64,000 nucleotides of DNA, taken from a bacterium (GTDB taxonomy: Bacteria; SAR324; NAC60-12). The stretch lies in contig CBDBHR010000028.1 in assembly GCA_965205865.1 (NCBI GenBank), positions 352,001 to 416,000 of the forward strand, read 5' to 3'. Shown here piece after piece: positions 1-64,000 of this stretch. How positions within the stretch are numbered: the first letter of the stretch is position 1; every line of letters begins with the position of its first letter. Made by a program: the position numbers and the translations under genes. Under the pieces are notes generated by a model. The model saw only the letters and a list, made by a program, of their open reading frames with translations. It had not been told where the DNA came from and did no database searches.

Positions 1-297
1 CTTTCCGTCAATGGAATCCAGGGAAAGATCGCCAATTTTAGTAAGCGCCTCCTTCAAACCATCGAGGATGGTTGCTTTCGTCTCGGGATGTCGTCCGGCG
101 CGATTGCCACCATCGATATAACAGGGGGTCGGGTATCCGTTGTCGTCCCCCGCCGGAGTTTCTGAAAAGAGGACGTGCACGAATTTTCGAGGCGCGTTGG
201 TAATATTGCAATGTACGTCGGTAAAGGCATGGGCGATTTGATTACGCTGTTCTTGCGAAAGCGTTCCCGTGGGAGTGTTGCAGCGATAGACAGGCAT
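1..297 (-). CDS. Tautomerase superfamily protein, cis-CaaD-like (partial, runs off left edge)
   Basis: Not in the ORF track. Manual translation gives MPVYRCNTPTG...FTDVH...GGNRAGRHPE, with Pro-1 after Met removal, His-28 and an RxxR pair as in cis-CaaD-type tautomerases. Confidence 0.75.
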   Translation of the reverse strand, partial: MPVYRCNTPTGTLSQEQRNQIAHAFTDVHCNITNAPRKFVHVLFSETPAGDDNGYPTPCYIDGGNRAGRHPETKATILDGLKEALTKIGDLSLDSIDGK

Positions 298-328
298 TTT
301 CTTTCCATTCTGAATGAGATTTTATTCA

Positions 329-658
329 TCAGCCCAGGTAATGGCGATCTCTGACTGATACAACGATTTCGTCTGGGGAACAACTGGTGATTGCGCACCA
401 CATGTCCCCTATCTTACGTAATAGTTTGACACGAACTGCTTGCTCGCATCCGTCGATACTTCCCCTGACCAATGACGTGCCGGAAAGCTCACCGCCCCGA
501 AAGCCGAACCCTTTGGGAATCTCGTTGAAATCGACCTCCACGTCATGGAGTGATCCACCGAGGATTGAAGTACTTATGCGAGCCAACTCTGCGGCCAACC
601 CGGGTCGAACTTCCTCCGGGACAAATCCTTCTTGCACGATACAATTAAAATCAATCAT
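329..658 (-). CDS. Hypothetical protein, probable tautomerase-like fold without Pro-1
   Basis: Start MIDFNCIVQEG has a GGAGGAG RBS and overlaps the amidohydrolase stop (ATGA). The 109-aa pattern resembles the neighbouring tautomerase. Confidence 0.55.
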   Translation of the reverse strand: MIDFNCIVQEGFVPEEVRPGLAAELARISTSILGGSLHDVEVDFNEIPKGFGFRGGELSGTSLVRGSIDGCEQAVRVKLLRKIGDMWCAITSCSPDEIVVSVRDRHYLG

Positions 659-1677
659 TGTCTCTCCTCCATGCGGTAGAGTCGCACGGCAGTACCCCGT
701 AAGAGAGCATCTTGTTCGGATTCGGAAAAGCGGGCCGCAATCTTCTTGAATGCATTCCACAGCACGTGATAAGAAACCGAGACTTTTTCTACGGGGAAAT
801 TACTTTCGAACATACAGCGCTCGGGGCCGAAGTGTTCGATCATATGCAAATAATAAGGACTGTGCGCTGACACGATTTCGTTCGAAGTGGCTGGTTTTTC
901 CGCGCTGTCCCAGCCAAAACCATTGATGGGCATGGCCATTCCTCCCAGTTTGGCGACCACGTTGGGGCAACGAGCAAGACTGGCAATGTCCTGTCTCCAT
1001 TTATAAAAAACTTCATCGCGATATCCGGCATAGGGACCAATGCCCAGAGGACCTCCCAAGTGGTCAAGAATGATCGTCGTTTCCGGAAACTTGTGGGCCA
1101 GCTCAGTCAAATCGGGTATATCGGGATGATACAACCAGGCGTCGAAGCTCAGTCCCAGTGGAGCCAGACAAGCAAACCCTTCATGAAATTTCGGATTGGT
1201 ATAGAGATTGGGAGGGGGAGCGATGCGAGAATTTTCAATGGCTTCACTGGCACTCCAACTGCCATGGTGGCGAATGCCTCGAAACCACCCTTTACTCGCG
1301 TCGATGTGAGCTTGCAAAACGTCTTGAATTGGCGTTCCCTGAGATAAATCGGCATGACTGACTATGGCGCCGATATGGGCCGCATTGACATTGCGCCGGG
1401 TTTGCTCGATCGATTCTACGACAAAACGGGTCTCACCCACTGGCCTCATCATTGCGGGACCGCCGGTGAAATAGTCTGCCACGCAGTCGATGAACACGGT
1501 TTGCTCGATGTGATGGCCACTACCCGTATCTTCCCACAAGTCTTCCACCAGGTATTGTTCACGGCGGTGATCCTTACGCCACAGATGATGATGGGCATCC
1601 ACCAAAGGTCGCTCGGGATCGACAATCTCTTCTTTAACTCGAGCTAACCAACTTTTCAGTTCTTTCACGGTTTTCAT
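655..1677 (-). CDS. Amidohydrolase family protein (amidohydro_2 type)
   Basis: DAHHHLW, ILDHLGG and MFESNFPV motifs; start taken at MKTVKEL. Confidence 0.85.
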   Translation of the reverse strand: MKTVKELKSWLARVKEEIVDPERPLVDAHHHLWRKDHRREQYLVEDLWEDTGSGHHIEQTVFIDCVADYFTGGPAMMRPVGETRFVVESIEQTRRNVNAAHIGAIVSHADLSQGTPIQDVLQAHIDASKGWFRGIRHHGSWSASEAIENSRIAPPPNLYTNPKFHEGFACLAPLGLSFDAWLYHPDIPDLTELAHKFPETTIILDHLGGPLGIGPYAGYRDEVFYKWRQDIASLARCPNVVAKLGGMAMPINGFGWDSAEKPATSNEIVSAHSPYYLHMIEHFGPERCMFESNFPVEKVSVSYHVLWNAFKKIAARFSESEQDALLRGTAVRLYRMEERQ

Positions 1678-1720
1678 AAATTTATTTATAGTAAAGGTCG
1701 TATTGAATACGCTTCCCAAT

Positions 1721-2989
1721 TCAATCAACAATGGCTTGATAGGCCAGTACGCGGAAATCATCACTGACAGCATAATACCCTTCCGGCATCAATTGGGAAA
1801 GGACGATGCCGATAAACTCTTCCACGGGATCGATCCAAAAGTAGGTCGAGGCCGCACCACCCCAGCCATATTCACCCAATGATCCGGGTACTTGACTTCG
1901 TCCCAAATCAATAAGGACTCGCACACCCAAACCATAACCATAACCCTTAAATACATTGCCGTTGATATCGAAGGGCAATAGAGACTGAGGGAGATGATTG
2001 GTGGTCATCAATTCAATGGTTTTTCTCCCCAAAATCCTTTCTCCTTCCAACTCTCCGTGATTGAGAAGCATTCGGCAGAATTGCAGATAATCGGCTGCTG
2101 TGGAGACCAAGCCGTGACCGCCTCGGAAAGTCCCATGCTTGTGGAATTCCAAATCTTTCTCCGGGTTGGATAACCTGCGAAATTGATTTTGATCCGCCAA
2201 TTCCCATGTCCTGCTCGATTTGGGATTCTCTGAGTCGCCCGCGCCAATTAATGAGACAAATCGATCGTGTTTTTCCGCAGGGACGTAATAGGCAGTGTCA
2301 GGCATGTTCAAGGGTTGGAAGATCTTTTCATCGAGAAATTGGTCCAAAGGCTGATCGCCCAGCACTTCAATCAAGCGGGCAATCACGTCATGAGAAAAGC
2401 TGTAGCGCCATTCGGAACCCGGATGAAAAGCCAAGGGCATCTGCAGTAAATCTGCTACGAATTCTTCCAGAGGTTTATTGGAAGTAATCTCATTTTCCCG
2501 GTACATATCTTCGACCGGACCATTTTCCAAAAAAGAATATGTCAATCCGGAAGTATGGGTCAGCAAATCGCAGACAGTCACTTCCCGGATAGGATCGACC
2601 AAATTCGAGGCGCGGAACACGGTTCGCTTGTTGACCTGATTTCGGCGGCGCGTCATTTCGTCGCAGAAAACTTTTAACTTACTGAAACCGGGAATGTACC
2701 AGGAAACCGGATCGAAAAGTTGGAATTTTCCTTGCTCATAAAGCGTTAACAGGGCTGCGCAGATGACAGGTTTTGTCATGGAATAAAGGCGAAATATGGC
2801 ATCGATGGCCAAGGGATGACGCTGTTCGGGGTCCAAGTAACCAAATGCATGATGGTACGCCAATTCTCCCTTGCGATAAAGCAGAGTTACTATTCCCGGT
2901 AAGCGCGTGTTGGCTACATAATTTTCCATGAGGGGATTGATCTGCCGGAGCCGTTGCGAAGCCAGTCCCCCTTTGATCTTTTCATTCAT
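1721..2989 (-). CDS. Serine hydrolase, beta-lactamase-related family
   Basis: YSMTK (SxxK), LLTHTSGL, WRYS and YGWGGAAST motifs. Confidence 0.9.
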   Translation of the reverse strand: MNEKIKGGLASQRLRQINPLMENYVANTRLPGIVTLLYRKGELAYHHAFGYLDPEQRHPLAIDAIFRLYSMTKPVICAALLTLYEQGKFQLFDPVSWYIPGFSKLKVFCDEMTRRRNQVNKRTVFRASNLVDPIREVTVCDLLTHTSGLTYSFLENGPVEDMYRENEITSNKPLEEFVADLLQMPLAFHPGSEWRYSFSHDVIARLIEVLGDQPLDQFLDEKIFQPLNMPDTAYYVPAEKHDRFVSLIGAGDSENPKSSRTWELADQNQFRRLSNPEKDLEFHKHGTFRGGHGLVSTAADYLQFCRMLLNHGELEGERILGRKTIELMTTNHLPQSLLPFDINGNVFKGYGYGLGVRVLIDLGRSQVPGSLGEYGWGGAASTYFWIDPVEEFIGIVLSQLMPEGYYAVSDDFRVLAYQAIVD

Positions 2990-3240
2990 GCGGATGGTCT
3001 CTGTTTATTTATTATAAAATGGATTTGGTTCGAAAGACCTTCTTTGATATCTCCCCGACTGAGAGAAGTCAAGAAAATATTTGGACAGAGCAATTGAATC
3101 GCCATCGAATTGGACGGAGTTGAAGCAGATATTTAAAAGAAAATCGTTCTACCCGGTTGTCTTTTCTTGACATCTCTGATGGAGGGGGCTATTACAACAA
3201 AGTTTCTATAGAAATTTTTAACAAATTACAGGAGAAGAAA

Positions 3241-4221
3241 ATGAATGACAATACCCGAGTATATATGGGCGGCATTGGTCAATCCGTATGGCGCAGCGTG
3301 AATGGGGGACACAACTGGAATATGAGTTGGTATCCTGACATGTACGTAGAATGCGAAGTACGGGCGTTGGCGGTTCATCCGGACAATCCTCAGATACTTT
3401 TCGCAGGTACCAATGATGGTTGCCTGCGTACCACGGACGGAGGGGAAACGTGGTACCGGCTCGACAGTGGCATGGACGACCGGGCGATCTGGTCCCTGGC
3501 CATCTTACCGGACGATCCTCAGATAGTTCTGGCAGGAACCTGGCCGCCGGATTTGTTTCGTTCTACCGATGGGGGCGATACCTGGGAGTGTCTCGACGTT
3601 GGAATGAACCAGCGTTGCGATGGAATCGTATACAACCGGGTGACCGTCCTGAAGCCCGACCCGTATATCCCGGGTCGGGTCTGGGCCGGGGTGGAAATCG
3701 ACGGCATGTACCGCAGTGACGACAGCGGTAAAACATGGACCCGATTCGTCGACGGCTTGTCCTCGCTGGACGTCCACGGGATGGCTATCGTGCCGGGCAA
3801 TGGCAGTGCCCAGTCGGTATTGGTGGTGACGGATAACAATTTGAATCTGAGCACGGACGATGGAGAAAACTGGCATCCGCAAAACGTCAATAAGAACTTC
3901 CCCTGGACTTATTGCCGGGGAATCAAAGAAATGCCGGGCCGGCCGGAAGTGCTTTTCATGGGAAATGGGGACGCGCCCCCAGGTTCTTTTGGAGCTGGTT
4001 GGCGTTCGCAAGATGGCGGAAAAAGCTGGCAGAAACTTGCCCTGCCCGTCGAACCGAATTCAACCGTTTGGGATTTCGCCGTCCATCCTGCCGATCCGAA
4101 TCGAATTTATGCCTATACCTTGTTTGGACAAATATTCCTCTCCACGGATGGAGGTGACAGTTGGGAATTACTGCGGCGCACATTCGGTGAAATCCGCGCC
4201 CTGGCCTGGGCTCCCGCTTAA
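3241..4221 (+). CDS. BNR/Ycf48-like beta-propeller repeat protein
   Basis: Repeated SxDGGxTW (Asp-box) motifs; AGGAG RBS before MNDNTRV. Confidence 0.85.
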   Translation: MNDNTRVYMGGIGQSVWRSVNGGHNWNMSWYPDMYVECEVRALAVHPDNPQILFAGTNDGCLRTTDGGETWYRLDSGMDDRAIWSLAILPDDPQIVLAGTWPPDLFRSTDGGDTWECLDVGMNQRCDGIVYNRVTVLKPDPYIPGRVWAGVEIDGMYRSDDSGKTWTRFVDGLSSLDVHGMAIVPGNGSAQSVLVVTDNNLNLSTDDGENWHPQNVNKNFPWTYCRGIKEMPGRPEVLFMGNGDAPPGSFGAGWRSQDGGKSWQKLALPVEPNSTVWDFAVHPADPNRIYAYTLFGQIFLSTDGGDSWELLRRTFGEIRALAWAPA

Positions 4222-4344
4222 GCATTCGACTCCTTCTTGGAAAAGCAATTCTCTTTTAACCAGTTTTGCCACAGTCTCCGGAGACAGTCGAGCTACTATC
4301 ACTTGGAGAGTGTGGCAATGTCATACCGCACTTTCGATTGCGCC

Positions 4345-5377
4345 TTAGAATCGTATTCCGAGATTGACCACTGCGGAGTATTCCTGGTTCTCGGCATTCA
4401 GCCCAGCCATAGAAAATTCGGCGCTGAGCGAGAGGCGGCCTTGGTGATAGGCGCCGCCGAGACCGATCAGAATGCGGGTTTTCCCGGATTCCGACTCGAT
4501 CTTCTCACCCGAGACCTCGACGGTATTAACCTCGCCGTCGAAGATATGTTCGACGTCCAACGATCCATGCAAGGAGAGATTCCCTCTCTCCCACGCGCGC
4601 CCGGTCTTCGCTACCACCCCGAGGCCGCCTGTAAGGCGATTCGCGTCCGGGAATGAGGCTCGAGCGTTCACCGCGTCTACGAATTTTTCGACGGAAACCC
4701 CCGAACGAGACATCCACACGCGGGAGGTGAACTCCTTTTGCTCGTCCATCACGGTGCTCTGGCCTGCCTCGACATAGAGGGAATGGGCGTATCCGTTAAC
4801 GTCCTCCTTGAGCAGCCCCCTCTTGCGCGAGGAGAGGCTTATGGTGTAGTCCGTCAGTGAGAAACGACTGACTGCATAAGCATTGTCCGCACTTCTCCAG
4901 TGGACGCCAAGCGAGGCACCCGTTCCCGATACGCTAATCTCCTCTTATGCTGACGTCAAACGCGACATTCGGAGCCGAATTACCTGTTGCTCCGGTTGCA
5001 CCGTCGTGGAGCTTCACGTCGTTGACCACGATGGTGGTCTGACCAGCGTCGTTGATGATCCAGGAGTTACCGATTACTTTATGCAACTGGCGACCATCGA
5101 GATTCATGTCGACATAGAGCTTAGGATTATCGCCCGTCGTGCGAATGGCGATGCCGGAATCCGCGCCCACGGTTCCCCGCGGTCCGATGTAGACCCGGCC
5201 GCCGCCCACGAGAAACACACCTGCCGCGTCGCCGGAGCCGCCGAACACTCGGCCGTTCAGATTGACCATCTGCCGGCGGTAGCCCTCATCGTCTACTCCG
5301 GCCACGCGCTCCACCATGCCATCCGCGTTAACCACTCCCACATGGACGCCGCTCGCGCCCATGCCGGGCACACACAA
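4345..5377 (-). pseudogene. Autotransporter remnant (passenger fragment plus partial beta-barrel)
   Basis: C-terminus VVNLGIRF is a typical beta-signal. The barrel frame extends up to about 4935, where it joins a Gly-rich passenger fragment out of frame; the 5' end is missing. Confidence 0.7.
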
Positions 5378-5386
5378 TTGAATTGA

Positions 5387-5482
5387 GAATGATGTGAGAC
5401 CCTACGCTTTTTTCCAAGATTCTGCAAGATTGATATTTCATCTCAATTTCAAAATTCAGTGTTGGTCTCACGCCTCTCATTC
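5387..5482. mobile_element. Possible MITE / IS-end remnant
   Basis: Inverted repeat GTGAGACC (5394-5401) / GGTCTCAC (5464-5471) with imperfect extension, next to the autotransporter truncation point. Confidence 0.3.
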
Positions 5483-5520
5483 AGGTCGATAGCCTAAAAT
5501 CGCTCGCGATTTTAGGCTAT

Positions 5521-5673
5521 CGCCTGCTGTTGAGGGCTTCGCTCTCTCACGACTTGATAGCCGGACGCTCCGCTAAAATCGGCTATCAAGTCGTTCGAGC
5601 CGCTCCGGTGGTACCTTCCACGAACAAGTTCGTTCCGGAGCTCATCCTCGAGGCTCAACAGCAGGCGTTATTT
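5521..5673 (+). other. attC-like site upstream of hicBA cassette
   Basis: Perfect 14-bp inverted repeat CGCCTGCTGTTGAG / CTCAACAGCAGGCG ending in G^TTATTT, with nested hairpins inside. R'' is not intact. Confidence 0.5.
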
Positions 5674-5770
5674 GCTCGATTCATCGCTGCAATAAGCTAT
5701 TTGAATTCTGAACCCAGTCCGTTAAAGTCAATCATGTTAAACTATCAGAAAACTCTTAATAGGAGACTCT

Positions 5771-5977
5771 ATGAAACAAAACTTTTCAGCAAGTGTATGG
5801 AAAGAAGGAAATTGGTTTATTGCCCAATGTTTACAAGTTGATGTCGCCAGTCAGGGTGAAACAGAGCAAGACGCATTACAAAATCTCAGCGAAGCCTTAG
5901 CATTACACTTTGAATCATCCACTGCTACTCAAATTCCTGATATCCATACATTAGAAATTGAAATCGATGGCGCTTAG
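5771..5977 (+). CDS. hicB: HicB-family antitoxin (short)
   Basis: WFIAQC...VASQGETEQDALQNLSEALALHF motif; AGGAG RBS. Confidence 0.85.
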   Translation: MKQNFSASVWKEGNWFIAQCLQVDVASQGETEQDALQNLSEALALHFESSTATQIPDIHTLEIEIDGA

Positions 5978-6188
5978 TCCCCTACCTTATCGCGTTATTA
6001 AAAGTAAACTCGAAGCGGCTGGTTTCGTTGAAGTCAGTCAAAAAGGAAGTCATGTCAAGTTTGTAAAAGAAACGGAACAAGAGATTTGGACAACTATCGT
6101 TCCTCATCACAAAGAAGTTTCCGTTGGGACGCTTCGTAGTATCCTGAGACAAGCTGGAATCAGTCCGGATGAGTTTGAAGATTTATAG
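5967..6188 (+). CDS. hicA: HicA-family toxin
   Basis: GF...QKGSHVKF and TIVPHH...GTLRSILRQAG motifs. Confidence 0.9.
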   Translation: MALSPLPYRVIKSKLEAAGFVEVSQKGSHVKFVKETEQEIWTTIVPHHKEVSVGTLRSILRQAGISPDEFEDL

Positions 6189-6200
6189 AAGCAGGGACGC

Positions 6201-6288
6201 AAATAACAAGCCAGTCCAGTGTATTTCGGGGGTGCCGGTCGTTCCTCCCTCTGCTCCGCTCAAACACTGACAAATTGGCTGGTTTTAT
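6201..6288 (+). other. attC-like site closing hicBA cassette
   Basis: GCAAATAAC (6199-6207) is the exact complement of GTTATTTGC (5667-5675). Inner boxes GTCCAGTGT / ACACTGAC pair with one extra base. Confidence 0.55.
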
Positions 6289-6324
6289 TGGTAAAATGAA
6301 AGAGATAGATGATCCATCTGGAGA

Positions 6325-6420
6325 ATAGGTCAATTCATGAACTACCGGATGGCCTTACAACATGAAGATCCTGAACGCATCCTTTATCTTGCTGTTCCTC
6401 TAGATACTTATGAGTCATTT
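6325..6420 (+). pseudogene. XisH-family fragment
   Basis: Translates to IGQFMNYRMALQHEDPERILYLAVPLDTYESF, matching the XisH core motif. Confidence 0.65.
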
Positions 6421-6676
6421 TAATAGCCGCTTAGCCAGAAAAACACTCGCTTTCTCCAAAGACCTGCGCATGTACCAGGCTTCCGCTGCTTGGGAAGACC
6501 TCTATTTTAAGCTGGGGCGTTCTCTGAAAACCTTACGACTCAAAGTGCTCGACGATCCAAGACGGCGATGGCAACCTCGCACACCCGCAATGGCTGCTAG
6601 CTTAACAAATCATATCTGGACTGTCAAAGAACTTTTAACCGTTATTGCCCCTCCCAACACTTGAGAGGGAGACTAT
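6421..6676 (+). mobile_element. IS1-family transposase 3' remnant
   Basis: RLARKTLAFSK...RTPAMAASLTNHIWTVKELL C-terminus. Confidence 0.7.
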
Positions 6677-6766
6677 CCCCATTTCCACTAGCAGAAAACA
6701 GGGGAAATCCATGCTCGAGTTGCTCACTCGGGCTTTGCATCCCCCGGATCAAGTCCGGGACAGGCT

Positions 6767-7456
6767 GTGCGCCAGGAAAGCTGGCAAGAAATAGAGAGTG
6801 AAAGTCTCTTACTCGGTAAGGCAGTAACGACCCGCCGAGTCCCCGAGTCATGAGTGGTTATTCGCAAGGATAGGCGCTAAGCGTTGACAGGGGAGAACAT
6901 AGGCTCGGTATTGAGCTCCGAAATCATAGTTTCAGGTGCTGACCTTGTAGTCTGGTGGGGAAGGCAACATCAACCGAAGGCGTTAGCGTGAGTCCCGGTC
7001 GAGCCTGGCGGAGTCGAAGACCCGGCGCATGTGTGGAAGTTTCTTGATCGGAACCTGGGAGATCCTGAAGACGACTGTCAACATTCTATTGGTAGTCGGA
7101 TCGGGAAAATTAATAAATAACCCCGATATCTACGTCTTCAGGAAGTCGGACAAGTTCGTAGTAGCGATGAAGCGGCGAACAATGAGATCGTTTGTAGAGT
7201 AACAATGCAAAGGAAATCAACGGAGCCTGTGGAGCAAAGGGACTTGGCTGAGAGGAATTCTGCTTGCCCTCCTGTGTTCGGAACTCAGAGGCCGGTAAAA
7301 TCAGAGAGCGGTTCAAGCAGGGTGCGCCAAACGGCAACGTTTGAGCGTCTGACTCGAAGCAGGAGCCGGATGCGTTAGCAGCGCACGTCCGGATCTGTAC
7401 CGGAGGAATGACGAAAGGTGGCTGGAAACCACTATAAGTCAGTTCTTTACGGTGAC
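6767..7456 (+). mobile_element. ORF-less group II intron (IIB, bacterial class E-like)
   Basis: 5' GTGCG; domain V GAGCCGGATGCGTTAGCAGCGCACGTCCGGATCTG at about 7363 (AGC triad); 3' end GGTGAC; 690 nt with no RT ORF. Confidence 0.85.
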
Positions 7457-7479
7457 TCACCTGCTCCTCCTTGTTACTG

Positions 7480-7670
7480 AAACTCTCCTTTTTTTTAAAC
7501 GTTCCGCCCCCTGCGTGGCCAAAAGTATTCATAGCAAACGTAGCATCGTCAATGCGATTTTGTATGTCCTGAAAACAGGTTGTCAGTGGAGCATGCTTGC
7601 TCATGATTTACCTCCCTGGCAAAGCGTTTACGATCATTATCGCCGTTGGAAAAACGCTGGACTGTGGAGC
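7480..7670 (+). pseudogene. IS5-family transposase N-terminal fragment
   Basis: IVNAILYVLKTGCQWSMLAHDLPPWQSVYDHYRRWK motif. Confidence 0.8.
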
Positions 7671-7860
7671 GAACATTCGCTTTTTGGCTCATGCCGAAGA
7701 TGGACCACAATATATCTTTTTATAGCTGATCACCATTGTTGCGCAATTCTCCTGATCCAAACTTGCTATAGGCTTTGCGCCGCGTAGTAGTGCTGAAATC
7801 ATGCCATGTTGTTTCCGGGAAAGAGAGAATTTCCGCTCGTTTGATTCAAAATTAGCTGTG

Positions 7861-7980
7861 GAGGGTTCCCGCTTGATCGATTGAACAATACCCTGGGAGG
7901 ATGTGAAAACGATGGATCCTTGCCGGGAATCTTTTTTAAACGTTATTGAACTGAACGGCTTCTGACTGTCCCCGGATTTG
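7861..7980. repeat. Dispersed ~110-bp repeat, copy A
   Basis: Similar to 8106-8223 and 14555-14656 (GAAAACGAT..GAT...CCGGGAATCTTTTT..TTATTGAA). Confidence 0.8.
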
Positions 7981-8041
7981 AGCAGATTTATTGATTTTTT
8001 ATTTTTTTTTGCGAATCCCGCATTTATTTTGCCTTGGGGGG

Positions 8042-8073
8042 TTGACATTGGGTTGTTGTTGTTGTGCTAGGAT
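8042..8073 (+). promoter_or_regulatory. Sigma70-like promoter candidate for ABC operon 1
   Basis: TTGACA - 20 nt containing (GTT)4 - TAGGAT, with an extended -10 TG. Confidence 0.4.
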
Positions 8074-8105
8074 CATGCCTTCGCTAAGTTGTTTTAGTGA
8101 ATGAG

Positions 8106-8223
8106 AGGGTTCCCGATCGATTGAGCAATATCGTGAGAGGAATTGAAAACGATCGATCCTCCCCGGGAATCTTTTTTCAATGTTATTGAAATGAACGGAT
8201 TTTTCTGAGACCTGAATAGTTAC
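8106..8223. repeat. Dispersed repeat, copy B, ending in IS/MITE-like terminus CTGAATAGTTAC
   Basis: Direct comparison with copies A and C. Confidence 0.8.
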
Positions 8224-8245
8224 CCCTCAGTAAAAAAAGGACCCT

Positions 8246-10354
8246 ATGTATCTTAAGAATTTTCTGGCCCCGGTCATGGGGCTGCCCGTGGCAAGCGTCG
8301 TGTCTGCTGCGAAAACCCGATTCGCCCCATGTCGGGTGAATCGTTCTCAAAACCCTCAATTTAGAGAGGTTCTTATGTATTGTATTATGAAGAAATTTGT
8401 CGCTCCCCTCATGGGGCTAAACGTGGCAGGCAACTTGTCTGCGGCGAAAACCCGATTCGCCCCATGGGTGAATCGTTCTTTCCATCCTCAATCAAAAGAG
8501 ATTACTATGGGTATTATAAAGAAACTTGTTGCCTCCATCGCGAGGCTGGACCCGGCAGGCTCTTTGTCTGCTGCAAAACTCATCTCGGTGCTGTTGGCCC
8601 TCCTCCTGGGTACGTTTGTTCTTGGAATGGGTCCGACTAACGCGGCTGAGAAGAAAATGCTCAAAGACCCTACCACTGGCCAGATGGTGACCGCGCCCGA
8701 GTATGGCGGGACAGTAAATCTCCCCCAGCAGGACTGGTGGGCTGACCAGTGGGACGTCTATTATGCGCACGTGCGGCATTCTGCTGGCGTTCTCGAGCAC
8801 CTGGGCATGAGGAACTGGGGCATAGATAGAGACGAATTCGACTTTCAGGGTGTCACACCTGTATCTGCCCTCACGGGGATGCTGGCGGAAAGCTGGTCGC
8901 AACCCAATCCACTGACTTATGTCTTTAAAATCCGCCAGGGCGTTTACTGGCATAAGAAGGCCCCTATGCACGGTCGAGAATTAACGGCCGATGACATCGT
9001 ATACAACTATCAGCGTCTGGCGGGTCTGGGCAAGTTCAGTGACGCCGAACCTTCCCCGATGCGTGAGTGGGCTACTCTGCCATTCGAATCAATAACGACC
9101 ACCGACAAATGGACGGTCGTTTTTAAGTTGACGGAGCCAAATCTCGCTATGCTGGAGACTCTCTTGGACGACTATATGGCTCAGATATACCCACCCGAGG
9201 TAATCGAGGAAACAAGGACTGCTGAAGCGCCGGTGGGCAAGCTTGTGGATGTGATGGACCTGGTCGGCACCGGGCCCTATGAGCTGAGCGACCTGGTCGT
9301 TGGCAGCTCGGTTCTCTATACCAAGAATCCTAATTACTGGGGTTATGACGAAAAATATCCGGAGAACCGCCTGCCCTATATCGACGAGATCAGGACACTG
9401 GTTATAAAAGACATGGCAACACTTCTGTCCGCACTGCGCACGGGCAAGGTTGATTACATCGGTTGGCCGGCCGCCTCCTCAACAATAAGTAACCTCGACG
9501 ATGTAGACAGCCTCCGCCGGACCCGCCCCGAAATCCAGCTGTGGCCGATAAAGTTTCGGAACTTGAACGCTTATGCCATGGACGTACGCCAGCCGCCCTT
9601 TGACGACATCCGGGTGCGCCATGCCATGCAGATGGCACTGGACCGTGAGAGCATAAACAATTCGCAATATAAGGGTCTGGGGGACAACACACCATACGGG
9701 ATATCTGCGGTCAAAGGGTATACCATCCCATTTGCGCAGTGGCCCGAAGAGCTCAAGAAGACCTATAACTATGACCCGGAAGGGGCAGAGGCGTTGCTCG
9801 ATGCGGCTGGATATCCGCGCGGTGCCGACGGCACCAGGTTCAAGACCAAGGTCCATATACCGGATTGGTTCGATGCCACCTACACAGAAATAGCCAGCTC
9901 CTACTGGGGTGAGATTGGCGTTGACGTAGAGATTCTCCTCCATGATGGTCTTACATATAACGCTATGGTGCGTGAACATACTTATGAAGGTCTCGCCATG
10001 GCCAATTCGGCTGCCCAATTTTCCCCTGGCATAACGGTGAATTGGGCTCATTCGACCGATAATTTTGGCGTGAACGCGCCCGGATGGCAGGACCTCAAGC
10101 TGGACGCCATGGTTGAAGCCGCTTTAGCCGCAGACAGCATTGAGGAGCAGAAGAGGCTGATCACAGAGGTGGACATGTACCAGATAGAGAATCGTGGCTG
10201 GGTATACGGTACGCTCGTTCCAATCTTCTTCGCGAACTGGCCATGGCTCAAAGGCTACAATGGTGAGCTTGGTTTGGGACAGCACGGCGATTTGGGCACC
10301 CTATTCTCCCGCCTCTGGCTTGATCCGGACCTGAAGAAAGAAATGGGGTATTAG
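8246..10354 (+). CDS. ABC transporter substrate-binding protein, family 5 (alternative starts at 8375 and 8507)
   Basis: LAESW, GTGPY and PPFDDIRVRHAMQMALDR motifs; hydrophobic signal peptide after the third Met. Confidence 0.9.
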   Translation: MYLKNFLAPVMGLPVASVVSAAKTRFAPCRVNRSQNPQFREVLMYCIMKKFVAPLMGLNVAGNLSAAKTRFAPWVNRSFHPQSKEITMGIIKKLVASIARLDPAGSLSAAKLISVLLALLLGTFVLGMGPTNAAEKKMLKDPTTGQMVTAPEYGGTVNLPQQDWWADQWDVYYAHVRHSAGVLEHLGMRNWGIDRDEFDFQGVTPVSALTGMLAESWSQPNPLTYVFKIRQGVYWHKKAPMHGRELTADDIVYNYQRLAGLGKFSDAEPSPMREWATLPFESITTTDKWTVVFKLTEPNLAMLETLLDDYMAQIYPPEVIEETRTAEAPVGKLVDVMDLVGTGPYELSDLVVGSSVLYTKNPNYWGYDEKYPENRLPYIDEIRTLVIKDMATLLSALRTGKVDYIGWPAASSTISNLDDVDSLRRTRPEIQLWPIKFRNLNAYAMDVRQPPFDDIRVRHAMQMALDRESINNSQYKGLGDNTPYGISAVKGYTIPFAQWPEELKKTYNYDPEGAEALLDAAGYPRGADGTRFKTKVHIPDWFDATYTEIASSYWGEIGVDVEILLHDGLTYNAMVREHTYEGLAMANSAAQFSPGITVNWAHSTDNFGVNAPGWQDLKLDAMVEAALAADSIEEQKRLITEVDMYQIENRGWVYGTLVPIFFANWPWLKGYNGELGLGQHGDLGTLFSRLWLDPDLKKEMGY

Positions 10355-10363
10355 GGGTTTCCC

Positions 10364-11329
10364 GTGAGAGTCTATCTCATCAGGCGGTTATTGCTGATCA
10401 TCCCCACCCTGTTCATCTCGAGCATCCTGGTCTTTCTCTCGGTGCGCTTCATCCCGGGCGATGCAATAAACTTAATCATGGATAGGATGGTCAATGTGGC
10501 GGGTGGCGGAGGCGCGATTGACCGTGAAGCTATTGAGCGCATGCTGGGACTGGACGTGCCCGTCTACGTGCAGTATGGACGCTGGCTGGGAGATATCCTC
10601 CGGCACGGCATCCTTGGCGAATCACTGTGGGGCGCCGGGTCGGTAGAAGAGGAGATATTTGATAGGTTGCCGGTCACCCTTCAGCTGGGTGTCATGGCAA
10701 TCGTCATCGGGCTCGTGATCGCGCTGCCCGTGGGCGTCTACTCGGCGATTCGTCAGGATACGGCTGCCGACTACCTGGGGCGCAGCATCGCCATCATCGG
10801 TCTGGCCACGCCGAACTTCTGGCTGGCCATTATGGTCATGCTCTACCCCTCACTCTGGTGGAACTGGTCGCCCTCGATGCTGCTGATTCCGTTCTCCGAA
10901 GACCCGCTGGGCAATCTGGGGATGTTCCTCATTCCCAGCCTGATTCTGGGAACGGCCACGGCTGCCAGCACCATGCGCCTGACGCGCACCATGATGCTGG
11001 AGGTGCTCCGGCAGGATTATATCCGCACCGCCTGGGCCAAGGGGCTCAAGGAGCGGGTCGTCGTTCTGGGACACGCCCTCAAGAATGCCTTCATCCCGGT
11101 CGTGACCCTGATCGGCATGGAGTTGCCTCTCCTGGTCGGGGGTTCCGTAATCATGGAGAACATCTTTAACCTGCCGGGGCTCGGTCGTCTCTTTCTGAAT
11201 GCCCTGCAAAACAGAGACTACCCGGTGGTCTCCGGAGTCAACCTGTTTTTCGCCGCCGGGGTGATGCTGTTCAATCTCCTCATCGACCTGATTTATCCCT
11301 ATTTGGACCCGAGGGTAAGGTATGAATAG
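10364..11329 (+). CDS. ABC permease (DppB/OppB-like)
   Basis: MLEVLRQDYIRTAWAKG loop; ends YLDPRVRYE. Confidence 0.95.
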   Translation: MRVYLIRRLLLIIPTLFISSILVFLSVRFIPGDAINLIMDRMVNVAGGGGAIDREAIERMLGLDVPVYVQYGRWLGDILRHGILGESLWGAGSVEEEIFDRLPVTLQLGVMAIVIGLVIALPVGVYSAIRQDTAADYLGRSIAIIGLATPNFWLAIMVMLYPSLWWNWSPSMLLIPFSEDPLGNLGMFLIPSLILGTATAASTMRLTRTMMLEVLRQDYIRTAWAKGLKERVVVLGHALKNAFIPVVTLIGMELPLLVGGSVIMENIFNLPGLGRLFLNALQNRDYPVVSGVNLFFAAGVMLFNLLIDLIYPYLDPRVRYE

Positions 11330-11414
11330 TCGTTATGCTTCTGGTAAATATAGGTTTGAGATTCGTATGTAAGAAGAAGTCCCTGCGGGACTGTATTATA
11401 GAACAATCCGCAAA

Positions 11415-12383
11415 ATGAATAACACCCAAGAAACACAATCAGCAGTCAGTGAGCCCAAGCGACGGGGCCGGTTTGCGGATTTCTTGATCAGACTGGCCAG
11501 GGAGAAGCCCCTGGGGACTGCCTGCGGGATGATCGTCTTGCTCTTGATTGTGGTGGCGATTTTTGCCGATGTTTTGGCTCCTTATCCCCATCGTGAAATA
11601 CACATGGCCGACCGGCTGACTGGCCCATCAGCCCGGTATCTCCTGGGGACCGACCACGTGGGGCGAGACTTCTTGAGCCGTATCCTCTATGGGGCTCGTC
11701 ATTCCTTAACGGTCGGTCTGGCCGCCACCACGCTCAATGTGGTGATCGCACTCCTCATCGGCGGCACTTCCGGATTCTTTGGGGGGAAAGTGGACCTGGC
11801 GGTGCAGCGCTTTGTCGATGCCTGGATTACTTTCCCGGGGCTGCTGCTCTTGTTAACCCTCATGTCCCTCGCGGGACGGGGTTTGATCCAGATCATCCTG
11901 GTCCTGGGGATATCCGGAGGCATCGGCGCCTCGAGAGTCATCAGAGGCGCCGTGATCGGTATTAAAGAGAATGATTACTTTCTGGCAGCCAGGGCCGTGG
12001 GCACCTCGACAAGCCAAATCCTGATCCGCCATGTCCTGCCCAATATTATACCGCCCCTCCTCATCATCTTTTCCATCAACATCGGCGGGGTCATCATTGC
12101 CGAGGCATCGCTGAGCTTTCTCGGATTCGGTCTGCCCCTCGACATTCCCAGCTGGGGAGGTCTGCTCAGCCGGGAAGGGCGCAGATACATGGAGCAGGCG
12201 CCCTGGCTGGCTCTCTGGCCGGGGCTGTGCCTGACGATTACCGTCTACAGCCTCAACATGTTCGGCGATGCTGTGAGAGACCTGCTCGATCCCCGGCTGA
12301 AGGGTGGGCAGGGAAGTTACAGCGCCGCAGGGAAACGCAAAAGAGGTCTCTTTGCCCGGCTGATCAACCCTTTCAAATGGTGA
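11415..12383 (+). CDS. ABC permease (DppC/OppC-like)
   Basis: LLGTDHVGRD, HVLPN and FGDAVRDLLDPR motifs. Confidence 0.95.
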   Translation: MNNTQETQSAVSEPKRRGRFADFLIRLAREKPLGTACGMIVLLLIVVAIFADVLAPYPHREIHMADRLTGPSARYLLGTDHVGRDFLSRILYGARHSLTVGLAATTLNVVIALLIGGTSGFFGGKVDLAVQRFVDAWITFPGLLLLLTLMSLAGRGLIQIILVLGISGGIGASRVIRGAVIGIKENDYFLAARAVGTSTSQILIRHVLPNIIPPLLIIFSINIGGVIIAEASLSFLGFGLPLDIPSWGGLLSREGRRYMEQAPWLALWPGLCLTITVYSLNMFGDAVRDLLDPRLKGGQGSYSAAGKRKRGLFARLINPFKW

Positions 12384-12722
12384 GCGCACAAAACATGTCC
12401 ACGTGAAAACGGGGAGGAACCCGTCCCTTTTTCTTTCCTCCTACCCCGCTGATACGATGGACTTCATCTTTGACATCTTGCTGAATTCCAATCGATTTGA
12501 CTTGGCTATATTTGGAAAAGAAAGGTCTCGTAAAAACGGTTTCGCAAGTTGCTCAATCTCGAAGATGTCTGGGGCTACGAGGATAGTCGAGGACCGCTCC
12601 CCTGGCGTGAACGAGCCTCCGGAAAGACTTGATCCCGCATTTTTGAGGAACTGCTCACCTTCAATAGACAACAGTATCGCATTGTGAACGACCCTACCAC
12701 CAAAGACCATATGTATTTGAAC

Positions 12723-12872
12723 TATACTCTGAACGGGTTTAAATTTCACTTTTCAAAGACCTGTCATTCTGAGCTAAGGGGGCTGCCTAAGCAAGAATCT
12801 CATGGGAATCAAGAAGATCCTTCGGTTCCCTCAGGATGACAAAAAATGAAGAAAACATCCGTTCACAGTATA
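12723..12872. mobile_element. MITE with internal REP-like palindrome
   Basis: Terminal IR TATACTCTGAACGG / CCGTTCACAGTATA enclosing TGTCATTCTGAG...CTCAGGATGACA. Confidence 0.6.
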
Positions 12873-12892
12873 TGTTTCCGTCGAGGCATCCT

Positions 12893-14551
12893 AGTTAATC
12901 AGTGTTATTTATTTGAAAAGGATTATATTCTGGGTGATCTTTGAGAAACTGCATCCGATAGGAGATCGGCATGTTATTCCAGTAATTTTCAAAAGCCGGA
13001 GCCCAAAACAAGTTGCATACCGAATTGAGCATCACGACATGGGATTTTGCTCCTTGTATGGATTTGTATCGCACTTTATCCTCAGAAAAATGATGATCTT
13101 TTGTTCCAAAAGTACCGGTTTCAGTATCCCAGTGCAGTAAAACGCGGTTGATAATGTTCTCAACGTTCCAGTTTGCAGAGGGATAACTAGAGAGAAAGTA
13201 CTGAGTTTCGAGGTGTTGTGTCTCCAGATTGGTCTTGTCGATTACGAAAGCTTCTCTCACCCCGGGATAGCCAGAAAATTTGAGTCCTACTATTCTACAA
13301 AGACGACGAGAATGAATCGCCCCTCCTGCCAACCGTGCCTGTTCAAAATAGTGACCATCGGGATGTTTTTCTTTGGCAAAGGAGGTCCAATCCAGCAGAC
13401 GATCAAAGATCTCTCCAGCATTTTGTTTGATTCTAAAAATAAAAAAAGCCAACGACGGTCAGCCATTTGCAGAATTCACGAACACAAAATCCCGCATCCC
13501 CACTAACAAGAATATCACCCTGTTGAGGAAGGGGCGCTAAGGCATCGAGCACCGATAAAGCCGCTCCCCACTCTCCCTTACGATCGAGCTGAGTTTCTCT
13601 GGCTCCGATTATATGGCGATGCCGATTGCCATCGGAATCTAGCTGGGTCTGTGTTACATGAACAAAGCGTTCTTGGACTTCCATATTGTAGGAGGCTTTG
13701 ACGACCTTGCCATCCAATAACAAATCTATTCTCTCTTGCTTTTGAAGCGATTCGGTTGTGCCTGAAGCATTCGACTCCTTCGAGACAGAAGGTTCTGAAG
13801 GTTTGGATAAATTTTGCTTTGAGGCAAGGGGCTTGCTCTTGGATACCCCGGTTCGTTTTGCTGCTGCCGCACTCATTCCTTGAGCTTTTTCTTGGGCTTC
13901 TCGCTCTTGCTTGATCTGTTGCATACGAGTTTGATCCTTCTTTTGTTGCTCCTGACGAAATTCATCCAAAATGACTTGGGGATCTCGCAGTTTTCGTTGA
14001 ACTACCAGTTCAGGAACATAGCCCAAACGTTTCCACAGGGGAGCCAAAACCACGTTGGCCTCATCCCAATCGATGCGTCTGAGTAAAGCGTACACCGCTG
14101 GACGGGTCGGGAGAACTCCTAATTGACGAGTCACCTCCGGATCACGTTGACTTTGTTTTTTGGGAAAGAGAATACCGATATGCCGGGTCCCTGAAAGAAG
14201 ACCTGAAATAATACGATGAAGAATCAAAGACAACGGATAGATACTCAAGGACTCCTGGCGAGGATCTTTTACACCTTTGAGACAATTCCAGTAAATCTCT
14301 GATAGATCAGAAAATAACTCTGGCGCTAACGGAGAGGGAAGAATTTATTCAAAACTTCCATCTTCAAGGCTGGCTTTGTGGACCATCCGTAACTCACTGC
14401 GTTCACGGCGATGCAAGGAAACTGCTCCGCTTCCACCTCGACCTGGACGAATAAACATAGGCTGTTAAATGGACAATTGGTTAATCATGCTTTACAAAAA
14501 ACAAATATGCTGGCAAATGAGAAAGATGTCAAGCAAATGTAGTGATTAACT
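12893..14551 (-). mobile_element. ISAs1-like insertion sequence, degenerate
   Basis: Transposase motifs DPRQ, DGKVVKAS, GDAGFC and HWDTE..KDHHFSED, split into 13433-14248 and 12895-13452 at a T7 run. In-frame TAA near the N-terminus; ~25-bp imperfect IR starting AGTTAATCA at both ends. Confidence 0.75.
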
Positions 14552-14554
14552 CGG

Positions 14555-14656
14555 ATGAGCAATATCGTGGGAGGACGTGAAAACGATTGATATTCCCCGG
14601 GAATCTTTTTTAATGATATTGAACTAAACGGGTTTTTCAGAGACCTGAATAGTTAC
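14555..14656. repeat. Dispersed repeat, copy C (CTGAATAGTTAC end)
   Basis: Similar to 8106-8223; lies where the distal arm of the ribokinase-cassette attC would be expected. Confidence 0.8.
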
Positions 14657-14702
14657 ATCGAAAGTACTAAAAGGATCGGATAAAACGTTCAACTTATTTT
14701 GT

Positions 14703-15415
14703 GTGTGCCCGGCATGGGCATGAACTTATGGGGTGTGAGTTCCCTGTACATTATCCGAAAAGTATACTAGTCAGCTTATGATTACAACTTTAAAAAGTAC
14801 TAGCCGAGGGCAAGTGCGGGGAGGTGACGAGCCGTGCGGAGGAAGCCTGAGCGCAAACCTACGAGTCGACGGACAGAAACAGCATATAAGGCTGAACTTC
14901 GGGGCGAGCAAGCACAACATTGCGATGTCCACTCGGATTAAGGAGGATGGTAAATGCTGCGATTGTGTAGGGAAAGTTCATGCTCTTACCCGGGGAGATC
15001 TGCTTTACATGCGGAATACCGGGGGAACCAAGAGACTAGAAGACCGTGGAAAACGGAACACTCTCCTCTTGGTTTCAATGGAATTCAGCGCCTTTGGTGG
15101 TAACATCGAAGGTGATGATGCAGAAGTCAGCCGAGGGTGAGAAAATCTCATTTATGAGATAGAAGGCCTGAGCGCAGTGTGGACAGGGAGGTATTTGTGA
15201 GTTCTGTTTCTCAATTATCCTCGAACCGAGGAGTTGGAAATGGGCACGTCGCAGAAGAACCGTCTGTCAATCTAAGATTCATTACCCCGCTTCGGTGCGG
15301 TAGACACTTGGTATCGTTTAGATACCTCTACCTGATAGTAGGCGAGGCGCCACTTACGGACCCGTATGAGTGGTGCTGTGGGAGGAAGGGGAGAAAACCC
15401 CCTTCCTATCCCGAT
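14703..15415 (+). mobile_element. ORF-less group IIC intron inserted in an attC site
   Basis: 5' GTGTGCCCGGCATGGG; short domain V GAGGCGCCACTTACGGACCCGTATGAGTGGTG (CGC triad); 3' CCCGAT; flanks rejoin as TTGT/TGGATTG. Confidence 0.9.
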
Positions 15416-16293
15416 TGGATTGTGTTCAGTTCTTTTCGGTACGGGATGGAATCCGAAGCACCTGCCCTGGTTACACAGATTGAAGCAGCATGGCATCCAA
15501 GTGACAAAGCCTTGCTCGGATCATTGTTGTGCATGAGTTCAGCAAGAAAGTAGCCGATAAACGTGTCGCCGGCTGCGGTAGTATCAACGGCCTCCACCGG
15601 GAAGGCGGGTTGCCGATGATGGGTATCAGCATCGAAATACAAAACCCTTTCCTTCCCCAGGGTCAGAACAGTGACAGCGTTCGGAAATTGCCTGCACATT
15701 TCAATACGGACATCTTCTACCGTAGTCTTGCCCGTCATCCCCTCCGCTTCGGTCTCATTGAGAATAAAAATATCAACGGATTGCAGCGGATAATCGAGAA
15801 CAGCCGAGGTCATTGGAGCAGGATTAAATACAATTCGCAATCCATGCTGTTTGCCCATTAGAATTGCCTCCGCCACCGAACTGGTCTCGTTCTGAAGGAG
15901 GAGATAGTCATCTCGTGAGCAGGATGATAGCGCACGTGCGATGGTGGGTGGACTCACGGTGTGATTCGCTCCGCTATAGAGTAAGATAGCGTTCTCGCCG
16001 GTGGGAACCACCTGGATAATTGCATGCCCCATCGCGGTTTCTGCCACTTCCACATGTGTGATATCAACGCCCTCTTTTGCAAGGCGATCGAGTAGCCATT
16101 CGGCATCCTTGCCTACCATTCCTGTGTGCCGTGTTACCGCCCCTGCTCGAGCCAATGCGATTGATTGGTTGAATCCCTTGCCACCAGCAAAGATTTCATA
16201 CCGGGAGCTGGCAAGGGTCTCTCCCGGACGAACGAAGTGCTCGACCGCATATACATGATCAACGTTAATTGATCCGACATTCACTATCTGCAT
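15406..16293 (-). CDS. rbsK: Ribokinase (PfkB family), integron cassette
   Basis: GSINVD, GGKGFNQ, NPAP, NETE and DTTAAGDTF motifs. Confidence 0.85.
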   Translation of the reverse strand: MQIVNVGSINVDHVYAVEHFVRPGETLASSRYEIFAGGKGFNQSIALARAGAVTRHTGMVGKDAEWLLDRLAKEGVDITHVEVAETAMGHAIIQVVPTGENAILLYSGANHTVSPPTIARALSSCSRDDYLLLQNETSSVAEAILMGKQHGLRIVFNPAPMTSAVLDYPLQSVDIFILNETEAEGMTGKTTVEDVRIEMCRQFPNAVTVLTLGKERVLYFDADTHHRQPAFPVEAVDTTAAGDTFIGYFLAELMHNNDPSKALSLGCHAASICVTRAGASDSIPYRKELNTIQSG

Positions 16294-16305
16294 CTTTTTC
16301 TTTCA

Positions 16306-16429
16306 ATCCAACGTTCAGCGTGAGAGCGGCAGACCAGAGATGAAGTTTAGCAAAAAAAGGAGGTCTCGATTTACCAAAGAAGTTGGAAAAAAGCACAGGT
16401 CTGCCGTTACTTCAACGCACTTGTTAGGC
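16306..16429 (-). other. attC site (124 bp)
   Basis: On the minus strand R'' GCCTAAC ... R' GTTGGAT, with an inner CGGCAGACC / GGTCTGCCG palindrome. Confidence 0.85.
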
Positions 16430-16701
16430 AGTCAAACGCTTGACATTTAGTATATTACGATGTTGCTCCGCTGCCATAAGTCATATTGCATTTGCTGGTT
16501 TAACCAGCTTTCGGAGGTTGAATCAAATGCGATTGACAATCGTACTGCCATTTCCGGACTAATTTTAGTTTGCCCATTAATGATAGTAGATAAAGTCTTA
16601 TGGCTGACACCTAATGCCTTAGCTGCTTCAGAAATACTCAACCCTAATGGTTCAAGGCATAATTCTTTAATAATTTCACCAGGATGAAGGGGATTGTGCA
16701 T
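16424..16701 (-). pseudogene. higA: HigA-family antitoxin with 3' frameshift; toxin absent
   Basis: [10 protein letters not shown]...[10 protein letters not shown]...ESWLNQQ. Adding one base restores [17 protein letters not shown], which ends in the TAA of the attC R''. Confidence 0.8.
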
Positions 16702-16753
16702 GGTGGTTTTGAAAATAGGCTTTCACAGAGAGACCGGACTCTTCAACCTTTTG

Positions 16754-17061
16754 AAAGAGTTTAAGAATGGCTGCTGGTCTTTCTTTTTCTTTTGTGATAG
16801 TTCTCAACGAAATCGCCTTTGGCTGAAGGTTTTATTTCAATTTTGCTAATATTTTAGCCGAAAGTCATGTAAAACCTCATTTCCTCCCCAGAGGATTTTT
16901 AGAAACGGTCAACGGGGAATTGAAAAGTGCCAAAAATGTTGACTGCTTTCTCTCAATATGAAAAAAATATTTTCGTTGATCATCAGAAGACATTCATGAA
17001 TGAATGAGTCGCCCTATTTAAAAATATCTTGACAACCATTTGTAGATCGAATATATATCTT
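16754..17061 (+). promoter_or_regulatory. Repeated non-coding promoter-bearing block, copy 1
   Basis: Closely matches 24973-25232; ends in TTGACA (17029-17034) followed by an AT-rich -10-like region. Confidence 0.65.
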
Positions 17062-17159
17062 AAATTCCAAAAACGGAAGAGCAATACGGACCCAAGAATC
17101 CGAGAACTCTAAGCCCAAGAGCGGCTAAACTCTTGGTTCATTTAAAAAGGAGAACCTTT

Positions 17160-18212
17160 ATGTCAGCAATACAGAAGGGCGGCACCGTCGCAGTCACGGG
17201 TGCCGCCGGATTTATCGGCAGCTGGGTAGTGCGGCGGCTGCTGGACAAGGGCTACCGCGTGCGTGCGTGCGTGCGCAACGCCGATGATGCAGCTCGCACC
17301 ACGTTCCTGCGGCAGATGTCCGGCTACGCGTCCGGGCGGCTTACCATCCACAGCGCCGACCTGGACCTGGCCGGCTGTTTCGACGAGGCCTTCGCCGGCT
17401 GTCATGGCGTGTGTCACGTGTCACATGTCAGCAAGTACAACGACATGGACTACGTGCAGATGGTGTGCGATCACACCATCGCCAGTATCGACAAGTCCGA
17501 GAGCGTCGGCCGGGTGATCGTCACCTCCAGCCTGGCCACCGTGCTGACCGAGGCGGATCCACAGGAGTGGGCGCGCCGGCCGGTGCTCTACGAAGACCGC
17601 TACCCCAACGAGCAGCATCCAGACTGGGGTCCGAAGCACCACGGCTACGCGATGAGTAAGCTCATCGCCGAGCGATCGTTCGCCCAGGCCGCGGTGCGCA
17701 GCGGCAGGTGGGAATCGATTGCCTGCCTGCCCTCCGACAACGTCGGGCCGATCCAGTCCGCGCATCAGAAGGACATGGGGCCGTGGCAGCACCGCATCGA
17801 GATGATGCTGCTGGGTGAGTACCCGCAGACCGAAGTGTATCGACCATGGATGCCGGTCGACGTGCGAGACGACGCCGACTGTCACATCGGCCTGCTCGAG
17901 AGCGTGCAGGTGCGCAGCGGCGAGCGCTACCTGGCCTGGGCGGCCGAAATGCGCAAGGTGGAAGCGATCGACCGTCGAATAGGCCAGCTGCTGCCCGAGA
18001 TCGGGCGGGCCGAAGCTTCGGTCGCCGATAGTCAATCTGCCGAGATCAAGGCGCAGGAGGTTGAGCTGCGGGCAATCTGGGCCGGCTGCGACCCGCGCAA
18101 CGACCGCATCCGCGCCGTTACCGGCGTTGAGTTCCGTCCGTTCGACGAGTCGCTGCGCGACTGCGTCGAGTCACTGCTTGCCGTCGCCAAGGTGCAGCCG
18201 CACGTGGCCTGA
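17160..18212 (+). CDS. NAD-dependent epimerase/dehydratase (extended SDR, DFR-like)
   Basis: TGAAGFIG and YAMSK (YxxxK) motifs; AAGGAG RBS; much higher GC than its flanks. Confidence 0.9.
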   Translation: MSAIQKGGTVAVTGAAGFIGSWVVRRLLDKGYRVRACVRNADDAARTTFLRQMSGYASGRLTIHSADLDLAGCFDEAFAGCHGVCHVSHVSKYNDMDYVQMVCDHTIASIDKSESVGRVIVTSSLATVLTEADPQEWARRPVLYEDRYPNEQHPDWGPKHHGYAMSKLIAERSFAQAAVRSGRWESIACLPSDNVGPIQSAHQKDMGPWQHRIEMMLLGEYPQTEVYRPWMPVDVRDDADCHIGLLESVQVRSGERYLAWAAEMRKVEAIDRRIGQLLPEIGRAEASVADSQSAEIKAQEVELRAIWAGCDPRNDRIRAVTGVEFRPFDESLRDCVESLLAVAKVQPHVA

Positions 18213-18529
18213 CTCCTGACGTATTGCACACGGCGAGTGCCAGTGCGACCCAGCTGCGCCACGATGCGTTGCGGTTATATATCGCCAATGATAAATCGGG
18301 AGTGACCCGCTGGAGTGTTGGTGTCTGTCCTCAGCAAGATTCGCTATTGTGATTTTGCTAATAGGGCGTTTCCTGGCGTGTTCCCTCTGGCCCGTGTCAA
18401 GGATTTCCTTTTTCAGCCTTTGTTCGTTTTTGCTTTTCTGTCATGGTACCTTGCTATCTTAAGCTTCAGGAGCTTCGTTTTTAGCCAACTGTTGAAAAAA
18501 GGTGTATAGATTTGTATTTGAGTCAGAGT

Positions 18530-18645
18530 GCTAAACGTTACGCTCAGTTACCGCCATCTCTAGAAAAAATAAGAAACCAGACAAAATCTTGAACGAGACT
18601 TTTAGAGGCAAAGCGGCGTGATGGCGGTCAACTGAAGCATCTTGT
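18530..18645 (-). other. attC site interrupted by a group IIC intron (R'' completed at 19158-19162)
   Basis: Reconstituted minus strand: AGTTAAC-AAGATG-CTTCAGTTGACCGCCATC...GATGGCGGTAACTGAG-CGTAAC-GTTTAGC, with two extrahelical bases. Confidence 0.85.
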
Positions 18646-19157
18646 GTGTGCCCGGCATGGGCATGAACTTATGGGGTGTGAGTCCCCTGTACATTATCCG
18701 AAAAGTATACTAGTCAGCTTATGATTACAACTTTAAAAAGTACTAGCCGAGGGCAAGTGCGGGGAGGTGACGAGCCGTGCGGAGGAAGCCTAAGCGCAAA
18801 CCTACGAGTCGACGGACAGAAACAGCATATAAGGCTGAACTTCGGGGCGAGCAAGCACAACATTGCGATGTCCACTCGGATTAAGGAGGATGGTAAATGC
18901 TGCGATTGTGTAGGGAAAGTTCATGCTCTTACCCGGGGAGATCTGATCGTGATGCGGTCGGAGATAGTGCTCTGTACCTGATGAAGCCGACCGGTGGAGA
19001 TGATTAAAATAGGTGCGTTGTGGGACGAATAAACGTACAGGTTTGTGGTTGCAAATCTGGTCCGGCTACGGCCCGACACTCTTTGGGAATCGCCCCGTAC
19101 GGACCCGTATGTGGGGTTGATGGGAGGGAGGGGAGAAAAACCCCTTCCGATCCCGAT
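18646..19157 (+). mobile_element. ORF-less group IIC intron inserted in an attC site (512 nt)
   Basis: 5' GTGTGCCCGGCATGGG; domain V GAATCGCCCCGTACGGACCCGTATGTGGGG; 3' CCCGAT; flanks rejoin as TTGT/TAACTGC. Confidence 0.9.
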
Positions 19158-19609
19158 TAACTGCTTTTTTGATCAAATGCTAGTTTTCCTAATTCTTGAT
19201 ACAACTCAGCTAATTTATTCTCAGCTTGGTCATAAATTTCCTTTAGATTATCATGTTTTCTTAAAACAGGATGGCTTCCTAAAAATTGATAAATATAATC
19301 AACTGCTACTGAAGCACGATCCATTGCCTCAAAATAATGCCCATCATTAATTTCTGATTCTTCTTCATCTGGAACTAATATGATTGGTTCTTCTTTCTTT
19401 TCTTTTAGAATAGGTTTTCTAAAGGCATTCAGTTGATATCTAATATCTTCACGCAGTTCTTCTGGAGTAGCTCCAAATGGTGAGATAGGTGATTCTGTCC
19501 ATCCTTCAATATTACCTTGTTCATCATAGTAAACCTCATGGATCTGATATGCTTTTTCCTCAGATTCCAATATTTCTTTTTTGATGATTCTATAATTCCA
19601 GTGTGACAT
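19157..19609 (-). CDS. Hypothetical protein, integron cassette
   Basis: 150-aa AT-rich ORF MSHWNYRIIKK. The cassette starts G^TTAACTGC and ends GCAGTTAAC, with the stop codon inside R''. Confidence 0.75.
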   Translation of the reverse strand: MSHWNYRIIKKEILESEEKAYQIHEVYYDEQGNIEGWTESPISPFGATPEELREDIRYQLNAFRKPILKEKKEEPIILVPDEEESEINDGHYFEAMDRASVAVDYIYQFLGSHPVLRKHDNLKEIYDQAENKLAELYQELGKLAFDQKSS

Positions 19610-19625
19610 TTTAGTTTTTCTTGGC

Positions 19626-19722
19626 AGTTAACGAATAGCATTTTATCAGTAATGGCCTGATCGCACAGCCGTTTATCCTTCTCTGGATGTCGGCGGCCAT
19701 TTCGGATAAAATGTGGTTGAAC
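19626..19722 (-). other. attC site (97 bp)
   Basis: Minus strand GTTCAAC...CATTTTATCCGAAATGGCC / GGCCATTACTGATAAAATG...GTTAACT. Confidence 0.7.
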
Positions 19723-19852
19723 TGAGCCGCGTTGACGGAGTTCAGCGGTGTTTTTTGCTATGGGTATTGTATAAGGGAGGCAGAGTAGGAAGGCAAGGAA
19801 AAAGGAATGGTCGTTGGCATGCCATCTCCTCGAAAAAGGGTTGTTCTAGCTA

Positions 19853-21686
19853 GACCCTAGCCGAAAAGGGTTTCGAAAATAGTAAATATAACCGATTGGA
19901 TTCTATTTGATTCTCTATTTGATTCAATATGACGAGAAAACGATTTATTTTTGTTTTTTATTCGCCCACAGCACAGTTTTTATAGGGAAAAAATCTTTTT
20001 TGGACATACTTTCCTCGCCCCTGCTCATATTTCACACTCCCCCATTGAATATTCAGGCCGCTTGTTTGAGTTGTCTTTTTTTCAACTCAATCATTTTGCA
20101 AAAATTATAGGTTAATGCTTTTTCCAGCAACTCTGCCCGAACGTTTTCAATCCCTCTGCGCATAACTTGTCCGAAATGGAAACGATGCTTAAGATGAAAC
20201 ATCAACGACTCTGCAGCAGATCTTCCATTTCGTGATTCCAAATAGATTTCACTTTCCCATTCTTCAATCGGGGTCATCTTTTTTCCCTTTGCCCCACTAA
20301 TACTAAAAACCTTAACGCCTTTGCCCATCCACTTTTCTCTGATCGCCTGATTGGCATATCCATCATCAAGGCTCACTTCAGAGGGAATGGTGATGGTGCA
20401 TCGCAAATGTTCAACAAGGGCAGGGTCGAGTTGCCCTGAATCAGCAGCATTGCCCTCCGGAGTAATTAACACGGAAATAAAACCATTTCCGCTCCTTCCT
20501 AATTGAGGCTTATATCCGATAAGCGCTTCTCGATCTCCCTTTTGAATATAAGCCGAACTCTGATCGGAAAGACTCAATACTTTCTCAGTAGAAGGAACCT
20601 TCTTTTCTTCAAAAACTCTTTGATGACAGTAGATGATTACCCGTTGCAAATTAGAAATATCTTCATTCATCATTTCAATGAGGCGAATCAAACGCGTTTT
20701 CCGAGAAGGGGGGAGAAGAGCTTTTTGGGCACGGATATCCACCTTTGCCATTTCTTTTAAAAATTTCCCATGAGCGCTTTGAGCTTTCTTCAATAGGGTT
20801 TTGTAATGTTTTTTTCGCTTCGTTTTACTGTCCTTTTTACCTGTCTCAAAAGCAATCATCTTAGAGAGCTTATTCATCTCCTTGATGAGGAAATCAAAAT
20901 TTCTTTCACTGATCTCAGCGATTCCAAATGTATCAAGGGAACGCCCTCGATGGTAGCTTCGCTCCACGAGACGAGTCAATATCGACGAATCAGTAGGCCA
21001 AGCTGTATTTCCTTTTACAGAGGTGCTATCCAGTTTTAAAATATCAAAATCGTCCAACTCTTCATTGAGAACCATTCGAATTTGAGCATCGAAAATAAAC
21101 TGTCTGGTCTCGTTGCTGACAGCATTGACATTATCAAGGATTGTACTCGCTCCCGGCATTTTCAATCCACGGTTGAGCAGAAGCAGATGCAGTGTGATTG
21201 ACTCTGAAAGAAATATTTGGGCCGTTTGGGATTTGATACTTCCTAAGTATCCCCGAATCATCATAAAAAGGTAGACTAAAAAAGCCGACATCCGAGGACA
21301 CCCTATTTCCAGCCTCAGTTCTTCCGGCTTCAATTCCTCATCTTCTACGGGAAGATGAGGAAGCCATGGATTCCGGGCTTCCTGCCATCGTTTATCCTCT
21401 AAACGCTCTTTCTTTTTATTTCTTGCGTATTTCTCCAAATCCTGTTCAATTTTGTCCAATATCTCCGGCTCTCGCTCAGACAATTGATCAAGTTCTGATA
21501 AGAAATTTTCAAATTCTGTATCAGGAGCGCTTAAAAAAAGATGTTTTTCTGCTCGAATGAATGGTTTCATTTTGGGTGCCATAATTCTTAATATTGAAGT
21601 TATTCACAGTTATTTCAATGAATTATGGCACTTTTTAACCTCAAGTTAAAGATATAATTCTAAAAAATACCTTTTCGGCTAGGATC
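19853..21686 (-). mobile_element. Intact DDE insertion sequence (IS5-like/ISNCY), transposase 20053-21582
   Basis: 509-aa transposase with DST..WPTDS, DDGY and RSAAES motifs; IR GACCCTAGCCGAAAAGG / GATCCTAGCCGAAAAGG; flanking direct repeat TAGCTA. Confidence 0.9.
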
Positions 21687-21842
21687 TAGCTAAAATCTTC
21701 TTCATTTGATCTCTGTAAAGTGGGTTAGAAGTCTTCAAACGCTCTTGGCTCCAAGGAGGGTTCTCTTTTTGGACAAACTCCCCTTGTCTTTCCCTCAGGA
21801 GCGTGTTTTTTGACGATTTTTGCTCTAAAAGCCTCCAAGCAT

Positions 21843-22905
21843 TTAGGAAGAATCGTTCCTTTCCGGCCTGGGCCCTGTCGCAGCAGGCTCTCCGAGGGCA
21901 TGAAAGGCCGGGATTGGCCGACTCCGTCGCATCGTTCCCGTCTCACAGACCGGACAGCGGTTCCACTCCTCCCCAAGCAAGGTGCTGATCAATTCAAGCG
22001 CCGTTTTCTTCGGCGGTTTGTGATAATCGCCCTGCACAGCCAAGGCCTGGCGAATGAGATTCAATTTCTCGGCTTTCTGGTTATGGGCCTGAAAGCCATA
22101 AAAGCGGATGCGCGGGGCGGCCTTCCGATGAAGCCATCGGGTAAGACAGCGGAAGGCCGCCCCTTTGCAAAAAACGTCGGATGAACTCTTCGGCGCTTAA
22201 GCGCATCGTCTCACGGGTGCCGCTTTTGCGATTCTGATAGCTGAAGACGACGTGGCCGTCTTCAATGGCGAGAATGCGATGATTGGCAATGGCGACACGA
22301 TGGGTATAACGCGCCAGATAATCGAGCACATAATCCGGCTGATCAAAGCTCTCTTTAGAAAAAACAACCCAGGCCTTGCCATAGAGCGTATCCAGCAATG
22401 ACTGAAAGGCAAGCGGATGCGCCAGATCAGCCGTCTTTCCCGGGAACTGAAGCGCTCCCTGTTGATACGCCTTTTTCAAGCCATCTAAATACTTGCCGCG
22501 AAACTTCGCAGAGAGGGCCACGACGTTAAAGAGGTAATCCCCTTTCACCCCGATCCATTGAGAACCATCAAATCAGAGGGCTCCGGCAGGAATAACCACA
22601 TGCAAATGAAAGTGAGCCAGCAGTTTCTGGTTCCAGGTATGCAGCACGGCCAGAAACCCCAATTGCCCCCCGAGATGATGCTTGGGATCAGCGGCAAATG
22701 CCTGGAGGGTTTCCGCGGTGCTCTTGAAGAGTAAATTCAACAACACCTTTTGATTAGACAAAATCAAACCATTCAACTCGTGGGGTAGCGTAAAGACATT
22801 GTGAAAATAATTCACCGGCAGCAATTCAGCTCGGCGATCCTCCAACCATCGGGCTTTAGCCAAACTCTGGCACTTGGACGGGGGCGCCTAGCCAATGGCG
22901 GTTAC
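21843..22905 (-). pseudogene. IS91-family (Y2) transposase pseudogene
   Basis: YFHNVFTLP, LHTW..HFHLHVV, YLARYTHR and EEFIRRFL motifs; internal stop, short insertions and 5' truncation. Confidence 0.9.
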
Positions 22906-23131
22906 TAAGAGGGAGGGGAATAAGTTTCTATACATGCTATTATAAGAATTTCTCTTTGAAAACACAAATGATTGTCTTGACCATACAACTTATGATAAAT
23001 TTCTATGCAATGAAGTGAGCACTTAGGACTCAGGATTTAATAACTTCTGAAAGTAGCCCGTAAAGGGGTCTGGCCTTTGATTTGACGATTTATTGCGAAA
23101 TTGATTTTCTTGGGATGATCGTGAGAAACCC

Positions 23132-23543
23132 ATGAAAACGAAATATCAACCCCTCTTATTCAATAACCAATCCCCTTTTATCGTCAAAAAATACGAAACG
23201 GCATCTTTGCATTCTCCGACAGATGCTCCTTGGGGGCATTTTCATACTGAGTTTGAAATTCAATGGGTCACGAAGGGGGAGGGCCTGCGAAATCACTCAT
23301 CTCACTCCTGTTTCTTTTAGCCGTTATTTTAAGAAGGCCACCCAGATCTCTTTCAACCAATATGTGAAGCAGATGCGGGTTTTGAAAGCGTGCCGGCTTT
23401 TGGTGGATACTGAGGACTCCATCACAGACATTGCCTATTCCTGTGGTTTTAAAAGTCTCACCAATTTCAATCGGCAATTTTCGGAGTTAAAACAAACCAC
23501 GCCTCGTCAATTTAGAAAAAACTTCACCCTCCTCCCCAATTAG
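23132..23543 (+). pseudogene. AraC-family regulator with internal deletion
   Basis: Cupin start (HFHTEFEI..VTKGEG) is joined out of frame to the HTH end (IAYSCGF...FNRQF...TPRQFR). Confidence 0.8.
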
Positions 23544-23614
23544 CACGACGGCCTCGCCTTCATTGAAAATCCGGGGACAGTTACGAAAATCAATCACTAA
23601 AAGCAGACCCGATT

Positions 23615-24484
23615 TTAGCGGGGATAGGAATCTTTGTCTTGGAGGAGAGCACGGAGCCGTTCGACTTCCGCAAGCGCTTCTTCTTTTTGTTCTCGCTCTT
23701 GTTCTTTTTGTTCTCGCTCTTGTTCTTCTCTTTGCAAGGCGTTTTCTTTTTGTTCTCGCTCTTGCTCTTTTTCTTGTCGCTCCTGTTGGAAGCTTTTCAG
23801 GAGGAAGGGTTGGTAGAGAGGATCCTCAATTAATGTTTCAAAGGCCACCTGTTTTTCTAAATCCTCCAGACGAAAAGCGAAACGATCCAAAACCCGGGAA
23901 TGAATCACACCAGGCTCTTGGTGCTTCATCTTTTCATAAACCCCCTGCTGATTCAGAAAATAGAACGCGGTGTGCTTGCGCAAACGGTCTAAAATATAAT
24001 ATTCCGCCACTCCCACTTTGGCGTATTCTTCTTTTTTGTGGACCGTATCCCGTTTTACCTCCGCGGGAGTCGAGTCTGATAAAAACTCAATACAGAGATC
24101 ACAAACTCCCCTAAAAGAACGGTCCAGGGGTTTGGCCTCCACAGGATTGGAGTGGAGAATCACGGCCAGATCCGGTTTGCGAATACTGACCTTTTTCTTT
24201 CCCAGCTCCAAACGAAAGCCCATTTCCAATATCATGATCTGTCCGATGGGAAAGACGGTCAAATATTCTTCTAATAAGCGCGAAAACCATCGATAGAGGG
24301 AGATGCTTAAAAAATCGGGCATGGGCTTTTCCTCCAGGAGTCCATTGTTCCATTCATATTGAACATCCGGGTGTTCGTAATAAACCTTCCAATACTCTGC
24401 CTCACTGACCACGAGCGGCTCCTTGGCAGAGAGAGGCACCCGTCTTGGAGAGGAGTGGTTCTTGACAGATTCTAAAGGTGTCAT
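23615..24484 (-). CDS. Uma2-family endonuclease with C-terminal coiled-coil repeats
   Basis: YEWNNG, RKPD, IEFLS and K..EYA..GVAEYYILD motifs; QEREQKE heptad repeats. Confidence 0.85.
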   Translation of the reverse strand: MTPLESVKNHSSPRRVPLSAKEPLVVSEAEYWKVYYEHPDVQYEWNNGLLEEKPMPDFLSISLYRWFSRLLEEYLTVFPIGQIMILEMGFRLELGKKKVSIRKPDLAVILHSNPVEAKPLDRSFRGVCDLCIEFLSDSTPAEVKRDTVHKKEEYAKVGVAEYYILDRLRKHTAFYFLNQQGVYEKMKHQEPGVIHSRVLDRFAFRLEDLEKQVAFETLIEDPLYQPFLLKSFQQERQEKEQEREQKENALQREEQEREQKEQEREQKEEALAEVERLRALLQDKDSYPR

Positions 24485-24972
24485 GACGCCCTCGATGGGA
24501 ATGAGTGGTGAAATTTGTCGTCTTTTCAACAAAATAACACATTGTGCGGAGGACCGCAATATTTCAGCTGATCCCTCTTTCCCTTAAAATTGCCTACCGT
24601 TCGACTGGGATGATGAATATTCAGCAAATATTTGAAGAATCGCATTCATTTTGAGTTTTCCCAACGCCTTGCTCTGGGATTTGTTCAGCCGATGCCGGAT
24701 AGAAATTTCCCGCATTTCCGGGCAAAGGTCTTTCAGCAAAGGCAGGTCATTATTGTAAATTCTCTGTGATCCTCTGTCTCTTTGCGTCTCCGCGTTAAAT
24801 TTTAAATAGCCCTGGTTGGTTCCGGCTATGCCGGGTTAGGTATTCGTTAGCATCGGCTCCCACGCCGATGTGTTTTCATCCGGACTAAAACAGGTTGGGG
24901 CCTTCATCAGGGCATCTTGTTTTTCACAAGAGGCCAACGATCAAAATAGGCCTTGAGCTCTTCTGAGGCATC

Positions 24973-25232
24973 AAAGAGGGTTAAAGAATGGCTGCTGGTC
25001 TTTCGTTTTCTTTTGTGATCGTTTTCAAGAAATCGCCTTTTGCTTAAGGTTTTATTTTAATGTCGCGATTGTTAAAAACGGTCAACGGGGAATGGAAAAG
25101 TGTCAAAAATGATGACTTCTTTCTCTCGATATGAAAAATTATTTTCGTTGATCATCAGAAGACACTCATGAATGAATGAGTCGCCATATTTAAAAAAATC
25201 TTGATACATTTGCAGAGCGATTATACTATTTC
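24973..25232 (+). promoter_or_regulatory. Repeated non-coding promoter-bearing block, copy 2
   Basis: Matches 16754-17061; contains ACTCAT-N6-ATGAGT and TTGATA...TATACT. Confidence 0.65.
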
Positions 25233-25352
25233 TAGGTATGAGAAAAATTTGCTTTAAATGACTAATCGGATAGGTCTTAGAAAAAGAGTTGATTTATTGC
25301 TAGATATAAACGCAGATCGCACCCAGCCAGGTCTGCCACTGAAACCAGGGCG

Positions 25353-25716
25353 CAGAGCGATTATAATGTTTATTCCAGAAACAGAAGGGCAATCGAAGCA
25401 ATGCGATCCTTCACTTTGCGGTGAACATGGTGGAACGCGATCACTGCAGAACGGATTACCAAAATCAGGAGGACAATGAAAGTCTGAAATTAACCCGTTT
25501 CATGTATAAAAAATCTTGATATAAAATATTATCCTTCTAATTAGTCGCTGTCGTGAAATGGCTTTTTGTCCTCTGCGGTCAGCTATCAGATACAGAGCGA
25601 TTATAATATTATTCCAGAAACAGAAGGGCAATATGCGATCCTTCACTTTGCGGTCGTACCATCAGGAGGACCTGAAAGTCTGAAATTAACCCGTTTCATG
25701 TATAAAAAATCTTGAT
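25353..25716 (+). repeat. Direct repeat pair (25353-25521 and 25593-25716)
   Basis: Both copies run CAGAGCGATTATAAT...GAAATTAACCCGTTTCATGTATAAAAAATCTTGATA. Confidence 0.85.
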
Positions 25717-25749
25717 AATGAGGTGGATATGAGAGTAAGCTTAAACACC

Positions 25750-25837
25750 CAGTTCACAGTTCACAGTTCACAGTTCACAGTTCACAGTTCACAGTTCACA
25801 GTTCACAGTTCACAGTTCACAGTTCACAGTTCACAGT
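25750..25837. repeat. Perfect heptamer tandem repeat (CAGTTCA)12 + CAGT
   Basis: Counted directly; followed by degenerate units. Confidence 0.95.
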
Positions 25838-25883
25838 AATAAGTCCCAGTCACAATTCACAAATCCCAAGTTCTACCCTCTTA

Positions 25884-26003
25884 TGTCATCTCGACGGGGC
25901 CGTCGGTACGCCCGGTCCGCGCACGGTGGTCCATATACGGCGTACCGGAAGCAACGCGGTAGCGGCGCCCAGTCCGAGAGGGAGAGATCCTTAAGATCCC
26001 TCG
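25884..26003. repeat. REP-like element with nested insertions
   Basis: TGTCATCTCGAC...GGAGAGATCC..AGATCCCTCG. Confidence 0.5.
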
Positions 26004-26149
26004 TTCCCAGTTCCAAATTCCAAGTTCCTGAATCGGCAATGGGGAATTTGGAAAATCATCGGCGCCTGAGTGCGTCGGTATATGGTTCATTGCCCAATCC
26101 TGGAGCCAATGAATCGGTTTTTTTATCACTCCAAAATGAAGGAGACCCA

Positions 26150-28144
26150 ATGTGTAGAGAAATCGTCGAGAACGTGCTTTCGGGAACGAAAGCAGGTTTT
26201 AAAGCAACCCGCAATCTTGTTTTTAATCAAAAAGCAGAAAGGAGCACCATGAACCGTCAAAAAAGTAGAGGAATCGTCGAGAACGTGCTTTCGGGAATGA
26301 AGGCAGGTTTGAAAGCAATCCTTAATTATGAACATCCATTCGAAAGGAAAAAGATGTTTAATCAAAAAAGCAGCTCAACCTTCAGTGCAACCCTGCTTGC
26401 CCTCATCCTGGGGGTAGCAGTCTTCATGGCTGGCCAGGTCTGGGCAGCCAAACAGATGGTGATCGATCCCGGCACCGGTAAAATGATAACTGCGCCTCAG
26501 TACGGCGGGACCCTCACCTATGCGTTGGCCTCTTTCGTCAACCACACGGACAGCTTTTTATCGCACGGGGCGGGATTGAATGTCTCTCCCGTGCTAGACA
26601 GGCTCGGCATCAGTGACTGGGCGATAGATCGGGAGAAAGTAGCGAACTACGCAGCGCCATACGTGCCTTTAGAAGCCTTAAGGGGGAACCTGGCGGAAAG
26701 CTGGTCGCAGCCCGACGACAAAACCCTGATCTTCAAGATCCGCCAGGGCGTTCACTTGCATGACAAGGCCCCGGTGAATGGCAGAGCGTTAGTGGCGGAT
26801 GATCTCGCCTATAACTATCAACGTTTATTTGGGATAGGAAGGTTCGCCGGTAAAGAGAAAGCCCCCCAGACTTTTGGGATCTTGGCGTTGCCCATCGAAT
26901 CGGTCGAGGCCACCGACAAAACGACGCTGGTTGTCAAGCTGAAGCAGCCCAGCTTTGGTGCGCTGGCGCAGCTCTTTGACGATTGCCATGGTTATGTTTA
27001 CGCCCCCGAGATCATCGAGGAACATGGCAACGCTGAGGATTGGCGGACCGTGGTGGGCACCGGGCCCTTTACGATAACTGACGTTGTCGAGGGCACTTCT
27101 GTCACCTGGGAAAAGAACCCGCACTACTGGAAAAACGACGAAAAATTCCCGCAGAACCGCTTGCCCTATCTGGACAAGTTAGTGGCTCTGATTATGACAG
27201 ATCCGGCAACAAGGCTGGCGGCCATGCGCTCCGGTAAGATTGATTACACAGGTCATCTTGGAAACAGCCAAGTACCGACTATCGATACGGCAGTGGCTCT
27301 TAAGAAGAGCAATCCCCAAATCGTGCAGTGGCCCTTTGCCTATCGGTCGTATAATTCTTTTGCCATCAGCGTCAATAAACCGCCCTTCGATGACATCCGG
27401 GTGCGCCAGGCGCTGCAGATGGCCCTGGATCTGGAGACCATCCACGAATCCTACCATCAAGGTTATGGAGAGTGGCTCCCTCAGGGGATGGTGGGCTCTG
27501 GGATGAGAGGGTATAACAACCCGTTTGAAACGTGGCCTGCCGAGGTCCAGAAGACCTATAGCTATGACCCGGAAGGGGCCGAGAAGCTCCTGGATGAGGC
27601 CGGGTACCCGCGCGGCGCCGATGGCATTCGATTCAAGACCAATTTGTACACGAGTCGAGCCTCGTCCGATACAGGCTATCGAGAATTAGCCGCCGGCTAC
27701 TGGTCTAAGATTGGGGTTGAGGTTGAGGTTAATGCCGTCGACGACCCGCAAATGGTCAATCTCGGGAAGGGACAAACTATCGAAGGGTTTATGGATTTCA
27801 CGAACATCGGGGCCGACTACGGGAATCTTGGCCAGCTCACTGGTATTCAGACGACTGGTGGATGGAACCCCGGCGCCATCAGCGACCCGGTTTATGACGC
27901 TAAGGTTGATGCCGTCAGGGCGGCGACCAGCCTCGAGGAGCAGAAGAGGCTGGTGAAAGAGGCCGATATGTACGCGATTCAGCAAAAGTGGTTTATCTGG
28001 GGTTCTAGAACGCCACAGTTTAACCTGAACCAGCCGTGGGTCGTCGGTTATAGCGGGGAAACCCAGCTGGGGAGTTGTGGATGGGGCCGTGTCTTCACCC
28101 GGTTGTGGATTGACCAGGACCTGAAGAAAGAAATGGGGCATTAG
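26150..28144 (+). CDS. ABC transporter substrate-binding protein, family 5 (alternative starts at 26249 and 26354)
   Basis: Paralog of 8246-10354. Three in-frame ATGs each have an RBS; the signal peptide follows the last one. Confidence 0.9.
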   Translation: MCREIVENVLSGTKAGFKATRNLVFNQKAERSTMNRQKSRGIVENVLSGMKAGLKAILNYEHPFERKKMFNQKSSSTFSATLLALILGVAVFMAGQVWAAKQMVIDPGTGKMITAPQYGGTLTYALASFVNHTDSFLSHGAGLNVSPVLDRLGISDWAIDREKVANYAAPYVPLEALRGNLAESWSQPDDKTLIFKIRQGVHLHDKAPVNGRALVADDLAYNYQRLFGIGRFAGKEKAPQTFGILALPIESVEATDKTTLVVKLKQPSFGALAQLFDDCHGYVYAPEIIEEHGNAEDWRTVVGTGPFTITDVVEGTSVTWEKNPHYWKNDEKFPQNRLPYLDKLVALIMTDPATRLAAMRSGKIDYTGHLGNSQVPTIDTAVALKKSNPQIVQWPFAYRSYNSFAISVNKPPFDDIRVRQALQMALDLETIHESYHQGYGEWLPQGMVGSGMRGYNNPFETWPAEVQKTYSYDPEGAEKLLDEAGYPRGADGIRFKTNLYTSRASSDTGYRELAAGYWSKIGVEVEVNAVDDPQMVNLGKGQTIEGFMDFTNIGADYGNLGQLTGIQTTGGWNPGAISDPVYDAKVDAVRAATSLEEQKRLVKEADMYAIQQKWFIWGSRTPQFNLNQPWVVGYSGETQLGSCGWGRVFTRLWIDQDLKKEMGH

Positions 28145-28166
28145 GATTTCTGATGAGGTCTGTTCC

Positions 28167-29126
28167 ATGAGAACCTATATCATCCGTCGGGTATTGCTGC
28201 TCATCCCCACCTTGTTGATTTTGAGCATCATCGTCTTTCTCACGGTCCGCTTGCTGCCAGGCGATGTGATCGACGCCATGCTGACGGATTTGCAATACTA
28301 TGCGGGTGATGTAGACCGGGAGGCGCTTGAGCGGATGCTGGGACTGGATGTGCCTGTCCCTATCCAGTATGCCCGCTGGATCGGCAGGCTTCTCCTGCAA
28401 GGCACCCTGGGCGAATCCCTGCTTCGCGGCCATTTGACGGTAGAGCAAAAGATCATCGGTAGATTGTCCGTCACCCTTCAGCTGGGGCTGGTGGCCATCG
28501 TCATCGGACTGGTAATCGCCCTGCCGGTGGGCATCTACTCGGCGGTGCGTCAGGATACGGCCACCGACTACCTGGGACGCAGCATCGCCATCATCGGGCT
28601 GGCCACGCCCAATTTCTGGCTGGCCCTGATGGTGATGATCTTCCCGTCCATCTGGTGGGGTTGGTCGCCCCCGATGTTCGTGATTCCCTTCACGGAAGAT
28701 CCGCTGGGCAGTCTCGGGGTGTTCGTCATCCCGGGTTTGATTCTGGGGACGTACAATTCTGCCGCCACGATGCGGATGACGCGCACCATGATGCTGGAAG
28801 TGCTGCGGCAGGACTATATCCGCACCGCCTGGTCCAAGGGGCTCCAGGAGCGGCTCATTGTGCTCCGACACGCTATCAAAAATGCGCTCATCCCGGTCGT
28901 GTCCCTGATCGGCCTGCAGTTGCCAATCCTGGTCGGGGGGTCCGTGATCATCGAGAACATCTTCAACCTGCCCGGGTTGGGGCAACTGATGGTGAACTCG
29001 CTCTCTAGCCGAGACTACCCGGTGGTCTCCGGAATCAACCTGTTTTTTGGCACCTTCATTGTGTTCAACAACCTCTTCATCGACCTGCTTTATGCCTATT
29101 TGGACCCGAGAGTAAGGTATGAATGA
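28167..29126 (+). CDS. ABC permease (DppB/OppB-like)
   Basis: Paralog of 10364-11329. Confidence 0.95.
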   Translation: MRTYIIRRVLLLIPTLLILSIIVFLTVRLLPGDVIDAMLTDLQYYAGDVDREALERMLGLDVPVPIQYARWIGRLLLQGTLGESLLRGHLTVEQKIIGRLSVTLQLGLVAIVIGLVIALPVGIYSAVRQDTATDYLGRSIAIIGLATPNFWLALMVMIFPSIWWGWSPPMFVIPFTEDPLGSLGVFVIPGLILGTYNSAATMRMTRTMMLEVLRQDYIRTAWSKGLQERLIVLRHAIKNALIPVVSLIGLQLPILVGGSVIIENIFNLPGLGQLMVNSLSSRDYPVVSGINLFFGTFIVFNNLFIDLLYAYLDPRVRYE

Positions 29127-30078
29127 GACACCCTCCCCCATCCGTGAAACCAAGCGTCGGCATGTGGTGTCCAATTTCTTTATCCGATTGGTCAAGGAGA
29201 AACCTCTGGGCACCGTCGGCGGGGTGATCATCTTGATCTTTGTCCTGGTCAGTGTCTTTGCCGATGTGCTGGCGCCTTACCACTATGATGAACAAGATGT
29301 GGTGATCCGGCTCCAGGGCTCTTCAGCCGAGCATCTCCTGGGAACCGACCATGTGGGCCGAGACTTCTTGAGCCGCAACATTTACGGGGCGCGGATTTCC
29401 TTACTGGTCGGTGTGGCCGCGACCAGTGTGGATGTGATCGTAGCGCTCCTGATCGGTGCCCTTTCCGGATACATTGGAGGGCGATTGGACCTGACGGTAC
29501 AGCGTTTTGTCGACGCCTGGATGGCGTTCCCGGGACTGCTCCTCTTGTTGACCATCATGTCCATCGTGGGACAGGGGGTGTTGCAGATCATCGTGGTCCT
29601 GGGGGTCACGGGTGGCATCAGTAACTCACGGGTCATCCGGGGAGCGGTGATTGGCGTCAAAGAGAATGTGTATTTTGAGGCCGCCAAGGCGCTGGGCTGC
29701 TCCCAATGGAGAATCCTGATCCGTCATGTCCTGCCCAATATTTTACCGCCTGCCATCATCATCTTCAGCATCACCATCGGCACCGTGATTATCGCGGAAG
29801 CCTCTCTGAGCTTCCTCGGATTCGGACTGCCCGTCAGAACTCCCAGTTGGGGGGGATTGCTCAGCCGGGAAGGACGCAAGTACATGGAAGTGGCCCCCTG
29901 GCTGGCCATTTGGCCCGGGCTGTTCCTGACAATAGTCGTTTATGGGCTCAACATGTTCGGAGATGCGGTTCGGGACCTGCTGGATCCGCGGCTGCGGGGC
30001 GGAGGAGGCCGCTACGGGGCGACAATCAAACAAAGAGGCCCTCTGGCCCGACTCTTCCTGCCCGGTTTCAAGCGGTAG
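29119..30078 (+). CDS. ABC permease (DppC/OppC-like)
   Basis: Paralog of 11415-12383. Confidence 0.95.
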   Translation: MNETPSPIRETKRRHVVSNFFIRLVKEKPLGTVGGVIILIFVLVSVFADVLAPYHYDEQDVVIRLQGSSAEHLLGTDHVGRDFLSRNIYGARISLLVGVAATSVDVIVALLIGALSGYIGGRLDLTVQRFVDAWMAFPGLLLLLTIMSIVGQGVLQIIVVLGVTGGISNSRVIRGAVIGVKENVYFEAAKALGCSQWRILIRHVLPNILPPAIIIFSITIGTVIIAEASLSFLGFGLPVRTPSWGGLLSREGRKYMEVAPWLAIWPGLFLTIVVYGLNMFGDAVRDLLDPRLRGGGGRYGATIKQRGPLARLFLPGFKR

Positions 30079-30234
30079 GGAAACGCAAACGAGACCTTCT
30101 GGCCCGACTGATCAACCCGTTCCATCAGTAGGGTTCCACTGATTCCAGGGAGCGGATCGAAAGCGAATGAACCTCTTAGACAGGGCGGCAAGCGAATGTT
30201 TTTGCCATGTTGCGCTTGTCCGATATTTTTGCTT

Positions 30235-31782
30235 TTAATAGAGCGCTTCAATGAGATAAGGACCGTCTTGCGAGAAACTGCGCTGGAGATGATCAGCCAA
30301 CTCGTCTACGGTGGCTACGCTGCTTCCGGAGATGCCCATGCTTTTTCCTAAACTTACCCAGTCGATGTCAGGGTTTTGGAGGCTGAACATGTTGGCCGCC
30401 CGTGCTCCCACTTCATTGACTCCCAAACGCCAGTATTCGGTTTCCAAGATGCCATAAGAACGATTGGAATAGATAATCGTGGTCACATCCAGCCCTTCCC
30501 GGGCCTGGGTCCAGAAGGCTTGATTGGTATACATCCCCCCCCCATCGCCCACGAGTGCCACCAAACGACGGTCGGGTGCCGCAACCGCCGCACCCACCGC
30601 GACCGGCCCCCCTTGCCCAATGGCCCCCCCGGTGATGTTCAACCAGGTGTGGGGCGCGGCTTGTTGAACAGGGGCAAAGCAAACGCGTCCTCCTCCGGAA
30701 TCCAGAGAGAAGATCAAATTTTCCGGCATCACGGCGGCGATCGTTGCTGCTATTTTGTCAGGATTGAGTTGCCCGGAGGGAAGGTTGGGGCGATTATAGG
30801 GATGCCGGGGACCCGAGTCTGTCGGAGCTTTCAAGGCATCCGCCAGAGATTGCAGCGCGCCGACAACGTCTTCTTCAGTTTTGGCCAAAGTGCTCAATTC
30901 ACAGTTGTCGGGGACCATATAACCTGGCGTATTGGGATAGGCAAACATGGTGGCCGGGGGTTGACTACCGACGAGAACCAATTTCTTGAACCCTCGCAGG
31001 GCTTGTTGGATTTGCTCCGGAAAGTAAGGCAGCCGACTCAGGGCTGTTTGTCCCGGCCCCCCTTCCAAGCGGGCAGGAAAACCGACACTAAGGAGTTTGC
31101 ACCCCGAAACAGCCGCAATCCGACGAGCAGCTTTCAGCCCCTCTTCCAACAGAGCGGGTCCATTGAGCAAAAGGGCGGAATGCTCATCTAAAATTTGAGC
31201 AGCGGCTTCAATCGCCTTGTCAGCTACAGAGGGTCTGATAGGAAGCGGGTTGGGAGGAACCGGCCCGGGAGATTCTCCCCAACAGGCATCCACAGGCAAG
31301 ACCAACGTTGAAATTTGTCCCTGAGAGCCGGGTTTGGCGGTGAGGGCGGCAGTCACCGCGTCCGCGCCATCCTGAGCAATGGTTTGAGCGGTGCTGGATT
31401 CTTTGTACCAACTGGAAAAATTTTTCGCCAAGGTCTCAATATTGGAAGTGAGGGGAGTATCGTAGGGAAGGTGGTAAGCGGCGTGATTGCCTACGACGTT
31501 GATGAGCGGACTAGACGCCCGGCGGGCATTGTGTAGATTGGCAATGCCATTGGCCAATCCTGCTCCCAAGTGCAACAAGGTGGTGGCAGGAGAGCCCTTC
31601 ATACGCCCGTAGCCATCAGCGGCTCCGGTGCAGACTCCTTCGAATAATGCCAGGACGACCCGCATCTCAGAAACCCCATCCAGGGCTTGTACCAGGTGCA
31701 TTTCCGAGGTTCCCGGATTGACAAAACACACCTCCACTCCGCTCCCTAAAAAGGTACGCAGGATACTTTCCGCACCATTCAT
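30235..31782 (-). CDS. ThDP-dependent enzyme, acetolactate synthase large subunit-like
   Basis: NPGTSE, GAADGY and GDG..(N)RSY ThDP motif. Confidence 0.9.
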   Translation of the reverse strand: MNGAESILRTFLGSGVEVCFVNPGTSEMHLVQALDGVSEMRVVLALFEGVCTGAADGYGRMKGSPATTLLHLGAGLANGIANLHNARRASSPLINVVGNHAAYHLPYDTPLTSNIETLAKNFSSWYKESSTAQTIAQDGADAVTAALTAKPGSQGQISTLVLPVDACWGESPGPVPPNPLPIRPSVADKAIEAAAQILDEHSALLLNGPALLEEGLKAARRIAAVSGCKLLSVGFPARLEGGPGQTALSRLPYFPEQIQQALRGFKKLVLVGSQPPATMFAYPNTPGYMVPDNCELSTLAKTEEDVVGALQSLADALKAPTDSGPRHPYNRPNLPSGQLNPDKIAATIAAVMPENLIFSLDSGGGRVCFAPVQQAAPHTWLNITGGAIGQGGPVAVGAAVAAPDRRLVALVGDGGGMYTNQAFWTQAREGLDVTTIIYSNRSYGILETEYWRLGVNEVGARAANMFSLQNPDIDWVSLGKSMGISGSSVATVDELADHLQRSFSQDGPYLIEALY

Positions 31783-32015
31783 TGCGCATTCTCCGTTTCT
31801 TAAAATTGAAAAAATATAAAAAAATTTCTACACGGAAGAGCCTCTTCCAAAAGCCTTTGCCTGGTTTCTCTCCCCGTTCAACTGGTATTTCGTAACTCTC
31901 GCTCAACTTGGATTGAAATCCATACATCACGAATGTGGGAAATCTTAAAGATTTCTACCTGCGGTCGAGATGACACCAAAGCGTATAACATGATGAAGCA
32001 TGACATTCAACCTCA

Positions 32016-32391
32016 AAAATCAAACCCGAATTGTGGCTGTGGCAAACGTAGTGTGCGGTCGAGATCTCGCAGCAAATTGTCGTCGGCGCTGAGATCGTCT
32101 GTCAGAGCCAGAACCGATGCGCTTCTCACTCCAAACCACAAACGACTGAATGCGCCTATGGAAGCTTTGAGGGTCGGCAAGGCGCGCGAGTTTCCTTATG
32201 TTACCGGGAGATGTGAAGACAACACATTCCGCCTCTCCGTTTATGGGAAACACGACAGCGTCCATCGCGCGCGCCAGTGGTTCGAAAGCCTTGGCCATTT
32301 CTTCATTTTCGAGCCAACCTATTTCGAAGTAGATACGCTTGACCGCGTCAAAATCACGATCATGATCGTAGTCGAGAATTTCAATAGTCAT
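32016..32391 (-). pseudogene. GNAT/Eis-like acetyltransferase with large internal deletion
   Basis: N-terminus (RDFDAVKRIYFEIGW) is joined out of frame to a C-terminus ASIGAFSRLWFGVRSAS...LPQPQFGFDF*. Confidence 0.5.
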
Positions 32392-32404
32392 TTTCTTTGA
32401 CCAA

Positions 32405-34161
<1,757 letters not shown>

Positions 34162-34182
34162 GGAGTCTCGGCTTTTTGCAGT

Positions 34183-34872
34183 CTAGCGCTTCCGTTCAAT
34201 GATTTCGGTGGCATCCCCGCGTCCCACGATACATCGTGCCGTCATACCAACAAATAAACCGTTGATCACTACGCCTGGAATGGCATTCAGTCTTGCTTCC
34301 AATGACTGAGGATCTGTGATTTCTTCAAAATGACAGTCGAGGATGTAATTTTGATTGTCTGTAACAAACACCTTCTCTCCCTTTTTCCGTAAAGTGATTT
34401 CCGCCCCCAGACCTTCGATTCGTCTGGCAACTGTCTGCCAACCGAATGGCGTGACTTCAACAGGAAGGGGAAATTTTCCCAGCATGGTGACGTATTTGGA
34501 AGAATCGACAATGATAATCAACTCCTTGGAAATCGAAGCAACTATTTTTTCCCGCAGAAGCGCGCCTCCGGCACCTTTGATCAACACCAATTGTGGATCT
34601 ACTTCGTCGGCACCGTCAATAGTGAGGTCCGGTTTTGGGGTTTCCGTGAAATCCACCAGGGGAATTTGAGCCTTTTCTGCCAATTGCCGGGTTTGCTCCG
34701 AGGTGGGAATGGCTCGTATGGAGAGTCCCTCCCGGATTCTTTGTCCTAGAGCTCGAATGGCATAATTGGCCGTCGATCCGGTTCCCAGTCCCACCACCAT
34801 TCCCGATTGCGCATAATCTACGGCTTTTTCTCCTGCAAGTTGTTTTTCCTGCTCTACATTTTGTTGAGGCAT
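34183..34872 (-). CDS. rpiA: Ribose-5-phosphate isomerase A
   Basis: GLGTGST, DGADEVD and LLREK motifs. Confidence 0.97.
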   Translation of the reverse strand: MPQQNVEQEKQLAGEKAVDYAQSGMVVGLGTGSTANYAIRALGQRIREGLSIRAIPTSEQTRQLAEKAQIPLVDFTETPKPDLTIDGADEVDPQLVLIKGAGGALLREKIVASISKELIIIVDSSKYVTMLGKFPLPVEVTPFGWQTVARRIEGLGAEITLRKKGEKVFVTDNQNYILDCHFEEITDPQSLEARLNAIPGVVINGLFVGMTARCIVGRGDATEIIERKR

Positions 34873-34890
34873 CTTAAATTTTCTTCAGTT

Positions 34891-34926
34891 CTCCCCTCCC
34901 CTTGAGGGAGGGGCTGGGGGAGGGGG
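34891..34926. repeat. REP-like intergenic palindrome
   Basis: CCCCTCCCCTTGAGGGAGGGG followed by a G-rich tail. Confidence 0.5.
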
Positions 34927-34933
34927 TTTGTGG

Positions 34934-36964
34934 TTAAATCAATCCTTCTAACCAATTTGTGATATTTTGGGTCATTTGCTCTGCAGTGAAACCGAATTTT
35001 TCAGCAATTATTTTTCCAGGAGCAGAGTGTCCGTAGGATTCTTGTCCAATCACATGATCCGCATAGCGGTACCAAGGTCCTGAGACACCGGCTTCAACAA
35101 CTATTATTTCTGATGTCCGAGGAAGTAAAGAGTACTGGTATTCCTCACTTTGCGCTTCGAATAATTCAAGGCAGGGCATGGAAACATGGCGGACGCCGAT
35201 CCCCTTACTTTCTAAATTGTTCCGCAGGGCTTGCACGGGCCCTCCTTCAGAGCCGGTCGAAACCAAGATGATTCGAGGATCCGCATTGCTCGCTTCCTGG
35301 ACTATGTAACCACCTTTCCAAATTTCTTCAGGATTGAAATCAGGGGGGCGCGCCAAATTGCTGACGCCTTGACGGCTCAAGAGCAGAGCCGATGGCTGGT
35401 TTCCATCAGGGCGTTCCAATGCATGAGCCCAGGCGGCAGCAGTTTCCATGGCGTCGGCAGGACGCCAAACATTGAGGTTGGGAATCACGCGTAAAGCCCA
35501 CGCGTGCTCAATCGGTTGATGGGTGGGACCGTCTTCTCCGACCCAAAATGAATCGTGGGTGTAGACAAAGATCGTAGGAAGATGGGAAATGGCCGCCAAC
35601 CGCACACTGGGGCGCATGTAATCGGAAAAAACCACAAAGGTGGCACAAAAAGGCAGCCAAAATCCGGAAAGATACAATCCATTGCTCACCGACCCCATAC
35701 CATGTTCCCGTATGCCAAAGTGAATGTTGCGGCCGGAAAAAGAAGGATCCGGCAGTTGCCTGGATTTGACTGAGGCAGGAATGACACTGTTGTCCGCTTT
35801 TATGAGAGTGAGGGTACTGGGTTCCAAATCCCCGGAACCTCCCGTCATCTGGGGAAGCAGTCGGGCTGCTTCCTGAATGACGGTTTGGGAAAGTTTGCGG
35901 GTGGCGCCTTCCTTGCCTTCTACGGCAGCAATCAGTTTTTCCATGAGATCCTCCGGCGTTTGCTTTTCGGTATGGAGCCGCCATTGCTCAGCCAATTCCG
36001 GATGAGTGGTCTTCCACTGCTGGTGCTGTTGCTGCCATTGTTGATAGAGTTGCAGAGTTTCTTCAGCCCGTTGATCAAAAACCATTCGCACCTCTGGCGG
36101 AATGTGGAACAACGGTTCCTGAGGCCATCCTGAGGACTCTTTGGCCCGTTGCACTTCTTCTGTTCCGAGCGGACTGCCATGAGTTGCCGCAGTTCCTGCC
36201 ATGGTGGGGGCGCCTTTGCCAATGATGGTTTGGGCCACAATCAAAGAAGGCTGTTGGGATTGCTCCGTGGCTTTTTGCAGACAAGCTTCCAATTCTTCGT
36301 GATTGTGCCCGTCGCATCGCTGCGCATGCCAACCGTATGCTTCAAAGCGTTTGCCGACGTCTTCGCTCATGGAAAGGTCGATCTCCCCTCCAATGGTAAT
36401 CCGGTTCTGGTCGTAAATGGCAATCACATTGTTCAGCTTCAAATGACCGGCGAGCGAGGCGGATTCGGCACAAACGCCTTCCTGCATGTCCCCGTCCGAA
36501 CACAAGATATAAACAAAGGCATCCACCATGGCGCATTCCGGCGTGTTGAAACGGGACGCTGCCATTTTCAGTCCCAAGGCAATCCCCACGGCATTGCCAA
36601 AACCGGCGCCAAGTGGTCCGGTGGTGCATTCGACTCCGGGTGTCAATCCGTATTCAGGGTGACCGGGAGTGCGACTTGACCACTGGCGGAATTGTTGCAA
36701 TTCTGCTAAGGGGAGATCATAACCGGAAAGGTGCAGCATCGCGTAAAGCAGCATCGAAGCATGTCCTGCAGAAAGGACAACCCGATCCCGATTAGGCCAA
36801 TGGGGATCTTGCGGGTTGTAGCGTACAAATTTATTCCACAACACAAAGGCAATATCAGCCAGTCCCATGGGTGCGCCAGGATGGCCGGAATTGGCCTTCT
36901 GCACCGCATCGGCTGCTAAAAAGCGGATTGTGTTGACACATTGCTCTCTTAATTCCGGTGCCAT
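34934..36964 (-). CDS. tkt: Transketolase
   Basis: SGHPG, TTGPLG, GIREHGM and GEDGPTHQP motifs. Confidence 0.97.
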   Translation of the reverse strand: MAPELREQCVNTIRFLAADAVQKANSGHPGAPMGLADIAFVLWNKFVRYNPQDPHWPNRDRVVLSAGHASMLLYAMLHLSGYDLPLAELQQFRQWSSRTPGHPEYGLTPGVECTTGPLGAGFGNAVGIALGLKMAASRFNTPECAMVDAFVYILCSDGDMQEGVCAESASLAGHLKLNNVIAIYDQNRITIGGEIDLSMSEDVGKRFEAYGWHAQRCDGHNHEELEACLQKATEQSQQPSLIVAQTIIGKGAPTMAGTAATHGSPLGTEEVQRAKESSGWPQEPLFHIPPEVRMVFDQRAEETLQLYQQWQQQHQQWKTTHPELAEQWRLHTEKQTPEDLMEKLIAAVEGKEGATRKLSQTVIQEAARLLPQMTGGSGDLEPSTLTLIKADNSVIPASVKSRQLPDPSFSGRNIHFGIREHGMGSVSNGLYLSGFWLPFCATFVVFSDYMRPSVRLAAISHLPTIFVYTHDSFWVGEDGPTHQPIEHAWALRVIPNLNVWRPADAMETAAAWAHALERPDGNQPSALLLSRQGVSNLARPPDFNPEEIWKGGYIVQEASNADPRIILVSTGSEGGPVQALRNNLESKGIGVRHVSMPCLELFEAQSEEYQYSLLPRTSEIIVVEAGVSGPWYRYADHVIGQESYGHSAPGKIIAEKFGFTAEQMTQNITNWLEGLI

Positions 36965-37173
36965 CTTCGACCTTTCTATGGTTTGGCTTATCCTTCGTAA
37001 ATTTATTACCAACAATTCTAAATTTCAAGATTTAGTAGCATCTTGAAAAGCGAATAATGAGACTAGTGCAGACCCCTCAGAAGTCAAGCAATATTCTAAG
37101 AGGCTGTTTGATAAATTTCGTTGGCACTCTGCAATAGCAAATCCGTATATCAGCCATGAATCGAAGGATGGAG

Positions 37174-38694
37174 TTATGAATGACCCGCCATGTGATGTCC
37201 GATGACGGAAAGATCGATGGCGTCCGCAGTGGTTTGATAAACGAGCTTTCCGTTGCGCATCACCACAATACGGTCAGAGAGTTCCAGAATTTCGTCTAAC
37301 TCTTCACTTACCAACAAAACCGCGGTTCCTTTGTTACGAACCTTCATGATTTGGGTTCGGATCTCATCTGTTGCGGAAAAATCCAGACCCAAACAAGGGT
37401 TGGCCACGATCAGGACCTCCACTTCTCCGGAAAGCTCTCGTGCTAAAACTACACGTTGGATATTGCCGCCTGACAAATTCCACAGGGGTGTATCCGGAGA
37501 CGTGGTTTGGATACGATAGCGTTCGATCAGGGAGTGGGCCGTCCGTTTCAATGCAAATGTATTCAAAAGCCATCCCGCAATAGAATGAGGGGGACGATCA
37601 AAAAGGCGGAAAGCCATATTTTCGCAAACACTCATATATCCGACACAGGCATTCTGCAAAGGCTCTTCGGGTAGCACATGAAACTTGTTCCGAAATATTT
37701 CCCGGCGGGTAGCGGTGTAATGCGCTCCGCGTATTTTTATCGTGCCAGAGAGGAGGGAACGTTGTCCGGCCAACACTTCGAGGAATTCTTTTTGTCCATT
37801 CCCCGAAACACCGGCAATGCCAACTATTTCTCCTGCACCGACTGCAATGCTCAAATCCTCAACCACAATTGTTTCTCTATCGCCAGCCACCCGGATATTT
37901 TCAATCTCCAACTTTCGGGTCCGCTTGGGGATTGCCTGCCGTTCCCTGGCAGTGATCACCATCCTGGAGCCAATCATCATTTCAGCCATTTGATGAGTTG
38001 TCAGAGCAGATACTTTCTCACTGCCTATCGACTTGCCCCGACGTAAAATGGTGACGGTATCCGCAAAATCAACGACTTCACGAAACCTGTGAGTGATCAT
38101 TAAGATACTCAGTTGCTTTTCATCGCTCATCTGGCGCAGTAATGACAAAATCTCGTCGCTTTCCTCGGGGGTGAGAACAGAGGTGGGCTCGTCGAGAATC
38201 AGAATATTGCTTTTCAGGTAAAGCTGCTTGAGGATTTCCAATTTTTGTTTTTCTCCGGCAGCCAACATGCCAACTGTACCTTCCAAAGGCACTTGAAAAG
38301 GCATGGATTCCATGAACAAGGCTAACTCTTTTTTTTCGGCATACCAGTCCAGCACGAAAGGGAGTTGTGGGCGGGACATCACCAGGTTCTCAATAACCGT
38401 CATATTGGGAATCAGGGTGAAATGTTGATAAACCATGCCTATTCCCATTTCATGGGCAGTCCCTGGGTTGTCAATCGTCACCGGCTGGTTATTGATCAAG
38501 ATCTTTCCCTCGTCTGGGCGGTAGTAGCCCATAATGCACTTGACCAATGTGCTTTTCCCCGCACCATTTTCTCCCAGGATGGCGTGGAATTCGCCAGGCT
38601 CCAAGCGCAAAGAGACGTGATCCAATGCCCGCAAAGAGCCGAATCGCTTGGTCATGCGAAGAACTTCCAGACTTTGAAAAGGATTATTCATCAT
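37174..38694 (-). CDS. ABC transporter ATP-binding protein (double NBD, nucleoside/sugar type)
   Basis: GENGAGKST, LDEPT and LSGGN motifs. Confidence 0.95.
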   Translation of the reverse strand: MMNNPFQSLEVLRMTKRFGSLRALDHVSLRLEPGEFHAILGENGAGKSTLVKCIMGYYRPDEGKILINNQPVTIDNPGTAHEMGIGMVYQHFTLIPNMTVIENLVMSRPQLPFVLDWYAEKKELALFMESMPFQVPLEGTVGMLAAGEKQKLEILKQLYLKSNILILDEPTSVLTPEESDEILSLLRQMSDEKQLSILMITHRFREVVDFADTVTILRRGKSIGSEKVSALTTHQMAEMMIGSRMVITARERQAIPKRTRKLEIENIRVAGDRETIVVEDLSIAVGAGEIVGIAGVSGNGQKEFLEVLAGQRSLLSGTIKIRGAHYTATRREIFRNKFHVLPEEPLQNACVGYMSVCENMAFRLFDRPPHSIAGWLLNTFALKRTAHSLIERYRIQTTSPDTPLWNLSGGNIQRVVLARELSGEVEVLIVANPCLGLDFSATDEIRTQIMKVRNKGTAVLLVSEELDEILELSDRIVVMRNGKLVYQTTADAIDLSVIGHHMAGHS

Positions 38695-38726
38695 GCAGTC
38701 ATTTTTATAAAATGCTTGGGCTCTTT

Positions 38727-39659
38727 TCAGCGTATCAAGCTCAATTCAGTGGGCGCACCCAGCAATTTACGTTTGGAAGAGGAGGAAAGAATCATAACCA
38801 GCAACGTCAAAAAGTAGGGGACGGCATTGAACAAATAATAACCGGAAGTCACGCCGACCGCCTGCAAAGCAGGTCCCAATGCGCTTGATCCTCCAAACAA
38901 TAAAGCAGCCCACAGGCAATTGAGTGGATTCCAACGGGCAAAAATGACGAGAGCAACCGCCATGAGCCCTTGTCCGCTGGAGAGACCTTCGGACCAACTT
39001 CCAGGGTAATAAAGCGAAAGATAGGCGCCGCCAATGCCAGCCATAGCGCCGCCGATTGCCGTACTCCAAGATCTTATTTTTACAACTGAAAATCCCATCG
39101 CTTTCCCTGCATCCGCGCTCTCCCCGACAATCCGGACCTGCAGTCCCCATTTTGTATGTTTCAAAGCCCAATTGAGCAGAAAAGCTGCTCCCACTCCGAA
39201 CAGAAAGAGCGCATTGATTTGCAGAGCCGCTTTGAGCTGGGACATTTCACTCCACCAGCCTAATTCAATAGAGGGAAGACGTGGTGCGGAAGGTTGGATA
39301 TAAGGCGTACCCAAAAAAAAAGCCAGACCGGTGCCAAAAATCATCAGGGCAATCCCAATGGCAATATCATTCACTTTTGGAAAACTGCACAACCAACTGT
39401 GTAGCAGGCCAAATACAGCACCAATCATTGCGGCGCCAATCACCGCCAGCCAGGGAGAACCACTGCGCAGGGCAAGGGCATACCCACCCATTGCCCCCAT
39501 CACCAGTGTCCCTTCCAGTCCCAGGTTGATGCGCCCACTCTTTTCGGTCAGGCATTCTCCCAGACTGACAAAGAGGAAAGGCGTACCCACCCGAATGGCT
39601 CCGGCAAAAACTGCCAGGAAAACCCCAAGCCAGCCAATTTCATAAGCAATCATAGTCAC
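38727..39659 (-). CDS. ABC permease (BPD_transp_2)
   Basis: EKSGRINLGLEG motif; hydrophobic. Confidence 0.92.
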   Translation of the reverse strand: MTMIAYEIGWLGVFLAVFAGAIRVGTPFLFVSLGECLTEKSGRINLGLEGTLVMGAMGGYALALRSGSPWLAVIGAAMIGAVFGLLHSWLCSFPKVNDIAIGIALMIFGTGLAFFLGTPYIQPSAPRLPSIELGWWSEMSQLKAALQINALFLFGVGAAFLLNWALKHTKWGLQVRIVGESADAGKAMGFSVVKIRSWSTAIGGAMAGIGGAYLSLYYPGSWSEGLSSGQGLMAVALVIFARWNPLNCLWAALLFGGSSALGPALQAVGVTSGYYLFNAVPYFLTLLVMILSSSSKRKLLGAPTELSLIR

Positions 39660-40723
39660 TTTTGGGCAGCTCCATTTTGTTGGAATATTCTGAAGCGCCC
39701 ATAGAGGGTCTCACTGAACAAAATGACGACAAAAACGATGCCTTGCAGGACCAATACCGTGGCATCGGGAAGATCCTGCGTCCGCTGCAACAAACCACTA
39801 CTGCTACGGATCCCTCCCAGCAAAATGGCCACGGGAATTATTGCAATTGGATTGTGCCGGGCAACGAAGGCAACCAAAATCCCCGTGTAACCATAATTCG
39901 CATTCAAAGAACTATTGGCGCTTCCATGGACCGCCGCCACTTCAATCATCCCCGCGAGTCCCCCTCCGGCTCCTGCAAAAAAACAGACAAGCACAATCAA
40001 TCGTCCTACAGGAAGCCCTGATAACAGGGCGGCTTTCACGTTACCGCCCGTTATTCTTGTCGCAAAGCCAAACGTGGTTTTATGCATCAAAAACCAACAT
40101 AAGAGGCAAGTCGCGACTCCGAAAATCAACCCCCAATGTATGTCGCTTCCGGGAATCACTCCCAACATACTTTCTTCACCAATGGGAGAAGTTGACGGTT
40201 TGTTCAAACTACGGGGATCCCGGAAAGGGCCGGAAAAAAGATGGCTGGCGACGGCAATTGCAATGTAGTTGAGCAACAAACTGCTGATTGTTTCATTTAC
40301 CCCGCGATAGTGGCGCAAGGCTCCGCAGAGAGCGATCCACAATCCTCCAACAGTCATTCCGGCAAGGGCCATACCGATTAAGACAATCCATGGTGTTTGC
40401 GCTATCAGCACCAAACCTAACAGTGCAGCTGCCAATCCTCCGATGACAAAAGCGCCTTCTCCTCCAATTATGACCAGACCCAAATAAGCGGGAAGTGCGG
40501 TGCATAAAGCAGTCAACATTAAAGGAGCCGCACGAACCAGAGTGTTCTGCCAGGAAAACCAGGAACCGAATGCCGCCCTGTAAATAGAATAATAGACTCC
40601 CCCTAAATCCGCACGGATTGCCAGTAAAAAAAAGCTGAAAACGACCATAGAAACCATCAATGCCAAAAAGGGAATTACGATGGCTTCTGCAGCTTTATTC
40701 CAGTGTCTGATGGGGGATGACAT
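39656..40723 (-). CDS. ABC permease (BPD_transp_2)
   Basis: GVNETISSLLLNY motif; hydrophobic. Confidence 0.92.
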   Translation of the reverse strand: MSSPIRHWNKAAEAIVIPFLALMVSMVVFSFFLLAIRADLGGVYYSIYRAAFGSWFSWQNTLVRAAPLMLTALCTALPAYLGLVIIGGEGAFVIGGLAAALLGLVLIAQTPWIVLIGMALAGMTVGGLWIALCGALRHYRGVNETISSLLLNYIAIAVASHLFSGPFRDPRSLNKPSTSPIGEESMLGVIPGSDIHWGLIFGVATCLLCWFLMHKTTFGFATRITGGNVKAALLSGLPVGRLIVLVCFFAGAGGGLAGMIEVAAVHGSANSSLNANYGYTGILVAFVARHNPIAIIPVAILLGGIRSSSGLLQRTQDLPDATVLVLQGIVFVVILFSETLYGRFRIFQQNGAAQK

Positions 40724-41856
40724 TAAACTCCTGTCGTGCCGACGACTCCTTCAACCAGCCAATCCATGGATTCCAGCCATATATCCGTTTGCACGCGTTC
40801 TTTGCCAGCAGCAATGACAATATTGCCTTTATTATCTCGGAGGGGACCTTTGAAGATCGACATGGTTCCAGCGATCAGTTGAGCTTTAATTGCATCTGCT
40901 TTTTTCCGAGTTGCCGCATCCACAGCAGGGCCATAGGGAGAAACTTTGACGATTTCTTCTTTCAAACCACCTCTCAAAGAGTGAGGGATTTTTTCACCAT
41001 TTTGTATCATTACCGCATATTCATGGTAGACTGCAGACCAGTTCCATTCTGCGCCACTGAGATATCCTTTTGGTGCCAATACGGACTGGTTAGTATGAAA
41101 GCCGCTGCAGAAAATTCTCCGGTTTTCACATGTCTCTATCACCACTTTGGGACTGTCGACATGGCAGGTTATCACATCGATACCTTGATCAATAAGACTG
41201 TTTGTCGCTTCCGCTTCGCGAACGGGTAAAGCCCAATCTCCCGTAAAAATCACATGGGTCGTCACCTGTGGATTGACGGTTTGCGCACCCAGGGTGAACG
41301 CATTGATATTTCTGAGTACTAAAGGAATGGGTTTGGCTGCCACGAATCCCAATTTTCCCGACTTGCTCGTTCCACCTGCTACTATCCCTGCCACGTACTG
41401 CGCCTCATCGATATAGCCAAAATAACTTCCCACATTGGTTGGATGCGCTCCTTCCTGATACAATCCACCACAATGCAGAAATACGACATTCGGGTATTTT
41501 TTTGCCATTTTCAATATGTGCGGATCGAAGTAGCCATAGGAAGTGGGGAACAACACGTCGGTTCCATCCAAATGGATCATGCTTTCCATGGTTTTTTGCA
41601 CTTCAATATTCTCAGGTACCTTTTCCTCATCAACCGCATTGACCCATGGTAAACGGGAAATAGCGCTTTTCCCTTCAAAATGGGATTGATTGTAACCATA
41701 GTCATCCCGAGAACCTACGTATATGAATCCCATGGAAATTTTTTTTGCAGCTTTGGCTTCTGGCAGAGGAACCAGATTGCCAATGGCACTAAGTAAACCA
41801 GCAGTTGCAATGCCTTTAATGGCTTGCCTCCTTGTCAATAATGTCACTTTTTTCAT
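40723..41856 (-). CDS. BMP-family ABC substrate-binding protein with Tat-like signal
   Basis: TRRQAIK signal; GFIYVG..DDYGYNQSH motif. Confidence 0.9.
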   Translation of the reverse strand: MKKVTLLTRRQAIKGIATAGLLSAIGNLVPLPEAKAAKKISMGFIYVGSRDDYGYNQSHFEGKSAISRLPWVNAVDEEKVPENIEVQKTMESMIHLDGTDVLFPTSYGYFDPHILKMAKKYPNVVFLHCGGLYQEGAHPTNVGSYFGYIDEAQYVAGIVAGGTSKSGKLGFVAAKPIPLVLRNINAFTLGAQTVNPQVTTHVIFTGDWALPVREAEATNSLIDQGIDVITCHVDSPKVVIETCENRRIFCSGFHTNQSVLAPKGYLSGAEWNWSAVYHEYAVMIQNGEKIPHSLRGGLKEEIVKVSPYGPAVDAATRKKADAIKAQLIAGTMSIFKGPLRDNKGNIVIAAGKERVQTDIWLESMDWLVEGVVGTTGV

Positions 41857-42145
41857 AAAATCCTCTTTGAGGGGTAAAGTCGAGCTTGAAAAGCCCAGGA
41901 TTTTTCGATACGTCAGAAAAGTATCACAATATATTTTTTGCATACAGTAAAGTCAAAAAACCGATTCGGAATTATGGCGCCTTCCTTTATGCAGCAATGA
42001 AAAATTCACAAATTTTCTCTTGTTGATTCCTGATGAAAACCTTGACAACGCTTCAAGAAGAAAATATCTCTCATACTAAAATTTACTCCTCTTTTATAAA
42101 AACTTCATTGGTATCACTTTTTCCTCCTTTCCCGCGAGCAAGATT

Positions 42146-43261
42146 GTGTCCCGGAAAAATCGATCGCGAGTCGTAATTTGTGGCGGAGGTGTCATTGGTA
42201 CGTCAATCGCTTATTTTCTCAGTCTGAGGAACGTGGAGACCCTCGTCGTCGAGCGCGCTGGTGTCGCCAATGCGGCATCGGGCAAATCAGGGGGTTTTCT
42301 GGCACTCGACTGGTGCCAGGGCACGCCTGTTGATGCCCTGGCGCGGCGTAGCTTTGTACTCCATGGAGAATTGGCATCAACCCTTGGTTCCGAAATGAAT
42401 TTGGATTGGGGATACCGCCGGTTGGACACCTTGAGTGTTGCTGCCAGTGAACGTCGCGATCTCAGCAAACTGGCTCGGATAAAATCACCACGCTGGCTCG
42501 GACCCACTGCGGCTGTTAACGCGCAAATTGGTACTGAGGAGACGACGGCTCAGGTGAATCCGATGGAATTCACGCAGGGTTTGATGTCAGCAGCAGAAGC
42601 GAGAGGGGCACGCCTTGTCTCGGGCGCAGTGCAAGAGGTTGTTTTGTCACCCGGTGGTCGACGAGTGAAAGGCGTATTGGTCGATAACGAGATGTTGAAA
42701 GCGGATAAGGTTGTCATCGCAATGGGGCCTTGGACGATTCTCGCCTGTGAGTGGTTGCCGTTACCTGCGATTTATGGTCTCAAGGGTCATAGCTTAGTCT
42801 TACGCTACACTCCGCCCGAACCACATGCGCTCTTTGTGGAGTTCGAAACCAACACTGGTATTCAAACACCGGAAGTAATGCCTCGGAGCGACGGCACGAC
42901 CTACGTCTGTGGTTTGTCAGGTGATGAGCCGTTGCCAGTCGATCCATCCCTGGTGAACGTGGAGCCCGGCGTCTGTGATCGCTTGAGGGCAATCACGACG
43001 ACGTTTTCTCCACCATTGGGAGCAGCAGAAGTGCTGGCCGAACAAGCCTGCTATCGTCCCGTTGCTGAAGATGGCCTGCCATTGATCGGGCGAATACCAG
43101 GCGTAAAAGGAGCTTTCGTCGCGACCGGACACAGTGTCTGGGGTATGCTCAATGGACCTGCCACCGGCGAAGTAATGGCAGAATTGATCATTGACGGTAT
43201 GGCAACGGCTGTCGATATTGCTCCTTTCAATCCGGGGCGATTGAAAGAATTCCGACTCTAA
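42146..43261 (+). CDS. FAD-dependent oxidoreductase (DAO family)
   Basis: GGGVIG, ASGKSGG, ACYRP and ATGHSVWG motifs. Confidence 0.9.
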   Translation: MSRKNRSRVVICGGGVIGTSIAYFLSLRNVETLVVERAGVANAASGKSGGFLALDWCQGTPVDALARRSFVLHGELASTLGSEMNLDWGYRRLDTLSVAASERRDLSKLARIKSPRWLGPTAAVNAQIGTEETTAQVNPMEFTQGLMSAAEARGARLVSGAVQEVVLSPGGRRVKGVLVDNEMLKADKVVIAMGPWTILACEWLPLPAIYGLKGHSLVLRYTPPEPHALFVEFETNTGIQTPEVMPRSDGTTYVCGLSGDEPLPVDPSLVNVEPGVCDRLRAITTTFSPPLGAAEVLAEQACYRPVAEDGLPLIGRIPGVKGAFVATGHSVWGMLNGPATGEVMAELIIDGMATAVDIAPFNPGRLKEFRL

Positions 43262-43268
43262 CCCGGAA

Positions 43269-44093
43269 TCAGTGAAGCTGAGTGCCTCCATCCACGTTGA
43301 TTGCCTGCCCGGTGACGTTTTTTGCAGTTGCCAGATAGACTGCCAGTTGGCCTATGTCCTCAGGTGTTTGAGGGCGACCAAGCGGGATAACATTCCGGAT
43401 GAATCGCTGCCAGGATTGCTCTTTTGTTTCGCTTTCCTGCCTGAATCCATCTGCCAGGTATTCCCACATCTGAGTGCGGAGGATTCCCGGGCAAATCGCA
43501 TTGACCCGGATATCGTCGGATGCAAGCTCTTTCGCAAGGGAATTGGTAAATCCGACGACGGCAAACTTCGAGGCGCAATAGTGCGCTAGTCGAGCGTCGC
43601 CATTCTTCCCGGCCACCGATGCAATGTTGATGATACAGCCTTCGTTGCCTTGGGTTTTCAAGACAGGGATGGCTGCCTGACACGAGAGGAAGACCCCTTT
43701 TACATTGACGTCCAAGGTAAGATCCCAGATTTCCTCACTCATCTCTTCGACTTTTGAAAGACTGATAACCCCGGCATTGCAAACAAGGATATTCAGACCG
43801 CCGAGTTGTCGAACGGTTTCTGCGACCATGTGCTGCGTATCCTTTTTCCGGATCACATCAGCATGCATGGCGATTGCCCGACGGCCAACAGCGTTAATTT
43901 CTTCCAGAGTCTTTTGAGCGGCAGCCAGGCCACCTACCTCAGACGTCCCGTATTGTTGCTCCGCACTGGAAATATGATCAACGTCGGTGATCGCGACGTC
44001 GGCTCCAGCCTTTGCCAGCGCAATTGCAATTCCGCGTCCGATACCGCGTCCCCCTCCAGTAATAAGGGCTACCTTACCTTCAAGTGTCGTCAT
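43269..44093 (-). CDS. SDR-family oxidoreductase
   Basis: TGGGRGIG, CNAG, YCASK and NVDGG motifs. Confidence 0.93.
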   Translation of the reverse strand: MTTLEGKVALITGGGRGIGRGIAIALAKAGADVAITDVDHISSAEQQYGTSEVGGLAAAQKTLEEINAVGRRAIAMHADVIRKKDTQHMVAETVRQLGGLNILVCNAGVISLSKVEEMSEEIWDLTLDVNVKGVFLSCQAAIPVLKTQGNEGCIINIASVAGKNGDARLAHYCASKFAVVGFTNSLAKELASDDIRVNAICPGILRTQMWEYLADGFRQESETKEQSWQRFIRNVIPLGRPQTPEDIGQLAVYLATAKNVTGQAINVDGGTQLH

Positions 44094-44208
44094 TTCTACC
44101 TCCCATTTTCTTGGAATCCAAGCAAAACATGCAACCACAAGGCCAAAGCCATCGTTTTAATCTGTAATTTCCTTTTAGAATTCATATGGGAATGTACGAG
44201 TCCACGGA

Positions 44209-44385
44209 TTCAACAAATTGCTCGAAGTGGCCGGATGGCGCTTCTACCCCGAAGGGGATAAGCCCAAGAGGATCGCTGCGGCAGCCGTCATCGAGCTTTT
44301 TCTCCGTTTCACCGCCTGGAAACACCATGCCGGATGCCGACACCAAACGCCGCATCGACACCGCCCGCAACATCCTGGTGGGCAA
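44209..44385 (+). pseudogene. Relic N-termini of type I R-M restriction subunit and methylase
   Basis: NKLLEVAGWRF, then MPDADTKRRIDTARNILVG from 44327; both resemble type I R and M N-termini. Confidence 0.5.
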
Positions 44386-44515
44386 CGAGACATCTTAAAA
44401 CTCAAACACTATCGGTTGACAGTACCTGATATCCACGTTGAGGGGGAAGGAGTTTTCTCCGTCGCCTGCCAAGCATGAAGTTACGCTTCCAGCTTCTTCT
44501 TCTCCGAAAACAATC

Positions 44516-44736
44516 TAACCTGAGTTCGAGATAAGAATTTAATAAATTCAATATGTTATGGAATCTTCATATCGTAGAGAAACCTTGTCATTCCTGCGAA
44601 AGCAGGAATCCGGAGGTATGCAGCCAGACTGAAATCCGGATCCCCGCTCCCCGCTTTCGCGGGGACAAGTTTCGCGAGGATGACATATACACTTAGGATA
44701 CTCATATTATTGAAGATTTATGTCGAACTCAGGTTA
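44516..44736. mobile_element. MITE with internal REP pair
   Basis: Perfect terminal IR TAACCTGAGTTCGA / TCGAACTCAGGTTA enclosing GTCATTCCTGCGAAAGCAGGAATCC...TTCGCGAGGATGAC. Confidence 0.8.
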
Positions 44737-44940
44737 TCTACCTGCTTGCGGAATCTTTTCTATATTGTGCCGGGACAACTGCCACAAAGGGTCTTCATCG
44801 GGAATCATTCGTACAACTCGCGAAATCGTAAGAAGCCCATTGGCTAAAAAATTGCTTGTTTACTAATTTACTATTTTTTTCAGAAGGAAATGGATGTATC
44901 CGGGCGACTTATGCGATCAGGAATGGTCTGATGAAATCGA

Positions 44941-45882
44941 ATGGGGAGTGAGCGACCAATGAACATTTTTCAATTTCCGGATACTAAATCCGCACAACAA
45001 TTTTTGGATTCTTTTTGCGAACATCCTCCGATTATTACTGCTGCTCAACTTACAAAAATCAAGATACCGATCGACGCAGAAAAAATCGGAAGCGTCCGAC
45101 TCATAGATGCCAATATCTTCACAGATTACCAAACCTTAAATCGGATTCTCTATGGATCACGGAGAATAAAAGAAAGCAATGAGACTCCTACCATGGCGAC
45201 ACGTACGGCTTGGTCTTTTGCAGGAGCAACTGCTGAGAATTTTAGTGAACATGTTCGACGTTCCATCCCATTCTATGAAGTCGGGCATGATCTCGTATGT
45301 AGGCTCAGTGATTTTTTCGTCAAACCAGATACCGTTGTCTATGAGATTGGCGTTTCAGTGGGAGATTTATTGATAAAACTGGTGCAACATCATCAAGATA
45401 AATCACAATGCCAATGGGTGGGGTTGGATCTCGAGAAAAACATGATCAAAAAAGCCCAAGAAAAATTTGAAAGAGGAAGAAATGTTTCTTTGAAAGTCGC
45501 CGATATTGTTTTGTATGATCTGGAACCCACGGACTTGGTGGTTTCTTATTATTGCATTCAATTCATATCTCCAAAATGGAGGCAACAGGTGATTGACAAA
45601 ATATACAATGCCCTGAATTGGGGGGGAGCCTTTATTTGGTTTGAGAAAGTGAGAGCATGCGATGCCAGATTTCAAGACATCATGACAACTTTATACACGG
45701 ACTACAAATTGGAACAACGGTACAGTGCTGACGAGATTATTGCCAAAACACAAAGCCTGAAAGGAGTAATGGAACCGTTTTCCACACAAGGTAATCTGGA
45801 TTTGCTGAAACGGGCAGGATTTGTTGACACAATCACTGTTTTCAAGTACTTATGCTTTGAAGGGTTATTGGCCATCAAATGA
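44941..45882 (+). CDS. SAM-dependent methyltransferase, CmoA-like, with N-terminal extension
   Basis: F..HVRRSIPFY, EIGVSVG, YCIQF and GGAFIWFEK motifs; start uncertain. Confidence 0.8.
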   Translation: MGSERPMNIFQFPDTKSAQQFLDSFCEHPPIITAAQLTKIKIPIDAEKIGSVRLIDANIFTDYQTLNRILYGSRRIKESNETPTMATRTAWSFAGATAENFSEHVRRSIPFYEVGHDLVCRLSDFFVKPDTVVYEIGVSVGDLLIKLVQHHQDKSQCQWVGLDLEKNMIKKAQEKFERGRNVSLKVADIVLYDLEPTDLVVSYYCIQFISPKWRQQVIDKIYNALNWGGAFIWFEKVRACDARFQDIMTTLYTDYKLEQRYSADEIIAKTQSLKGVMEPFSTQGNLDLLKRAGFVDTITVFKYLCFEGLLAIK

Positions 45883-46108
45883 ATATTCAATCAGCCTGAA
45901 GCCGGAATTTGTACAGGAAAAATCTCTCCCGCATCGATACCTTCCTCAATCGGAATAAAAACCGGTACGATAAAATAAATTTTAATTGAATTCTACCATT
46001 GAGAAATTCCGAAAAACCGGAGGCTCTGAACAGAACCATATTCCTGATTTTGCCCCGGTTGTCCATTTGAAACCATAATTGTCTGATAACCTCGCAACGT
46101 GAGTTGCT

Positions 46109-46933
46109 ATGCCCCGCGCCAGTGTGATCATTCCGACATACAATCGAGTTGGTTGGCTTGCTCATGCAATTGATTCCGTGCTGTTACAAACTTGCAAGGA
46201 CCGGGAATTGATTGTTGTGGATGACGCATCCACAGATGAAACAGCAGAATTGCTCTCCCGTTATGGCTCGGCATTGCGGACAATCACTCTTTCCCCGAAT
46301 CAGGGAGTGAGCGCCTCCCGCAACGCCGGTATTCAAAATTCAGAAAGCCCCTGGATTGCCTTCCTCGATTCGGATGATCGCTGGCTTCCCCAAAAACTGG
46401 AAAAGCAGGTACAATATCAGCAGCGGCATCCCCAATCTCAAATCCTTTTTACCGACGAAATCTGGATCCGTAACGGGAAGCGCGTCAATCCGGGAAAAAG
46501 GCATCAAAAGCGTGCAGGATGGATTTTTCAGGCCAGTCTCTCTTTGTGCTTGATGGCACCCTCTTCAACCATGATTCGAAGGAATGTTTTTGAGACTACC
46601 GGCCTGTTCGATGAGAGTTTACCGATTTGTGAGGACTATGATCTCTGGTTGAGGATGGCCGCGCGATTCCCGGTTTATTTGTTGAATGAAAAACTAATGA
46701 TACGCTACGGGGGGCACAAAGACCAATTGTCTTCCCGATGTTGGGGAAACGATCGCTATCGAGTACGCGCGCTGCAGAAAATAATTCGTACTGTTCCCTT
46801 GAGACCACAGGATCGGGACGCTGCCGTGGCCAAACTGATTGAAAAATGCGGGATATTGAGACAAGGATATCAAAAACGCGGCAAGCTGCGAGAGGCTGCC
46901 TATTACCAGCAAATTATCGAAGAACATAAATGA
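46109..46933 (+). CDS. Glycosyltransferase family 2
   Basis: SVIIPTYNR, VDDASTD, FLDSDD and EDYDLWLR motifs. Confidence 0.93.
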   Translation: MPRASVIIPTYNRVGWLAHAIDSVLLQTCKDRELIVVDDASTDETAELLSRYGSALRTITLSPNQGVSASRNAGIQNSESPWIAFLDSDDRWLPQKLEKQVQYQQRHPQSQILFTDEIWIRNGKRVNPGKRHQKRAGWIFQASLSLCLMAPSSTMIRRNVFETTGLFDESLPICEDYDLWLRMAARFPVYLLNEKLMIRYGGHKDQLSSRCWGNDRYRVRALQKIIRTVPLRPQDRDAAVAKLIEKCGILRQGYQKRGKLREAAYYQQIIEEHK

Positions 46934-47934
46934 TTGATTTGAAATGGTCCTTTCGGGATATTCCCCTGGATTGGATAATCGTGAAAGACTCGCCCTATGA
47001 CTGGAAAATCACGCAAGCGGATCAACTCCTTCGGCAATCCCTGGAAATAAATGGAATCCTCATGCCTCTGATCGTGCAGGAGATCGGAAATAAGCAATTT
47101 TATTTGGTGGACGGATTCAAACGCATGAGCATAATTCCACGCTTGAGAATCAAAACCTCTACCCTTTTTCATTGCCTTGTCATCGCGCCTGATGTTTCTT
47201 TTCGTGAATTGATACTCTGGCGTTTGGAAACCGAAGCGGAACAACACCCCTTCAAAGGCCTGGAAATTTGCCGAATTTTGAAGCTGCTGTTTGAAGAGGG
47301 AATTGAAGAATCACAACTTACTAAGCAGGTTTTGCCGCGCTTGGGATTGAAACCTTCCCGCAAAATAACACTGGATTTACTGAAATTGGCAGAAATATTG
47401 GATTTGGAGGAAAGGGCTTGTCTGGAAAATTATACGGCAGAAGATTTGCTGCCTCTGATGAAATTTTCCGGGGCGGAGATTCGCTTGCTCGTCCGGCATC
47501 TGAAAGATTTCGAGTTGGGGGGTAATAAATGGAAAAGCCTGCTGCAACTCATTCGCGAAGTGAGTCGTCTGCGAGGTTGGACGTTGGTAGATATGATGGA
47601 ATCCCCGGAGATTGTTCGTATTATCCAAGAGGAGCGCATGCAGTCGCCCGTGCGTTTTCGTATGCTCAAACAAAAACTGGAATCCTGGCGTTTCCCGGAA
47701 TTGACCGCTTCTCAAAAAGAATTTGAACACTGCCTGCAACAACTTCAAATACCGGCCCGTACCAGCGTCCACTATGATCCTTTTTTTGAAAAGGATGATA
47801 TGCTCCTCAAACTCCAAGTGGGTTCCCTGGAAGAGTTGACCGGGCAACTGAGGGCATTGCAGCAGAGTGCCATGCAGCATACGGAATGGAAAAAAATGTT
47901 CCAACTGCTCCATGGTCAGTGCTCGAAAATCTGA
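46930..47934 (+). CDS. ParB N-terminal domain-containing protein
   Basis: LRQSLEINGILMPLIV...LVDGFKR motif. Confidence 0.7.
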   Translation: MIDLKWSFRDIPLDWIIVKDSPYDWKITQADQLLRQSLEINGILMPLIVQEIGNKQFYLVDGFKRMSIIPRLRIKTSTLFHCLVIAPDVSFRELILWRLETEAEQHPFKGLEICRILKLLFEEGIEESQLTKQVLPRLGLKPSRKITLDLLKLAEILDLEERACLENYTAEDLLPLMKFSGAEIRLLVRHLKDFELGGNKWKSLLQLIREVSRLRGWTLVDMMESPEIVRIIQEERMQSPVRFRMLKQKLESWRFPELTASQKEFEHCLQQLQIPARTSVHYDPFFEKDDMLLKLQVGSLEELTGQLRALQQSAMQHTEWKKMFQLLHGQCSKI

Positions 47935-48129
47935 AACCTTTTTTTAAAAAAGAGTATCGGGATTCACTCGTTTCGTGAAAGTATTTGAATATGTTCGGAA
48001 AATCTTATAAGAATATTGACCGGATGTCTGATCCGGTATTTGAATCAAAACAGGCGATCGATACATGTCTTGCAGACAATTACAGCTTTGTTGCCTGAAT
48101 GAAGTTCTGATCAAAGTAGTTTCGATTCC

Positions 48130-48711
48130 ATGAAAACGGACAAAGACGCAACACGGGATGTGGGAAATTGGGCAGACGAATATGGTGACATGCTTTTTCG
48201 TTTTGCCCTCGTTCGTGTTGGCGACGAAAATGTAGCGGCTGACGTGGTACAAAATACGCTACTGGCCGCCATGATCGCCAAAGATTCTTTTCTGGGTAAA
48301 TCCACGATCAAAACCTGGTTGTTGGGGATTTTGAAACACAAGATCATGGACCATTTTCGACAAAGGCGAAAGGAAAACCTGATCACGGATACGGAATTAG
48401 CCAGTCTGGGAAACCCGGAATTCACGCCTGAAGGGATGTGGCGGGAAAAACCCCGGGAATGGAATTTCACGCCGGAGCAGGTCCTGGAGAACGAGGAGGC
48501 GCGCCAGATTTTATGGGAATGCATCGATACGCTTCCGGAGCGGATGCGCCTGTTGTTTATTCTTCGTGAGATCGATGGCGAGAGTACCACAACGATTTGT
48601 GAGCGAATGAATCTATCGGCTTCCAATTTTTCCGTAATGCTCTTCCGTGCCCGCCACAAACTCCGCAAAGAATTCAGCATCCGTGGGGTCAAAGTCCTCA
48701 ATATGCTCTGA
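48130..48711 (+). CDS. ECF sigma-70 factor
   Basis: ADVVQ, KTWLLGILKHK and LREIDG..ICERM..VMLFRAR motifs. Confidence 0.9.
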   Translation: MKTDKDATRDVGNWADEYGDMLFRFALVRVGDENVAADVVQNTLLAAMIAKDSFLGKSTIKTWLLGILKHKIMDHFRQRRKENLITDTELASLGNPEFTPEGMWREKPREWNFTPEQVLENEEARQILWECIDTLPERMRLLFILREIDGESTTTICERMNLSASNFSVMLFRARHKLRKEFSIRGVKVLNML

Positions 48712-48804
48712 TACCATCTCGCCACCACAAACTCTTTGACCCGTCAACGCCGATCTCGCCGGAGACCGTTTATGAGATCGTCAGTGATTATGCCTCTCCG
48801 AAGA

Positions 48805-51579
48805 CTACAACCGTTCGATACGGACTCCGTCACCGAGTTCGAGATCATCCAGAATCTGCTTCAGTTCCATTTCCATGTTCCGCGCAAACTGTGAATCGAC
48901 GCTTACCGAAAGCTCGATACCCACCCTGAGATCGTCTCCCGAACGCAGCTTAGGCAGGATTTTGGTTCCCAGCCGGTTCCAGACTTCGGGGGGCACGGTG
49001 CCGGCAAGCCGGAGCTTTGTTTTCCGACCTGCCTGCAGCGCGCAGGCGGCAGACGAATTGTCCGCAACCGGTTCAGAGTCGGGTACCGGCTGCTGTTCCG
49101 GACCGGGTGGTGGTTGCGTATGTGGCGGATCTCCGGGTGTCGCTTTGAGCGCTTCGGCTCTGGCCTTGGTCACCAGGAAGACGTTCGTCTCGAAAGCCAC
49201 CTCTTCCACATGGACCGGCTCCGCGTACCAAAGTCGCTCGAAGCTACCATCGTCCCCGGTACCGGATGCCAGGCCGAAGTCGCCGCGAGCCACGAACTCG
49301 ACGACCTGCCGGCGCAGGATTGCGTCGGGATCGATCAACCTCGTCAATGCTCCATTGAGAAAGCTCTGACGCAGACTGGTTAGAGGCCAGGCCCCGCTGT
49401 CTTTGAATGCGGGTGGCCAATGGCGGTCAATGTAACCGGCACCCACGTTTTCGTTGAGCAGGGCTTCGGCCTTCAACGCGGCAATGATCCGTCCACAAAG
49501 CGTTTCGCTGGCGCTGGAATGCCCGGCTCCGAGATCGATGATCCTCAATCCCCGCTTCTCCTGCCTGTCCCCCAGCGCTATGAAGCGATAGCTGGCCCAC
49601 ACTTCCTCCCTGGCTGCTTCAAGGGAGTCTCTGACCCATGCCTCGACTTCCCGGAGATCTGCGCGCTCATATTCAGTGCCGAGAACTCCCTGGGATACCT
49701 CGTACCTCACGCGTTTCCAGGCGAGCCACAACTCGACCTTCCGGCGAAGCTCCCGCCCCGGTTTCCTCACGCACCAGACCAACGAGCCCGGGTACAGCCT
49801 AGGCGAAGTGCCACGTTCCCTGGTCCAATGGCCAATGCGTTCCGCGATTTCGCCGTCGTCCTGCCATTCGGTTTCGGGATCGAGAACGATCAGGGAGAGT
49901 CGCGGAGAATCCTGGACCGCGGCGCTGTCCTCCAGGAAGAAAGCAAGCGGGAGGCTCGTCCCGGATTTGAACTCGCTCTCGACGAGCTTGCGTACCGCCG
50001 GATTTATTTCCGTTTCTTCGTCCAGGGAAGCCTGCCGGTCACTGACGACTTTCTTCAATGTCGCCTGGTGGTGGATGCGATAGCCGTCCGTGCCGACCTT
50101 ACGAATGAAGAACCCGGACGTCTCCAGAGCCGTTGCGGCGTTATCGATGGTGGTGGTCTCGACCTCGGGTTCGCCGAGGGCGAAGCGCAATTCCGGCAGG
50201 TGCGCCACCTTGTCCACCTGTCCGCCGGAGGACTCGAACAGGATGGCCGCTCCCACGCGGCGATGGACGTCTCGCAGAGCTCCCGAAGTATCCACGTCCA
50301 GGGATCTGGCATGCGCTATCGGTCCCGCGATGTCGGCATCGATGGCAACGTCGAGCCGGGTTTCACCCAGCTGACCTAGGACCACGGCCCGGAACTCGGG
50401 TACGTCCAAGGGAGCCGATCCCAGCGTAATCAGTGGCTCGTTGCGCGCTTTGTGGAATTGCTCGCGAGCCGCCCGGGAAATCCATTGCGCCAGCATGGCC
50501 AACGCCCCCCGGGTCTGCTGGAATTGGGCCAGGGCGCGCCATTTCCGTTGAAAGACCGAAAGGGTCGCGGGGTGGAAGGGATAGCAAGCCTCGAACCGGC
50601 TCCTTAAAAATTCTCTGGCGCCGCTTTCCGTTGTTGCCGTGTCGACTGCCAGCCACTCCGGGGGAAGACGGTTGGATCGTTCGAAGCACCAGTCCGCATA
50701 GCTCCTGGCAACCTTCCTGCGTACGCGAACGTTTCCGAGATCCTGGAACAGCCGCCGGCGCACCACCTCGCTGATTTCGGATTCGTCATTGGCGATCAGG
50801 TCTTGGGCTACGCGGCGGATCACTTTGGTGATCCGCTCCTGCCACTGCCGGTCCCAATCGGTCATTTCGACCTGGCTGCGTGGCAGGCTGATCACCGCGG
50901 CTGCCCGCGTGGTTCCAGTGATGGCTACGGTCAGGTTCTGCATGAAAGCGTGGAAGCTTTCCGCCATATCCCGGTGGCGATTGATAAAGTTGAGCACCTC
51001 GTCGAAGAGTAACAGTACGGGCGCTTCCGCGGCCCTGAAGACGTTTCCCAGCGCCTCCGTGCCCGGCGGAGTATTATGCGCAGCGCTACCGAGCGCGGCA
51101 ACTCCGCGATCACCGGCCAGTTGACGAGCCAGATCAATCCAGGGAGTCTCCCGTCCCTCTCTCGGGTCCCAGGCATTGCCGACGAACACTGCGACGCGAG
51201 TGGAGGGGATTTCCGTTATTCCGGCCTTCTTCAGGAGGTCCGACACGCCGGGGATTTTGAGGCTGTCCGCACCGGCGTTGGCCAGGTGGTAGAGCGCGGT
51301 GAGCGCGTGCGTCTTGCCACCACCGAATTGAGTAACCAGAGTGAGGACCGGGGCCGTGTTCCCGGTTATACCGGAAAGGCGCCTCAGCGTCATGCCCGCA
51401 TGCTCCCGCAAGGCGCGCGTGAAGCAGGTGCGGGAAAAGAACTGCGCCGGGTCACTGTAATCTTCAGGTGCGGTTCCGGCGACTACCTGCTCGAGGGCGA
51501 TGGCAAATTCATCCGGACTGAAGGAGCGACCTTCGCGTACCTCTTCGCGGAGGGTAACATTTTTGTACCAGGGTTGCAT
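48805..51579 (-). CDS. DUF499-family ATPase
   Basis: QFGGGKTH Walker A, LLFDE, YPFHP and FQQTRG motifs. Confidence 0.88.
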   Translation of the reverse strand: MQPWYKNVTLREEVREGRSFSPDEFAIALEQVVAGTAPEDYSDPAQFFSRTCFTRALREHAGMTLRRLSGITGNTAPVLTLVTQFGGGKTHALTALYHLANAGADSLKIPGVSDLLKKAGITEIPSTRVAVFVGNAWDPREGRETPWIDLARQLAGDRGVAALGSAAHNTPPGTEALGNVFRAAEAPVLLLFDEVLNFINRHRDMAESFHAFMQNLTVAITGTTRAAAVISLPRSQVEMTDWDRQWQERITKVIRRVAQDLIANDESEISEVVRRRLFQDLGNVRVRRKVARSYADWCFERSNRLPPEWLAVDTATTESGAREFLRSRFEACYPFHPATLSVFQRKWRALAQFQQTRGALAMLAQWISRAAREQFHKARNEPLITLGSAPLDVPEFRAVVLGQLGETRLDVAIDADIAGPIAHARSLDVDTSGALRDVHRRVGAAILFESSGGQVDKVAHLPELRFALGEPEVETTTIDNAATALETSGFFIRKVGTDGYRIHHQATLKKVVSDRQASLDEETEINPAVRKLVESEFKSGTSLPLAFFLEDSAAVQDSPRLSLIVLDPETEWQDDGEIAERIGHWTRERGTSPRLYPGSLVWCVRKPGRELRRKVELWLAWKRVRYEVSQGVLGTEYERADLREVEAWVRDSLEAAREEVWASYRFIALGDRQEKRGLRIIDLGAGHSSASETLCGRIIAALKAEALLNENVGAGYIDRHWPPAFKDSGAWPLTSLRQSFLNGALTRLIDPDAILRRQVVEFVARGDFGLASGTGDDGSFERLWYAEPVHVEEVAFETNVFLVTKARAEALKATPGDPPHTQPPPGPEQQPVPDSEPVADNSSAACALQAGRKTKLRLAGTVPPEVWNRLGTKILPKLRSGDDLRVGIELSVSVDSQFARNMEMELKQILDDLELGDGVRIERL

Positions 51580-51581
51580 GG

Positions 51582-53279
51582 CTATTTCTCTGTATTGGTC
51601 GGGTTGAGCGACTCCGCGATGCGGTTGAGTTTCTCGGCGATCTCCGGGTGGATCTCATCCTTATGCATTTCACTGGCCAACAGGTACAAATCCTTCTTTA
51701 GCGTGCTCATGCCCGGATTCTCCAATACGGGATCCTCTAACAGCGGAACCAGGAATTCGGTGCTTGCTTTGACTCGCACGAGTGATACGTGATCTCCAAA
51801 GAGATCAGTGCCCGGTGGTACCTGCCTCCAAAACACGTCTTCGATTTTTTTCTCCATCAAAGGGAAATTCACGAATCGTTTGATGACCTCCGGTTGCAGG
51901 AGATAGTTTTCAATCTCGTAGCGACGCCAGCGTAAGACTGCCAGACCCGCGCGCGTCGTCTCCTCATCCGGCTCGTCTCGATTGTCACCATCGAGAAGGC
52001 AGAGCGCTCGCATCTCTGGAAAGACCGCATGCATGGCGAAGAAGTGCGCTCTCGCCTCGTTGAGACTGCGCCCGCCGAGCCAGTGGACAACGGCCCTTTG
52101 GAAGAAACGCTGAGCCGGATGATCGAGGATTCGCGACCATTCGGTCAGAATCTTTTCATCTGACTCTCCCTCGACGTAAAGCACGGCACCAACTTCCTTG
52201 GCAAGTAACAGATCGGTGGTGGTGACTCGCTTGAGCGCCTCGCGCAGCTGATCGCGCTGCGTTTTGCTGGAAAGCGGGCGTGGAGAGTGACCGAAGAAGC
52301 CGATCACCCGGGCCGGTTCCGTGGCATCGAGAACAACCTCGGAATGCGTAGCGACGACGATTTGCCCGCCGCGCTCGCGAGCGACTTTGCGGACCAGGTC
52401 GTACACCTGCTTCTGCAGGATGACGTGCTGGTGGGAATCGGGCTCATCAAGGAGGATCACCGTGGCAGGACGGGCATACAGAAACGCAAGCAGGAGAAGC
52501 ACTTGAAGCGTTCCACTCCCGACGTTGGAAAGGTCCAGCGGCCGTGTATGGTTTGGTTCCCGGTATTCGCAGACAATATAGGGCTGAGCCGGCGAATAGG
52601 ATGGCTGGAGCAATGTAAACCTGAAGAGTTCGTGAATGTATTTTTTCAGATCCTTCCAGCCTTCTTTGTTGGTTTCCGCGATTTCCCAGAGGAGATTTCG
52701 CAGAATCTCGCCCGGCCTCCCCTGGCCTACAAGCAGGTTCTGCATGCCTTGGTCACGGCGTGGTTCATCCCGTTCGATCCCCGAGAGCGGAGGAACGTGG
52801 ACGATATCGAGCTTCTCAGCAGCTGGTGGTGGAAAGTTGAGGATGGCTTCGCGATCGAGAGTTTTTGCTTGCTGAGGCCGCACGTAAACCAACTCCGGAT
52901 TGGCGTATTGAAACTCGAGACCACAGCTCCACGCCTCTCCGTTCGATTCTCCTTCGACGATGATTTCGATCAAACGTGGTATTCCGGGCCTCTCTCCGGA
53001 GACTCGCCGGTCCTCCCACAAAAGGTTCATCTCGCGGAGAGGCACAGGGGTAAAATCGGCGCGCGTGATAGCGACGCCGGATCGTCTGACTGCCTTGCTC
53101 TTCTTGTCTCCTTTACGTTGAGCAATCCAGCGGTCGAGCCCCAGCTTCCAGGTTACGATTCCCTGAAGCAAGGTGGACTTTCCCGCGTTGTTCGGACCGG
53201 CAAGGACGACGGAGTCGGCCAGCTCGAACGGGTGCTCACGAAATCGTTTGAAATTCTTGATTGTGACGCGTCGGATCAT
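51582..53279 (-). CDS. ABC/AAA ATPase fused to TOPRIM-like domain
   Basis: GPNNAGKS, LLDEPD and ATHS, then YVEGESD, LLDGD and EIENYLL; GGAGG RBS before MIRRVT. Confidence 0.85.
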   Translation of the reverse strand: MIRRVTIKNFKRFREHPFELADSVVLAGPNNAGKSTLLQGIVTWKLGLDRWIAQRKGDKKSKAVRRSGVAITRADFTPVPLREMNLLWEDRRVSGERPGIPRLIEIIVEGESNGEAWSCGLEFQYANPELVYVRPQQAKTLDREAILNFPPPAAEKLDIVHVPPLSGIERDEPRRDQGMQNLLVGQGRPGEILRNLLWEIAETNKEGWKDLKKYIHELFRFTLLQPSYSPAQPYIVCEYREPNHTRPLDLSNVGSGTLQVLLLLAFLYARPATVILLDEPDSHQHVILQKQVYDLVRKVARERGGQIVVATHSEVVLDATEPARVIGFFGHSPRPLSSKTQRDQLREALKRVTTTDLLLAKEVGAVLYVEGESDEKILTEWSRILDHPAQRFFQRAVVHWLGGRSLNEARAHFFAMHAVFPEMRALCLLDGDNRDEPDEETTRAGLAVLRWRRYEIENYLLQPEVIKRFVNFPLMEKKIEDVFWRQVPPGTDLFGDHVSLVRVKASTEFLVPLLEDPVLENPGMSTLKKDLYLLASEMHKDEIHPEIAEKLNRIAESLNPTNTEK

Positions 53280-53401
53280 ACGGTACCTCCGTACGGCCAG
53301 TAGCATGACCGATTGACGGAAAATTCGTACGGGATGAATGCGCAACCCTCCCGGACCTCTTTGCGAAGGGTAACGTTTTTGTACCAGGGATCAAGGGTCA
53401 T
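53276..53401 (-). pseudogene. Duplicated 5' end of the DUF499 gene forming a 41-aa ORF
   Basis: MTLDPWYKNVTLRKEVREGCAFIPYEF versus DUF499 MQPWYKNVTLREEVREGRSFSPDEF; own GGAG RBS; its TGA overlaps the ATG at 53279. Confidence 0.85.
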
Positions 53402-53442
53402 GTTTTCTCCTGTTCACTTGTTGTTTGCCGACATTTCCGCAG

Positions 53443-53928
53443 CTACCCGACCCGGCACAGATCGTTCCTACCAAGCAATCTCCTGTGCGTAGATCTGAAT
53501 TCCTTGTTCGGGTTCTTTTCCGCCTTCGTTGAATAAACTTTTCCTCCCGGATTGTCTACCAGGTTCTTGTTCCTGAAGTCTTTTTGCAATTTTTCGTCAT
53601 TCGTGTACAGCAAACGGGCACCACTGAGCTGAGCCAGGGCAATAACATGCGCATCATTTGATTGGCATAGACCCTCATTTTTGAGTTGCTCTGCCCTATC
53701 GTTGACCTTTTGATCGTTCTCAGTTCTAAACATCCCAGAAAACTGGGCTTCTTTACGCCATTTTCTAAAGTAATCTGAACGGTTATCGAGCTCCACGAGA
53801 AGTTTGCCTCCGGCCACCAGCCGGCCACTTCTCCCCTTTTCGACCCACTCAAAAAATTTCTCCCCTGCCGGACATGGGCTGGAACTGAACACCTCATGGA
53901 CGACGTTTGTATCGACGATTGCGCACAT
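53443..53928 (-). CDS. PIN-like domain protein
   Basis: IVDTNV...SNDAHVIALA...LYTND acidic PIN pattern. Confidence 0.65.
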   Translation of the reverse strand: MCAIVDTNVVHEVFSSSPCPAGEKFFEWVEKGRSGRLVAGGKLLVELDNRSDYFRKWRKEAQFSGMFRTENDQKVNDRAEQLKNEGLCQSNDAHVIALAQLSGARLLYTNDEKLQKDFRNKNLVDNPGGKVYSTKAEKNPNKEFRSTHRRLLGRNDLCRVG

Positions 53929-53951
53929 TTCTCAGATCCTCACCAGCTATT

Positions 53952-55310
53952 CTATCGCTTCCATAGCGACCTCTTTACCTCTTCCATGAAGAACCGACGG
54001 TAACCCTTGGGCGCGCCCAGGATGTTCCCCTCTTCGTCGATTCGGAGTGAGTGAATGCGAACGTCCAACTCTCCACGTTTAAAATACAAAATAGAAACGT
54101 CATCGGGTTTCAAACCAGTCGTGCCGTCACGAACGTCCATCCGCACCCGGTCGAGCAAATGGTCGCTGTGCGTTTCGACTACCAATTGGCGCTCCGCACC
54201 GGCGACCTGACAGAATAAACTCCCCAGTGCGGCTTGGGCGCTCGGGTGGAGATGCACTTCCGGTTGCTGTAAAAGGAACATGGACGACGCATCCTGGCGC
54301 AGCAATTCGGTTATCAAGGGTAGCACCTGACTGACGCCGTAGCCCACATCGATCAGGTTGCGCGGGGGACCCTTCAGCCGGCCATCAAATTTCCTGACCT
54401 GCACCTGAAAGGGCTCACTCTCCCTTTTCCCCAAGGGTTTGATAGAAATTTCATCGAAGAGACCTGCGGTTTTCCCGAAGTCTTCGAGACTCTTCTTTAG
54501 AGTTTTCCACATTTTTTTGTTCTGGAAATAGACGTTGGCAAGATAACTGGGAACATAATTGCCTTCAGGATCCGGTGCGGTGCGGGAGGGATCATAGGTG
54601 CGGTGCGGTTTGAACCTGATCGGCGCACCGGCATACAATGCTTGATTTTGATTAAATGTGGACATGGATACGTCAACAATCAGATTCAATTCTTCCGTGG
54701 TGGGTAGATCAATACCATCCAATGGGGCGACATTTTTGATTAATTCTTTTTCATCGTCTCTTAGGCGATTCAGCAGAAATCCAATAGTGAAATCGAAAGT
54801 AGGAATCCGGCCACCATCAAACTGAGTGTGCAATTCGGGCAACTTTATTTGCCAACGGCTATTCGCTGTGCTGAAGCAAAGCAACCACGATCTATCATTT
54901 TGAAGACTGTATTCCAGCCAATGATTCTTTCTCGAAAGTCGTCTTCTCATCGGAAAGGGCACGGTTCCCTTCTTTCCGAAATCCACCTCAAAGCGACAAG
55001 AACCGGTAGCCACATCCATGCCCTTTATGGGGTGTCTGGGAGTGAATTCGAACCCCGCCTCAAAAGTACTTGCCCGGCTTCCTCTTCCACCCCGGTAATG
55101 GGCAATTTCGTCAAAGCTGCCCAGGTCATACGGCTCCTTTTTGAAATCGGGAATGTCGTGCTGGAAGGCAGTGAATAATAGTGCCCGGATCAAAGCCATG
55201 AAAGAGGTTTTTCCAGTGCTGTTTTCGCCTACGAGCAAAGTCAGGGGCGCCAGGCGAGTGGTCTGCTCTTCACGGAAGCAGCGAAAGTTTTTCAGCGTTA
55301 TCTTCTCCAT
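53952..55310 (-). CDS. AAA_21-type ATPase (DUF3696-like C-terminus)
   Basis: GENSTGKT, VGYGVSQ, QQPEVHLHP and ETHS motifs. Confidence 0.85.
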   Translation of the reverse strand: MEKITLKNFRCFREEQTTRLAPLTLLVGENSTGKTSFMALIRALLFTAFQHDIPDFKKEPYDLGSFDEIAHYRGGRGSRASTFEAGFEFTPRHPIKGMDVATGSCRFEVDFGKKGTVPFPMRRRLSRKNHWLEYSLQNDRSWLLCFSTANSRWQIKLPELHTQFDGGRIPTFDFTIGFLLNRLRDDEKELIKNVAPLDGIDLPTTEELNLIVDVSMSTFNQNQALYAGAPIRFKPHRTYDPSRTAPDPEGNYVPSYLANVYFQNKKMWKTLKKSLEDFGKTAGLFDEISIKPLGKRESEPFQVQVRKFDGRLKGPPRNLIDVGYGVSQVLPLITELLRQDASSMFLLQQPEVHLHPSAQAALGSLFCQVAGAERQLVVETHSDHLLDRVRMDVRDGTTGLKPDDVSILYFKRGELDVRIHSLRIDEEGNILGAPKGYRRFFMEEVKRSLWKR

Positions 55311-55323
55311 GATCTCTCCTTTT

Positions 55324-58278
55324 TCACTTGGGAACTGCCAGCAGCATCGCGTCTAAAAGTCGCTTTTCTTCGCTGCCACGAGGGTACAGGGCGGAAAGCG
55401 CGTTGGCAAGTCGCAGGAAGTCGGGGCCATGGTCCTGTTCGGCATCGATCAGCTTCCGCAGCGCGTTGGAGTGACCACCGGACTGCAAGAGCATGCCTGA
55501 GTGCACGCGGTCCAAGGTGGTGGCCTCGAGGGAATGAAGTTCGACCTCGCCATCAAGGATGGTTTTTCTTCCACGGCGGCGGTTTCTTGATTTCTCCGGA
55601 GCGTCCATTTCGGGAAAAAGCGTCATCTGCGAGTTGGCTTCCGGTTCATATTCGATCCAGTCGGCTGCTGCGCCTGCTCCGTCCTCGCCAAATAGTTTTC
55701 TGGCCCGCTCGGACACCGGCAGCAGGCGCACCACGCCTTTTTCCTGCTCGATGATACGACCGGTCCAGACGTCGAGATCGATGCCCATGGGTTGGGCGAA
55801 ACGACGCACGACGTCGAAGGGGAGATTGAATCCCCGGGGCGCCACCTTGGTAACCGTTTCTTCTTCCTCCTCTTCCTGTTTAGCATTCTCTTCGGAGGTT
55901 GCCGTACTCTGGAGGGTCCAGAGGAAGAGAGCTGTCAGGCGGGCGTCCTCCTCCAGCGCGCCGACCAAGCCGTTACGCGCCTGCGCTTCCGCCGTGCCAA
56001 GCACCTGCTGGAGCGCCGCGCGACCGACGACTTCCCAGACTTTTTCCAGGTACTCGGGCAGGCCGACCGTGCGGCCCTCGGCAGTCTCCACCGCGCGGTA
56101 ACGACTGAAGATTTCGAGCGCCGGGCCGATGCAGGCGAAGACCAGGTCCGCACCTCGGATACCTTCGCACTGCAAGCGCTCCATCCAGCCTCCCACACGA
56201 ATCGGAAGCTCGCGCAGGACATCGCCCCAGTCCCCGACTACGGCATCCTCGGATCGCGGGCGGCAAATGAGATGGACGCTGGTGGCGAGAGCCGCCGAGT
56301 CCTGCGACCTCAGTCGACCTACCATCTCAGTAGCAATTGGCCAGGAGCCAGTGATGGTCCAGCCACCTAGGATCATACCCGAAAGCAATGCCTCCCAACC
56401 TTCTGTGGTCTTGTGGGCGAAGACGACCGAGCCGATGCCATCTTCGTTTAGAATGCGGTGCCCCTCAGTGAACGTCTTCGCCATCATCTCCTCGAACCAC
56501 GCACGATCTTTCGGTCGTCCATCGTTAGTCTTTGTCTTGTCCTGTACTATCTCGCGTGCCTTCGGTGAGAGTGGATTGTCCGGGTCGAAATAGTCACGTA
56601 GCAGCGAGTAACCGGGTAGTGTTCGTTTGAACCAGACTAAGAAGAAGTCAGCAAGGTCCGCATATGGAATCGCGTCGTAATACGGCGGGTCGGTGAACAA
56701 AACTCCAGCGGATTGGTCGGGAAGTGGGTGATTCGTGGTGTCGGCTGATTGAACTTGTCCGGAGACTAATCCCAGTGAGCGACCCTCAAGTATATAAACT
56801 ATCGAGTTGAGAGCACTGTCCCAGCTTCTCGATGCGGTTGCCAGACAATTCGATTCGCCAAAATCCCAGATGATTGGCAAAGCCTGCCGAGGGATCGCAT
56901 GCTTGACCTCCTCCCCAGAAGCCAGCCATGCAGAAGTAGATGAGCCGCCACCGGCGATTCGGTTTACAGCTATGGCGAGCAAACACCTTATTGATTCCTC
57001 CAACGCTGCGACGGACTGACTCAACGCCACCAACGCCACCTTCTGCCGCGCCGTGAACAAGTCACCCCACTGTAGCATGCCGTAGCGTTGCACGTTAAAG
57101 CCCAACGTCCCAATCGGTGGCAGCGGCTCATCCGGTATCGGGCAGAGTCCTTGCTTTCCCCTATGTTCCCATTCCTCAATAATCTGTACCACCCGCGCCT
57201 GCGCGCGGCGCACCGCTTCGTAGTCCGCGTCGGTAGGAAGACGATAATGTCTTCCGGGCTGTCCGGGCTGGAGCATCACCACAGCTGTCATGAAAGCCCC
57301 GCCTGTCCGACGGTCCTGTTCATCGAAGATAACGTCGGCTCCGCCCCGTTGGGCAGCGAGCTGTGCTCGCACCCGTTCGGGTTGCAATACGATGCCACAA
57401 CACAGACACGTCGCCTTCGCTCGTGTCACGGTGCCTCCATGCACCTCCCTATCCGTTGTCGGCTCGAACACTTCGAACTCGACATGCGGGGGAGCGCCTT
57501 CGGACCGTTCGATCCGGTATCGGAGGGCACGCTTGCGCTTGGGCTTCTTGCACAGCCAGAATGAACGCATGAGCGGGATCTCCGCGCCGCAGTTGGGCGC
57601 TTCGCAGCGCACCGTGCGCGCCCAGAGATAGGCAATCGGGGTGGCGCCATCCGGGTCAGGTGGATAGAGGTCGCCCAGTTCCCGCTTGGCTTTCCGTTTG
57701 ATCTCGCCACCGACTTTGCGCAGTTCCTCGGCCAGTCCCGGACCGTATCGTGGGATGTCCTCCAACATCACCTTGAGGATCAGGCAGGCCACCGGGTTGA
57801 GATCACTGGCGAAGGCTTCACAGCCAAGCCGCAGCGCTTCCAGAGGGATCGAACCCCCACCCGCGAATGGATCCACCACCAGCGGTGGCTCCTCACCATG
57901 GGCCGCCTTCACCAGGGCACGACTCACACCGAGATAGGTGCGATTCGCAGCAAGGTCCCAGTTGGCAAAGTCGGCGATGAACCGCAACAGTACCTTACGC
58001 AACCCCTCGTCCGTGGCATCCGGACGGCAGCCTGCCACCTGTGGCAAGAGCCTGCGTGCCTCGTCCTTGAATTCTGGCGGACATTGCGGATCACACGGGT
58101 CCGGCAGTAGTAGCGCGAGCAGCACTGCCCGACACGAAGCCAGCGGTCGCCGCGCCCACCACAGGTGCAACGTCGAGGGATGTCCATGCCGGATCGATTT
58201 CTCCCGCACCGCATGCCTGGAAACTTCGGCAATGGGAAAGTCCACCTCCGCCAGTCGTTTGCATTCTCTGGGGATCAC
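55324..58278 (-). CDS. DUF1156 adenine-specific DNA methyltransferase
   Basis: HLWWARRPLA, DPFAGGGSIP and TDPPYYD motifs; GTG start with GGAGG RBS. Confidence 0.92.
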   Translation of the reverse strand: MIPRECKRLAEVDFPIAEVSRHAVREKSIRHGHPSTLHLWWARRPLASCRAVLLALLLPDPCDPQCPPEFKDEARRLLPQVAGCRPDATDEGLRKVLLRFIADFANWDLAANRTYLGVSRALVKAAHGEEPPLVVDPFAGGGSIPLEALRLGCEAFASDLNPVACLILKVMLEDIPRYGPGLAEELRKVGGEIKRKAKRELGDLYPPDPDGATPIAYLWARTVRCEAPNCGAEIPLMRSFWLCKKPKRKRALRYRIERSEGAPPHVEFEVFEPTTDREVHGGTVTRAKATCLCCGIVLQPERVRAQLAAQRGGADVIFDEQDRRTGGAFMTAVVMLQPGQPGRHYRLPTDADYEAVRRAQARVVQIIEEWEHRGKQGLCPIPDEPLPPIGTLGFNVQRYGMLQWGDLFTARQKVALVALSQSVAALEESIRCLLAIAVNRIAGGGSSTSAWLASGEEVKHAIPRQALPIIWDFGESNCLATASRSWDSALNSIVYILEGRSLGLVSGQVQSADTTNHPLPDQSAGVLFTDPPYYDAIPYADLADFFLVWFKRTLPGYSLLRDYFDPDNPLSPKAREIVQDKTKTNDGRPKDRAWFEEMMAKTFTEGHRILNEDGIGSVVFAHKTTEGWEALLSGMILGGWTITGSWPIATEMVGRLRSQDSAALATSVHLICRPRSEDAVVGDWGDVLRELPIRVGGWMERLQCEGIRGADLVFACIGPALEIFSRYRAVETAEGRTVGLPEYLEKVWEVVGRAALQQVLGTAEAQARNGLVGALEEDARLTALFLWTLQSTATSEENAKQEEEEEETVTKVAPRGFNLPFDVVRRFAQPMGIDLDVWTGRIIEQEKGVVRLLPVSERARKLFGEDGAGAAADWIEYEPEANSQMTLFPEMDAPEKSRNRRRGRKTILDGEVELHSLEATTLDRVHSGMLLQSGGHSNALRKLIDAEQDHGPDFLRLANALSALYPRGSEEKRLLDAMLLAVPK

Positions 58279-58603
58279 GGATGCTCCTCCGTCCATTGGA
58301 CGAGCACTTTGGCGGTGTCGATCGCGTCCCGGTATTCCTGCCCATATTCCGAAGTGTGATTTTTAGAATTACAAGGAATCCAATACTCCAATACAATTGC
58401 TTTTTCTCTATCGTATCTTGCAAATCTACGAGGAGTCATAGTCGTGTTCTTTCAAATAGAGGATGTCGCACCGTACCTCCAACCGCTTTCGCTCGCCTGC
58501 TTCCGGCTGGAAATCTATCGCGATCTCATTCGGGATCGGAATGAATGTGCGATATTTCGAGAGAATAGTCGAGGTGATCCTAGTACCGCCTCCGGACGCG
58601 GCA

Positions 58604-59155
58604 CTAACAAGTCCAGGACAAAGAATGTCGTAGTAAAGGTGGAAACGCCTTGAGTGATGTTGGAATATGAATATGACCTTTCGGCCACCCCAGACCACTT
58701 CTGTTGAATGCGGCTGTAGAAAGAAGTCTCCTTTTTCGCGCGGGATCTTTCTCGTCATCTTCGTTGGGCCGGTCGACGATTAATTTGTTATCACGAGTTA
58801 CCCGTTCCTTGCGAAGTACGGGGCGCCGCCGGTTGTCCTGAGAGAAAACGATCTCATATTTCCACTGGGCTTCTGCTCTTGTATCCTGCAATTCGACATG
58901 CACTTCTATGTTCGAATATCGCCGTGCCGCCAGGCATCGAATAGCGCTCACCCCACGCCGTCGTAGAACCGCGTCCTGAAAACCTCCTCCGGTCGAAGCG
59001 AGATCACGCAGGAACCGGAAAACATCGAGGAAATTGGATTTCCCCGACGCGTTGGGACCTACGAGAAAGACACGATCTTCTATGGCAACCTCGACATCGA
59101 GAAAATTTTTCCAATTTCGCAGGTGGAGTTTCCTGATTTTCAGGTTATCGCTCAT
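58604..59155 (-). pseudogene. Truncated AAA/SMC-type ATPase
   Basis: GPNASGKSN Walker A is present but Walker B is not; the ATPase-like sequence ends near DPAR (~58740) and joins unrelated sequence. Confidence 0.75.
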
Positions 59156-59170
59156 TGCTTTTCCTTGTGA

Positions 59171-59440
59171 TCATTGTGGCCCATTGTACTTTAGTGGAGG
59201 TTTCCGTACTTGCATTGGTTGGGTCAGGGCGTTGACCTCGAGCCAGTAGTGCTGCACCTTGGTGACCTGATTCCAGGGGAAGCGGGCGGGATTTCTGACC
59301 GGTTCCTGAAGTTCCGGGGCACTCGCGCATTTGGTGACCACGTAGAGCCAGTAGCAATCAGGACGGTCCTCGGCGACGCGCCGTTCATTCGGCGTGAGCA
59401 GGATGGTGCCGACCAGTTGCTTATATTCCTTGGGAATCAC
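59171..59440 (-). pseudogene. Chimeric ORF: DUF1156 start fused to a duplicate of the helicase DUF3883 C-terminus
   Basis: MIPKEYKQL + VGTILLTPNERR...; 59208-59411 is a direct repeat of 63441-63644 (about 14 mismatches in 204 nt by eye). Confidence 0.85.
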
Positions 59441-60672
59441 TTGCATTTGGGTTCCTTCCACAAGCGTACGATGAAGCGGTTCTCTTCTTCGATCAGGTCA
59501 GGCTCGGTTCCGTTGTGGTCCCGCATGCCGGGGATGATTCTATTCCGTACCCCCATCCCGCGATTGTCCACGTATCCGTAGTCGCGCATCACATTGACTA
59601 AGGCTTGGTTGCGGGCGTAGCGCATTCCCACCTTCATTCCTCCGGTCGTCACCGTCTTGGGCAAGCGTCCGGGGCTCACGATCTCCAGACGGTTAGAAAA
59701 GATGGCGAGCATGACGTCCGCCCCCGAGATGCTGTAGTCTCGGTGAACCAAGGCGTTTCCCACGGCCTCGCGCACCACCGCTTCGGGGAATTCCCAGCGG
59801 TCGACCCGGCGTGCGCTTTCAAGCCGAGCGGAAGGCATCGTATTGCGCCGTACGAAATCCCACGCCTGATCAACCAACCCCGGTTCTACCAGCACGCCAT
59901 CGAGAGCGCCAAGCGGAACCAGCGGTCCCCTGAGGTCTTCGTCCGCGCGGGTCGCGTAGTCCGCTTCCTCTCCGGGGTAGCAGACGGCCCGGATGCCCGA
60001 TTGAGGGAGAGGGCGTGCGGGATTCCTCCCGAACAACAACGTACCATCGATGGTTGCAGCCGTTCGCCCCGCTGAGGTCGTCGCCAAGTCCAGGTTCAGC
60101 AACAGCGTCTGCCACCCTTTAGCATCGCTGTCACCCGGAGCGTCACTTCCCAGGACTCGAACGAAGTAGTCGCGCAGGCGACGGAGGTCGAGCGTGTCGA
60201 TGGCGGTTCCCCGCACTGGTTTAAGACCATACCGCAGCCCCCCGGACTGTTGGTAGAGACGTTCTTCTTCCTCGCGAGTCGCATTGCGCGTTGTGGTTCC
60301 CACTCGAACCTTGGTGACCCAGGCCGACCCGTGCTTCGCTTTATACGGCTTGTCCGGCGCGTCCGCCGGCAGTGACACGATACCAACTTCTTTTGCGTCG
60401 TCCCAACATATTGTCTCCCAGTACGGGATTGTGGCTGGTTGAACGTGCGTTCGAGCCACCTCCATGACCCACTCCTCAGCCCTGGCCCGGTCCCGGGTGA
60501 GGCCGCTGACGGTCTGATCGTTTTCGACACCCAGGAGTATGTGGCCGCCTTCCAGATTGAGGAGCGCGACCATCTCTCCCGCCAGTTTGTCCTGAGGGAT
60601 GTTGTCACGTTTGAACTCGACGCCGGAGTTCTCGCCGTTGCGGATCAATTCGATCAATTCAGTTTTGTTCAT
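59437..60672 (-). CDS. Schlafen/AlbA_2 domain + HATPase_c_4 (RecG C-terminal-like) protein
   Basis: GENSGVEFK, ALLNLEGGHILLGV, REAVGNALVHRDY and RGMG motifs. Confidence 0.88.
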   Translation of the reverse strand: MNKTELIELIRNGENSGVEFKRDNIPQDKLAGEMVALLNLEGGHILLGVENDQTVSGLTRDRARAEEWVMEVARTHVQPATIPYWETICWDDAKEVGIVSLPADAPDKPYKAKHGSAWVTKVRVGTTTRNATREEEERLYQQSGGLRYGLKPVRGTAIDTLDLRRLRDYFVRVLGSDAPGDSDAKGWQTLLLNLDLATTSAGRTAATIDGTLLFGRNPARPLPQSGIRAVCYPGEEADYATRADEDLRGPLVPLGALDGVLVEPGLVDQAWDFVRRNTMPSARLESARRVDRWEFPEAVVREAVGNALVHRDYSISGADVMLAIFSNRLEIVSPGRLPKTVTTGGMKVGMRYARNQALVNVMRDYGYVDNRGMGVRNRIIPGMRDHNGTEPDLIEEENRFIVRLWKEPKCK

Positions 60673-60716
60673 GGTCGTTCTCTCACGATTTTGTTTGACG
60701 GATGGGGTGGGAACCC

Positions 60717-63407
60717 TCAGAATCCGTATTTCAGTCTGCGAGTCTCAAATGCGTCCTTGCCTCCTTCGAGAATTTCCTCAACCATCTCCCGTACCGGACG
60801 CGCATCGATCGAACCCATATGATTGGGGTCGATGTGAGCATTTCCTCCATCCGCCTCTCCCAGAGCAGTAAGCCCTAGGATCAACTCCGCGTCTCCAAGC
60901 ACCGGGATGTTGGCGTTGTGGGTGGAGAAGATGAACTGACGCCGGCGTTTCTCCTCCCGCATCCTGGGGACCACGCCTTGGGTGATGAAGCGGTTGTCGA
61001 GGTCGTCCTCCGGTTGATCCACGATCAAGGGAGCGTCCGATTCGAGCAGCAGGAGCAGCAGTACCGCGGTTGCTTTCTGTCCCGTCGAGAGGGCTTCGAG
61101 CGTCTGCCATGACGGTGGTTCGCCGGCAGGCGCCGTGTTGAGACGGATTGACGTGGTGGGTAATAACTCCAGTTCTTCAATGCGCATCAAGACCTCTGGA
61201 GATCCTTCGGCAAGACGTTTCGCTTGAGCCGGTGGAATTGCGTATGCCCGGTGAACGGCTTCAGCCCCCATCCTGCAACACTCGACGAAATGTGGCAGAG
61301 AAAACTCCTTCTTCTTAAGGGCATCAATCACCTCGAAGAGACGGCCTCCGATCTCGTCACGCAGCACCCCGAACAACGGTTCTCGATCACCCGCTGCGGC
61401 GACCTCCACCCGGACGCGGTCATGCAGATTTCTGCCGACATTCTTCGCTGCCCGGTCAAGGAGACGGAATTCCTCCGCCTTGAGGTCTTCCCACTCTGCG
61501 AGCAGCGTACGACGCCGTTCCGTGTACTCCTTATTCAAGCGCTGTAACAGGGACGCGCGTTCTCGCAGTGGGCGAAGGCCTTCGATTTCGCGTCGCAGAC
61601 GGATGAACTCCTCGCCGTCCACCGCCGACTTCCGCAGTTCACGCAGGATTCTCTCGTAACCGGTCTGTACTTCGCGCTTGCGCTCATTCCACCGGCTGCG
61701 GATCTCATCGATCCCGCTATCAGCTTGCGCAAGCGCTGCCTCGAATCGGCTCACCAACTCCTCGAGGTCGAGGCTCAGACGTTCAAAGACGTCATTGGCG
61801 GCCGCGAGAATTTCCTTGCCCGGTAGATCCTCAAGGGCCCTTGGCGATAAGAACACGCGGTCGATGGGGATCTCCTGGCGGAGGATCTCCAGACACTCAC
61901 GGAGTGGCTCCAGACGCTCGGGAATCGAACCTAGTACGCGCTCTTCGCGGACGAGGAGGCTCTGCTCACGCAGCCGGTCTTCGAGTCCTGCTTCTCGAAA
62001 GCGTTCAATCGTCTCTTCGAGTCCGGGGAGAGTCGCCAAGCGTTCTTCGATCTGTCCGAGTTCGGTGCTTACTTCCAGCATCGACCGTCCGGTCTTCTCC
62101 AGGTCCCGGCGTAAGTCCACTTTGCGCCTGGACAGCGACGAGTCGCGTTCGACAAAGCGATCGAGCAAGCGTGTGAGTTTTTCACGACTCCTGGTGAGCT
62201 CGGAGATTTCGTGCTGCCCGTACACCTCGACACGGGGGAGTATCTCTTCGGGGAGCAGGTTCGAGACCTGGCCGCTTTCCTCGCGAACCACCGGAGGGTT
62301 CGGGACTGTTCTTTCGATCCGGTACTGTCTATTTGTCGGGCGGTGGGAGCGGACAAGGAGCGAGACTTTTGTCCCGCCCCGGAGCACGTGGCGCACAATC
62401 CCCTGGTGGGCTTTGCTAGCCTCTTCTCCAATGGGATCTAATCCGAGTACGTACCTCAGACTCTCGATGACCGTCGACTTGCCCGCGCCTCGCCCACCAA
62501 TCAGCACGTTCAGGTTCGGGTTGAAGTGAAAAGCCACGCCGTCCAGAAATCCGCCTTGCCAGGTCAGCGAGATGAGTTCAGCATGTTCTTCAGGCGGGGG
62601 ATCGCCGTTCAGACGAATTCTTGATTCCGGATCGAGAAAAGCCTGCCGCAGGCCCTCGATGCCAACTTCGGACATCTTGATCCAGCACATGGCCGAAGGA
62701 TCTTCCAGGTCCTCGGAATTCACGACGTCCTTTGCGTTGACCACGGCCACCGCCAGATTATCCCCCGCTGCGTGGAGTCGGCGGTAATCGGCGTTCTTGT
62801 TTTCAACGATCTGTAACGCACTTCGGGGCAATTCCTTGACAGGCCCCGGAATCTGAATTGCGAGCAGGTCTTTGCTCTGCCATGCTTTGATCCGGGCCTT
62901 TCCATCAAGGACGCTGAACAAACCGCTGTTGTTGGTTGCGTGCGCGGCGATTGTGATGCCACCCTGTGCTCGGACTTTTTCAAGTATTTCGACGAATGAC
63001 AGGCTCGAAAGGTCCGAAGAGGACTCTGTCACGTAAATCCCAAAATCACCAAGATACCGTCCGAGTGTCTCTTCTTCGGTGTCTGGTGAATAGATACAAA
63101 GAACGTGAACGCCTTCAGAGGAGGTAAGTTCAAATCCTGGAAATATCGTGATTCGATAGCCAGTAGCAGCGTTGCGGAATGCTTCAACTCCACTCACGTT
63201 ATTGTGATCAGTGATCGCGAGCGCCGAGACCCCAATTTCGGCGGCTTTCGCGACAATGGCATTGGCGTGAGATTCGACATCGCCTGCAGTCTCTTTGCCT
63301 CGAAACGTTTCGTTGTAGTGGTGGGGATTCACTTGGAGAGAGCAACGGTGAAACTCCGCGCCTCTCGGTAACTTGCTTGATTTCTCACTACAGCCATTGA
63401 AATTCAC
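60717..63407 (-). CDS. PHP phosphoesterase + SMC-like ATPase (Ppl/TrlF-like)
   Basis: AITDHN, GFEL..GVH, GGRGAGKST, coiled coil, LSTGQ, DQPEDDLDN, STHNAN and LEGG motifs; GTG overlaps the helicase TGA. Confidence 0.88.
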   Translation of the reverse strand: MNFNGCSEKSSKLPRGAEFHRCSLQVNPHHYNETFRGKETAGDVESHANAIVAKAAEIGVSALAITDHNNVSGVEAFRNAATGYRITIFPGFELTSSEGVHVLCIYSPDTEEETLGRYLGDFGIYVTESSSDLSSLSFVEILEKVRAQGGITIAAHATNNSGLFSVLDGKARIKAWQSKDLLAIQIPGPVKELPRSALQIVENKNADYRRLHAAGDNLAVAVVNAKDVVNSEDLEDPSAMCWIKMSEVGIEGLRQAFLDPESRIRLNGDPPPEEHAELISLTWQGGFLDGVAFHFNPNLNVLIGGRGAGKSTVIESLRYVLGLDPIGEEASKAHQGIVRHVLRGGTKVSLLVRSHRPTNRQYRIERTVPNPPVVREESGQVSNLLPEEILPRVEVYGQHEISELTRSREKLTRLLDRFVERDSSLSRRKVDLRRDLEKTGRSMLEVSTELGQIEERLATLPGLEETIERFREAGLEDRLREQSLLVREERVLGSIPERLEPLRECLEILRQEIPIDRVFLSPRALEDLPGKEILAAANDVFERLSLDLEELVSRFEAALAQADSGIDEIRSRWNERKREVQTGYERILRELRKSAVDGEEFIRLRREIEGLRPLRERASLLQRLNKEYTERRRTLLAEWEDLKAEEFRLLDRAAKNVGRNLHDRVRVEVAAAGDREPLFGVLRDEIGGRLFEVIDALKKKEFSLPHFVECCRMGAEAVHRAYAIPPAQAKRLAEGSPEVLMRIEELELLPTTSIRLNTAPAGEPPSWQTLEALSTGQKATAVLLLLLLESDAPLIVDQPEDDLDNRFITQGVVPRMREEKRRRQFIFSTHNANIPVLGDAELILGLTALGEADGGNAHIDPNHMGSIDARPVREMVEEILEGGKDAFETRRLKYGF

Positions 63408-64000
63408 GTTTTTCCTCCAAAAGGTGGCGTGTGCTCCCGCACTTGCATTGGTTGGGTCAGGGCGTTGACCTCTAGCCAATAGTGCTGCACCTTGGTGACC
63501 TGGTGCCAGGGAAAGCGGGCGGGATTACTGACCGGCTCCTGAAGTTCAGGCGTGCTCGCGCAGTTGGTGACCACGTAGAGCCAGTAGCAGTCGGGACGGT
63601 CCTCGGCGACGCGCCGTTCATTCGGCGTGAGCAGGATGGTGCCGGTAGTGGCGGAGAGCCCCTTGACCTCGATCAAACGCAGTTCTCCGGATTCCACGTC
63701 GAGACTGGTCACATCGTAGCCCAGGTTTTTCTCGTGCACGTCGTATACCTGTCTACCCCGGACCTTTTCGTGCTCCATGACCAGCCGCATGGCGATCATT
63801 TCGGTCTCGGCGCTGGGTCGCAGGCGTCGCACCTCCGGGGAGTCAGCTTCCGGATGGGGCAGAACCAGGATGCTGGCCAAACGCTGGACTCCTTGTAGTG
63901 TCAGCGCTCGCTGCTGCGCAAGTTCCTGCCGACGCCGGTCACGTCGCGCCAGTGCTTCGTCATGACGGGCTTCCGCTTGTGAGAGGCGTCCCTCGGCACC
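63404..64000 (-). CDS. C-terminus of a DUF3883-tailed (probably SNF2) helicase, partial
   Basis: LGYDVTS...IEVKG...LTPNE...YWLYVV DUF3883 motif; ORF is open to the window edge. Helicase identity is inferred from the DUF1156/DUF499 context. Confidence 0.8.
   Translation of the reverse strand, partial: GAEGRLSQAEARHDEALARRDRRRQELAQQRALTLQGVQRLASILVLPHPEADSPEVRRLRPSAETEMIAMRLVMEHEKVRGRQVYDVHEKNLGYDVTSLDVESGELRLIEVKGLSATTGTILLTPNERRVAEDRPDCYWLYVVTNCASTPELQEPVSNPARFPWHQVTKVQHYWLEVNALTQPMQVREHTPPFGGKT

Follow-up and report, generated by a model that had tools for sequence, protein, structure and literature searches.

ORF-less introns in the attC sites of a cassette array

We analysed the window, by which we mean the whole stretch of 64,000 nt, around two introns that interrupt a group of integron-type gene cassettes. 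The features of this region are listed below in window coordinates.

14556-14656, strand not given: 101-nt dispersed repeat, filling the expected place of the 5' half of the PfkB attC
14657-14702, + strand: surviving 3' half (46 nt) of the PfkB attC, with a TCAAC motif
14701-14702, + strand: GT, the start of R'' of the PfkB cassette attC (bottom strand); the rest, TGGAT, is at 15416-15420
14703-15415, + strand: intron 1, 713 nt
15406-16293, - strand: cassette ORF for a PfkB-family sugar kinase (Pfam PF00294, 168 bits)
16306-16429, + strand (attC bottom strand): unoccupied attC, 124 nt, reading ATCCAAC, an imperfect hairpin, then CACTTGT/TAGGC
16447-16701, - strand: HTH_3 ORF, between two attC sites
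17133-18212, + strand: G+C-rich NAD-epimerase ORF (GC 0.67 at 17500-17999), between the same two attC sites
18530-18645, + strand (attC bottom strand): part of the ORF150 attC that precedes the intron 2 insertion, with arms at 18545-18558 and 18620-34
18646-19157, + strand: intron 2, 512 nt
19158-19162, + strand: TAACT, completing R'' of the ORF150 attC
19157-19609, - strand: cassette ORF150, no Pfam family
19626-19737, + strand (attC bottom strand): next attC-like site, AGTTAAC...GTTGACG

Both introns sit in the bottom strand of an attC site, between GT and T of R'', and antisense to the cassette gene. Their 5' exons terminate in TTGT, and their 3' exons open with TGGAT (intron 1) and TAACT (intron 2). 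The initial annotation had proposed that removal of the introns restores the R'' boxes, and this holds at both sites: GT/TGGAT, rebuilt across intron 1, is complementary at 7/7 positions to ATCCAAC at 16306-16312, and GT/TAACT, rebuilt across intron 2, at 7/7 positions to AGTTAAC at 19626-19632. Each of these 7-mers is the 5' boundary of the same cassette and lies directly upstream of the start of its ORF. The proposed opposite orientation is equally borne out, with both introns on the + strand and the PfkB, HTH and ORF150 frames on the - strand. In computed translations, the PfkB product has 295 aa with the intron, its frame stopping 10 nt inside intron 1, and 318 aa without it; the TAA stop of ORF150 straddles the joint between intron 2 and its exon and is identical with or without the intron.

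The attC sites were called from hand-read features and folds, with no attC covariance model applied. This gave four candidates, namely the half-site at 14657-14702 (+5), 16306-16429, 18530-18645 (+5) and 19626-19737. The unoccupied site folds as DNA at -16.4 kcal/mol with an 11-bp inner stem and keeps its TTGT/T target intact; the computed empty site of the ORF150 attC folds at -17.1 kcal/mol, and 19626-19737 at -20.9 kcal/mol with its ends paired. A TCAAC-N(4-9)-TTGT layout is common to the intron 1 site and two other attC sites.

No integron integrase was found in the window, and the best TIGR02249 match in the 92%-complete genome scored 43 bits against a cut-off of 265 bits. An IS interrupts the cassette beyond 19626-19737 from ~19846 onward (IS copies begin at window positions ~19844-19848, flank positions 687-691), and the 101-nt repeat has dozens of copies across the genome at 85-98% identity. 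With attC sites as read by hand, the cassettes probably form a decaying array without an integrase (CALIN).

Identity, ends and structure of the two introns

We compared the introns with Rfam models for group II domains I to IV (RF02001) and domains V/VI (RF00029, cut-off 40 bits). The parts resolved are as follows.

14703-15415, + strand: intron 1, derived by loss of the ORF from the autonomous family A (class C attC-type group II intron)
14818-14984, + strand: intron 1, D1, RF02001 match, 111.3 bits
15089-15168, + strand: intron 1, D2/D3, RF01998 match, 43.7 bits
15272/15273, + strand: intron 1, ORF-deletion joint
15345-15415, + strand: intron 1, D5-D6, RF00029 match, 37.0 bits, E 1.6e-5
18646-19157, + strand: intron 2, a degraded descendant of family B (ORF-less, 699 nt)
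18761-18927, + strand: intron 2, D1, RF02001 match, 110.9 bits
after ~18969, + strand: intron 2, internal deletion point
19088-19157, + strand: intron 2, D5-D6, RF00029 match, 25.4 bits, E 0.008

The RF02001 matches in the window pass the Rfam gathering threshold. RF00029 scores below its gathering cut-off in every A and B copy, and its match ends exactly at the last intron base in both introns (15415 and 19157). The Rfam search returned no RF01998 match in intron 2. Both introns begin with GTGTGCCCGG and end with CCCGAT, and the GUGUG...GAU ends, which fit the GUGYG/AY rule, recur in all A and B copies. Intron 1 has a minimum free energy z-score of -6.55 and D5 and D6 hairpins at its 3' end. 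An ORF check found no RT frame within intron 1 or intron 2. The two elements are group II introns of bacterial class C (IIC), attC-type, that have lost the RT ORF, and the boundaries and class given in the initial annotation prove exact.

Intron 1 is a one-off precise ORF deletion of the autonomous intron A. In a BLAST comparison with three A copies of 1950-1953 nt, query positions 1-576 and 571-713 were covered, and an X1 contig has an additional 1237 letters at precisely the deletion joint, 15272/15273. Intron 2 matches one B copy, B_C23, at 507/512 aligned positions with 187 gap columns, having lost ~185 nt of B (D2/D3). Across 20 sequences, compensatory changes occur at 13/23 D5/D6 pairs and the CGC triad is invariant (20/20); the C-G pair of the D5 triad is broken in intron 2 only (1/20). 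Intron 2 also carries a U>G change adjoining the branch A of domain VI. Judged by its sequence, domain V/VI of intron 2 is degenerate, and this deleted, mutated derivative of the 699-nt form is probably splicing-incompetent.

An autonomous and an ORF-less family in one genome

The genome contains two multi-copy intron families. Family A is autonomous, with three copies of 1950-1953 nt encoding an intact 419-aa RT (open frames of 460-461 codons in 3/3); two of them, A_C25 and A_C15, are identical at 1953/1953 positions and lie at different sites. Family B is ORF-less and 699 nt long, and its three copies (695-697/699 identical) lie at unrelated TTGT/T sites whose 1.5-kb flanks have no mutual homology. 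With Rfam scores of 110.9 (RF02001), 53.7 (RF01998) and 39.0 bits (RF00029), the B ribozyme is complete. A and B are 298/300 identical (99%) over nt 1-300, which is domain I; beyond nt 300 they align at 203/381 positions, and domain IV of B has no similarity to that of A. B is chimeric, because its first 300 nt are common to A at 99% and divergence follows.

All eight complete copies in the genome are inserted at TTGT/T (8/8), and the exon-binding loop in the domain I common to A and B carries ACAA, which pairs with TTGT. The cassette-boundary 7-mer is present at 4/8 insertion sites and absent at all three full-length A copies; non-cassette hairpins are therefore used by family A as well. Neither the 713-nt nor the 512-nt form occurs more than once. 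The proposal of a non-autonomous intron family thus holds for the 699-nt form, with ORF-less copies at other TTGT/T sites and a possible trans-acting RT in the three A copies. It does not hold for the window introns themselves as mobile forms: no further copy of either was found in the genome, each being unique, which the initial annotation had itself named among its refuting conditions, and intron 2 is probably unable to splice. The 92%-complete assembly yielded no RT-encoding copy of B type. The A protein may not serve B, because domain IV, the usual high-affinity protein site, is unlike that of A.

Reverse transcriptase and relatives

A profile search of the A-copy RT returned RVT_1 (125.5 bits) and GIIM (44.3 bits) and no other domain. 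This RT/maturase is En-less, has an intact YADD motif and shares 47-49% identity with plasmid-borne ltrA genes of enterobacteria; one of these ltrA genes is carried, on the opposite strand, between blaIMP-26 and qacEdelta1 of a class 1 integron. A tree built from 67 RT rows, none of them a named terminator-type IIC reference, places the query with moderate support (SH-aLRT 84) in a clade of 56 rows. The integron-borne intron belongs to this clade, as does every one of the 38 rows with a 5' exon ending TTGT or xxGT, and four rows with other motifs are basal, outside it. Intron junctions end in GT in 43 of 47 cases and in TTGT in 27 of 47.

ORF-less elements of B type are also present in a second genus within the family. 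In one such genome (G008), a 639-nt element aligns through D1, D3, D4 and D5 with compensatory D5 changes, and the non-tandem 3' exons all start with T (9/9), for example GT/TGGGC and GT/TGGAC. In a second genome (G016), a full-length relative lies antisense in an array beside intI. An integrase above the TIGR02249 cut-off is present in 6/41 relatives of the family; the sister species (G001) has a 122-bit integrase fragment with a stop.

Empty sites and population variation

The joined exons of A_C15 are found elsewhere in the genome (C30:856936/856937), and this empty site fixes the family boundary. At site 2, contigs from 4/4 other sequencing runs skip exactly 512 nt, from 18644 to 19157 with a 1-nt ambiguity. 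As these contigs join 18644/5 to 19157/8, an empty allele of site 2 exists, and intron 2 is polymorphic. This presence/absence difference is the sole indirect hint of mobility by a protein supplied in trans. The joint in contigs of RNA runs is no evidence of splicing, since it also turns up in runs of unknown kind. Intron 1 has gone to fixation in two or more other populations.

Discussion

We favor a two-part system, consisting of the autonomous intron A and the ribozyme-only intron B, in which the window copies are by-products and not active members; we put the probability of this reading at about 75%.

The closest known elements are the IIC-attC introns, which insert antisense to the cassettes into the attC bottom strand, at TTGT/T of R'' (PMC7923331 and PMC3001079, in their passages on these introns). 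The window copies share this placement with S.ma.I2-type introns. They differ from the IIC-attC introns of mobile integrons in that (i) an ORF is missing from the window copies and from family B; (ii) these start with GUGUG and not GUACG; and (iii) the surrounding host DNA is an integrase-free chromosomal array. The ltrA intron of CP083755.1, the one between blaIMP-26 and qacEdelta1, resembles family A in its En-less RT (47% identical), its 3' end (...CCCGAT) and a D5 of the same shape. Unlike introns of that type, the window copies contain no outward promoter-like site that we could find, the region holding 5 such sites against 5.4 expected.

Helper-dependent introns have a precedent in Thermosynechococcus elongatus, where ORF-less TeI3 introns are mobilised by TeI4 proteins (Mohr et al. 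2010, PMC2882425). As far as the passages of that paper on TeI3 and TeI4 describe, the two cases share multi-copy ORF-less introns beside related RT-encoding introns in one genome, pairing of the intron flanks with the exon-binding site, and ORF-less copies at least as frequent as autonomous ones. They differ in class (IIC here, recognising a hairpin plus 4-5 nt, and not IIB/CL with homing sites), in target (integron attC sites here) and in the origin of the ORF-less form, since B is a chimera, with the domain I of A and foreign domains II-VI, rather than A minus its ORF. A further comparison is UHB.F1 from a soda lake (Sonbol and Siam 2021, PMC7923331), a defective IIC-attC intron in antisense orientation within the cassette array (CALIN) of an environmental bacterium. 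In that paper's account of it, UHB.F1 is 5'-truncated with a frameshifted ORF, unlike a complete ORF-less ribozyme, and no multi-copy ORF-less lineage is described. Class C introns of the B.h.I1 type, which insert in sense orientation after intrinsic terminators (PMC4424553, in its part on these introns), likewise have a small ribozyme, an En-less RT, insertion after a stem-loop and a very short IBS1. The motif here is instead TTGT/T in attC R'', antisense, yet three A copies lie at non-cassette hairpins.

This last point bears on the possibility that the flanks are generic hairpins or terminators used by class C introns, their cassette look being coincidental. Four of eight sites lack the cassette-boundary complement, including all three full-length A copies, the A_C15 site folds weakly, an integrase is absent, and the attC calls were made without an attC model. 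We nevertheless consider coincidence very unlikely. Both window sites show the exact 7-mer complement, placed immediately before one antisense ORF, and then an imperfect hairpin of 112-124 nt; the stop codon of ORF150 lies within R''; TCAAC-N(4-9)-TTGT/T is common to three sites; and four matches within ~900 nt among eight sites have an estimated chance of ~6e-4 (900/16384 per site). The initial annotation's attC flanks thus stand on the 7/7 boundary complement at both sites and on a reading by hand otherwise. Equally improbable, in our view, is that the ORF-less forms are relics of deletion in place that were never mobile, the B copies having arisen by segment duplication. In its favor, the two window forms occur once each, intron 2 shows clear damage, and the genome is rich in repeats and duplicated units. 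Against this, the three 699-nt copies have the same internal architecture and non-homologous 1.5-kb flanks, each at TTGT/T; the B-type elements of the other genus show compensatory D5 changes and at least nine further attC-type insertion sites; and site 2 is polymorphic with exact boundaries.

Two further proposals were weighed. The introns could mark joints at which recombination has linked attC modules to unrelated DNA, as intermediates of cassette formation in the Léon-Roy model, with domain I (300 nt, 298/300 between A and B) as the exchange homology; the summary of this model in PMC3053210 predicts such joints. A_C26 and B_C24 each have, directly next to the intron, a 117-nt module that starts with AAC, ends with TTGT and is 95.6% identical between the two. 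Two paralogous units without intron or attC match the 3' flank of A_C26 at 97-98% identity, and this homology breaks exactly at the last base of the intron, so that A_C26 fits a flank-exchange breakpoint of the Léon-Roy kind. It is a single case, outside the window, with no clear antisense gene adjoining the joint. The paralogous units have no hairpin upstream of TTGT/T (-8.2 kcal/mol per 100 nt), so landing there is not obvious, and gene conversion between paralogous units that halted at the insertion could yield part of the pattern. Overall, we regard this reading as unlikely. The initial annotation had proposed that the ORF-less introns lock cassettes into the chromosome: with R'' split, the folded bottom-strand attC would form no integrase R box and excision would be blocked. 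The geometry is right, with 512 or 713 nt separating 5/7 R'' bases from the remainder of the hairpin. Integrases exist in the family (the 6/41 relatives above), and related introns occur in R'' boxes in G008 and beside intI in G016. Locking is moot here, however, because no integrase was found in the 92%-complete genome, and even the sister species has only its interrupted fragment. The array is already broken by the IS and the dispersed repeat, and the intron-free allele of site 2 persists in other runs. Larger units could still excise via intact neighbouring attC sites, and the literature passages on such introns contain no excision test that we could find. We therefore rate locking as quite unlikely.

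The two-part system of A and B would operate as follows. Intron RNA would be bound by an A-type protein, which for B we infer to be supplied in trans, and would reverse-splice at TTGT/T into the attC hairpin, presumably as single-stranded DNA; the inserted intron would then be copied into DNA. Intron 1 is then an A copy whose ORF was removed in one exact deletion, and intron 2 a B copy that lost D2/D3 and suffered damage to D5 and D6. With both a multi-copy ORF-less form, B, and an RT-encoding relative, A, this genome would harbor a helper-plus-parasite pair.

Two ORF-less introns at the attC sites of window cassettes

We searched the window, C28:352001-416000 of the assembly, against Rfam. 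Four group II intron matches were returned at the gathering threshold, and relaxed thresholds gave a match to domains V and VI at the end of each intron. The introns, their matches and the neighboring ORFs are as follows.

14703-15415, + strand, intron 1 (713 nt)
14818-14984, RF02001 (D1-D4), 111.3 bits, in intron 1
15089-15168, RF01998, 43.7 bits, in intron 1
15345-15415, RF00029 (domains V + VI), 37.0 bits, E 1.6e-5, relaxed thresholds
18646-19157, + strand, intron 2 (512 nt)
18761-18927, RF02001 (D1-D4), 110.9 bits, in intron 2
19088-19157, RF00029 (domains V + VI), 25.4 bits, E 0.008, relaxed thresholds
6801-7023, RF02005, unrelated to introns 1 and 2
15406-16293, - strand, PfkB-family kinase, adjoining intron 1
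16447-16701, - strand, HTH_3 protein
19157-19609, - strand, ORF150, no Pfam family, adjoining intron 2

Both RF00029 matches stop on the final intron base called in the initial annotation. The two introns share a 5' start, GTGTGCCCGG, and a 3' end, CCCGAT; their 5' exons end in TTGT, and their 3' exons open with TGGAT (intron 1) and TAACT (intron 2). We read the frames of both introns and found no RT frame within either. The initial annotation had placed two ORF-less introns at TTGT/T of attC (the slash marks an intron boundary), opposite in orientation to the cassettes. The Rfam matches, ends and exons show it to be right to the base, and the introns do lie on the + strand and the adjoining cassette ORFs on the - strand. 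The window pair is thus real: precisely described ORF-less introns of the attC type. A promoter consensus scan, outward or inward, found none inside either intron; promoter-like sites in the region numbered 5, compared with 5.4 expected from shuffles.

Once a cassette is integrated, the six bases that follow the G of its upstream crossover belong to its own R' box and are hence complementary to its own R''. The 7-mer rebuilt across intron 1, GT/TGGAT, is the exact complement of ATCCAAC at 16306-16312, 13 nt upstream of the PfkB start, and the 7-mer rebuilt across intron 2, GT/TAACT, is the exact complement of AGTTAAC at 19626-19632, 17 nt upstream of the ORF150 start. These matches bear out the earlier claim that intron removal restores the R'' boxes. 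Imperfect hairpins of 112-124 nt open at the boundary 7-mers and close in GTT (predicted folds of -16.4 kcal/mol for 16306-16429 and -20.9 kcal/mol for 19626-19737), and the computed empty site of intron 2 is predicted to fold into a 14-bp stem interrupted by a single bulge (-17.1 kcal/mol). Three sites have a common layout of TCAAC, 4-9 nt, then TTGT/T. Among the eight complete intron copies in the genome, an exact boundary complement was found within ~900 nt, past the antisense ORF, at four (both window sites, B_C23 and B_C24), and none was found in such a ~900-nt search at the other four (A_C26, A_C25, A_C15 and B_C10). The chance of four matches is ~6e-4, a rough estimate based on 900/16384 per site. 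Boundary 7-mers and predicted folds together indicate that the window flanks are attC sites of cassettes. Arrays adjoining intI in four relatives showed no self-similarity except for one 198-nt repeat, and because these arrays hold no repeated attC sequence, no attC covariance model was built.

Five of the seven R'' bases are displaced from the hairpin by the intron. Intron 1 also shortens PfkB from 318 to 295 codons, with an altered C-terminal tail; the TAA stop of ORF150 lies within R'' and is the same with or without intron 2. At intron 1, the place of the attC 5' half is taken by a repeat at 14556-14656, a 101-nt dispersed element with dozens of copies (85-98% identity) on many contigs.

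Other elements in the window

An NAD-epimerase-family ORF (17133-18212, + strand) runs opposite to the cassettes and looks foreign to the array because of its GC content (0.67 vs 0.37-0.51 around it). The cassette array is cut by an IS at 19846-21650 with a DDE_Tnp_1 transposase (20053-21582, - strand), which has ~40 genome copies at 96-100% identity. An IS91-family (Y2_Tnp) transposase at 22081-22863 is split over two frames and is probably a pseudogene. Positions 6801-7456 hold a third group II intron, which is of a different RNA type; there, the RF02005 match (164 bits) is accompanied by a domain V/VI match at 7361-7456 (contig C28:359361-359456); no RT frame was found between these two matches. 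The genome contains about 25 D5/D6 matches of this kind (96 nt each); five copies that encode an RT (473-477 aa) adjoin such matches. An AT-rich element of ~300 nt (16750-17060 and 24975-25215; ~25 genome copies, 83-93% identity) lies upstream of a + strand gene at both window positions. The variable region is bracketed by paralogous operons encoding SBP_bac_5 and two permeases (8246-12383 and 25883-30078). One permease segment of 750 nt matches the genome at well over 100 places (~70-86% identity), an unusually large paralogue family, and a perfect 7-nt tandem repeat (CAGTTCA, 12.6 copies, 25750-25837) lies just upstream of the second operon.

An autonomous and an ORF-less family in the same genome

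We took a census of related introns by BLAST of both window introns against the genome. The complete copies outside the window belong to two families, an autonomous RT-encoding family (A) and a 699-nt ORF-less family (B, or B699), and are named here by family and contig.

A_C26, C26:165810-167759, full-length family A
A_C25, C25:23745-25697, full-length family A
A_C15, C15:7060-9012, full-length family A
B_C23, C23:180923-181621, 699 nt, ORF-less
B_C24, C24:45224-45922, 699 nt, ORF-less
B_C10, C10:71543-72241, 699 nt, ORF-less

The three A copies measure 1950-1953 nt, each with an open frame of 460-461 codons, and A_C25 and A_C15 are identical at 1953/1953 positions at different sites. The A protein (P0001; GTG start, 419 aa) has RVT_1 and GIIM domains with an intact YADD motif, and a domain search of it returned nothing beyond these two. 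The three B copies are mutually identical at 695-697 of 699 positions, and their 1.5-kb flanks do not match one another. By Rfam, B699 has every ribozyme part (RF02001, 110.9 bits; RF01998, 53.7 bits; RF00029, 39.0 bits). Every one of the eight complete copies is inserted at TTGT/T, and on direct reading the domain I loop GAUUACAACUU presents ACAA, able to pair with TTGT. These counts leave out an interrupted copy, B_C3, and the fragments C28:266559-266659, C26:240179-240321 and C29:727953-728188. At C29:727953-728269, a B-like 3' part (95% to B 459-696) directly follows the D5/D6 end of another intron, an intron-in-intron arrangement.

Both window introns can be placed against these families. 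Positions 1-576 and 571-713 of intron 1 match either side of the A ORF, with 98.3% and 96.5% identity to A_C26, and the deletion joint reads ...GTCAATC/TAAGATTC...; intron 1 is family A minus its ORF. Global MAFFT identity to the full-length copies (626-628/713) is a large-gap artefact, and the BLAST values of 96.5-98.3% were used instead. Intron 2 aligns to B with 507 of 512 positions identical and 187 gap columns in total, having lost ~185 nt including D2/D3; an RF01998 search of it gave no match. A G>U change breaks the invariant CGC triad pair of its domain V, the only such break among 20 sequences, and a U>G change lies beside the bulged A of domain VI. Intron 2 is a damaged B copy. Taken alone, the two window copies are ordinary decay of mobile DNA.

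The initial annotation had inferred a non-autonomous, attC-targeting family. This holds for the 699-nt B element, with three copies in unlike flanks, but not for the 713-nt window form, which occurs once. Its suggested search for a trans-acting IIC RT yielded the three A copies with open frames and no other class C RT: the genome has at least 50 RF00029, 4 GIIM and 11 RVT_1 matches, and the remaining GIIM and RVT_1 matches belong to different intron families. By these counts, ORF-less introns abound in the genome.

Empty and occupied sites

The intron ends are genuine insertion boundaries. The joined exons of A_C15 occur uninterrupted elsewhere in the assembly, where C30:856647-856936 runs straight into 856937-857858 with 99.7% identity to both flanks. 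The occupied (C15:7060-9012) and empty (C30:856647-857858) forms of this site are thus present in one assembly, either because the site was recently duplicated or because two strains were binned as one genome.

We also compared window 14300-19700 with Logan contigs of four public runs from three studies (two metatranscriptomic, two of unknown kind). Each of the four has a contig in which 18644 runs on into 19157 and 512 nt are left out, the joint being ambiguous by 1 nt; its shorter side measures up to 255 nt. Since exactly these 512 nt are skipped in every run, an intron-free allele of intron 2's attC exists in other populations. The joined contigs in the RNA runs (X15 and X16) could be taken for spliced RNA. 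We rejected this reading because the runs of unknown kind (X1 and X2) have the same joint and contigs carry no strand. Some parts of the stretch are uncovered in the RNA runs, and cover gives no reading on expression or habitat. At the other site, the PfkB-cassette contigs of X1 and X2 begin at 15389, 27 nt inside intron 1, which shows that those populations carry an intron there. The ORF-deletion joint of intron 1 is spanned, with no insertion, by an X2 contig (15034-15304). An X1 contig represents the full-length form, with 1237 additional letters precisely at the 15272-15273 joint.

Family B as a chimera with relatives in another genus

A and B are identical at 298 of the first 300 nt, and beyond this at only 203 of 381 positions. 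Because the two barely align past nt 300, B is not a simple ORF deletion of A. Rather, B combines domain I of A, and hence A's target-recognition loops, with domains II-VI that come from another lineage.

The B-type 3' module is also present in G008, a genome of a different genus in the same family, where a 639-nt element carries it behind a GUGUG-type domain I and a ~706-nt element behind a GUACG-type one. Compared with B699, domain V of the 639-nt element has paired changes (UACG/CGUA to UGCG/CGCA). A comparison of 20 3' ends, drawn from this genome, G008 and other phyla, shows two-sided changes that preserve pairing at 13 of the 23 D5/D6 pairs predicted. Given the module in G008 and these paired changes, the ORF-less lineage either predates both genera or moved between them; it also retains a foldable catalytic core. 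The G008 loci examined contain 12 intron 3' ends in all. Nine are followed by exons starting with T (e.g., GT/TGGGC, GT/TGGAC and GT/TAGGG), and three by another intron's 5' end within 0-1 nt. In these tandem arrangements (loci L026:102/103, L131:475/476 and L034:165-167), a second attC-type intron follows an ORF-less one by 0-1 nt. The exon-binding loop of the downstream intron at L026 is unlike ACAA and contains AUC, a potential partner for the GAU with which the upstream intron ends.

Placement among attC-type introns

A tblastn search of the A RT against plasmids gave ltrA genes as best matches (47-49% identity). The one examined belongs to a class 1 integron, where it is flanked by a blaIMP-26 cassette and qacEdelta1 and runs on the opposite strand; its intron reads ...ATTGT/...CCCGAT/T. 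We placed the 5' junction in 46 of 80 loci of RT relatives (41-86% identity); with the query, 43 of 47 junctions end in GT and 27 of 47 in TTGT. Over these 47, the EBS1 loop aligns poorly, with an exact 4-mer in only 15, and EBS1/IBS1 pairing is argued solely from ACAA/TTGT in A, B and their closest relatives. A quick maximum-likelihood tree was built from 67 RTs, with the genome's other intron RT family as root. The query falls in a 56-row clade that takes in the integron-borne intron and all 38 TTGT/xxGT rows; nine rows fall outside it, and in the four of these with known 5' exons, the exons end ACCT, GGAG, GGTG and TTCT. The tree supports membership in the attC-type lineage, with a moderate SH-aLRT of 84 and without named terminator-type references.

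A probable cluster of attC sites without an integrase

A TIGR02249 search of the genome gave nothing above 43 bits (cut-off 265) in an assembly that is 92% complete. The profile exceeds its cut-off in 6 of 41 genomes of the family and order (this genome counted). In the one other genome of this genus, the match is a 122-bit fragment containing a stop codon. In the relative G016, a full-length intron relative lies ~9 kb from intI, opposite to the expected cassette strand, with the end ...CCCGAT/TAAGAG. The window array is best described as a cluster of attC sites without an integrase, further disrupted by the IS from ~19846. In a genome without an integrase, any block of integrase action by the split R'' would have no consequence.

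Possible flank exchange at A_C26

A_C26 is preceded by 117 nt, running from AAC to TTGT, that share 95.6% identity with the sequence upstream of B_C24, so that the same module adjoins A at one locus and B at the other (C26:151286-169259 and C24:45923-46036). This homology opens at AAC, the would-be integrase crossover, and stops at the intron. On the 3' side, the A_C26 flank is 97-98% identical to two neighboring paralogous units that have neither intron nor attC module, and the homology breaks exactly at the last intron base. A fold check found no hairpin before the TTGT/T of these units. We know of no natural intermediate of the Léon-Roy cassette-making route seen in the wild. The A_C26 pattern would result if two intron copies had undergone an exchange, and other routes may also lead to it; the Léon-Roy model of cassette formation, as summarized in PMC3053210, has an exchange of this kind as its middle step.

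Discussion

To our knowledge, group IIC-attC introns are known solely as RT-encoding elements. Our full-text literature search found no ORF-less IIC-attC intron described, and an earlier mention is possible, for example in primary papers; ORF-less bacterial group II introns in general are called rare in PMC4424553. According to PMC7923331, IIC-attC introns insert at TTGT/T (IBS1/IBS3), which lies in R'' on the folded bottom strand of attC, and the hairpin stands in for IBS2. The elements described here have ribozyme anatomy and the target motif at every copy, with identical A at two sites, near-identical B at three, and exact empty sites. As a mechanism, we propose that B RNA would splice and reverse-splice with the help of the A protein, and that the reverse-spliced RNA would then be copied into DNA. 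By the account in PMC2882425, proteins of related introns mobilise ORF-less introns in Thermosynechococcus. The weak point of help from the A protein is that domain IV of B is unrelated to that of A, and A encodes the one class C RT found.

Our broadest reading has several parts: (i) A and B would be a long-lived, LINE/SINE-like, attC-targeting pair spreading through the integron arrays of a bacterial family; (ii) B would trade domain I modules with any autonomous intron present, and target specificity along with them; (iii) the 300-nt identity would serve as portable homology joining attC modules to unrelated DNA; and (iv) A_C26/B_C24 would be a natural Léon-Roy intermediate. We give all of this jointly a probability of about one in five.

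The object of interest is therefore the A/B system in this genome and its relatives, not the two worn window copies. In this genome, and in one further genus of the family or more, an autonomous partner is accompanied by a ribozyme-only lineage targeting integron attC. The pair would be a second natural system, after Thermosynechococcus, for a helper RT driving parasitic introns, here in the smallest intron class, and its introns are concrete constructs with which to probe how cassette recombination responds to an intron in R''. The A_C26 locus, where the intron ends coincide with the flank exchange, bears on how cassettes acquire their attC sites.
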